Source: a virus
Taxonomy: Duplodnaviria > Caudoviricetes
DNA: 35,759 bases
Virus record (IMG/VR): IMGVR_UViG_3300037608_000191
Coordinates: 1 to 35,759 of that record
Reading direction: 5' to 3' (one strand)
Part shown: positions 1 to 35,759 of the stretch, one piece after another
How positions within the stretch are numbered: the first letter of the stretch is position 1
Layout of the letters: the number at the start of each line of letters is the position of its first letter
The notes under the pieces: generated by a model
Seen by the model: only the letters and a program-made list of their open reading frames with translations
What the model was told of the DNA's origin: nothing
Database searches by the model: none
Position numbers and translations under genes: made by a program

Positions 1-372
<372 letters not shown>

Positions 373-376
373 GTGA

Positions 377-519
<143 letters not shown>

Positions 520-645
520 ATTGACCCTGAGACGGCGACCGGGCTGAATGCCTGATATGGTCGGATGTGGGCCGATGTGGCGCGAGAAAGGCCGATGAAT
601 AGCGGGTCTTCCGCGCCTCGCGCCGGGTCTCGTGCTCGGAATGGT

Positions 646-680
646 TGAAAAGGGTGTTTCCTCGCCGACGGACAAGGGTC
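646..680 (+). repeat. Putative left-end transposase binding sites
   Basis: TGAAAAGGGTG (646-656) and a second AAGGGT (674-679), cores 24 bp apart; mirrored at the right end. Confidence 0.6.
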
Positions 681-682
681 AA

Positions 683-1384
683 TCAGAGGGGCTGCGAGGG
701 GTCTGCATGAAGCTCGCGGACAGTGTGCAGAGCCTCCGCATGACGCCCGTCGCCGAGGAGAAGCAGGTCCGGCCGGCGCAACGGCGGCCGGGACCATGAG
801 GGTTCCCAAGTGGCGGCCGCGTCGTCCTGGGGAATGGCCACGCGAACCCCGCGGGCCAGGTCGGCAAGGGCCTGCTCGATCAACCGCAGCCCCATCGGGA
901 ACAACTCCCGGCGCCAGAGGGTGTCGACCGTGTCGTCGGGCCGGACCCAGCACCACTCCTGGGCGGCGATGTCGCCGGCGTCCACGTTGTCACTCAGCCA
1001 GTAGACCGTCCCGCCGGCAACCGGGTCCCGGAGCCGGATCGTCCACCGGATCGCGTCGCGGCCGCGGTGCCTGGGGAGCAGAGACGGGTGGTAGCCGATC
1101 GCCCCGATCCTCGCGCGGAGCCGGGTCGCCCGGCCGATAAAGTCGTGCGAGTGGGCGGCGACGACGACGTCGGTCCCGACCGGCAGCCGGTCCGCGGAAA
1201 GCATGCCGGCGGGCAGGAACGGGACGCGGGCCAGGTCGGCGGCCGCCCTCAGCCGGTCGGGCCGCTCGGGCTCGGACTCCGACCAGAGGGGCGCCGAGAC
1301 GCCGAGGATCTCGTGGCCGGCCCGCCGGATCGCCTCGAATGCAGCCGCTCCAAAAGCCTTCTGACCGCACAGGTAAACCCGCAT
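683..1384 (-). CDS. 10-formyl-THF-dependent formyltransferase/hydrolase-fold protein (ALDH1L1 N-domain-like)
   Basis: MRVYLCGQKAFG, IGYHPSLLPRHRG, GGTVYWLSDNVDAGDIAAQ, DDTVDTLWRRELFP. Confidence 0.9.
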   Translation of the reverse strand: MRVYLCGQKAFGAAAFEAIRRAGHEILGVSAPLWSESEPERPDRLRAAADLARVPFLPAGMLSADRLPVGTDVVVAAHSHDFIGRATRLRARIGAIGYHPSLLPRHRGRDAIRWTIRLRDPVAGGTVYWLSDNVDAGDIAAQEWCWVRPDDTVDTLWRRELFPMGLRLIEQALADLARGVRVAIPQDDAAATWEPSWSRPPLRRPDLLLLGDGRHAEALHTVRELHADPSQPL

Positions 1385-1423
1385 CGCTCGTCCCTTCCGA
1401 AGTAGATCTCGTAGAGCGTCGCC

Positions 1424-2551
1424 CTACGCCGCCTCAGCCTCGCCCACATATCGGAACCCCTGAACCGCCCGCATGTGCCCGCCGTACCGGCTGCCGCCGA
1501 TGCCCCGCGACTTCAGCATCGTCCGCCACGACGCCTCGCCGTTCTCGCCGAGCACCCGCCCGCCGATGTAGAGCCACCCCGGCCGGCGGCGCAGCGCCGC
1601 GGCCAGCCCCGGGTGACTCGTGTGGAACACCGTGGTCATCGGCTTGCCGTACCGGTTCCGCCCGGCGAGCCACTCCTCGGCGACCCACTCGATGAAGCGC
1701 ACGCCGACGCCCACGCCCTGCCACTCGGGCATGACAACCAGCCGGCACATCCGGGCGCTCTTCAGGCCCGTCGTCGTCGCCACCGCCACGTGGGCCACAG
1801 GCTCCCCGCGGTTCAGCGCCACGTAGTTCGTCGCCCCGATCATCAGCGGCAGCTTCAGATAGTGATGCGCTTCAAATAGCGCCCAGGGGCGCCAAGCCGT
1901 TTGAAAAACGTCGATGCGGATCGGTGGCCGCCGCCGAAGCGACCCCCTTTGGAGGCTCATGTCCTCCGTGTCCAGAATCCAATCCGGACAGGCCCACTCC
2001 ACGATGTCCCGGTGGCACGAGAGCAGCACCACCTTCCGGCCCGGTTCCCGGCGCCACGCCTTCGTGAACGCCGCCGCGCCCACCCGCGCAATCTGCCGGT
2101 CCACCACCGACGTGAACTCGTCGATCACCAGGCGATCCCTCCCGCACAGCAGCGCCCGCGCGAGATCCGCGCGGAACCGCTCCCCCGTCGACAGCACCCC
2201 GTGCGGCCGCAGCCACGACGGCACGCTCCCCAGGCCCACCGCCGACAGGGCGCCCGCGACCGCGTCGAACGGCGCCGCCGGTGCGATCTCCTCGATGATC
2301 GGCCCGCCGCCCCACTCGAAGCCCTCCAGGTACGCCGCGCCGCCCCAGCACCGCCGCCCGATCGACGACTTGCCCGAGCCGCTCGGCCCCACCACGAGGC
2401 CCACCTGCCAGCGGTCCTCGTCCAGCGGGATCTCACACGCCGTACGGAATATGGCGCCCGCCTCCGGCGAGACGTTGAACAGCGACCGCACCCGCGCCGC
2501 CCGGTAGGTCTCCGGTACCACGCACCTCTGCTCGATCTCGATGCGCGTCAT
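1424..2551 (-). CDS. ABC-type ATPase fused to a C-terminal GNAT acyltransferase (phage Mom-associated type), 375 aa
   Basis: Walker A GPSGSGKS, signature LSTGE, Walker B LVIDEF, H-switch LSCH, GNAT motif A RLVVMPEWQGVGVG; ATG 2551 overlaps the upstream stop (ATGA). Confidence 0.85.
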   Translation of the reverse strand: MTRIEIEQRCVVPETYRAARVRSLFNVSPEAGAIFRTACEIPLDEDRWQVGLVVGPSGSGKSSIGRRCWGGAAYLEGFEWGGGPIIEEIAPAAPFDAVAGALSAVGLGSVPSWLRPHGVLSTGERFRADLARALLCGRDRLVIDEFTSVVDRQIARVGAAAFTKAWRREPGRKVVLLSCHRDIVEWACPDWILDTEDMSLQRGSLRRRPPIRIDVFQTAWRPWALFEAHHYLKLPLMIGATNYVALNRGEPVAHVAVATTTGLKSARMCRLVVMPEWQGVGVGVRFIEWVAEEWLAGRNRYGKPMTTVFHTSHPGLAAALRRRPGWLYIGGRVLGENGEASWRTMLKSRGIGGSRYGGHMRAVQGFRYVGEAEAA

Positions 2552-2829
2552 ATCACCAGCACCTTGATCTCGCGGCCGGAAAGCCGGGCCGACAGGTCCG
2601 AGAACATCGCCCTCTGGTCCGCCTCGTCCCGGCACAGGATGCCGATCGCGAACTGGGGCCGATAGACCGCGCCCTTGTGGACGCGCCCGTCCCGGGCCTT
2701 CACCGTGGGCAGCCTTCGCGGCCGTCGCGGCCGCGCGCACGCGCAAGCGTGGGAACCATCGCCACAGGCGCACCGGCGCCCGGGCCGGCGGCCGTGGCCG
2801 CCCGAACAAATGCAAAGGGGGCTTTTCAC
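2548..2829 (-). CDS. Small accessory protein with Cys/His-rich N-terminus, coupled to the ABC-GNAT gene
   Basis: GAGG SD before GTG; stop overlaps next ATG; globular-looking C-terminus YRPQFAIGILCRDEADQRAMF..EIKVLVI. Confidence 0.7.
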   Translation of the reverse strand: MKSPLCICSGGHGRRPGRRCACGDGSHACACARPRRPRRLPTVKARDGRVHKGAVYRPQFAIGILCRDEADQRAMFSDLSARLSGREIKVLVI

Positions 2830-2848
2830 CCTTTTCTCCTACCGCTAT

Positions 2849-2937
2849 CCTTCGGGCTCCTCGATTGGTGCCGGGGTGAGCCCGTAAGGGTGACCGCTGC
2901 TATCAACAGCGTTCGGTTGGAGGGGTGTCAGCCCCTC
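2849..2937 (-). promoter_or_regulatory. Three-hairpin structured leader between the portal stop and the modification operon
   Basis: Stems GAGGGG/CCCCTC (2920-2937), CGCTG/CAGCG (2895-2911), CCTT-CGGGCTC/GAGCCCGTAAGG (2849-2889). Confidence 0.55.
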
Positions 2938-2954
2938 TGCCTCATCCCGGTTTT

Positions 2955-4484
2955 CTACACCCGTAGGCCGGGAAATCTGCTCATTGCCACTCCGTTCGCC
3001 GCGTAGGCCGTCAGCGCCTGCTCCAGCACCGCCGCCGACCTCGCCGGCTTCCATTCCGCCATGAATGTCCGAAGACGCTCCTCGCACTCCCGCGCCGTCC
3101 GGCTCTCCCGGATGATCCGCGCCACCGGCGCGAGATCCCCGCCGAACGCCGCCGCCAGGTCCGTCGCGCCAGCCGCCGCCACCCGGTCCAGGTCCGCCAG
3201 TTCCGGCGCCGGCCCCGGCACCGCGAACGGGACCACGAACGGCACGGCCGGCCCCGCCGGCGCCGGCGACCGCTCCACCGGGATCCCCAGCTTCTTCGAC
3301 AACACCGGAATGCCGTCATCCGTCACGCGAAGCCCCGCCTGCGACAGCGACTGCAAGAGGGTTCCCGTCAGCCCCGCCTCCTTTGCCGACTCCCCCCCGA
3401 ACGCGATCGCCGGCGGCCGGCCCGGCATGCGGTTGATCTCCAGGAGCTGCGCGAACAACTGCTGCCGCAGCGTGCCCGACAGCATCATCGCGTCGAACTC
3501 CCGGATGTCGTCCCGCACCGCCTCATGCGCCGACGACTGTCCCGAGTTCATCCCCGTCGCCTGCGCCTCCGCGCTCAGCGTCTGGCCGATGATCAGCTTC
3601 GACTTCTCCCGCTGGCAGATGGTTAGGAAGCGCTCGTAGCCGTCCCCCGAGTCCCCGCTCGCCGCCTGCTTGATCTCGACTTCCGTCTCCCGCGAAATCA
3701 CCAGGCCGCCGATCTTCGTCGCGAAATCGAACGCCCGCTCCAGGATCCGCCGCGAGGCGTCATCCGCCTGGTCATACTTCCCCACCAGGAACGGCGCCCC
3801 GAACCGCTCCAGGAACCGCGCCCACCAGCCCCGGTCCATCACCGAGAGCAGCCACCACAGCACGATCGAACGCATCGGCCCGCCGAAGTGGTCCGGCGCC
3901 GACAGCAGGTGCCCGCGGTGCACGATGTACCGCGCCGGGTCCGGCGCCACCGTCGACCCCTTCACGAAGCCCCGCTCGTCCACCTCCCGGATCCGCAGCG
4001 CGCCGGACGTGAAGTCGAGCAGGCGGTGCGGCACCGGCACGATCTCCCGAAGCGCGAAGCCCGAGCCCGACGCCGCGAACACCTTCTCCGCCACCGCCAC
4101 CGGATAGAGCGTGCCATCCAGGAGATGCCCGTTCCCGAACAGCCAGTTCCCGCAGCCCTCCACCTGCGCGCGGATGAAATCCGCCGCCGCCACGTCTGCC
4201 CCGTCCTCCTCGTTCAGCGGGAGGATCGAGATCTGCTTCCCGATCACCGCCAGCTTCCGCTTCGCGAACTCCGACTGCGAGTGGCTGTCCGCGATCATCA
4301 TGTCCCGGTAGAGAGTGAACAGTTCCTCCGTCGCGCCCCCCTCCGCCATCGCGAAGATCCGCGCGATCCGGTCCACGTCCAGGAACGGCGCCACCGCCGG
4401 CGGCTCCCCGCCGCTATGCACGAACGCGGCCGCCCGCGTCAGCCGCCCCGCGATCCAGTTTCGGACTTGGTCACGCAGATTCAT
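2955..4484 (-). CDS. Portal protein, Mu gp29/DUF935 type
   Basis: KRKLAV, WARFLERFGAPFLVGKY, SKLIIGQTLS, AHEAVRDDI motifs; follows terminase. Confidence 0.92.
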   Translation of the reverse strand: MNLRDQVRNWIAGRLTRAAAFVHSGGEPPAVAPFLDVDRIARIFAMAEGGATEELFTLYRDMMIADSHSQSEFAKRKLAVIGKQISILPLNEEDGADVAAADFIRAQVEGCGNWLFGNGHLLDGTLYPVAVAEKVFAASGSGFALREIVPVPHRLLDFTSGALRIREVDERGFVKGSTVAPDPARYIVHRGHLLSAPDHFGGPMRSIVLWWLLSVMDRGWWARFLERFGAPFLVGKYDQADDASRRILERAFDFATKIGGLVISRETEVEIKQAASGDSGDGYERFLTICQREKSKLIIGQTLSAEAQATGMNSGQSSAHEAVRDDIREFDAMMLSGTLRQQLFAQLLEINRMPGRPPAIAFGGESAKEAGLTGTLLQSLSQAGLRVTDDGIPVLSKKLGIPVERSPAPAGPAVPFVVPFAVPGPAPELADLDRVAAAGATDLAAAFGGDLAPVARIIRESRTARECEERLRTFMAEWKPARSAAVLEQALTAYAANGVAMSRFPGLRV

Positions 4485-4491
4485 GGTTCCC

Positions 4492-6153
4492 TCACAGCAT
4501 CAGCCGTCCCGCCGGCCCCGCGCCAAGGCCCCGCGCTCCCAGCGCCGCCCCTGCGCCCACCGCCGCCGCCCGCGCCTCCGCCCGGCCCCGGCCCGACCGC
4601 AACGCGTGCCGCGCCAGCTTCACCCCGTCGAAGCAGTCCCCGTGATTCCCCGCCGAATCCAGAAGGTTCGTGAAGCCGCCCCGGTCCCGCACCACCAGCC
4701 GGAAGTCGTCCTTCAGCCAGCGGCACTCGGGCAGCGTGAGAGTCCCGTCGTCCAGGTCATTCACCACCTGGTTCCCCAGGTAGGTCTTCATCGGCAGCGT
4801 CTCCCCCAGGTGCTGCGTCGATTCAGAGGCCACCACCAGTTCCACTGGCACGACCCCCGCCAGTTCCTTCCGCACCCGCGCCGAGAAGAACCGCTCGTTC
4901 GATGCGTCCACCGCCAGCCGCCGGGCAGACAGGGAAACCCCGTGGCGCACCCGCGTGCACCCCCGCACCACGTCCCGGATGATCGCCAGCGACCGGTCCG
5001 GGTCCGCGCTCTTGAACCGAAGCACCAGCCGCACCACCGAGAGATTCCCCATGCCCTCGACCACCGCGATCGCGTTCGGGTTGCTCTTCGCCTTCTCCGT
5101 CGTCGCCAGGTCCCAGCCGATCGCCACCGGCCCGTCCCCCAGGAGATCCGTCCAGTTCGCCGGCGGCTCGTTCTCCGCCGCGACCCCCAGCAGCCGGCCC
5201 GCCTGCATCGCCCGGTGCAGCGCCGCCAGGGAAACCGCCGACGTGCCCCCCCGCGTGAACAGCAGCCCGTAGTTCCGGTCCCACGCGTCCCGGTCGATCG
5301 CCGCCGCCCGCGACGCCTCCGGCGAGGTCGGCTGGCGCGTCCGGAGGTCGAACATCTGCACCCCCGCCAGCGCCGCGTCCCACACGTCCACCCGGTGCAC
5401 CCGCACGTTCGCCTGGCTGTCGTACCAATGCCCCCGCGCGCTCTTCACCGAGAAGTCGGAGCCCTCCGGCGGGACGGCGAGCTCGTAGGAGAAGTGGCCG
5501 TCGTCGTCCGGCGGCGTCGTGCACATGACCACCCGGAACTCCGGATCCCGCGACGCGATCGGCTCCATCGCCTCCCAGAGATCCTTCAGCGCCCGGACGA
5601 ACCCGATCTCATCCATCATCACGAAGCCCGAGTAGCCTCGCGCCGTCGCCGGGTTCGGCGCAATCAGGCGCGTCCGCGAGAAGGCGGTCTTGTCGTGATA
5701 GAGCCGCGCCTCCACCTTCCCGTGCTCGAACATCTCGCAGAAGCCGTCGAAGTCCGCCGCGTCCGCCGAGGTCTCCAGGAGTTGGCCCTGCTCCGTCGCC
5801 AGCCGGCGCCACTTCTCGATCGCCTGCCGCCAGAGCTGCGCCTCCCGGATCAACATCTCCCCGCCCACCGCGATCGACGCCGACGCGTAGGTCACCAGCC
5901 GCCACGGCTTCTCCATCATCCGCCGCAGCGCCAGTGCGGAAAGGGTCGTCGTCTTCCCCGCCTGCCGGCGCCAGAGCCAGAGCACGAAGCCGATCTCGTC
6001 CGCCCCCCAGAACGCCTCCGTCTGGAACGGCAGGAACGGAATCAGCGGCTCGGCCGGCGACGGGGAAACACCAAGACGCAAAGATCGCGAAGCCTCCGGA
6101 CCGTCCGGCGTCCGCTTCGTCCGGCTTCGCGGCCTCTGCGTCTTCGTGTTCAT
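4492..6153 (-). CDS. Terminase large subunit, Mu gp28-like
   Basis: LPFQ, WRRQAGKT (Walker A), TARGYSG, VMMDEIGF (Walker B), nuclease IGWDLA and HGDCFD; ATG 6153 overlaps the upstream stop. Confidence 0.92.
   Translation of the reverse strand: MNTKTQRPRSRTKRTPDGPEASRSLRLGVSPSPAEPLIPFLPFQTEAFWGADEIGFVLWLWRRQAGKTTTLSALALRRMMEKPWRLVTYASASIAVGGEMLIREAQLWRQAIEKWRRLATEQGQLLETSADAADFDGFCEMFEHGKVEARLYHDKTAFSRTRLIAPNPATARGYSGFVMMDEIGFVRALKDLWEAMEPIASRDPEFRVVMCTTPPDDDGHFSYELAVPPEGSDFSVKSARGHWYDSQANVRVHRVDVWDAALAGVQMFDLRTRQPTSPEASRAAAIDRDAWDRNYGLLFTRGGTSAVSLAALHRAMQAGRLLGVAAENEPPANWTDLLGDGPVAIGWDLATTEKAKSNPNAIAVVEGMGNLSVVRLVLRFKSADPDRSLAIIRDVVRGCTRVRHGVSLSARRLAVDASNERFFSARVRKELAGVVPVELVVASESTQHLGETLPMKTYLGNQVVNDLDDGTLTLPECRWLKDDFRLVVRDRGGFTNLLDSAGNHGDCFDGVKLARHALRSGRGRAEARAAAVGAGAALGARGLGAGPAGRLML
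6067..6150. repeat. Imperfect 28-bp inverted repeat in the terminase 5' end (AACACnAAGACGC family)
   Basis: Arms 6067-6094 and 6123-6150; related single arms at 9784-9812 and 21626-21652, weaker at ~8931-8962. Confidence 0.8.
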
Positions 6154-6791
6154 TCCGGGGCCACCGCCGGGCGCTGACCGAACAGGACGCCGATCAGCTT
6201 CTCCATCTTCACCGGCTTCGCCTCCTTGCCCTGCGCGATCCGGCGCACCGACTCGTCGTCGAACCACTTCAGGAAGAGCTCCGCCGTCTGCCGCTGGAAC
6301 CGCTTCTCCGCCAGCGCCAGTTCCCGGTCCTTCTGCGCGAGCTTCGCCCGCATGGTTTTTGCCGCCGAGACCTTCGCGTCGGAATCCCGCAGTTTCGCCA
6401 GCGCCAGGCTCAGCGGAAGGACGTCGTCACCCTCCGCCGCCTCCAGCGCCTCCAGGATCTTGCCCCCCGCGATCGCTGCGGCCCCCTCGCTCAGGTTCCC
6501 GCCCGACGCCTTCGCCAGGCTGAAGGCGTAGTCCGAGAGGCGGCGGACGTTCTCCACCCGCTCCTCCTCCCGGAGCCAGTCCTCATAGCCGCCCGCCCGC
6601 CACTCCGAGAGATTCCCCGGCGTCACCCGCCACTGCGCGAAGTCGGCTGACAGCGCCCGCTCCGCCTCCGGAAGCGCGTTCAGCCACGCGCACAGCGCCG
6701 GGTACTTCTTCCCGTCCCGCATCCGCCGGTTCAGTTCCAACCGGACCGCCAGCGGCAGCCGGGCAATCTTCCCCTTCCGCGCCTCCGGCAT
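6150..6791 (-). CDS. Mu gp27/DUF3486-like protein (putative small terminase)
   Basis: RKGKIARLP..VRLELNRRMRDG..Y..L..WL N-terminus; directly upstream of terminase; GGAGG SD. Confidence 0.8.
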   Translation of the reverse strand: MPEARKGKIARLPLAVRLELNRRMRDGKKYPALCAWLNALPEAERALSADFAQWRVTPGNLSEWRAGGYEDWLREEERVENVRRLSDYAFSLAKASGGNLSEGAAAIAGGKILEALEAAEGDDVLPLSLALAKLRDSDAKVSAAKTMRAKLAQKDRELALAEKRFQRQTAELFLKWFDDESVRRIAQGKEAKPVKMEKLIGVLFGQRPAVAPE

Positions 6792-6794
6792 GGG

Positions 6795-6854
6795 TCACCT
6801 CCCGGCGCGGCGCAGGCGCCCGGCCGTGGCCGCGGTGTGGTCGATCGGATTCAT
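6795..6854 (-). CDS. Putative 19-aa leaderless uORF (MNPIDHTAATAGRLRRAGR)
   Basis: ATG 7 nt after the TACCGT -10 of the repeated promoter; its last codons contain the SD of the gp27-like gene. Confidence 0.45.
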   Translation of the reverse strand: MNPIDHTAATAGRLRRAGR

Positions 6855-6910
6855 GCGCGCGACGGTAGCCGCGCACCCCGCCTGCCATCCAAGCACAGTG
6901 CGGGTTCTGC
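6855..6910 (-). promoter_or_regulatory. Putative late promoter, copy 1
   Basis: CAGAACCCGCA (6909-6899)-N31-TACCGT-N7-ATG. Confidence 0.75.
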
Positions 6911-7045
6911 CCCGTGTGCTGCAGGGGCGCCGCGGCCGTTAACGGGCAGCCGCGCACGGATCCAGGAAGGCGGCATATCGGGTTCGAAAGTGCTTGATGG
7001 CGGGCGCTGCAAAGCGCAGCCTGCCGGAGATATCGGAGGTGAGAA

Positions 7046-8020
7046 ATGAAGAAGAACCTGCGAGCCATACCGCCGAGCGTTCGAGTGCGACTTCTCCAAC
7101 TCAAAAAGCGGGCTGTTGTTGCCGGCTGCGCACGGCTATTCAAAGCTGAGGACCTCCGTGGCGGGGCATTGGTTCATCTCGGCATTGAGCTTCGCGGTGA
7201 CGGGTTGAGCATTTCCGCGCAGGTCCTTCCTCGGCCCGAACAAGGGAAATACTCGTGGCGCAATATTCACGGCTGGGAAGAGGTCAGGAAGGACCTCCCT
7301 ATCGAAATCAGTTACCACCCGGTGGAGTCGCCAAACTGGGGCGATGCGTGGAACGGCACCCACACAGTCTGGTTGCCGCACAAAGCCTATCCGCGGGACT
7401 TCCACCCGCCGCGCGAGTTGGTAATCGCAATTCAGTGTCCGAATCCGGCGCCGGGCCAGGAAGCGTATCTTATTGCCGCAAGGGTAGACGAGGTGCTCGA
7501 TCAAGAGGCCCCGGACTTCGAGGAGCGTCTGCTTGAGGATCTGAACTTGCTTCAGGAGAACCTCGGTTCCTCCGGAGTTGAACCCGCGGACATCTCCGTT
7601 GCGGACTACGCGAGCACAGTACGGTTATCGTGGGATATCCTCCCGCCCGGGTCCCGCGATGATGCCTTCCGGAGACTATTCCGAGGTGGGCCTCCTTCTA
7701 AGGAGCAGATTGACACTGCGGCCGAACGCTATGACTTCTTCCAGACCCTGGCCCCGAAGAAGATCATCGTTGGGTCAAGCGGCTTCCGGCGATACTTCGG
7801 GGCGCTTCTGGAGGACGACTTGGTGGTCTTCGAGAACATCGAGTACGGAAATGCTATCTACATAATGTACGACAACTGGAAGAACCTCAGCAGCCGGAGC
7901 CGCATCGATCTACTGTCCGGTCGTCTCGGGGTTGGGTTCGACCGGGTCATTCATAAAGCGGGGTGGCCGACCCAGGTCAGGCTCTACGTTGAGCGCAAGC
8001 GCGAGGAGAAGCACCACTGA
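7046..8020 (+). CDS. Hypothetical moron protein, 324 aa, opposite to surrounding genes
   Basis: GGAGGT SD, long globular ORF, visibly lower GC than flanks, sits between gp26- and gp27-like genes. Confidence 0.85.
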   Translation: MKKNLRAIPPSVRVRLLQLKKRAVVAGCARLFKAEDLRGGALVHLGIELRGDGLSISAQVLPRPEQGKYSWRNIHGWEEVRKDLPIEISYHPVESPNWGDAWNGTHTVWLPHKAYPRDFHPPRELVIAIQCPNPAPGQEAYLIAARVDEVLDQEAPDFEERLLEDLNLLQENLGSSGVEPADISVADYASTVRLSWDILPPGSRDDAFRRLFRGGPPSKEQIDTAAERYDFFQTLAPKKIIVGSSGFRRYFGALLEDDLVVFENIEYGNAIYIMYDNWKNLSSRSRIDLLSGRLGVGFDRVIHKAGWPTQVRLYVERKREEKHH

Positions 8021-8039
8021 CTGACCAAGGGCCGAGGCG

Positions 8040-8315
8040 CTACGCCTCCCCCCGCTCGACCGCGAGGGTGCCGGCCGCCGTGATTCGATAGGACACCGCG
8101 CTCCCCAGGGGATCGCGGATCGCCTCCACGAAGCCGAGGCCCTTCAGGAGTTCCAGCGCCGCCCGGGCGTCGCCCGCGGTCGGCTCGAAGTCCACCATGC
8201 CCCGCCGGTGCGTCAGCCGCGCCACCGCCTCCGGCGTGAACGCCAGGAGGCTCCTCTCATAGAGGAACTGCAGCGCCGCGTGGCGCAGGTCCGTCGTCTG
8301 CTCGTTCGTCGCCAT
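8040..8315 (-). CDS. Mu gp26-like winged-helix protein
   Basis: LRHAALQFL..ALELLKGLGFVE..YRITAAG pattern; position upstream of the gp27-like gene. Confidence 0.7.
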   Translation of the reverse strand: MATNEQTTDLRHAALQFLYERSLLAFTPEAVARLTHRRGMVDFEPTAGDARAALELLKGLGFVEAIRDPLGSAVSYRITAAGTLAVERGEA

Positions 8316-8316
8316 G

Positions 8317-8505
8317 TCACCGCTCCTTCGCCGCCGGCCCGCCGCCGGCCGCCTTCAAGATCCGCACCGCTTCCTCACGCGCCTCGATCTCCGCCTTCAT
8401 CGCGTCCGCGTCGCCCTCCTGGCGCCCCGCCTCCACCGCCCGCCGGTTCGCCTTCAGGATCGCGACGGAGATCTCGATGTCCGCGATGGCGCCGGCGAAG
8501 CGCAC
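8317..8505 (-). CDS. Small hypothetical protein
   Basis: Fills the operon gap; helical composition. Confidence 0.5.
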   Translation of the reverse strand: MRFAGAIADIEISVAILKANRRAVEAGRQEGDADAMKAEIEAREEAVRILKAAGGGPAAKER

Positions 8506-8518
8506 GGCGGTGCACCCG

Positions 8519-9085
8519 TCAGGGGTGCCAATACGGAACCCACGCCTTCCACGCCTCGGGAAGGTCCGGCGCGCCGAACAGGCGACAGGCCAAGGCGTGG
8601 GCCGCTTCGTGCCGGCCGTAGGCGTCCGGGAAGAACCCGTCGTTTGCGAGCGCCAGGCGCATCAGGGCGGACTTGCGGGCACCCTTCGTGCCGCCCACCA
8701 TCCCGTTCCATTCTCCGGCCTCGCGGAAGACCCCGACCGACCGACCGAGCGACGGCGCCCACGCCTCATGCCCGGTCACGGTCGCGTGGACCGTCAGCCG
8801 GAAGTCGTCGAAGGCCCGCCCGCTCCGGGCCTCCGCGAAGTCGCACCACGCCTTCACCCGGCCCTGGTCGATGCCGTGGCACCCGAGCCGGAGGCCCTTG
8901 TTGAACAGCGTCGCGCATCCTGAACCGAGGACGCACACGGAGACGCAGAGGCAGCAGAGAAGCGCCCACCGCTCCACCCGCTCCGCCAGCCGGTTGAGCC
9001 TGCGCACGATGCGATCCAGCCGCCGCTGCAACGCCGCCGGGTCCCTTCGGACCTCCGACCTCCGACCTCGGGCCTCGGCCTTCAT
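8519..9085 (-). CDS. Putative lipoprotein with HExxH motif
   Basis: Hydrophobic stretch ending in LGSGC (lipobox-like); RHEAAH near the C-terminus. Confidence 0.6.
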   Translation of the reverse strand: MKAEARGRRSEVRRDPAALQRRLDRIVRRLNRLAERVERWALLCCLCVSVCVLGSGCATLFNKGLRLGCHGIDQGRVKAWCDFAEARSGRAFDDFRLTVHATVTGHEAWAPSLGRSVGVFREAGEWNGMVGGTKGARKSALMRLALANDGFFPDAYGRHEAAHALACRLFGAPDLPEAWKAWVPYWHP

Positions 9086-9088
9086 CCG

Positions 9089-9763
9089 TCACTCCGAGGC
9101 GTAGGGCTGGTCGATGTTGATGGTGATGGTCGCCCCCGGCGCGAGGTTCACGCCCGAGACGACGACCGCCGGCGACTGCGAGCCGGACGGCGACTGCGCC
9201 GACGGCACCGCCGCGCGCGTCTGCATGCTCCCATCGCTCTCCTGCGACTGGTCGTAGAGGTACCACGCCCCGCCCAGCAGCAGGGCCGCGAGCGACGTGC
9301 CGACATACTTCCCCGCGTTCCGGCGGAAGTGGTCCCCGGCGATCTCCGCCCATCCCTTCTCGACCGTGACCTCCTTCGCCGAGACCGCCGCGTTCACGTC
9401 CGCCACCGCGTCGCCGGCGCCGGCCGCCGCGATGAGTTCGCCGTAGCCCGGCCTCCAGAGCGCGACCGCCTCCTCGACGTAGACGGTCTTCGTCGGCCGC
9501 TTCGCCCGGGCCAGGCCGACCAGGTCGACCTTCACTCCGAAACTCCGCGCGCCGTTGGCCACCTTGCAGTCCGGCTGCACGAGCGGCCGATCGACGACCG
9601 AGGTCCGAGGGCCGAGGTCCGCCGGACTTCGGATCTCGGTTCTCGGATCTCGGTTCTCCGCCCCGGCGCCGGCGTTCAACGCGAAGGCCGCGAAGACCGC
9701 CAAGAGGGTGACGACCAACCGACCGCTGACTTCCGACCTCCGACTTCCGATCTCGCTCTTCAT
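9089..9763 (-). CDS. Putative exported/membrane protein
   Basis: Signal-like LVVTLLAVFAAFALNAGAGA and a second hydrophobic segment SLAALLLGGAWYLY; ATGA coupling. Confidence 0.65.
   Translation of the reverse strand: MKSEIGSRRSEVSGRLVVTLLAVFAAFALNAGAGAENRDPRTEIRSPADLGPRTSVVDRPLVQPDCKVANGARSFGVKVDLVGLARAKRPTKTVYVEEAVALWRPGYGELIAAAGAGDAVADVNAAVSAKEVTVEKGWAEIAGDHFRRNAGKYVGTSLAALLLGGAWYLYDQSQESDGSMQTRAAVPSAQSPSGSQSPAVVVSGVNLAPGATITINIDQPYASE
9591..9660. repeat. Heptamer-period palindromic repeat, in frame
   Basis: CCGAGGT-like units opposed to GATCTCG-like units; encodes RDPRTEIRSPADLGPRTS. Confidence 0.85.
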
Positions 9764-10458
9764 TCCTGTTCTCCTCCGCGTCCGGCCTCTGCGGCCTTCG
9801 CGTCTTTGTGTTGCCTCTCCTCCGCCTGCCTCTCCTCACACGCCGTGCAGAGCCACTGCCCGGCCTCGTTCACGCCCGGAAACTCGTTCGGGTTGATCTC
9901 GCGCCCGCACCCCGCGCAGACCCGCGCGCCCTCGGAATCCGAGGTCCGAAGTCCGAGGTCCGAGGCCCGCCGGATCTCGGCTCTCGGATCTCGGCTCTCG
10001 ATGCTCGCCTTCCCCCGCCTCATCCACATCCGCCGCCACTTGAAGAAGCCGTACCAGCCCAGCGTGACGCCCACGAAGCGCCAGCCCGCGCGCAGACGCG
10101 TCATGCGATAGCGCCGCGAGAGCCGGTAGAAGCGACGGTTCGACTGCCACACCGGGTGCCCGACGAACCAATCGAAGTCGTGCCGCAGGCAGGGCGGGAA
10201 GTACTTCGTCGGCCAGAACGACTCCGACACGCAGGTGCAGCCGTCGCAGTCGACGAACCAATCCCACGCCTTCGAGTCCACCGCCTCCAGGATCTCCGCC
10301 CGCTCCGCCGGCGGGACGTTGAACACCTTGAAAGACGCGACGATCCGCCGCCGCTCCGCCTCCCGCGACAGCGCGGCCCGGACCGAGGTCCGACGACCGA
10401 GGTCCGAAGTCCGCCGGATCTCGGACCTCGGATCTCGGATCTCGATCTTCCCGTTCAT
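9760..10458 (-). CDS. Phospholipase A2-like (DGC..CxxHD) domain plus C-terminal DksA/TraR-like C4 zinc finger, with repeat-derived segments
   Basis: DCDGCTC..YFPPCLRHDFDW..SNRRF; CAGCGREI..LCTACEERQAE. Confidence 0.6.
   Translation of the reverse strand: MNGKIEIRDPRSEIRRTSDLGRRTSVRAALSREAERRRIVASFKVFNVPPAERAEILEAVDSKAWDWFVDCDGCTCVSESFWPTKYFPPCLRHDFDWFVGHPVWQSNRRFYRLSRRYRMTRLRAGWRFVGVTLGWYGFFKWRRMWMRRGKASIESRDPRAEIRRASDLGLRTSDSEGARVCAGCGREINPNEFPGVNEAGQWLCTACEERQAEERQHKDAKAAEAGRGGEQE
9932..10001. repeat. Heptamer-period palindromic repeat, in frame
   Basis: Encodes SRDPRAEIRRASDLGLRTSDS. Confidence 0.85.
10378..10448. repeat. Heptamer-period palindromic repeat, in frame
   Basis: Encodes IRDPRSEIRRTSDLGRRTSVR. 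Confidence 0.85.
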
Positions 10459-10468
10459 CTCCGCGCCC

Positions 10469-10894
10469 TCATCCCTCGCCCTTGTCCGCCTTGCTTCCCG
10501 CGACGTAGCCGAGGTCCTTCATCACGTCCTTGAACGACGCGAGCGTTGTGGCCCGCAGTTCGACGAGCGACTCGTGGAGACCTTCCAGGCGCCGGTCCAT
10601 CCGCGCCTCCATCGCGCGGATCTCCGCGGTGTAGCGGGTTTCGACATCGCGGATCTGCTGGGCGTGGCGGGCCTCGCACGAGCGCCACTCGTTCACGTGC
10701 ACCCGCTGGGTGAGCTGCTCGTTGAACTCGCGCACCAGCGCGGCGATGGTCTGGTCGATCGGCGGCTGCCGGCGGAAGAAGCCGGCGATATCCAGGACGG
10801 CCTTCACGACGCCCAGCAGCGCCATGATCCCGCCGATGACATAGAAGACCTGGAGAGCCTGCCCGATCGTCGCCGCGTCAGGGTTCGGATTCAT
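10469..10894 (-). CDS. Single-TM coiled-coil protein (DUF2730-like position), first gene of the leftward late operon
   Basis: N-terminal TM then coiled coil; ATG 10894 implied by promoter motif spacing. Confidence 0.65.
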   Translation of the reverse strand: MNPNPDAATIGQALQVFYVIGGIMALLGVVKAVLDIAGFFRRQPPIDQTIAALVREFNEQLTQRVHVNEWRSCEARHAQQIRDVETRYTAEIRAMEARMDRRLEGLHESLVELRATTLASFKDVMKDLGYVAGSKADKGEG

Positions 10895-10950
10895 GCGCGG
10901 CACGGTAGCCGTGCGCGCGGTTCAGGCTCCAATCATAGTGCGGGTTCTGC
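10895..10950 (-). promoter_or_regulatory. Putative late promoter, copy 2
   Basis: CAGAACCCGCA (10949-10939)-N31-TACCGT-N7-ATG. Confidence 0.8.
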
Positions 10951-10956
10951 CCCCCC

Positions 10957-10994
10957 GGAAACGAACGCGCCGGCGGGGTTGGATCCGCCGGCGC
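10957..10994 (-). terminator. Probable intrinsic terminator ending the leftward defence-like operon
   Basis: 10-bp stem GCGCCGGCGG/CCGCCGGCGC (10967-10994) followed on the - strand by GTTCGTTT. Confidence 0.65.
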
Positions 10995-11107
10995 TTCCGG
11001 GTTGGTGCGGGAGGGTGCCCGCGTGTCAGGCTCCCACGATGTCAGACCCCCGCCGCGCGGTCAGGCGATGGTGCGGCTTCTGCGGGGGGGGCTCGCTGCG
11101 CTGCCGC

Positions 11108-11557
11108 TCATTGCTCCTTCGCGGCTGCGCGAATCAGTTCGGAGAACGTGTGGAAGGTCCGGTACACGCTTGCGCCGGTGAGCGCTGTGAGACCCCCGTA
11201 GATGGCGAAGAAGCCATCACAGTACAGAGACTGGGCCTTCATATCGATGAAGCAGCCGGCCAGGGAGACGGCCGACAGGATCAAGCACCACCGCGTGGCG
11301 TGGATCATGTACTCGACCAAGATGGAGTAGTAGCCCGCCACCTTGAGGCGCCGCACTGTCCTCCCGCTCAGGGTCAGCAGGATTGACTTCGCCGTCGCTA
11401 CGAAACCGGCCCCGATCGAACCAACCGTCAGCACGGTGCCGAGGATCTGGGCCATGTCATGATTGGTGTATCCCCGGCGGTAGAAAACGAAAATCACCAC
11501 CGCTGCCACGATGCCCAGTACCAGCGGATACTTGCGCTCAACCGTTATCCCCGTCAC
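11108..11557 (-). CDS. Four-TM membrane protein (RexB-like architecture)
   Basis: Four hydrophobic segments in 149 aa; overlaps the end of the upstream gene. Confidence 0.75.
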   Translation of the reverse strand: MTGITVERKYPLVLGIVAAVVIFVFYRRGYTNHDMAQILGTVLTVGSIGAGFVATAKSILLTLSGRTVRRLKVAGYYSILVEYMIHATRWCLILSAVSLAGCFIDMKAQSLYCDGFFAIYGGLTALTGASVYRTFHTFSELIRAAAKEQ

Positions 11558-12443
11558 CCTCGGCCTCCCGAACCTCTAGCACTTCGCCCCTCCGCCGCGC
11601 CCAAGCCGCAGCCGCAGCGCCTCGCCTGAACTCATAGGATGCCCGCCTGCCCGCCCGCGTGTCGAGCGCGATCGGCTCACGCATGCGGTCCTCGATCAAG
11701 TCAACCGCCGACGTCTCTCCGTCCCGGTCCACTCCACACACCTCGATGCTCTTCACTTCAGCCGGACGCCCCGCAACGCTGCGCGCCCACGAGCGGGCGA
11801 GGCCGAAGACACGATCCCGAGCGAGAGATCCGCGGCGAGCATGGCCAAGCGAGATCGACAACTCAACGGTTGGCGCTACGCCTACGGACACCTCCCGGAT
11901 GAAACGGCTTACGCCCGGGTTCCCTAGTGCGATAAACTGCGGGTTGGTCACCCGTGCTGCGCGAAGGTGGAGCTTTCGGACGACCATCATGCGCTGCATC
12001 CGCGCCAGCGCATCGCGAGACAGAAGTGGGTCGATTGAAATCCCGGGCGGCAGGTTCAGCTTCCGCTCGATGTAGTCGGCAATCCGGGAGGCTGACGCGC
12101 CGACCTTTGTACTCTGAAGCACCAGAACCGATGTCGGGATGTGGTACAGGAAAGCGGTCTGCTCGCCGACACCCTCATCCGCCGCAAGAGGCAGATCCCT
12201 GACCGGGCCACGCATCGAAGCGCAGGATGGCAGGTCGTCCATTCGGATCCGTATCATGTCGCCCTCGCGCATGTCCTCGGCGGTGTGCAATTCCTGAAGG
12301 CGAACTGGAGCTCCGCCCAGCGCCTCGTTTCGCCTCTCCGGAGGGTTCATCTGCGCGATCGAATCCAGAAGCGAGTGAAACGGGCGCCGAATTGTGTCCG
12401 GAATCTCCACAACGTAGAAGTCGAACTTCAGCGTCTTCCTCAT
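11538..12443 (-). CDS. DUF6731-like soluble protein (possible RexA-like sensor), 301 aa
   Basis: IRIRMDDLP, LAADEGVGEQTAFLY..VLVLQ..GASASRIADYI and C-terminal VDLIEDRM; ATG 12443 overlaps the BrnT stop. Confidence 0.65.
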   Translation of the reverse strand: MRKTLKFDFYVVEIPDTIRRPFHSLLDSIAQMNPPERRNEALGGAPVRLQELHTAEDMREGDMIRIRMDDLPSCASMRGPVRDLPLAADEGVGEQTAFLYHIPTSVLVLQSTKVGASASRIADYIERKLNLPPGISIDPLLSRDALARMQRMMVVRKLHLRAARVTNPQFIALGNPGVSRFIREVSVGVAPTVELSISLGHARRGSLARDRVFGLARSWARSVAGRPAEVKSIEVCGVDRDGETSAVDLIEDRMREPIALDTRAGRRASYEFRRGAAAAAWARRRGEVLEVREAEGDGDNG

Positions 12444-12859
12444 TGGTCTTTCTCCTTGAATTGCCTCACCAGCGCCGAGAGACACTCACAGTAGACTGCC
12501 TCTTCCTTCTCGCTTGCGCGCCGCATCGAGATCACCCGAACGGTCTCCCCCGGTCGCATCGTAGTAACGAAGAGGACGACATGCCCGCTGGTGTCCACCG
12601 CCATATGCTCGAAGCGGGTCTCACCGCCGCGTTCGATTGGGCCTCGGGTGAGGACTAGCGGCCGTTTGAGGGGAAGAAGCATCCCCTCGAAGAAGTGCAC
12701 GGCGCTTTCCAGAGAGTACCCATGCTTCTTCCGGTTCTCCTCCTCTTTCTCCGGGTCGTAGTCGATACCCGTGCGGCCGAAGATCAAGCGGAAGTCCGTC
12801 GCTTCCCAAGGCCCATCGGGAGCAGGGCGTTCACCTAGCGTTTCCGCCGCCTCCTTCAC
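12440..12859 (-). CDS. brnT: BrnT (DUF497) family ribonuclease toxin
   Basis: DYDPEKEEENRKKHGYSL..F, ETRF..VVLFVTT.R..VRVISMRRASEKE..Y. Confidence 0.85.
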   Translation of the reverse strand: MKEAAETLGERPAPDGPWEATDFRLIFGRTGIDYDPEKEEENRKKHGYSLESAVHFFEGMLLPLKRPLVLTRGPIERGGETRFEHMAVDTSGHVVLFVTTMRPGETVRVISMRRASEKEEAVYCECLSALVRQFKEKDQ

Positions 12860-14355
12860 GCCAGCTTCCTCGCCAGTTGTTCTTCCAGGATGTCCTTCAC
12901 GGTCAGGGGGATGATGACGCGGCCGGTGGCGCGGAACTGGGCGTCGGCCTCGCGGAGCGCGTCGTCGGAGTAGTCGAACGAAACGAAGAAGCCCTTCGGG
13001 CGCTTGTCCCGGGCGAGGACGCCGGCGAAGTCGCGGATGTCCGGGCTGCCGGCCTTGTCCTTCTGCTTCACCTGGATCGGGTACCAGTTCTCCACCAGGT
13101 TGAGCTCGTCCGCCCGCGGCGTGCCGTAGGGCGCGCCGGGCTCCGCGACGATCGAGGCCGGGTAGATCCGGCCGTCGATCCCCTTGTCCCCCACCTTCGT
13201 CTTGTTCGGGATCCCGCCCAGCGCGATGACCGCCCAGTTCTCGAACTCGAACGGCGGGATGGCGCGCAGCTTCTCCTCACTCCACGGCAGGTCGCGGACC
13301 ACGAAGCCGCGCCCGATCCGCCGAAGCGCCTCGTCCTCCTGGATCCCGCACACCTCCCGCAGCCGCTTTGCCATCACCCTGCAGGCCGTCGGCGAAACGT
13401 CGATCCCAATCCACTGCCGCTTCAACTTCTGCGCCGCCACCAGCGCCGTGCCGCATCCGCAGAATGCATCGAGCACGACGTCGTTCTCGTTGCTGCCCAT
13501 CTCGATGATCCGCTCAAGGAGCTTCAGGGGCTTCTGTGTCGGGTAGCCCAAGCTCTCCGCACCGCGCCCCTGCAGCGGGCCGATGTCGTCCCAGACCGTT
13601 CCCAACGGGGCGCCGGGCATCTCGTCCAGATACCTCTTCTGGCGCGGCGTCGTTCCCGGCTTGGCCTGCACGATGCGGCCCTGCTTGTGAAGCTCTTCCA
13701 TCCGCTCCTTACTGAAACGCCAGGACCGGCGGATGCCGAGAAACTCGTATATCGGGTTCCCCTTCCCAGGTGCATCGTTTCCGGGCGCTCCGAGGTCGCC
13801 CAGAGAGTACCGGCGCCCGGTGCCGGGCTCCAAGTGACGGTAGTTCTTCTCCACGTAATCCGCATCGTAGGGACGGTACAGGTGCGTGAACTTGTAGTCG
13901 GCGGTCCGGCCGTAGAAAAAGACCGAGTCGTGAACGCGGCCGAGGTGCTTCGACCCCTGCGCGGCGTCGTTGTGGGCAGACTGCCGCTTCCAGATAATCT
14001 CGTTCACGAACTGCGCTTCCCCGAAGACCTGGTCGAGCATGACCTTGACGTAGTGGGAGGCGTGCCAGTCGCAGTGGTAGTAGAACGAGCCGGTCGGTTT
14101 CAGGACGCGGTGGAGCTCGACGCAGCGCGGGCGCATGTAATCCAGGTAGGCGGCCGTCGACGCGTGGCGGTCGTCGAAGGACCGCTTCTCCTTCGTCTCG
14201 CCCCAGAAGACCTCGTAGTTCCGGTTCGAGTTGAACGGCGGGTCGATGTAGACGAGATCCACGCACGCGTCCGGCAGCCGGCGCAGTTGCTCCAGGCAAT
14301 CCCCGCACCAGACGACGCGGGTGTCCACGAGCGCCGATGTCTTCGCTTTTGTCAT
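12856..14355 (-). CDS. Beta-class N4/N6 DNA methyltransferase fused to an Mrr-like endonuclease domain, 499 aa
   Basis: IDPPF precedes YPTQKP and DAFCGCGT; C-terminal FEFENW..GDKGIDG..IQVKQ; ATG 14355 with GGAGG SD. Confidence 0.9.
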   Translation of the reverse strand: MTKAKTSALVDTRVVWCGDCLEQLRRLPDACVDLVYIDPPFNSNRNYEVFWGETKEKRSFDDRHASTAAYLDYMRPRCVELHRVLKPTGSFYYHCDWHASHYVKVMLDQVFGEAQFVNEIIWKRQSAHNDAAQGSKHLGRVHDSVFFYGRTADYKFTHLYRPYDADYVEKNYRHLEPGTGRRYSLGDLGAPGNDAPGKGNPIYEFLGIRRSWRFSKERMEELHKQGRIVQAKPGTTPRQKRYLDEMPGAPLGTVWDDIGPLQGRGAESLGYPTQKPLKLLERIIEMGSNENDVVLDAFCGCGTALVAAQKLKRQWIGIDVSPTACRVMAKRLREVCGIQEDEALRRIGRGFVVRDLPWSEEKLRAIPPFEFENWAVIALGGIPNKTKVGDKGIDGRIYPASIVAEPGAPYGTPRADELNLVENWYPIQVKQKDKAGSPDIRDFAGVLARDKRPKGFFVSFDYSDDALREADAQFRATGRVIIPLTVKDILEEQLARKLA

Positions 14356-14369
14356 GCCGCCTCCCGTCT

Positions 14370-14423
14370 CAGAACCCGCAGAATGAGTCGCGCCCCGGCC
14401 GGTTGCAAGGCAGAGTCGGCGGC
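14370..14423 (+). promoter_or_regulatory. Putative late promoter, copy 3 (antisense within the leftward operon)
   Basis: CAGAACCCGCA (14370-14380)-N30-CAGAGT-N7-ATG. Confidence 0.7.
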
Positions 14424-14618
14424 ATGAAAACAAGCCCGAAGGCCGCCCAAATGCGCCGAACCCTCGAGGCCGCCCGGCACGAGTTCGCATTCCTCACCGG
14501 GCTGCGCGCCTTCGATGCCGCCGACACCTCCAAGACCTGGCGCCTCAGCTACCGGACTCTGATCGCCCGGATCGACCGGGTTCTCAGCCGACCTTCCGCG
14601 TCGGGTACCGGTTCTTGA
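14424..14618 (+). CDS. 64-aa hypothetical protein under the late promoter motif
   Basis: ATG at the spacing predicted by the motif; 3' end overlaps the KTSC 3' end. Confidence 0.55.
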   Translation: MKTSPKAAQMRRTLEAARHEFAFLTGLRAFDAADTSKTWRLSYRTLIARIDRVLSRPSASGTGS

Positions 14619-14796
14619 TGTGGCTCGCCAGGTAACTGCCCTTCGATGCCGCCGACATCAGGCTCGAATACACCGAGGCGGGAACCCCACTGTACTGGTA
14701 GACGCCCCCGCTCACGAACTCCACCTCCAGCACCTGCGCCTCCGCATCGTAGCCGACGGACCGAACATTCGATGACGACACACTCGTCCTGATCAT
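14584..14796 (-). CDS. KTSC domain protein
   Basis: VSSSNVRSVGYD..LEVEF..GGVYQY.GVP..Y..LM.A.SKGSY. Confidence 0.95.
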   Translation of the reverse strand: MIRTSVSSSNVRSVGYDAEAQVLEVEFVSGGVYQYSGVPASVYSSLMSAASKGSYLASHIKNRYPTRKVG

Positions 14797-14880
14797 ACGG
14801 TTCTCCCTTCTTCTCTCCGCGTCTTCCCTCTTTCCAACGTTCGGAAACCCGCCCCCGCGGGGCTTCCAAGGTTCGGACGG

Positions 14881-15438
14881 TCAGGGCTTGCGGCGCCGCT
14901 GGCCGTTCGCCTTGCTGACTTCCTCGGCAATCATGCGGCGAAGATCCGGGAGAAGATCCCGGACGGCGAGCCGGACGTCCTGCTTCAACGCGTCGGCGAG
15001 GGATGCCGGCGCGGCTGATTCACGAGGCGGCGGCGTCAGAGCGCCAACGCGGTCGGCCGCCTCCCGCGTGGCCGCGATCGCGTCCAGGTGGCGGATCTCA
15101 TCCGGCGTCATTGCCCGGCGACCCGTCAGCACGTCGTCCGTCTGCGCTTCGCTCAGGCCCAGCAGCGCGCCGATCTCCGCCCACGTCCGGCCGCTCTGAA
15201 GCTGGAAGTGCCGGAGCTTCGTCTGCGGGTTCCACTCAGGCGCCGGCGCGTGCCAGTCTGTGAGCCCGAGGGATTGCTCCATCTGGATGAGCGCACGTTC
15301 CGGATTCGGGCCGAACCTAGCGATGCCCTTCCGCGCTTGGTCCAGCATCGACCGAGACACGCCGAGACGTTCGGCAAGCTGCCCCCACTGAAGAGAGGCG
15401 GCTTTTTTCACGCGCTCCAGCCGAGATTCTGCGGTCAT
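14881..15438 (-). CDS. Prophage repressor candidate with two XRE-like HTH domains
   Basis: WGQLAERLGVSRSMLDQ and WAEIGALLGLSEAQ; divergent from the Ner-like gene; no S24 domain evident. Confidence 0.75.
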   Translation of the reverse strand: MTAESRLERVKKAASLQWGQLAERLGVSRSMLDQARKGIARFGPNPERALIQMEQSLGLTDWHAPAPEWNPQTKLRHFQLQSGRTWAEIGALLGLSEAQTDDVLTGRRAMTPDEIRHLDAIAATREAADRVGALTPPPRESAAPASLADALKQDVRLAVRDLLPDLRRMIAEEVSKANGQRRRKP

Positions 15439-15525
15439 AATTCGTTCACAATAGTGCTTGCATCACTGCGAACAGGCTGTAAATATGAGCCCATGAAGTT
15501 CGCAGGCAGAACGGAGGCTAGCACC
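15439..15525. promoter_or_regulatory. Lysis/lysogeny switch: rightward sigma70-like promoter and candidate operators
   Basis: AT-rich; TTGCAT(15458-63)-17 bp-AAATAT(15481-86) with TGn; inverted CTGCGAAC (15466-73)/GTTCGCAG (15498-505); related GTTCACA at 15444-50. Confidence 0.6.
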
Positions 15526-15729
15526 ATGGCCGAGGCGATCAAAGGCGAAAACGATATCAACTTTCGGGCGGTCCACGCGCACTTCGTGCTGCGCGGATCG
15601 TCTCTCAACAAGTGGTCGCGGGCGCGCGGGTACAACCCTCGGCTCGTTCAGTACGCCATCCGCGGCGAGCGCCGGTCGAAGCGAGCGATGCGCATCGTCC
15701 GGGAACTTCGCCGGGAGACGGGCCTGTGA
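15526..15729 (+). CDS. Ner/Cro-like small DNA-binding protein (alternative start 15493)
   Basis: VHAHFVLRGSSLNKWSRARGYN..V..AIRG; GGAGG SD. Confidence 0.8.
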   Translation: MAEAIKGENDINFRAVHAHFVLRGSSLNKWSRARGYNPRLVQYAIRGERRSKRAMRIVRELRRETGL

Positions 15730-15944
15730 GCGCCGAACAGCTGAGCTTGATTCTAGCGCTCCGCGACCTCGCGCTTGACCTCCGCCGGTGTGCGGCGCGG
15801 CTCTCGCGGCTCGCCGACGAGATTACGAAACTTTCCGGCGGGCCGGGTTCGGTGGGCGGCGGTTCCCATGCAAAGGGGGCTTCCCGCCGTCGCCGTATGG
15901 TGCCCCGGCCCGCCGGTTCCGATTCAACCAAGGAGACCCCATGA
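15726..15944 (+). CDS. Small hypothetical protein
   Basis: GTGA and ATGA overlaps with both neighbours. Confidence 0.5.
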   Translation: MSAEQLSLILALRDLALDLRRCAARLSRLADEITKLSGGPGSVGGGSHAKGASRRRRMVPRPAGSDSTKETP

Positions 15945-16819
15945 ACCACACCGACCCGAAGACCCTCACCGTTCACCCCGCCGCGCATGCCGTCCCGGAC
16001 CTGCCTCCGCGCCAGTACGCGGCCCTCAAGGAGAGCATCGAGCGGCTCGGCATCCGGCAGCCGTTGCTCGCCGACGCCGAGGGCCGCGTCATCGACGGTC
16101 GCCACCGCCTGAAGATCGCCAACGAAATCGGGCTCGAAGCGGTGCCCGTGGATACCGTCACCGGCGACGACGCGGTGATGGTCGCGTGCGAGTCCGCCGT
16201 GGCCCGCCGGAACCTCACCGCCTCCGGCGTCGTGCTCGTGCTCTACATGGCTCACCCGGCGCTGAAGGGGGGCGGAGTTCGCCCGTCCAGCAAGGCCAAT
16301 TTGAAGCAGGGCGCGTCCCGAAATTGTCTGCAATCTATTTCGGGAGAATCCAAGGAATATGCCACTTTTCGCAGTTTGGCCGACCGGTATCAGGTGCCCG
16401 TCGAGTACTTCTCGATGCTGGCGGATATCGAGGCGGCGTGCGAGGGCGACGAGGGGGAGTGGAAGAACGTCCAGAAGGAGATCCTGGAGGACGAGAAGTG
16501 CGTCTCCTGGGTGAAGGCCGGGCTCGGCGGGAAGAAGGCGACGAAGGGGACAAAGAAGCCGCCGACGGACTACCGGGATCTCGTGATTCACTCGACGGTG
16601 TCGGTGCTCTCGGCGTTCAAGAACTGGCCCCGGATCCGGTGGGAGAAGTCGGACAACGCCAAGAAGGACGTGCGCGCGCTCACGATCTCACGGTTTCGTG
16701 AGGCGGTGCAGATTGCGCCTCCGGAGATCCGCGAGGAGCTTCCCGCGGCGATCCTGAAGTGGCCGGCGCACGAGCTCAAGCACCTCGCCGCGGCGATCAA
16801 GAAGCAGGTGGGCTCGTGA
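15941..16819 (+). CDS. ParB/Srx N-terminal domain protein
   Basis: HPAA..ALKESIERLGIRQPLL..VIDGRHRL; AGGAG SD. Confidence 0.85.
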   Translation: MNHTDPKTLTVHPAAHAVPDLPPRQYAALKESIERLGIRQPLLADAEGRVIDGRHRLKIANEIGLEAVPVDTVTGDDAVMVACESAVARRNLTASGVVLVLYMAHPALKGGGVRPSSKANLKQGASRNCLQSISGESKEYATFRSLADRYQVPVEYFSMLADIEAACEGDEGEWKNVQKEILEDEKCVSWVKAGLGGKKATKGTKKPPTDYRDLVIHSTVSVLSAFKNWPRIRWEKSDNAKKDVRALTISRFREAVQIAPPEIREELPAAILKWPAHELKHLAAAIKKQVGS

Positions 16820-17205
16820 AACGTGGCGACGCGGAGATTTTGGCGGGCGAGCTCGCGGTGTTGCTTCGCAGGATCCCGCTCGACGTACTCCGGCGCGTTC
16901 TGGATTCGCCGGCCCCCGGGGTCAGCCCACTGGAGCAGGCCCGGCGGAATGGATTCACCGAGCAGCAAATCGACGAAGCTCGGATGGAGTGCGCCGCGCA
17001 TGGCGTCACGGACGAGCGCGCGATCTACCGGCTCGCGGCGGTGCGCCGGATCCTATCGGCGGGCGCGACCGGCTGGAACAGAGCCTTGCTTGCCGGTGTC
17101 AGCCGGTCCTCGGCCGACCGGTGGGTCGCGTGGTTTGAGAATGAAGGCGTCGCCGGCCTTGTTGCGGGCAAGTCTCCGGGGCGCCCAAGGAAGAGCCGCT
17201 CATGA
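16816..17205 (+). CDS. HTH protein (transposase-type HTH with GRPRK tail)
   Basis: GVSRSSADRWVAWFENEGVAGL..SPGRPRK; coupled to both neighbours. Confidence 0.7.
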   Translation: MKRGDAEILAGELAVLLRRIPLDVLRRVLDSPAPGVSPLEQARRNGFTEQQIDEARMECAAHGVTDERAIYRLAAVRRILSAGATGWNRALLAGVSRSSADRWVAWFENEGVAGLVAGKSPGRPRKSRS

Positions 17206-19115
17206 GCGATCAGATGACCGCCGCGGAGATCGCGGAACTGCACGAAGGGCTGCGCCTGACGGACGAGATCCGGTCGCGCGTGGCGTCGGGCGAGAGGCAG
17301 GCCGATGTCGCCGGAACTCTGGGAATCAGCGTGCCGACGCTGTGGCGCTGGATGAAGCGCCGGGACGAGGCGGACGCCGGGAACGTGCGGGCGCTGGTCC
17401 GCGGCCGCTCGACGGGCCGGCCGCCGCTGGCGGCGCCGAGCGCCGAGGAGGCGCGGGCGATGCGGGAGATCTTCGTGCGGACGAACCGCAGCCGCGGCCG
17501 GGGCTCGATGACGCTGGCGGCGCGGACGTTCGCGCTGTCGGGGGAGTGCTCGGAGGAGCTCCGGCACGCGATCCTGAAGCCGCGGGCCTCGAAGCACACG
17601 CTGACGCGGACGATCCGCAACGCGCTGGCGACGGCGCCGGCGATCGTGGAGCACCACCGCTCGCCGACGGAGGCGAAGCTGGGCGGCATGTACTGCCCGG
17701 GCTCGCTGCGGATGGCGCGGGGCGACTTCGGGGACGAGCCGCGGCGCCTGGTCGCGGGGGAACGGCAGAGCTGGGATGACGCCTCGATCAACTTCCTGGT
17801 GTGCGTGCCGTGGCCGTGGGGCGGCGACCGCTGCGCGGATCGCTTCGGCGTGAAGCTGGGCCGCTTCCAGTTGCTGGCGGGCATCGACGACGCCTCGGAT
17901 TTCTGCCCGGGCTTCTCGTTCGTGATGCGGCCGCTTCAGAGCTACCGCGCCGGCGACTCGACGGCGGCGCAGTTCCGCGTGTGGCGCGACTCCTACCTGC
18001 CGGCGGCCGCGGTGGTGGAGGGCGGCGTGTGGCAGAGCCACCGGGCGATGGAGTTCTACCGGCGGGTGGGCGTGGCGCCGATCGACGCGAAGGGCCGCCC
18101 GCACTCGAAGCTGGTGGAGAACTACTGGAACCGCCTCTGGTCGGTGCTGTCGATCCAGCCGGGGCAGATCGGCCGCTACCGGGGGGAGATGGAGCGGGAG
18201 AACGATCTCGCGCTGCGCGCGCAGAACGGCCGGCTGGATCCGCGGGAGTACTTCCCGCTGCTGACGCAGGGGCTCGACGCCTTGCAGGCGGCGCTCGCGT
18301 ACCTGAACGCGGAGCCGGTGGAGTCGAAGAAGTACGGCCGCTGGGTTCCCCAGGAGCGGCACCGCGACGACCTGGCGGCGAGCCCGCGGCCGAGCCTGCC
18401 GCCGGATCTCGCGTGGACGGTGGCGCCGGAGCAGCACGTCCGCGTGACGCGCCGCGGGATGGTGGAGGCGCGCGTGGAAAGCCCGCTGGGCGGCTCGCTG
18501 CCGTACCACTTCGCGACGGAGGCGCTGTGGGAGTTCGAGGGCTGCCGGGTGCGCGTCCACTTCGACCCGTTCGAGGCGCCGTGCACGGCGGCGATCGCGC
18601 TGGCGGAGGACCACGCGGGCCTGAAGGCGGGGCATGTGATCGCCCTGCGGGCGCCGTGCCTGGACGACGCGCCGGCGGTGCTGCGCTCGGGCGACGGCTA
18701 CGGCGTCGAGTTCGACGCGGCCGGCCTGGCGCGGGCGATCGAGATGCGCAAGGCGGTGTCGAAGGCGGTGCGGACGGAGTATCGCGCGATCGGCTTCGGC
18801 GGCCGCCGGCTGGCGGCATCGAGCGAAAGCCGGGACGGGCTGGGCACCGTCTCGCGCGCCGAGATTTCAGGAGGCGAGCAGGCCCGAGATCCGAGGACCG
18901 AGATCCGAGATCCGGCGGGCCTCCGACCTCGGGCCTCCGACCTCGGTCCGCGCCGGCCCGCCTCCGTGGCTTTGCAGCGCCGATTCCCGGCCCGCTCTCG
19001 GGCGGGAAACGCGCTGGATGGGATCGAGGTGGACCCGGCCCTTGTGGCGGACGTGGACGCCTACATGCGCGACGAGGCGCGGTCGCGGTTGGAGGAGGCC
19101 GGGGCGCTTCTGTGA
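17202..19115 (+). CDS. Mu A-like DDE transposase
   Basis: N-terminal HTH (LGISVPTLWRW), WDDASIN, IDDASDF, SKLVENYWNRL, C-terminal VRVHFDP; followed by AAA ATPase. Confidence 0.88.
   Translation: MSDQMTAAEIAELHEGLRLTDEIRSRVASGERQADVAGTLGISVPTLWRWMKRRDEADAGNVRALVRGRSTGRPPLAAPSAEEARAMREIFVRTNRSRGRGSMTLAARTFALSGECSEELRHAILKPRASKHTLTRTIRNALATAPAIVEHHRSPTEAKLGGMYCPGSLRMARGDFGDEPRRLVAGERQSWDDASINFLVCVPWPWGGDRCADRFGVKLGRFQLLAGIDDASDFCPGFSFVMRPLQSYRAGDSTAAQFRVWRDSYLPAAAVVEGGVWQSHRAMEFYRRVGVAPIDAKGRPHSKLVENYWNRLWSVLSIQPGQIGRYRGEMERENDLALRAQNGRLDPREYFPLLTQGLDALQAALAYLNAEPVESKKYGRWVPQERHRDDLAASPRPSLPPDLAWTVAPEQHVRVTRRGMVEARVESPLGGSLPYHFATEALWEFEGCRVRVHFDPFEAPCTAAIALAEDHAGLKAGHVIALRAPCLDDAPAVLRSGDGYGVEFDAAGLARAIEMRKAVSKAVRTEYRAIGFGGRRLAASSESRDGLGTVSRAEISGGEQARDPRTEIRDPAGLRPRASDLGPRRPASVALQRRFPARSRAGNALDGIEVDPALVADVDAYMRDEARSRLEEAGALL
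18883..18950. repeat. Heptamer-period palindromic repeat in the transposase C-terminus
   Basis: Encodes RDPRTEIRDPAGLRPRASDLGP; same core as the copies at 9.6-10.4 kb. Confidence 0.85.
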
Positions 19116-19153
19116 CGGACCCGCGGAGGCGGGGGAAAGGAACAGCGAACAGC

Positions 19154-20266
19154 ATGAGCACGACGAGAAAGGCGGGCACGGCGGCGGGGGATGACGCCCA
19201 CGCCGCGCATGGCGCGGGGAACCCGGCGCCGGAGGCGGGCATGAGCCGGGACACGATCAACATCCCGGACAACGTCCTGCAGGCGGGCTGCATCGGCTAC
19301 ACCGAGGACGAGCGGGACGACATCCAGTGGATGTTCACGTTCGCGCGGACGGAACTGGGCGGGTCGCGGGACCGGATGTGCGAGGTCTTCGACCTGGACT
19401 GGACGACGATCGTCCGCGTGGCGCAGGGCAAATACCCCACGTCGATCGCGAACATCATCGCGCGGATCCGGGACGTGCGGCGCCGCGCCCAGGAGAGCGG
19501 CCCGCGCGGGTTCGTGGAGACGGTGGTGACGCGGCGGGTCTTCGAGGTCCTGGACTACGCGCTCGCCGGCGACCTGGAGGGCGGCCGGATCGTGATGATC
19601 TCGGGCAGCTCGCGGCGGGGCAAAACGGAGGCCGCGAAGGAATGGTGCCGGCAGAACAACCACGGCCGGTCGGTCTACGTGGATTGCCCGGTGAACGGCG
19701 GGCTGCGGGCGCTGATGCAGGAGATCGCCGACAAGGTGGGCGTGAACGGCGCGCGGAAGACGGCGGACCTGCAGGAGCGGGTGGTGAAGTCGTTTCATCC
19801 GCGCCGGATCCTGATTGTGGACGAGGTGCTCCGCGTGCTGCCCACGCGGCGAAGCGATCGCCGGCCGGTGGAGTTGGAGTTCATCCGCCGGCTGCACGAC
19901 GTGACGCGGTGCGCGGTGGCGCTGATTGCGACGCCGGTGTTCGAGCACGAGATGCAGACGGGCTGGCTGCGGACCTACCTGGAGCAGCTGCTCGGGCGCA
20001 TCGCGGACCCGGTGTCCATTCCGGAGCGCGTCTACCTGTCGGAGGCCCGGGACATCTGCGCGTCGTTCAACGCGCGCCCCTCCGAGGCGCTGGTCGGCCT
20101 CTCGCACCGGATCGTGAACGAGCCCGGCAAGTACGGCGTGCTCTTCGAGCTTCTGCGCCAGGCCGCGGGCGCGGCGAAGCGCCGCGGCGAAGCGCTGACC
20201 GAGGCGCACCTCGCGGCCGCCTACCGGCGCCGGAAGGAGCGCACGAAGTGGCCGGAGGAGGAGTGA
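19154..20266 (+). CDS. MuB-like AAA+ transposition ATPase
   Basis: FVETVVTRRV, GSSRRGKT, ILIVDE, LEFIRRLHD, LEQLLGRI. Confidence 0.9.
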   Translation: MSTTRKAGTAAGDDAHAAHGAGNPAPEAGMSRDTINIPDNVLQAGCIGYTEDERDDIQWMFTFARTELGGSRDRMCEVFDLDWTTIVRVAQGKYPTSIANIIARIRDVRRRAQESGPRGFVETVVTRRVFEVLDYALAGDLEGGRIVMISGSSRRGKTEAAKEWCRQNNHGRSVYVDCPVNGGLRALMQEIADKVGVNGARKTADLQERVVKSFHPRRILIVDEVLRVLPTRRSDRRPVELEFIRRLHDVTRCAVALIATPVFEHEMQTGWLRTYLEQLLGRIADPVSIPERVYLSEARDICASFNARPSEALVGLSHRIVNEPGKYGVLFELLRQAAGAAKRRGEALTEAHLAAAYRRRKERTKWPEEE

Positions 20267-20343
20267 AACCACGGGTTGAAGAAAGTTGGAGAAAGTCGGG
20301 TTCGACTTCACAAATCCGTATTACAACATCAAAGGGGCAGACT

Positions 20344-20880
20344 ATGACGAAGGCAGACCAGAAGAAGGCCGCGGCGATGACCGCGGAGGACATCGAGGCG
20401 CTGGTGCGCGAGATGTGCCTGGCGAGCGTCCGCAACGACGAGGCCGTCGCCCGCATGAACGAGGAGCTTGCGCGGGTGCGCGAGCAGTACGAGCCGGAGA
20501 TCTCGGCGACGGCCGCGACCTGGAGCGGCCTCTTCGAGACCGTGCAGGCGTGGGCCGCCGCACACCCGGAGCAGTTCACGGACCGGAAGAGCATCGTGAT
20601 GGTGCACGGCACGGTCGGCTACCACACCGGCCAGCCGACGCTCAAGCCCATCAAGGGCATGACCTGGGAGAAGGTCGTCGAGGTGCTGAAGCAAACGATG
20701 CCGGGCTTCGTGCGGACGAAGGAGGAGGCGGACAAGGCCGGCCTCATCGCTGCCGCGGAAGCCGGCGAACTGGGCGAGGAGAACCTCCGGACGCTGGGCC
20801 TGCGGCGCCACCAGGAGGAGCGGTTCTTCGTGGAGCCGAACAAGGAAGCGGTGGAGATCGGCAAGCGGGGTGTTGCGTGA
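20344..20880 (+). CDS. gam: Mu Gam-like host-nuclease inhibitor
   Basis: WAAAH..F..RKSI..HGTVGYHTG.P.L, FVRTKEEADK, EERFFVEP. Confidence 0.92.
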   Translation: MTKADQKKAAAMTAEDIEALVREMCLASVRNDEAVARMNEELARVREQYEPEISATAATWSGLFETVQAWAAAHPEQFTDRKSIVMVHGTVGYHTGQPTLKPIKGMTWEKVVEVLKQTMPGFVRTKEEADKAGLIAAAEAGELGEENLRTLGLRRHQEERFFVEPNKEAVEIGKRGVA

Positions 20881-21104
20881 ACGCGCGGCGGGAACCGATG
20901 GTGCCGGCGCCTGCGCTGGAGCCCGAGATCGACGTGGCGCTGCGCGAGGTCGATCGGTGGAAGACGCTCGCCATGGCCGCAATGCTGTCCGTCGCGCTGC
21001 TCGTGGGGATGATCATCGGCCGCAGCATGCCGCCGCCGCGGTCGTGGGAGGCGGGTGCCTGGCGCGGCGACGCCGCGCCCATCGGCGGGGAGTTGGCGCC
21101 GTGA
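20877..21104 (+). CDS. Small single-TM protein
   Basis: GTGA overlaps; TM LAMAAMLSVALLVGMIIG. Confidence 0.6.
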   Translation: MNARREPMVPAPALEPEIDVALREVDRWKTLAMAAMLSVALLVGMIIGRSMPPPRSWEAGAWRGDAAPIGGELAP

Positions 21105-21655
21105 ACGCGCTGGACCGCTCGGTCGCCGGCGCCGCCGGGGCGCCGCTGTCGAACGTGCAGAAGCGGAACGTCGTGCTGGCGGCGCGGCACGCCTGGGAGA
21201 CGGAGGGCATGCCGCACTTCGACCGCGCGGCGTTCGAGGCGGGCGACCCGGTTGCGCTCTCCCAGGACGAGGCCGCGGAGCTCTGGCGCCACGAGGAGCA
21301 GCAGAAGGCGTGCGGCCGGAAGCACCTCACCGCATGCGCGCAGCGGGATTATCCCGGGCTGCTCTCGCACTTCCTTCGGGCCGCGGGCATGGAGGCGGCG
21401 GCGAATGCCTGGGCTGAGCGGGCGGCGTTCGATCCGGCGCGGCAGGCGCGGGCGAAGCTGGAGGCGACGTTCCGGGAGGTGGCTGACGCGATCGAGCGGC
21501 CGGCGGACTACGCCGCCGCGATCGCACGGAGCAAGTTCAAGACGGTCGACCTGGGCACGCTGACGGCGCGCCAGGTGTGGGTACTGGTCTTCGATCTCCG
21601 CCGGGCGGCGCAGCACAGGCGGGGGAACACCAAGACGCAAAGGACGCGAAGATGA
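21101..21655 (+). CDS. GemA/DUF1018-like protein (tentative)
   Basis: C-terminal KFKTVDLGTLTARQVWVLVFDL pattern and Mu-like position. Confidence 0.55.
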   Translation: MNALDRSVAGAAGAPLSNVQKRNVVLAARHAWETEGMPHFDRAAFEAGDPVALSQDEAAELWRHEEQQKACGRKHLTACAQRDYPGLLSHFLRAAGMEAAANAWAERAAFDPARQARAKLEATFREVADAIERPADYAAAIARSKFKTVDLGTLTARQVWVLVFDLRRAAQHRRGNTKTQRTRR

Positions 21656-21918
21656 AGGTGATGACTCCACAGGAAAAAGGCCGGATCGAAGCGCGCTACC
21701 TGGCTGCGGTCAGGATCGGCGACCTTTCGATACCGATCCGCGGCGCCGCCAGCTGCACGGGGCGGCCCTTGCCTGAGGCGCGCGCGGCGGCCGAGCGCGT
21801 CCTGGCTTTCGTGGGCGGCCGCGCGCCCGCCACGGCCCGATCCCCCCGGGGGAGCGGTGTCGGCCCGGACCCGGGGCCGGAGGCGAACGTCGGGCGGACG
21901 ACGGGGGCCGGGGACTGA
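21652..21918 (+). CDS. Hypothetical protein
   Basis: ATGA coupling; fills the operon. Confidence 0.55.
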   Translation: MKVMTPQEKGRIEARYLAAVRIGDLSIPIRGAASCTGRPLPEARAAAERVLAFVGGRAPATARSPRGSGVGPDPGPEANVGRTTGAGD

Positions 21919-21921
21919 ACC

Positions 21922-22233
21922 ATGAAGCCGGTCGACATCCGCAACGAGACCTGGGCCGACATCGCGGCCCGGGTGGATGGCGACCGCCGCGCGGTCTACG
22001 ACGGGCTGACGCGGCACGGTCCGGCGACGACGCGCGCCCTCGCGGCCGCCATGGGCTGGGACCCGTTCAACGTGCGACCGCGGGTGACGGAGCTTTGTCA
22101 GATCGGCCTCGCGCGGCTGGCGGGGCGGCGCCGGCGGGAGGGCGTCTACATGACGGTGCCGCTGGCGGTGGCGCGGGCGGAGTTCGAGCGGGCGAAGGCG
22201 GGCGGCGCGGAGCAGATGCTTCTGCGGATTTGA
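21922..22233 (+). CDS. Winged-helix DNA-binding protein
   Basis: HGPATTRALAAAMGW..NVRPRVTELCQIGL. Confidence 0.8.
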   Translation: MKPVDIRNETWADIAARVDGDRRAVYDGLTRHGPATTRALAAAMGWDPFNVRPRVTELCQIGLARLAGRRRREGVYMTVPLAVARAEFERAKAGGAEQMLLRI

Positions 22234-22244
22234 AGGGGGTTCAC

Positions 22245-22658
22245 ATGGCGAAGACGAACAGCAAGGCGGTGAAGACGGAGCGCCCCGGGGACCCGGCGGC
22301 GCGGATGGTGGAGATCTCGCCGGGGCGGTACACGCTGGCGCCGGCGGGGCGGCACGCGCCGGACGTTGTCATGTGCCGGGCGACGCCGGCCGGGGACGGG
22401 ACGTGGAAGCTGAATCCGGAGAACGTGACCTGGGCGCGGATCGACGCGGCGCTTCTCGACGCGATCGGCCTCGGCCGGCAGTGGGACACGCTGATGCGCC
22501 TGCACAAGGCCGGCTTCGTGGAGATCGCGCCGATCGCTCCGCACACGCACCTGCTGAACCTGGACAGCTGGTGGAACCATATTCAGCGGTGCGTCGAGAA
22601 CCCGGAGTTCTGGGACCCCGGCCGCGGCAACCGCGAAGCCTACCGGAGGGCGCTGTGA
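22245..22658 (+). CDS. Hypothetical protein at the early/late junction
   Basis: AGGGGG SD; GTGA overlap with MuF. Confidence 0.7.
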   Translation: MAKTNSKAVKTERPGDPAARMVEISPGRYTLAPAGRHAPDVVMCRATPAGDGTWKLNPENVTWARIDAALLDAIGLGRQWDTLMRLHKAGFVEIAPIAPHTHLLNLDSWWNHIQRCVENPEFWDPGRGNREAYRRAL

Positions 22659-24166
22659 AGCTCCTCCTGTCTCCGGTCCCGCACGACGAGGCGGCGAAGT
22701 TCATCGCGGGCAAGCCGGCGATGGGGCGCTCGGTGTTCGACCGCCTCCTGCCGGAGTTGAAGGCGCGGGCGTTCACGATCTCGGGCATCGCCTCGGCGGA
22801 CGCCCTGCAGCGCGCCCGCGACGTGATTGCAGCGCTCCCGCAGGGGGCGGACTGGGACACGCAGAAGGCGAAGCTGATCGGCGAGATCTCGCCGTTCCTG
22901 GTGGACGAGGCGGCGGATCCGGAGACGCGGCAGAAACAAGTCGAGCTCGCCTCGCGCCGCGCGGAGGTGCTGATGCGCCTGCACGGCTTCCAGTCCTACG
23001 CCGCCGCACAGCACCAGGTGATGGAGCGGCACCGGGACGCCTTCCCGTTCTGGATGTACCAGACCTTCGGCGACGGCCGCGTGCGGCCGAGCCACGCCGC
23101 GCTGAACGGGATCATCCTGCCGGCGGACCACCCGTTCTGGAAGGACCACACGCCTCCGTGGGACTGGGGCTGCCGCTGCAACAAGGTGCCGGTGACGGCG
23201 GACGAGGCGGGCGAGTACTCGGCGGCGAAGCCGGGCGCAGCGGCGGGCTGGGTGCCGGCGCCGGCCATCGTGAAGCGGATGGAGCAGACGGGCATGCTGG
23301 ACACGGGCGACGGCCGCCCGGTGGACGTGCGCAGCCCGAAGGAGAAGGCGGACGATCCCGCCACGGCGTTCGGCTGGGACCCGGGGGATCTCCGGCTTCC
23401 GGTGGAGGATCTGGCGAAGCGCTACGACGCGGCAACGTGGGCGGCGTTCCGCTCCTGGGCGGAGGCGCAGACGATCGAAGCGGGCTCCGGGGACCGGCTG
23501 TCGGCGCCGGGGCCGTTCTCGGTGTGGGATTGGCTGACGCGCAAGCCGGCCGGGAAATCGCAGGCGTGGGCGCCGGTTCGCTCGGCGGAGCAGTTCAGCA
23601 AGGCAACCGGCCTTCGGGCAATCGTCGAGCCGGAGGCCGCCCGCCAGGCGCCGGCGGTGCTGAATGCCGTGGGCGCGGAACGCGAACGCATGATGCGGAC
23701 GTTCCCGGGCTTCGCGGAGATCGAGAAGCTGCATCTCGTCCGGGAGATCGAAGTCAACCGGACGTACCTCGACGCCGCGGGGAGCTGGGGCGAGCACAAT
23801 ATTGTGAACGGGCGGGTCCGCCTGCACCCGAAGACCGCAGGCAAGACGTTTGCGAAGCGGCAGTCGGCGGCAGACGCATCAAGAGCCGGAAGAGAGCATA
23901 CGGCATACGACTCCGCCAATTCCTACCGGCACGAGTGCGGCCACGGAGCCGAGCGTCTGCTGACGTCGGAAGAGCGCCGGGCTCTCAACGAGGAGTTCTC
24001 CGCGCGGAACGCCGCAACGGTATACCGTGAGGTGTCCGGTTACGCCAACGTCAAGGAGAGCGAGGCCTTCGCCGAACTGTTCAACTTGATCGCGCGCGGC
24101 AGCGGGGATAGCGTGACGTCGTTCCCGCGGACGCGGCAGTCGATACGGAGGATCCTTGGGGCATGA
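22655..24166 (+). CDS. MuF (gp30/F) minor head protein with C-terminal HExxH zincin-like domain
   Basis: RAFTISG, Y.T.GDGRVRPSHAALNG..DHPFW..PPWDWGCRC; C-terminal RHECGH..VSGYA..SEAFAELF. Confidence 0.88.
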   Translation: MKLLLSPVPHDEAAKFIAGKPAMGRSVFDRLLPELKARAFTISGIASADALQRARDVIAALPQGADWDTQKAKLIGEISPFLVDEAADPETRQKQVELASRRAEVLMRLHGFQSYAAAQHQVMERHRDAFPFWMYQTFGDGRVRPSHAALNGIILPADHPFWKDHTPPWDWGCRCNKVPVTADEAGEYSAAKPGAAAGWVPAPAIVKRMEQTGMLDTGDGRPVDVRSPKEKADDPATAFGWDPGDLRLPVEDLAKRYDAATWAAFRSWAEAQTIEAGSGDRLSAPGPFSVWDWLTRKPAGKSQAWAPVRSAEQFSKATGLRAIVEPEAARQAPAVLNAVGAERERMMRTFPGFAEIEKLHLVREIEVNRTYLDAAGSWGEHNIVNGRVRLHPKTAGKTFAKRQSAADASRAGREHTAYDSANSYRHECGHGAERLLTSEERRALNEEFSARNAATVYREVSGYANVKESEAFAELFNLIARGSGDSVTSFPRTRQSIRRILGA

Positions 24167-24402
24167 CAACGCCGGCACGTTCTTACCAGTGCGAAGTGTG
24201 TGCCCACTACCGGCACGCGAAGTACGATCCGTGGCGGTTGTGCTGCGACGCATTTCCGGACGGCATCCCTCGCGAGATCCGCATCGAGCAGCACGACCAT
24301 CGGAAGCCGTTTCCCGGGGACAACGGCATCCTGTTCGAGCCGAAGCCGGGGGAGGAGATCGACGAGTCGCTCTTCCCCGGAGGAGGCGGCAATGACGACT
24401 GA
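24163..24402 (+). CDS. Small Cys-rich protein coupled to MuF (putative immunity/partner)
   Basis: CEVCAH..CDAFPDGIP.EI..HDH.KPFPGDNGILFE; ATGA overlap. Confidence 0.8.
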   Translation: MTTPARSYQCEVCAHYRHAKYDPWRLCCDAFPDGIPREIRIEQHDHRKPFPGDNGILFEPKPGEEIDESLFPGGGGNDD

Positions 24403-24429
24403 GTCCACGGGGCGGGCGCGGGAGGCGTC

Positions 24430-24939
24430 GTGCAAGCGCGGGTGACCATCACGCGGGATCTCATCACGCCGCAGCTTCGCGCGATGGCGCGGAAGGTCGC
24501 GAACAAGCGGCCGGTGCTGGAGGCGATGGGCCTCGCCCTGGTGGGCGTGACGCAGCGGGCGTTCAATGACGAGAGCCTGCGCCCGTCCGCGTGGGCGCCG
24601 AAGAAGACGGCGGACGGGCGGCCGTTGCTGAAGCGCTCGGGCCTGCTGTGGCGGTCGGCGCGGATCGTCGCCCTGGACGGAGCGTCGGTGACGGTGGGCA
24701 CGGACCGGCCGTATGCGGCCGCGCACCAGTTCGGGACGAGGCCGTTCACGATCCGCCCGAAGGCGAAGCGGGCGCTGTACTGGCCGGGCGCAAGGCACCC
24801 GGTGGGCGCGGTCCACCATCCCGGTCTCCCGGCGCGGCCGTTCTTCCCGTTCGACGCGCAGGGGAACATCACGCCGGCGGCCGCGCAACGAATCCGCTCC
24901 GCCGCGATGGCGAAGATGCTGGCGCTGCTGAAGCCGTGA
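24430..24939 (+). CDS. Mu G-like virion morphogenesis protein
   Basis: WAP..LKRSGLL..S..VGTDRPYAAAHQFG..LPARPFFP. Confidence 0.9.
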   Translation: MQARVTITRDLITPQLRAMARKVANKRPVLEAMGLALVGVTQRAFNDESLRPSAWAPKKTADGRPLLKRSGLLWRSARIVALDGASVTVGTDRPYAAAHQFGTRPFTIRPKAKRALYWPGARHPVGAVHHPGLPARPFFPFDAQGNITPAAAQRIRSAAMAKMLALLKP

Positions 24940-24952
24940 CGGCGCGGCGGGC

Positions 24953-25007
24953 GCAGAACCCGCACAGTCTCATGACCTGATTCCGGCGCGCGCGTAGGGT
25001 GCGCGCC
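24953..25007 (+). promoter_or_regulatory. Putative late promoter, copy 4
   Basis: CAGAACCCGCA (24954-64)-N30-TAGGGT-N7-GTG. Confidence 0.8.
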
Positions 25008-25970
25008 GTGAAATCGAACCTGGATCTCCTGCTGGGCCTGCGGATCGGAGCCTTCGCTTCGGCCGCGGAACTGCCGCAGCGCTTTAAGATCCTCGGCTGG
25101 GGCGAGAACAAGACCGCCTCGGGCCGGCCGGCGCGCGTGGGGCGCAAGACGCTGACGACGCTCTCGGCGATGCAGAAGCGGCTCGGGTTCGAGGAAGTCG
25201 CGCTGGACTTCGAGCACAACACCGTCCCGGGGACGAAGGCGCACAAGGAATCCACGGAGCCGCGCGCGGTCGCGGCGTACGGCACGCTGGACGTGGTCGA
25301 GGGCGAGGGCCTGTATTTCAACGTGTCGCGCTGGACCCCGGAGGGGACGAAGAGCGCGCTCAACTTTCAGGATCTCTCGCCGGCGCCGGCAACGGACGAC
25401 TCCGGCGAGGTCATCTTCGTCCATTCCGTGGCGCTGTGCCGGAACGGGGACGTAGAGGGTCTGCATTTCGTGACCCTTTCGGTTGAAACCGGAACGCAGG
25501 AGGAACGAGTCATGGACTACAAAGCGATTCTCGTGAAGCTGCTGAAGCTTCCCGAATCGGCCACCGACGCGGACATCGAAAAGGCCGCGGTCTCGGTGAG
25601 CGAGCCGGCTCTGATGTCGGCGAAGGTGACGGATCTCGAAGGCAAGGTCGTGGCGCTGACGGCGACGGTCGAGGCGGTGAGGGCCGCGGACCTCAAGCGC
25701 CAGCGCGACGCGATCCTCGCCCAGGCCGCGCGGGACGGGAAGGTGATCCCGCTGACGGCGGAGCAGATCTCGGCGATGGATCTCGCGGCGCTCTCGACGA
25801 TGGTCGAGAAGCTGCCGGTGACCGTGCCGCTGGAGAAGCGCACGCCGGCCGTCGAGCCGATGGCCGCCCAGGGCGGCAACCCCACGATCGCCGCGTACAA
25901 CGCGATCCAGGACCCGGAGGAGCGCGCGCGCTTCTTCGAGGCGAACCGCGAGAAGATCGTCGGCAAGTAA
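25008..25970 (+). CDS. Mu I-like prohead protease with probable nested scaffold (internal ATG 25512)
   Basis: LDFEHNT, WTPEG, LSPA, LSV; in-frame ATG with AGGAGG SD before the coiled-coil half, as in Mu I/Z. Confidence 0.88.
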   Translation: MKSNLDLLLGLRIGAFASAAELPQRFKILGWGENKTASGRPARVGRKTLTTLSAMQKRLGFEEVALDFEHNTVPGTKAHKESTEPRAVAAYGTLDVVEGEGLYFNVSRWTPEGTKSALNFQDLSPAPATDDSGEVIFVHSVALCRNGDVEGLHFVTLSVETGTQEERVMDYKAILVKLLKLPESATDADIEKAAVSVSEPALMSAKVTDLEGKVVALTATVEAVRAADLKRQRDAILAQAARDGKVIPLTAEQISAMDLAALSTMVEKLPVTVPLEKRTPAVEPMAAQGGNPTIAAYNAIQDPEERARFFEANREKIVGK

Positions 25971-26012
25971 CCGCAACGCCCACACGACCAATCCCAACAG
26001 GGAGAAAGAGCC

Positions 26013-26918
26013 ATGCCCAATACCCTCGGAACCACGAACGCCGATGTCATCGCCCAGGAGGCGCTGAAGGCGTTGCAGGCGTCGCTGCCCATCCTCGGGC
26101 AGATCGCGACGGACCACTCGAAGGAGAACGCCCGCTTCAACGAGCGGGTGATCGTGCACGAGGTTGCCGCGGCCGCCGCGGCGGACTTCAACCCGGCGAC
26201 CGGCTACGTCGCGAGCGATCGCACGCAGGTCGACATCCCGGTGACGCTGAACAAGCACAAGCACCACACCTACAGCGTCGGCGTCCAGGAGGCGTCGAGC
26301 TCGCGGGTGGACCTCATCAAGCGCTTCGGCCTGAACGCGGCCTACGCGCTCGGCGCGGCGGTGGTGAGCGACCTGTGCGCGCTGATCCTGGAGGCGGCGT
26401 TCGCGAACAAGACCACGAAGGCGCTGGGCGCCGGCGGGGACGGGTTCGACCGCAAGGCCTCGATCGCGGTGGGCACGGCGCTCTCGAAGCGCGGTGTCCC
26501 GGGGATGGGCCGCTTCATGCTGCTGAACCCGGACTACTACGGCAGCCTGAGCATGGACCTGACCATGCTGCAGGTGATGCTGGGCGGCGGCGCCGCGGCG
26601 GTGGAGAGCGGAAGGCTTCCGAGGGTGCACGGCTTCGACGTGTCGGAGTTCGTGGACCTCCCGGGCAACGGCGAGAACCTCGTCGGCTTCGCGGGGACGC
26701 GGACGGCGCTGGCGTTCGCGAGCCGCATCCCGGACGACCCCGGGCAGGGGCAGAGCAACGTCCGGATCTCGACGGTGACGGACGAGGCGACGGGCCTGAG
26801 CCTGCAGGTGCGCGAGTGGTACAACGCGGATCTCGCGAAGTTCTACCGCACCTACACCCTGATGTACGGCGTGGCGAAGGGCCAGGCCGCGGCGCTGCAG
26901 CGGATCGTCTCAGCCTAA
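26013..26918 (+). CDS. Major capsid protein (P22-coat-like rather than Mu gpT-like)
   Basis: Position after protease/scaffold, 301 aa, GGAG SD; VTLNKHK, GVP..GRFMLLNP, G.L.RVHGFDV, YGVA. Confidence 0.8.
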   Translation: MPNTLGTTNADVIAQEALKALQASLPILGQIATDHSKENARFNERVIVHEVAAAAAADFNPATGYVASDRTQVDIPVTLNKHKHHTYSVGVQEASSSRVDLIKRFGLNAAYALGAAVVSDLCALILEAAFANKTTKALGAGGDGFDRKASIAVGTALSKRGVPGMGRFMLLNPDYYGSLSMDLTMLQVMLGGGAAAVESGRLPRVHGFDVSEFVDLPGNGENLVGFAGTRTALAFASRIPDDPGQGQSNVRISTVTDEATGLSLQVREWYNADLAKFYRTYTLMYGVAKGQAAALQRIVSA

Positions 26919-26960
26919 GGCTGAGGGCGGAAACCTGAAACCTGAAAGGTGGGGACGAGC

Positions 26961-27353
26961 ATGAAACGCAAGATCATCTGGGCCGGCGCGCTGGCGCTGG
27001 CGCTCCTGCCGCTGGCGCTGCTGGCGGGGGACAAGGGGCCGCAGCGGGCGGAGGCGACGGTGACGACGAACTCGACGGCGGTGGCCCCGCCGATCGGGGA
27101 CACGGGCCGTTTCGACGCGCAGTGGATCGCACTGCAGGCGCCGGCGGGCGTCACGTCGGCGGTGTCCTACGTGGCGAGCGGCCACACGGGCACGATCGCG
27201 GCGGCGGCGACGACGGGCCTCATCTCGCTCACGAACGTTCCGACGATGTTCTACGGCGACTACTTCCGCGTCGTGGGGAACACGGACACGAACTTCACGA
27301 CGCTGGGATCGAACTCGATCTCGGTGAAGGTCATCGGGAAGGTCTTCGACTGA
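26961..27353 (+). CDS. Signal-peptide-bearing beta-rich protein directly after the capsid gene
   Basis: MKRKIIWAGALALALLPLALLA. Confidence 0.75.
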   Translation: MKRKIIWAGALALALLPLALLAGDKGPQRAEATVTTNSTAVAPPIGDTGRFDAQWIALQAPAGVTSAVSYVASGHTGTIAAAATTGLISLTNVPTMFYGDYFRVVGNTDTNFTTLGSNSISVKVIGKVFD

Positions 27354-27383
27354 ATGCCCGCCCCGGCTAGGGGCAATGCGCCG

Positions 27384-27421
27384 GGGGCCGGCCGTGCTGT
27401 TCCGGCCGGCCCCTTTCGCTT
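27384..27421 (+). terminator. Intrinsic terminator-like hairpin after the head genes
   Basis: 11-bp stem GGGGCCGGCCG/CGGCCGGCCCC then TTTCGCTT. Confidence 0.7.
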
Positions 27422-27430
27422 GAGGAACCC

Positions 27431-27853
27431 ATGCCTTACGTCACGAAAGCGGATCTCGAAGGGCTGATCCCTCCGCAGTTCCTGCTGGAGGCGCTGGACG
27501 ACGACGGCGACGGCGCGGAGGACGCGGGCCTTTGGGACCGGGTGGCGGCGCAGGCGGGCGAGGCGGTGGACGCCCTCCTGGGGCAGCGGTTCGCGGTGCC
27601 GTTCGCCTCCCCGCTGCCGGCGCTGGTGAGTCAGGCGGCGAAGATCTTCGCGGCGTCGGCGCTATACCGGCGCCGGGGCATGACCTCTGACCGCAACCCG
27701 TTTGCGAAGGAGGAGGAGCGGCTCTCGGTGAAGCTCTCGCGGATCGGCGAGGGCAAGGAGCCGCTGACGCCCGAGGCGGACCGCGCTCAGGACAGCATCA
27801 GCGTGATCTCGGAGGACGCGAAGACGTACCCGGCCGGGAGGCTGATCGTATGA
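27431..27853 (+). CDS. Mu gp36/DUF1320 head-tail adaptor
   Basis: MPYVTKADL..L..LDD..VDALLGQRFAVP..P.LV..LYRRR..L.RI.EGK..L. Confidence 0.88.
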   Translation: MPYVTKADLEGLIPPQFLLEALDDDGDGAEDAGLWDRVAAQAGEAVDALLGQRFAVPFASPLPALVSQAAKIFAASALYRRRGMTSDRNPFAKEEERLSVKLSRIGEGKEPLTPEADRAQDSISVISEDAKTYPAGRLIV

Positions 27854-28350
27854 ACGGCGCGTACACGCCGGACGTGCTGACGCGCGCGGTGCGGGACCAC
27901 TTGGCGGGCCTGAAGGTGGCGGGCATGAAGCCGGCGGCGTCGGTCGCGAAGGACCCGTGGCACGTGATCGAGATCCTCATGACCTCGCCGCGGGGCCTGC
28001 GCCTGGTGACGCACTGGGCGGGCGAGGAGCCGCTGGGGGACGAGCCGGAGGCGCCGCTCTCGACGCAGCGGGTGGAGGTCATCGTCGGTTACGCGCTGGG
28101 CCTGAAGTCGTCGGCGGACGCGGCGCTGGTGGAGAACACGGACGAGCGGCCGTCGCTGCTCCGGATCGTGGCGGAGGTGCGGGGCCGGGTGCTTTCGATG
28201 GCCTTCGGCGCGGGGGACGCGTCGGAGGGGTTGTTCCGGTACCGGGGCGCGGAGCCGGTGGAGACGCCGGAGGGCGTGCCGCTGGCGGCGTACCGGCTGA
28301 AGTTCGAACTCGATACGACGATGCCGGAGATCCGGCCCGTGGAGGTGTGA
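27850..28350 (+). CDS. Putative tail completion/terminator protein (gp37 position)
   Basis: Synteny, size, C-terminal AYRLKF strand. Confidence 0.6.
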   Translation: MNGAYTPDVLTRAVRDHLAGLKVAGMKPAASVAKDPWHVIEILMTSPRGLRLVTHWAGEEPLGDEPEAPLSTQRVEVIVGYALGLKSSADAALVENTDERPSLLRIVAEVRGRVLSMAFGAGDASEGLFRYRGAEPVETPEGVPLAAYRLKFELDTTMPEIRPVEV

Positions 28351-28351
28351 C

Positions 28352-28729
28352 ATGCCGAGGACCGCAGCACGCATTGTGGGAACCGCCGGCGCCGATGCCG
28401 TGTGGGGAATCGAGAGCGACTACCGCAGCCTCCAGTCGGGCCTGGTGGTGTCGGTCACGCGCAAGAGCACGGGCGAGAAGGACACGATCCTGGACTACGA
28501 GGGCTTCGTTGCGGCGGCGATCTACTTCGACGACCGCGAGGAGATCGAGCTCGAAGTCATCTGCAAGGCGGGTTCCAGCCCGACGGCGGCGCCGGTGCGC
28601 GGCACGACGCTGACGGTCGGCGCCTACAAGTTCCTGGTCGACGGCTCGGATCTCGCGTGGGAGCGGCGCGGGTGGAAGAAGCTGAAGACGCAGGCGACGT
28701 ACCACCCGAACGTGGAACTGCCGGCCTGA
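28352..28729 (+). CDS. Putative tail tube protein
   Basis: Beta-rich, immediately before the chaperone/tape measure genes; no sheath gene seen. Confidence 0.55.
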   Translation: MPRTAARIVGTAGADAVWGIESDYRSLQSGLVVSVTRKSTGEKDTILDYEGFVAAAIYFDDREEIELEVICKAGSSPTAAPVRGTTLTVGAYKFLVDGSDLAWERRGWKKLKTQATYHPNVELPA

Positions 28730-28760
28730 CCCCGGGCGGCCTGACGCGGAGGCGCGCGCA

Positions 28761-29156
28761 ATGGGCAATCCGAAGCGAGTGGTGCGGGCGTTCCTGCCCG
28801 AGGCGACGAAGGCGGCGGGGCTGACGCTGCTGCCGTTCACGGCGGGCACGATCCTCCTCCTGGAGAAGATCGAGCACCCGCTGGTGGACGACACGGCGAA
28901 ACGGGAGATGTCCAACGAGGAGGTCCTCGCGCTGGTGTTCATTCTGACGCGGCCGGTGAAGGAATCGAACGCGCTGCTGAACGAGGGGCCGGATGCATTC
29001 TCGGACGCGGTGATGGAGTTCGCGGGGACGATCCCGGTGGGCGAGTTGCGTCCGCTGGGACAGGCGATCCGCGAGCATTTCAAGGCGGCGCTTGCGACGG
29101 CGGCGCAGCCGGGGGACGCGCCCGAAAAAAAAGACGCACCGGCGGCGCCGGCGTAG
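28761..29156 (+). CDS. Tail assembly chaperone (lambda G-like)
   Basis: Position; A-AAA-AAA slippery site near the 3' end. Confidence 0.75.
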   Translation: MGNPKRVVRAFLPEATKAAGLTLLPFTAGTILLLEKIEHPLVDDTAKREMSNEEVLALVFILTRPVKESNALLNEGPDAFSDAVMEFAGTIPVGELRPLGQAIREHFKAALATAAQPGDAPEKKDAPAAPA

Positions 29157-29488
29157 ACGGCCCCGCCGCGCCGGAGCCGGGCGAGGGCGGGCTGCCGGGG
29201 CCGAAGTCGAACGGCCTGGGCTGGGTGCTGACGGTCTGCGACGCGGTGTGGAGCGAGTACGGGTGGAGCCGCGATGAAGTCCTTTTCGAGATCCCGCTGG
29301 AGCAGCTCTTCTGCATGTATGCCGCGATCGCGGCGCGCTACGGCAACGAGCGGAACGCCCCGACCTTCGAGGAGGAGGATCTCCTGGATGAACTTGAACG
29401 CCACGGCCTGCCGCCGTCGCGGCTGCTGGCGGCGATGCGGCGCCGCGCTCGCCACGCCGGAGCGAAGCGGAGGCGGATGAAGCGATGA
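29126..29488 (+). CDS. -1 frameshift extension of the tail chaperone (lambda T-like)
   Basis: -1 frame open from the A8 run (29125-29132) to 29488; YGWSRDEVLFEIPLEQL motif. Confidence 0.8.
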   Translation, partial: KKRRTGGAGVDGPAAPEPGEGGLPGPKSNGLGWVLTVCDAVWSEYGWSRDEVLFEIPLEQLFCMYAAIAARYGNERNAPTFEEEDLLDELERHGLPPSRLLAAMRRRARHAGAKRRRMKR

Positions 29489-30990
29489 ACCTTGCGGCGA
29501 CGATGTCCCTAGACACGGCCTCGTTCATGGGGCCGCTGCGCGGCGTGATGGGCGGGCTGCGGGGCCTGCTGGGAATCGCCGGCGCGGCGGGCGGCATCGT
29601 GGGCATGGTGGCGGGGCTGCGATCGGGGCTCAGGATGGGCTCGGAGCTTTCGGACCTGAAGGACCGCACGGGGGCGGCGGTGGGCGAGCTCGTGCTGCTG
29701 CGGCAGGCGTTCGATGACACGGGCGTCGGCGCGGCGGCGGTGCCGACGGCGATCCAGTACATGCAGAAGGCGTTGTCGGGGATCTCGGAGGAGGGCAAGC
29801 CGACCGTCCAGACGTTCAAGGCGCTGGGGCTGGACATGAAGGCGCTGAAGGGCCTGGCGCCGACGGATGCGATCCTGAAGATCGGCGCGGCGATCAACGG
29901 CCTCGGATCGGAGGCGGACAAGACCGAGGCGGCGATGGCGATCTTCGGCCGGTCGGGCGCTGCGCTGAAGCAGTTCTTCGCGGACCCGCAGGCGATCGAG
30001 AAGGTGCGGGCGGGCCTCGGGTCGCTTCCGCAGGTGTTGGAGCGGGACGCGGCGATGCTGGACAGCCTGGACGATTCGATCGGCCGGCTTCGGGCGAACT
30101 CGCGGGGCCTGTTCGTGGGGATCGCCTCGGAGGTGGCGCCGGCGCTGAACGGGATCCTGGACGGGCTGCGGGGCATCGACCTGACGCGCGTCGGCCAGCA
30201 GATCGGCCGCGTGGTCGCGATCCTGGGCGAGGCGTTCGCCTCGGGGAAACTGTCGGACTTGGTGGGCCTCTCGCTGACGGTCGGCCTGCAGACGGCGTTC
30301 TCGGCGCTCACGAAGGGGGACTTCTGGAAGGGGCTCGGGAACATCATCGTCGGCTCGTTCGCGGGCCTGCAGGCGTTCCTGTTCAAGATCTTCACGGCGC
30401 CGATCTCCTACCTCTCGGGCGGCATCCGCAAGGCGGTCGACGAGATGAAGGAGTGGCTGGGCGGGATCCCGAAGCTGGGCGAATGGATGGGCCTCTCGGG
30501 GCACAAGGCGCAGTCGTTCGACTACCACCGGCGCCAGGCGGAGCGGGAGAACCAGGTGCTGGGCGATGACTTCCAGGCCATAGCGGACGACTCAATGGCC
30601 CGGGGCCGGTCGCAGATGGCGGCGGCGTGGGACGCCGCAGCGGCGGACCTGACGCCGGAGAAGACCCGGTTGAACGACCTGCTGGGGGATCTCAACTCCG
30701 CGGTGGAGTCGCGGGCGGAGGAGCTTCGGGCGGCCTCGGCCGCGTCGGCGGCCGGGACGGGCTCCAACAGCCCGACGCCGGCCCTGTCGGAGGGTGACAA
30801 GGCCCGTGGGCCGGAGGTCGACCAGTGGGCCAAGGTCGGCCTTTTCGTCGGCGGAGGGGGCGGTCCGGCCCTGGACTACAACCGGCGGACGGCGCGGGCC
30901 ACGGAGCTGACGGCGGCGGCGGCGCGGCGGATGGCGGAGGCGATCGAGAACCTGGCGCCGACCGGCGCGGCGGTGTGGGCGAACGCATGA
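29485..30990 (+). CDS. Tape measure protein, 501 aa
   Basis: Ala/Gly-rich helical; ELSDL..RTG, AAMAIFGRSGA; follows the G/T-like pair. Confidence 0.85.
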   Translation: MNLAATMSLDTASFMGPLRGVMGGLRGLLGIAGAAGGIVGMVAGLRSGLRMGSELSDLKDRTGAAVGELVLLRQAFDDTGVGAAAVPTAIQYMQKALSGISEEGKPTVQTFKALGLDMKALKGLAPTDAILKIGAAINGLGSEADKTEAAMAIFGRSGAALKQFFADPQAIEKVRAGLGSLPQVLERDAAMLDSLDDSIGRLRANSRGLFVGIASEVAPALNGILDGLRGIDLTRVGQQIGRVVAILGEAFASGKLSDLVGLSLTVGLQTAFSALTKGDFWKGLGNIIVGSFAGLQAFLFKIFTAPISYLSGGIRKAVDEMKEWLGGIPKLGEWMGLSGHKAQSFDYHRRQAERENQVLGDDFQAIADDSMARGRSQMAAAWDAAAADLTPEKTRLNDLLGDLNSAVESRAEELRAASAASAAGTGSNSPTPALSEGDKARGPEVDQWAKVGLFVGGGGGPALDYNRRTARATELTAAAARRMAEAIENLAPTGAAVWANA

Positions 30991-31772
30991 GCGCAAAGAT
31001 GGCAGCGCGGTGGGTGGGCAGCCGGGAGATCCGGGAGGTGCCGGATAGCCCGGACTGGGATTTCTCCAACACGGATGACTCCTGCACGCGCGTCTTTGAA
31101 GGCCCGTATGACAAGATCCTCGCTTCGCCCCCGACCACGGGCCAGGTGATGGCGGGCGTGCCGGCGGGGTTCTACGTCGACCGCGTGAAGGTGAAGCGGC
31201 ACAAGTCAGGCAAGGGCACGATGACGGTCATGCTGTCGCGGAAGAAGAGCGGCACGGCGGCGGCCGGCCCGGAGCAGCCGCAGTACGAGGTGGAGTGGTC
31301 GAAGGTGGACCGGCCGCTGGAGACGCACCCGCGCTACGGCGCGGGGGGCGCGAAGGAACTGGCCGAAGAAGACCTCGTCGATATCGAGAAGTGGAAGGAC
31401 GAGAAGAACGAGTCGCTTCGGAAGGACTTCAAATACACCCCGTATGACGGGTCAACGTCGACGGTGGAGTTGGGCGCGTCTGCGAAGGACCTCGCTCGGA
31501 AGCTCCTGAAGGGGACGACGAGCTACCAGGTCTATGTCCCGGTGCTGCGGAAGACGACGCCGCGCCGGACGAAGAAGGCGGCTGCGGGCGCCGGGTTCCG
31601 GGACACGCCGAGCGCGGCGGAGTTCGGGACGCTGCCGGTGCAGAAGAGCGGCGCGGCCTACGTCTGGATGAAGACGGCAGACCGGTCGGTGAAGTCGGGC
31701 CGCAATGGCACGTGGAACGGCGTCGAGGAGTGGATGGGCTTCGACGCGGTGGACACGGATCTCTACTCATGA
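30987..31772 (+). CDS. Putative tail tip/distal tail protein
   Basis: ATGA coupled to the tape measure gene; RPLETHPRY motif. Confidence 0.6.
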   Translation: MSAKMAARWVGSREIREVPDSPDWDFSNTDDSCTRVFEGPYDKILASPPTTGQVMAGVPAGFYVDRVKVKRHKSGKGTMTVMLSRKKSGTAAAGPEQPQYEVEWSKVDRPLETHPRYGAGGAKELAEEDLVDIEKWKDEKNESLRKDFKYTPYDGSTSTVELGASAKDLARKLLKGTTSYQVYVPVLRKTTPRRTKKAAAGAGFRDTPSAAEFGTLPVQKSGAAYVWMKTADRSVKSGRNGTWNGVEEWMGFDAVDTDLYS

Positions 31773-32167
31773 AGCTCCCGGACATTCCCGCGCCTGGCGA
31801 GCCGATCCCCGCGTCGTGGGGGAAGGAGGTCGTCGAGTATCTCCGCTCGCTGACGCCGGTGGCGTCGCCGACCGTGCTGCCGCAGCAGACGCCGAACGGG
31901 ACCAGCTTCACCGCTTTGCCTCCGCGGCGGCGGCCCTCCGCGGACGTGCGGTCGCGGGATCGCGCGTTCGCCCGGGGCAAGGCGTGGCCCCGGTCGTCCT
32001 GGGGCGGCACACCGAGCCGGTGGTTGATCGTCTACGCGGACGGAGTCACGGCGCCGGCCTTCACCACGAAAGCCACGTTCGACGCCTGGTGCGCGGGCAC
32101 GCTGGAACTGGACAACGCGGAGATCTTCGACCTGGAGGCGGATGACATCCATGCGTGGATGCACTAG
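31769..32167 (+). CDS. Hypothetical tail-region protein
   Basis: ATGA coupling; PGEPIPASW N-terminus. Confidence 0.65.
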   Translation: MKLPDIPAPGEPIPASWGKEVVEYLRSLTPVASPTVLPQQTPNGTSFTALPPRRRPSADVRSRDRAFARGKAWPRSSWGGTPSRWLIVYADGVTAPAFTTKATFDAWCAGTLELDNAEIFDLEADDIHAWMH

Positions 32168-33686
32168 GCGCGCGCTGCAGGTGTGGGGCCTCGCGTCGGC
32201 GCTGTTCGCCGCCATCCTGGCGGCGCGGGCGCAGTGGTCCGTGGGCGAACTGTGGCCGTCGACGGCGGTCCACCGGCTTCCTTCCGAGCCGTTCGCCTCG
32301 AACGTGTGGGCGACCTGGTTCAACTCGACTTCCTTCGTCTTCGACGTGGAGCACGGCGTCACGAACGGGTGGACCAACCACTGGATGGCGGACATCCAGG
32401 TGGATCGGCTGGCAACGAACCTGTGGGGCTGGTGGCAGTCGCCGGCGGGCCGGACGAACTGGGCGGAGACGAACGGGCTGATGGCCTATGACCCGGGGCC
32501 GGACGACTTCGTGTTCACGCAGGTATTCTGGATCGCGTCGACGTCGATCGAGTGGGGCGAAACCAATCTGACGCTGACGGGCGGGGCGGCCGACCGTATG
32601 GCGTGGGAGAGCTACGAGGCGGGCTTCGAGCGATTCGCGGCGGCCTTCGGCTACGCGATCTCGGCGCACGAGGAGGGCTACGAGATCGAGGAGGAGCCGT
32701 GGTTCGTGGTGACGAACACGTACTACACGACGAACCTGCACCGGCGGGTGGACGTGGTGGGGCCGCGCTACTACAGGAGCGAGCGGGACGCACTGGTCGC
32801 GGCGAAGCAGACGATCGCGGCGCTGGCGCCGCACCACGTCATCCCGTGCCCGAGCAACGGCTACGAAACCCTTGCGGCCTGGAGCGAGGCGAATCCCACG
32901 AACGACTTCCCGCCGATGTGGACACCGGCCGGGCTGGTGGCATCGAACGGGCTGCCGGCGGGCTGGCTGACGTCGACACCGTGGCGATTCCTTCACGGCG
33001 AGGGCACAAACGTGCCGCAATGGGATGGCGTGCGGCGTTGTCTGAACTGCCTCGTCTGGACGAAGCGGGCGGCCGTTTGGCAGGGGACCAACTCCTACTG
33101 GAACTCGCAACGGTCATCGGGGCCGCACTGGGGCGCCGAGGGCTACGCTTACGAGACCTACGCCGAGGCCGTGGCGAACGCGGCGAGCAACGGGCCGGCG
33201 CCGGCGCCCGACTACCGGATCGAGGGGAGCGGGATCGGCGTCTACCGGGGTGGGCACTGGTCGACGGAGTGGCCGGACGAGTACCCGGAAGGCGACCCCG
33301 TACTGACCGGCTTCCACGCGGACGCCTCGTGCGGTCGAGGGCGGCTCGGCACGGGAACCGTGGCGAACCTGCGGAGCGCGACGGTGGAGATCTACACGCG
33401 CGCCTCGGCGATCGGGGAGCTTGACTGGGGCGGGGACGCGACGTGGCCGACGAACGGCGCCTGGGCGCTGGCCGCGTCGCTTACAGCACAAGCGAACGGC
33501 GTGTTCGTGCACGGCGACTGGGTCGGGCATGCCGGGCTGGGCCATCCCGGCTACGCCCCGGAGCCCCCCTCGGACACGAACGACCCGCCGGCGTTCACGT
33601 CGGCGTCGACGAACTTCGGATACTTGCTGTCCGAGCCGGTCATCATCTTCCGCCACGATGTCGACGGGGGCCTGCTGTTCCGATGA
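32142..33686 (+). CDS. Large Trp/Thr/Asn-rich protein with predicted signal peptide
   Basis: RRALQVWGLASALFAAILAARA-Q; long ORF in the operon. Confidence 0.75.
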   Translation: MTSMRGCTRRALQVWGLASALFAAILAARAQWSVGELWPSTAVHRLPSEPFASNVWATWFNSTSFVFDVEHGVTNGWTNHWMADIQVDRLATNLWGWWQSPAGRTNWAETNGLMAYDPGPDDFVFTQVFWIASTSIEWGETNLTLTGGAADRMAWESYEAGFERFAAAFGYAISAHEEGYEIEEEPWFVVTNTYYTTNLHRRVDVVGPRYYRSERDALVAAKQTIAALAPHHVIPCPSNGYETLAAWSEANPTNDFPPMWTPAGLVASNGLPAGWLTSTPWRFLHGEGTNVPQWDGVRRCLNCLVWTKRAAVWQGTNSYWNSQRSSGPHWGAEGYAYETYAEAVANAASNGPAPAPDYRIEGSGIGVYRGGHWSTEWPDEYPEGDPVLTGFHADASCGRGRLGTGTVANLRSATVEIYTRASAIGELDWGGDATWPTNGAWALAASLTAQANGVFVHGDWVGHAGLGHPGYAPEPPSDTNDPPAFTSASTNFGYLLSEPVIIFRHDVDGGLLFR

Positions 33687-33696
33687 AGCCGCGCGT

Positions 33697-33749
33697 GCAG
33701 AACCCGCACTGTAGGTGGCCCGCCGGGGGCCGGAAAGTAGGATGCCGCC
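33697..33749 (+). promoter_or_regulatory. Putative late promoter, copy 5
   Basis: CAGAACCCGCA (33698-708)-N29-TAGGAT-N6-ATG. Confidence 0.8.
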
Positions 33750-34511
33750 ATGTTTGATCCTGGCTTTGACTTCTTCATCGACGTGGCCGGCTACGGGGGC
33801 GTTGCGTGCCTCCTGTCGTCGAAGACCGGCTCGGACCTGCTGGGCTCGGAGCCGTCGATGGTGCAGGCGGACGCGGCGCCGCTGCGGCTGTACTTCCGGC
33901 GCCGGGCCGCGGCCGCCGGCGGCGTCTCGACGGCCGAGCAGCTCGCCGCGGGGACCCTCGTCTTTGCCGGGAAGCACGTGGACGATCTCGGGGCGGCCAC
34001 GCTCCTGTTCTCGGCGTCCTCGTTCGTGCTGACGGGGGAAGGCGACGACGTCCACTACCTGGGGACGCTGGCGCTGACGGACGCGGCGATCGGGACGAAG
34101 ATGGGGACCGGGAAGACCCTGTCGGTCCGGGTCGACGTGGAGTGGACGAGCACGGACGGCACGAAGCGGCTGACCTGGCAGTTCGACGCGATCATCCGGC
34201 GCCAGGTGTACGCCGGTGAGGCGGACCCGACGCCGGGGACGCCCACGTATCCGCACCCGGACCTGCTGGTCACGAAGATCCGCGGGACGGCCGCGATCGC
34301 GAGCGGCGCGTCGAGCGTCGTCGTGTCCGGACTGGGCCTCGGCGCCGCGCCCGCGCAGGTCCTGCCGGGCCTCCGCAAGCCCACTGCGGGGGCGCCGCAG
34401 ATTGGCGGCAGCGTCCTCGATGACACGGTCACCGCGGACGGATTCAGCTTCGAGCTCGACGCCGCGGCGCCGTCCGCCGGCTACAAGCTCGACTATCTCA
34501 TCATCCTGTGA
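33750..34511 (+). CDS. Putative tail fibre/baseplate-associated protein
   Basis: Beta-rich; C-terminal GTAAIASGASSVVV..TADGF..LDY resembles fibre-tip domains. Confidence 0.6.
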   Translation: MFDPGFDFFIDVAGYGGVACLLSSKTGSDLLGSEPSMVQADAAPLRLYFRRRAAAAGGVSTAEQLAAGTLVFAGKHVDDLGAATLLFSASSFVLTGEGDDVHYLGTLALTDAAIGTKMGTGKTLSVRVDVEWTSTDGTKRLTWQFDAIIRRQVYAGEADPTPGTPTYPHPDLLVTKIRGTAAIASGASSVVVSGLGLGAAPAQVLPGLRKPTAGAPQIGGSVLDDTVTADGFSFELDAAAPSAGYKLDYLIIL

Positions 34512-34519
34512 GGCCCACC

Positions 34520-35449
34520 ATGCGCACCCTTCTGATTGCCGCCCTCGCCGTCATGACCGCCGCCGCGCCGGCGGCGGCGCCCCGCAAGATCGACGCGCTT
34601 CTCCTCGGCGGGCCGGCCGACGCCGGCGGGCACGCCATCACGAACGCCGGCGACGTGACCACGGCGGCCGGCGCGAGTCTCACGAACGCGGCCGCCACCA
34701 TCGCCGGCGCCGTCGCCGTCACGACGGTCGTCCATGCGGCCGACGCGGACGGGGCCTACACGCTGAGCCCCGGCGCCGCCCTGTGGCGCGTCGTCTGCAC
34801 GAATGAGGTTTCCACGAACCGGACCGTCACCGTGGCGCTTCCCTCGCTGGCCGCATCGCTGCTCGCTGATGTGGAGATCCTGATGGTCGCATCGCAGACG
34901 GTGAGCGAGGTGTCGTTCACGACGAACTCGATCATCACGAACATCACCGCGGGGGCATCGCCGGACGACCTGGGCGGCACGTTCACCGGCCCCTTCGAGG
35001 AGTGGATGGACGGCCGGATGGTCTGGAAGCGCACCGACGAGATGGTGTGGATCTATCAGGGGGCCGAGGCGCCGTCGACCTGGACGCTGAACTACGCAGG
35101 GACGCCTCCGAACTTCAACGGGCCTGAGTACAGCGAGCTTGGCGGGTCACCGGCGGGCTCCTACACGGGGGACGAGGGCACCGGGGCGACGGGGACCTAC
35201 ACGGCCGTCGAGAGCGGGTCTGACATCGTGGTGACCGCTTCGTCGGGCGGCGAAACCAACATCGTCTACGACATCACGACCAACGCCGGCACGTCCGCTT
35301 CCTGCGTGCTGGCTGTCTCCGGATCGGTGCAGACCAACCTGGTTGACGGGCCTCTCACGAACGGCGCCCGGGTGGGTGCCAGTTCGTTGTTTTTCCGGTG
35401 GACGGGTGACCGTTGGACTTACCGCGGCGAGCGATCCTGGACCCCGTAG
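34520..35449 (+). CDS. Thr/Gly-rich protein with predicted signal peptide, last prophage gene (alternative start 34508)
   Basis: MRTLLIAALAVMTAAAPAAA; DAGGHAITN fibre-like motif; C-terminal FRWTGDRW. Confidence 0.7.
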   Translation: MRTLLIAALAVMTAAAPAAAPRKIDALLLGGPADAGGHAITNAGDVTTAAGASLTNAAATIAGAVAVTTVVHAADADGAYTLSPGAALWRVVCTNEVSTNRTVTVALPSLAASLLADVEILMVASQTVSEVSFTTNSIITNITAGASPDDLGGTFTGPFEEWMDGRMVWKRTDEMVWIYQGAEAPSTWTLNYAGTPPNFNGPEYSELGGSPAGSYTGDEGTGATGTYTAVESGSDIVVTASSGGETNIVYDITTNAGTSASCVLAVSGSVQTNLVDGPLTNGARVGASSLFFRWTGDRWTYRGERSWTP

Positions 35450-35453
35450 TCCC

Positions 35454-35488
35454 GACCCTTTCCCGCCCCCCTCCGCGCACCCTTTTCA
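35454..35488 (-). repeat. Putative right-end transposase binding sites
   Basis: CACCCTTTTCA (35478-88) is the exact reverse complement of 646-656; second ACCCTT at 35455-60, 24 bp away. Confidence 0.6.
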
Positions 35489-35594
35489 TTCTTTATGCGC
35501 GGTTACCAGACCACAGAGCATATGATGATGACGTCACTATTGGGCGCCTGTCTCGTCTGTCGGGGGGCGCGAGACGGGCCTCTGATCGAACATC

Positions 35595-35759
35595 ATGGAA
35601 TCGGCAACCAAGGCTGCTTTGCGTCGTCGTCCGGGGGGCCCGTCCCCGGGCCTTTCGAAGAGCGAATGGCGCCTGCGGATGGCCCTGGATGCCGCCGGCA
35701 TGGTGACGTGGGAATGGGACCTCCGATCCGACGTCATCCGCTATTCCGACAACGTGGCC
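35595..35759 (+). CDS. Host PAS-domain sensor protein, 5' part only
   Basis: SEWRLRMALDAAGMVTWEWDLRSDVIRYSD, a typical PAS_3 lead-in; open at the window end. Confidence 0.8.
   Translation, partial: MESATKAALRRRPGGPSPGLSKSEWRLRMALDAAGMVTWEWDLRSDVIRYSDNVA

What the first reader, a model, noticed from the sequence alone, without database searches (positions are those of the whole stretch)
683..2829. Candidate undescribed phage DNA-acylation system at the mom-like terminal position
Seen: a tight three-gene unit at the prophage end (Cys-rich small protein, ABC-ATPase-GNAT fusion, formyltransferase-fold enzyme) downstream of the late packaging genes, with no permease. Established: Mu mom is a terminal, late, GNAT-fold DNA-modifying anti-restriction gene, and TmcA/Nat10 show ATPase plus GNAT acylating nucleobases. 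Inference: ATP-coupled formylation or acylation of virion DNA bases against restriction/CRISPR, with chemistry different from Mom.
Basis: partly seen in the sequence, partly recalled or inferred. Interest (0 to 1): 0.85.

Follow-up and report, generated by a model that had tools for sequence, protein, structure and literature searches.

The report
Phage DNA-acylation cassette in mom's slot
At the very end of a Mu-like prophage sit three coupled genes, shared by many unrelated phages and not bench-tested in any paper I could search, that likely attach a small acyl (possibly formyl) group to the phage's own DNA, probably to shield it from host nucleases.

Summary
The contig is a complete Mu-like transposable prophage (about 534-35507). 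The trio lies after terminase and portal, ending 149 bp from the phage end: a 93-aa small protein, a 375-aa ABC-ATPase-GNAT fusion and a 233-aa formyl-folate enzyme. The cassette is widespread: small domain upstream in 74 of 76 related loci, formyl enzyme downstream in 54 of 68.

Context points to DNA as the target. Com precedes it in 20 of 69 loci, and in six other com phages I opened the next gene is a DNA methyltransferase. The small domain is fused to ParB in 29 of 69. No convincing mom in 48 cassette records.

The GNAT keeps an intact CoA-binding loop, unlike Mom. The formyl enzyme lacks the Asn of amine formyltransferases (0 of 176) and is closest to ALDH1L1's thiol-formylating domain, so it may make formyl-CoA. 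Target, base and acyl group are all inferred.

It is not undescribed. The ABC-GNAT core was predicted in 2013 to acylate DNA bases, and this scan has found the cassette in other genomes. I found no experimental test.

The parts
2548..2829 (-). Small protein, 93 aa: variable Cys-rich basic N-terminus (about residues 1-42) plus a conserved ~45-aa beta-alpha-beta-type domain that elsewhere stands alone or is the C-terminal domain of a ParB-like protein
   Evidence: phrog_28816 E 8e-9. Same domain in phiE255 gp28, the P. gingivalis 'acr candidate' and the Gordonia Axumite ParB C-terminus. N-terminus open, frame-preserving and with synonymous changes in two relatives, AGGAG before GTG 2829. The fold assignment is by inspection, not modelled alone.
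1424..2551 (-). ABC-ATPase (1-206) fused to a basic GNAT acyltransferase (207-375, pI 11.0)
   Evidence: phrog_11143 E 8e-126; motifs; model and fold searches
683..1384 (-). 10-formyl-THF-using enzyme of the ALDH1L1 N-terminal (Nt-FDH) type: His99/Ser101/Asp135 kept, Gly97 where amine formyltransferases have Asn, no tRNA-binding C-terminal domain
   Evidence: PF00551; best PDB sequence hit Nt-FDH E 3e-32 against Fmt 2.5e-11 and ArnA 1.5e-10; far below NCBIfam fmt/PurN/ArnA cut-offs; motif survey
2830..2954 (-). 125-nt spacer between portal and small gene, conserved in two relatives and strongly folding; possible regulatory leader in place of com (inferred)
   Evidence: fold of 2690-2960, which includes the Cys-rich codons, z -3.9; alignment; no sigma-70 promoter or terminator; no Rfam match there
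530..682 (.). Left end of the prophage (element starts at 533 or 534) with target-site duplication copy at 530-533
2955..4484 (-). Mu-type portal, directly upstream (context)
   Evidence: PF06074 E 2e-62
4492..6153 (-). Terminase large subunit (context)
   Evidence: phrog_2 E 1e-14; start

Best explanation
The three genes form a conserved phage cassette that likely acylates a base in the phage's own newly made DNA late in infection, probably to blunt host restriction nucleases. Shown: the genes, their coupling, intact ABC and GNAT motifs, the terminal position after the packaging genes, and wide conservation. Inferred steps: (1) the formyl-folate enzyme would move a formyl group from 10-formyl-THF onto the thiol of CoA, as its closest solved relative ALDH1L1 does onto phosphopantetheine; (2) the ABC domain would dimerise on ATP and grip or open double-stranded DNA; (3) the basic GNAT would pass the acyl group from acyl-CoA to an exocyclic amine, more likely cytosine N4 than adenine N6; (4) the small domain would act as an activator, like the C-terminal domain of phage ParB proteins that activate DNA T-dioxygenases. 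Versions without the formyl enzyme would use host acetyl-CoA. My odds: DNA-base acylation about 0.6; DNA formylation through formyl-CoA specifically about 0.3.
For: Com slot: a Com-like gene lies within 600 nt upstream in 20 of 69 evaluable loci (phrog_6417 E 9e-24). In 6 of 6 other com-bearing phages I opened (hand-picked, from 61 records), the next gene is annotated as a DNA methyltransferase; in Mu it is mom. ParB slot: the small domain is fused to ParB in 29 of 69 loci, never together with com, and ParB plus ABC-GNAT sits just before terminase in Axumite, 315.4 and LE3. Phage ParB proteins with both domains are shown to activate a DNA-modifying enzyme (PMC13229309). No convincing mom in 48 cassette records, with Mu found as control; Dam-type over cut-off in 1 of 48. 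The GNAT loop QGxGxG is invariant and the domain is strongly basic. Formyl enzyme: Asn at His-2 in 0 of 176 family members against 31 of 33 cellular PF00551 proteins. That Asn marks Fmt/ArnA/GART and is Ile in FDH (PMC4388273), and FDH and HypX are described as formylating a pantetheine thiol (PMC6802093; for HypX proposed, not directly shown). The formyl-enzyme-linked ABC-GNATs form one clade with His254 where all 11 outgroup rows have Phe. Prior prediction of nucleobase acylation (PMC7824862).
Against: No biochemical or modified-base data for any cassette-bearing phage turned up. The closest GNAT folds are ordinary protein and small-molecule acetyltransferases (best Z 13.9). Likeness to Mom is not significant (hhalign E 0.39 and 0.055). 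There is no baseline for how often comparable phages carry mom, many of the 48 records are fragments, and the loci were not de-replicated. The formyl enzyme is missing next to 14 of 68 loci (one has it 443 nt away) and needs at least 5 label changes on the tree, so it is dispensable. Losing the Asn could equally mean a hydrolase. Acyl groups at adenine N6 are unstable (PMC13219725 abstract), and a formamide on a base may also be labile (my inference). This prophage has its own DNA methyltransferase and no com.
Confidence: 0.6

Rival explanations
1. The GNAT acylates a protein (a host defence or transcription factor, or a virion protein); the ABC domain unfolds or gates the target.
For: The closest GNAT folds include RimI and N-terminal acetyltransferases. 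Phage GNATs such as Rac acetylate host RNA polymerase (PMC7824862). The small gene was labelled 'acr candidate' in P. gingivalis phages by prediction software only.
Against: It does not explain the com slot, which otherwise holds DNA methyltransferases or mom, nor the ParB fusion. Anti-defence protein modifiers are usually early genes (recalled), whereas this one lies after portal.
Confidence: 0.15
2. The target is RNA or aminoacyl-tRNA (TmcA-like or AtaT-like), with the third gene acting as a phage methionyl-tRNA formyltransferase.
For: ATPase plus GNAT architecture recalls TmcA/NAT10, and NAT10 is a weak hit of the GNAT profile (E 0.21). Automatic names call the third gene Fmt.
Against: The third gene lacks the Fmt Asn and the C-terminal domain and scores 55 bits against a cut-off of 201. 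The prophage has no tRNA gene. The ATPase is ABC-type. The com/ParB context points to DNA.
Confidence: 0.1
3. Two-step base chemistry: the GNAT first attaches an amine-bearing group (or acetyl) to DNA, and the formyl enzyme then formylates that amine directly, or removes formyl groups as a hydrolase, with no formyl-CoA.
For: Mom installs an amino acid on DNA (PMC13219725). The His-Tyr motif aligns with Mom H58/Y59. Nt-FDH alone has hydrolase activity (PMC4388273 abstract). The formyl enzyme is dispensable.
Against: The intact CoA loop argues against a tRNA donor, and the missing Asn argues against amine formylation. This rival shares the DNA target with the best explanation, so its confidence is not additive with it.
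Confidence: 0.12
4. Metabolic cargo: the enzymes alter host folate or small-molecule pools and do not touch nucleic acids.
For: PHROGs files the third gene under auxiliary metabolic genes. Many top GNAT folds act on small molecules.
Against: Tight coupling to com, ParB and terminase; basic GNAT surface.
Confidence: 0.07

Closest known systems
Phage 'GNAT coupled with an ABC ATPase' predicted to acylate a DNA nucleobase (Iyer et al. 2013, as cited in PMC7824862 section 3.4.7)
   Same: Same two-domain protein; the paper's example phage, Tenacibaculum pT24, is a hit of this protein (29% identity, E 1e-29)
   Different: The passage I could read names no formyl enzyme, small domain or com link. The 2013 paper was not held, so it may already list them. 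Untested.
Phage Mu com-mom
   Same: Terminal, late position in a transposable phage; com upstream in many relatives; GNAT fold; His-Tyr motif in similar register
   Different: Mom is a single enzyme using Gly-tRNA, with no ATPase and no QGxGxG loop (PMC13219725); profile similarity is not significant; no com in this window
TmcA / NAT10 RNA cytidine acetyltransferase
   Same: ATPase fused to an acyl-CoA GNAT; precedent for acylating a nucleobase amine (PMC13219725 passages)
   Different: The ATPase here is ABC-type (helicase-like in TmcA, recalled); 375 aa with no tRNA-binding domain detected; phage-borne
[quoted passage not shown]
   Same: His/Ser/Asp triad; in Nt-FDH no Asn before the His; Nt-FDH is the best PDB sequence match (E 3e-32)
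   Different: Stand-alone, with no carrier, dehydrogenase or hydratase domain; the partner is a GNAT; HypX itself was not among the 49 PDB hits
ParB-activated phage T-dioxygenases (PMC13229309)
   Same: A ParB-like NBD+CTD protein next to a phage enzyme; here the small domain is the C-terminus of such ParB-like proteins
   Different: Different enzyme class; I did not test whether the two C-terminal domains are homologous; here the domain lacks the ParB part

Membership tests
Predicted phage ABC-ATPase+GNAT system (Iyer 2013) | ABC ATPase and GNAT in one polypeptide, phage-borne, homologous to the pT24 example | tested here: met
Predicted phage ABC-ATPase+GNAT system (Iyer 2013) | Acyl modification of a DNA base | not testable with these tools
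   needs nucleoside mass spectrometry
Mom family | Significant profile match to Mom (phrog_1384 or a broad Mom alignment) | tested here: not met
   No phrog_1384 hit; hhalign E 0.39 and 0.055; a profile of 110 Mom homologs finds nothing in the window
Mom family | Active-site His-Tyr and Arg (H58, Y59, R111) | tested here: inconclusive
   H230/Y231 align with H58/Y59 and R270 is invariant, but in a non-significant alignment
Mom family | Degenerate CoA loop (S124 region) and Gly-tRNA donor | tested here: not met
   Canonical QGxGxG invariant here; the donor itself is untested
Mom family | Structural match to the Mom crystal structure | tested here: inconclusive
   Only the top 50 rows are shown; an unlisted family is not excluded
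TmcA/NAT10 | Helicase-like ATPase domain | tested here: not met
   The ATPase matches ABC nucleotide-binding domains; TmcA's fold is recalled
ABC transporter | Linked permease or membrane domain | tested here: not met
Amine formyltransferases (Fmt, PurN, ArnA) | Asn two residues before the catalytic His | tested here: not met
   0 of 176 against 31 of 33 cellular controls; below NCBIfam cut-offs
Nt-FDH-like thiol formyltransferase/hydrolase | His/Ser/Asp triad without Asn; closest sequence match | tested here: met
Nt-FDH-like thiol formyltransferase/hydrolase | Formyl transfer to a pantetheine thiol | not testable with these tools
   needs enzyme assay
Com translational activator (for the small gene) | CxxC...CxxC zinc finger | tested here: not met
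   The Com profile finds nothing in the window; the Cys pattern is CxC-type and variable

The most novel reading that the evidence does not exclude
Thousands of phages make their own formyl-CoA with a stand-alone ALDH1L1-like enzyme and use an ATP-driven ABC clamp fused to a GNAT to write N-formyl marks on DNA bases before packaging. That would be a DNA modification and a donor chemistry I found no report of, switching to acetyl when the formyl enzyme is lost.
Probability: 0.3. Interest if true: 0.85.

Novelty: new variant of a known kind. Interest (0 to 1): 0.58.

Why it matters
If right, it adds a common, so far unmeasured base modification to phage DNA, with consequences for restriction and CRISPR evasion and for sequencing-based modification calling. 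It would also give a new sequence-modifying tool enzyme. The question is directly testable, because cultured phages on harmless laboratory hosts carry the full cassette (Gordonia phage Axumite and relatives), and the formyl-CoA step is a simple enzyme assay. Interest is tempered because the core was predicted in 2013 and this window adds mainly a Cys-rich variant of the small subunit.

Tried and rejected
Small gene start. A codon-usage score and GC3 suggested it starts at 2703 and that the Cys-rich part is non-coding. Relatives overturned this. Several database entries do call the 51-aa form, so both starts remain possible in vivo.

Complex prediction of ABC-GNAT with the small domain: no answer (score 0.16, mark 0.32); not used either way.

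Fold and family searches. Mom and TmcA were not among the 50 rows shown in the GNAT fold searches. ESM Atlas gave only unnamed clusters for the small protein. No Rfam match at gathering score in 1-3200. No promoter or terminator hits.

A 15-nt repeat at 2810-2824 and 15868-15882 is within what chance gives by my rough estimate; dropped.

Host range searches. 0 of 79 genomes in the phylum of G045 matched, with no positive control, so this is uninformative. The genome-contig scan was swamped by ordinary ABC ATPases. No RNA holder was listed among sequencing runs.

A com-anchored scan of viral contigs could not be run, so the com-slot control rests on GenBank phages. The BcepMu and B3 right ends did not hold the slot.

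Papers. Iyer 2013 and the 2020 ABC-ATPase classification were not held. PMC12839542 passages concern another system. No supplements were opened; those of the jumbo-phage and dioxygenase papers might list this cassette.

Full report
What is there. The window is a whole virus record. It carries MuA-like and MuB-like transposition genes, Gam, gpF, gpG, protease I, gp36 and a Mu-type portal. Contigs from public groundwater and coal metagenome runs leave the window at 533 and at 35507 with other flanks, and four runs hold the empty site. Two relatives at 92% and 88% protein identity diverge at the same left point. The prophage therefore spans about 534-35507. On the minus strand, terminase and portal are followed by a 125-nt spacer and three genes: small (2829-2548), ABC-GNAT (2551-1424, ATGA overlap) and a formyl-folate enzyme (1384-683). 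The last stop is 149 bp from the phage end; Mu mom ends 115 bp from Mu's end. The host is unknown; the closest named homologs come from Lentisphaerae (74%) and Kiritimatiellaeota (68%) bins.

Conservation. ABC-GNAT hits 61 of 50,697 GenBank phage records. The full trio is present in Burkholderia phiE255, Pseudomonas Komp_PAO1_1, a P. gingivalis phage and Gordonia Axumite. In IMG/VR, 501 of 600 scanned stretches encode a relative, with about 3,400 stretches estimated in all. Among the best 80 loci (not de-replicated), the small domain is upstream in 74 of 76 with enough flank, and the formyl enzyme is directly downstream in 54 of 68. Thirty-five loci found with the single query, mostly 32-38% identical, have neither by my profiles. 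A FastTree of 85 rows puts the formyl-enzyme-linked proteins in one clade of 74 rows (support 100, long outgroup branches), with at least 5 label changes forced. His254 is present in all 62 labelled ingroup rows and is Phe in 11 of 11 outgroup rows; His310 becomes Asn in 3 of 6 ingroup rows that lack the formyl enzyme. This hints that the GNAT pocket changed with the partner, but it is one clade and not independent evidence.

The small protein. I first judged the Cys-rich N-terminus spurious from codon usage. Relatives show otherwise: the frame is kept across a 3-nt indel, there are 10 synonymous and 13 non-synonymous codon changes against L227 with the cysteines kept, an MKS(P)-type start recurs, and a ribosome-binding site precedes 2829. 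It is variable in length and Cys number and is not Com. The conserved part is the last ~45 residues. That domain stands alone, or is the C-terminus of a ParB-like protein in 29 of 69 loci; a separate com precedes the cassette in 20 of 69; none has both and 20 have neither. This prophage's own ParB-like gene (15941-16819) lacks the domain.

Why DNA. The com slot is informative. In Mu it holds mom. In B3, AP3, RsoM1USA, TJ1, phiARM81ld and Smp131, six records I chose from 61 Com hits, the next gene is annotated as a DNA methyltransferase each time. In phiE255 and Komp_PAO1_1 the same slot holds this cassette. The ParB version sits before terminase, and PMC13229309 (abstract and passages) shows phage ParB proteins activating a DNA T-dioxygenase, needing both domains. 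Mom was sought in 48 cassette-bearing records (one more not held): there was one marginal hit (E 7.7e-4 over 47 of 245 positions), and Mu was found at E 1e-86. Dam-type methylases passed the cut-off in 1 of 48 and N6/N4-type in 5 of 48; this prophage itself has an N6/N4 methylase. There is no baseline and many records are fragments, so this supports but does not prove replacement.

Which chemistry. The ABC domain has complete catalytic motifs, no membrane partner and an ABC nucleotide-binding fold. The GNAT is basic (pI 11.0) and keeps the CoA-binding QGxGxG loop. Counting from R270 against Mom R111, that loop falls where Mom has S124 (my inference). Mom uses Gly-tRNA (PMC13219725: abstract, section 13, passages). 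A His-Tyr motif aligns with Mom H58/Y59, but at E 0.055, and the closest folds are ordinary acetyltransferases. So it is not a Mom member, though it may work like one. The third protein is closest to the N-terminal domain of ALDH1L1 (E 3e-32, against 2.5e-11 for Fmt). Of 179 distinct family sequences, 176 showed the motif and none has Asn two residues before the His, while His99, Ser101 and Asp135 are 99% conserved. In a control of 38 cellular PF00551 loci, 5 were dropped because my motif search did not place them; 31 of the other 33 have the Asn, and one exception is a prophage copy of this family. PMC4388273 (passages) names that Asn as crucial in Fmt, ArnA and GART and as Ile in FDH. PMC6802093 (passages) describes FDH formylating phosphopantetheine and proposes formyl-CoA in HypX. 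A thiol-formylating enzyme beside an acyl-CoA GNAT suggests formyl-CoA as donor. A hydrolase role, or a labile product, cannot be excluded.

Prior knowledge. [quoted passage not shown] Its example phage pT24 is a hit here. Searches returned no experimental study and no paper joining the formyl enzyme to it; the library lacks most subscription papers and I opened no supplements. This scan had already noted look-alikes in 28 windows of 24 genomes, and the eight notes shown reach much the same reading, some naming formyl-CoA or the com slot. I had recorded those ideas before looking, and the notes are not independent support.

Verdict. This is a real, complete and widespread cassette in mom's position. 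It most likely acylates phage DNA (about 0.6), and formylation through formyl-CoA is the most novel open reading (about 0.3). The core is predicted but untested, so I class it as a new variant of a known kind and score interest 0.58.

Noticed in passing
window 530-540 and 35500-35511: The prophage ends are not Mu's TG...CA (recalled): they read GG...CC with a 4-bp target duplication (or CGG...CC with 3 bp), at two different insertion sites. The transposase matches phrog_310 only over residues 20-142 of 637. It may be a divergent transposable-phage lineage; relative L227 appears to have TG at the same end.
   Followed up: partly
window 1-127 and 393-519: Exact 127-nt host-side repeat resembling the 3' half of a tRNA-Ser with a ~61-nt self-complementary insert in the anticodon loop, flanking a GIY-YIG gene (25-372). 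ARAGORN finds no tRNA; contigs with the uninterrupted tRNA-like form exist in the runs.
   Followed up: partly
window 12856-14355 (-): N6/N4 DNA methyltransferase fused to an Mrr-type nuclease domain, followed by a BrnT-like toxin gene (12440-12787) and DUF6731; a KTSC gene lies at 14584-14796.
   Followed up: no
window 15941-16819 (+): A ParB-like gene between the Ner-like gene and the transposase, lacking the small C-terminal domain of the cassette.
   Followed up: partly
window 9037-10470 and 18873-18961: Clusters of degenerate 7-nt repeats (CCGAGGT/CGGATCT type) in direct and inverted arrangement, some inside predicted genes.
   Followed up: no
window 15000-35449 versus 683-15400: Genome split into two divergent arms: transposition, head and tail genes rightwards; terminase, portal and the cassette leftwards.
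   Followed up: no
window 2690-2960 (-): The leader plus Cys-rich codons fold more stably than shuffles (z -3.9) and are conserved in two relatives; possible translational control in place of com.
   Followed up: partly
L115:8104-8502 and L224:4631-5008: In a cassette lacking the formyl enzyme (Streptococcus 315.4) an ASCH-domain gene follows ABC-GNAT before terminase; L115 has a similar-looking gene by eye. ASCH binds nucleic acid (recalled).
   Followed up: no
L001-L035: A distant ABC-GNAT clade in large aquatic phages has no small domain, com or formyl enzyme by my profiles and sits near an exonuclease and a MoxR-like ATPase.
   Followed up: partly
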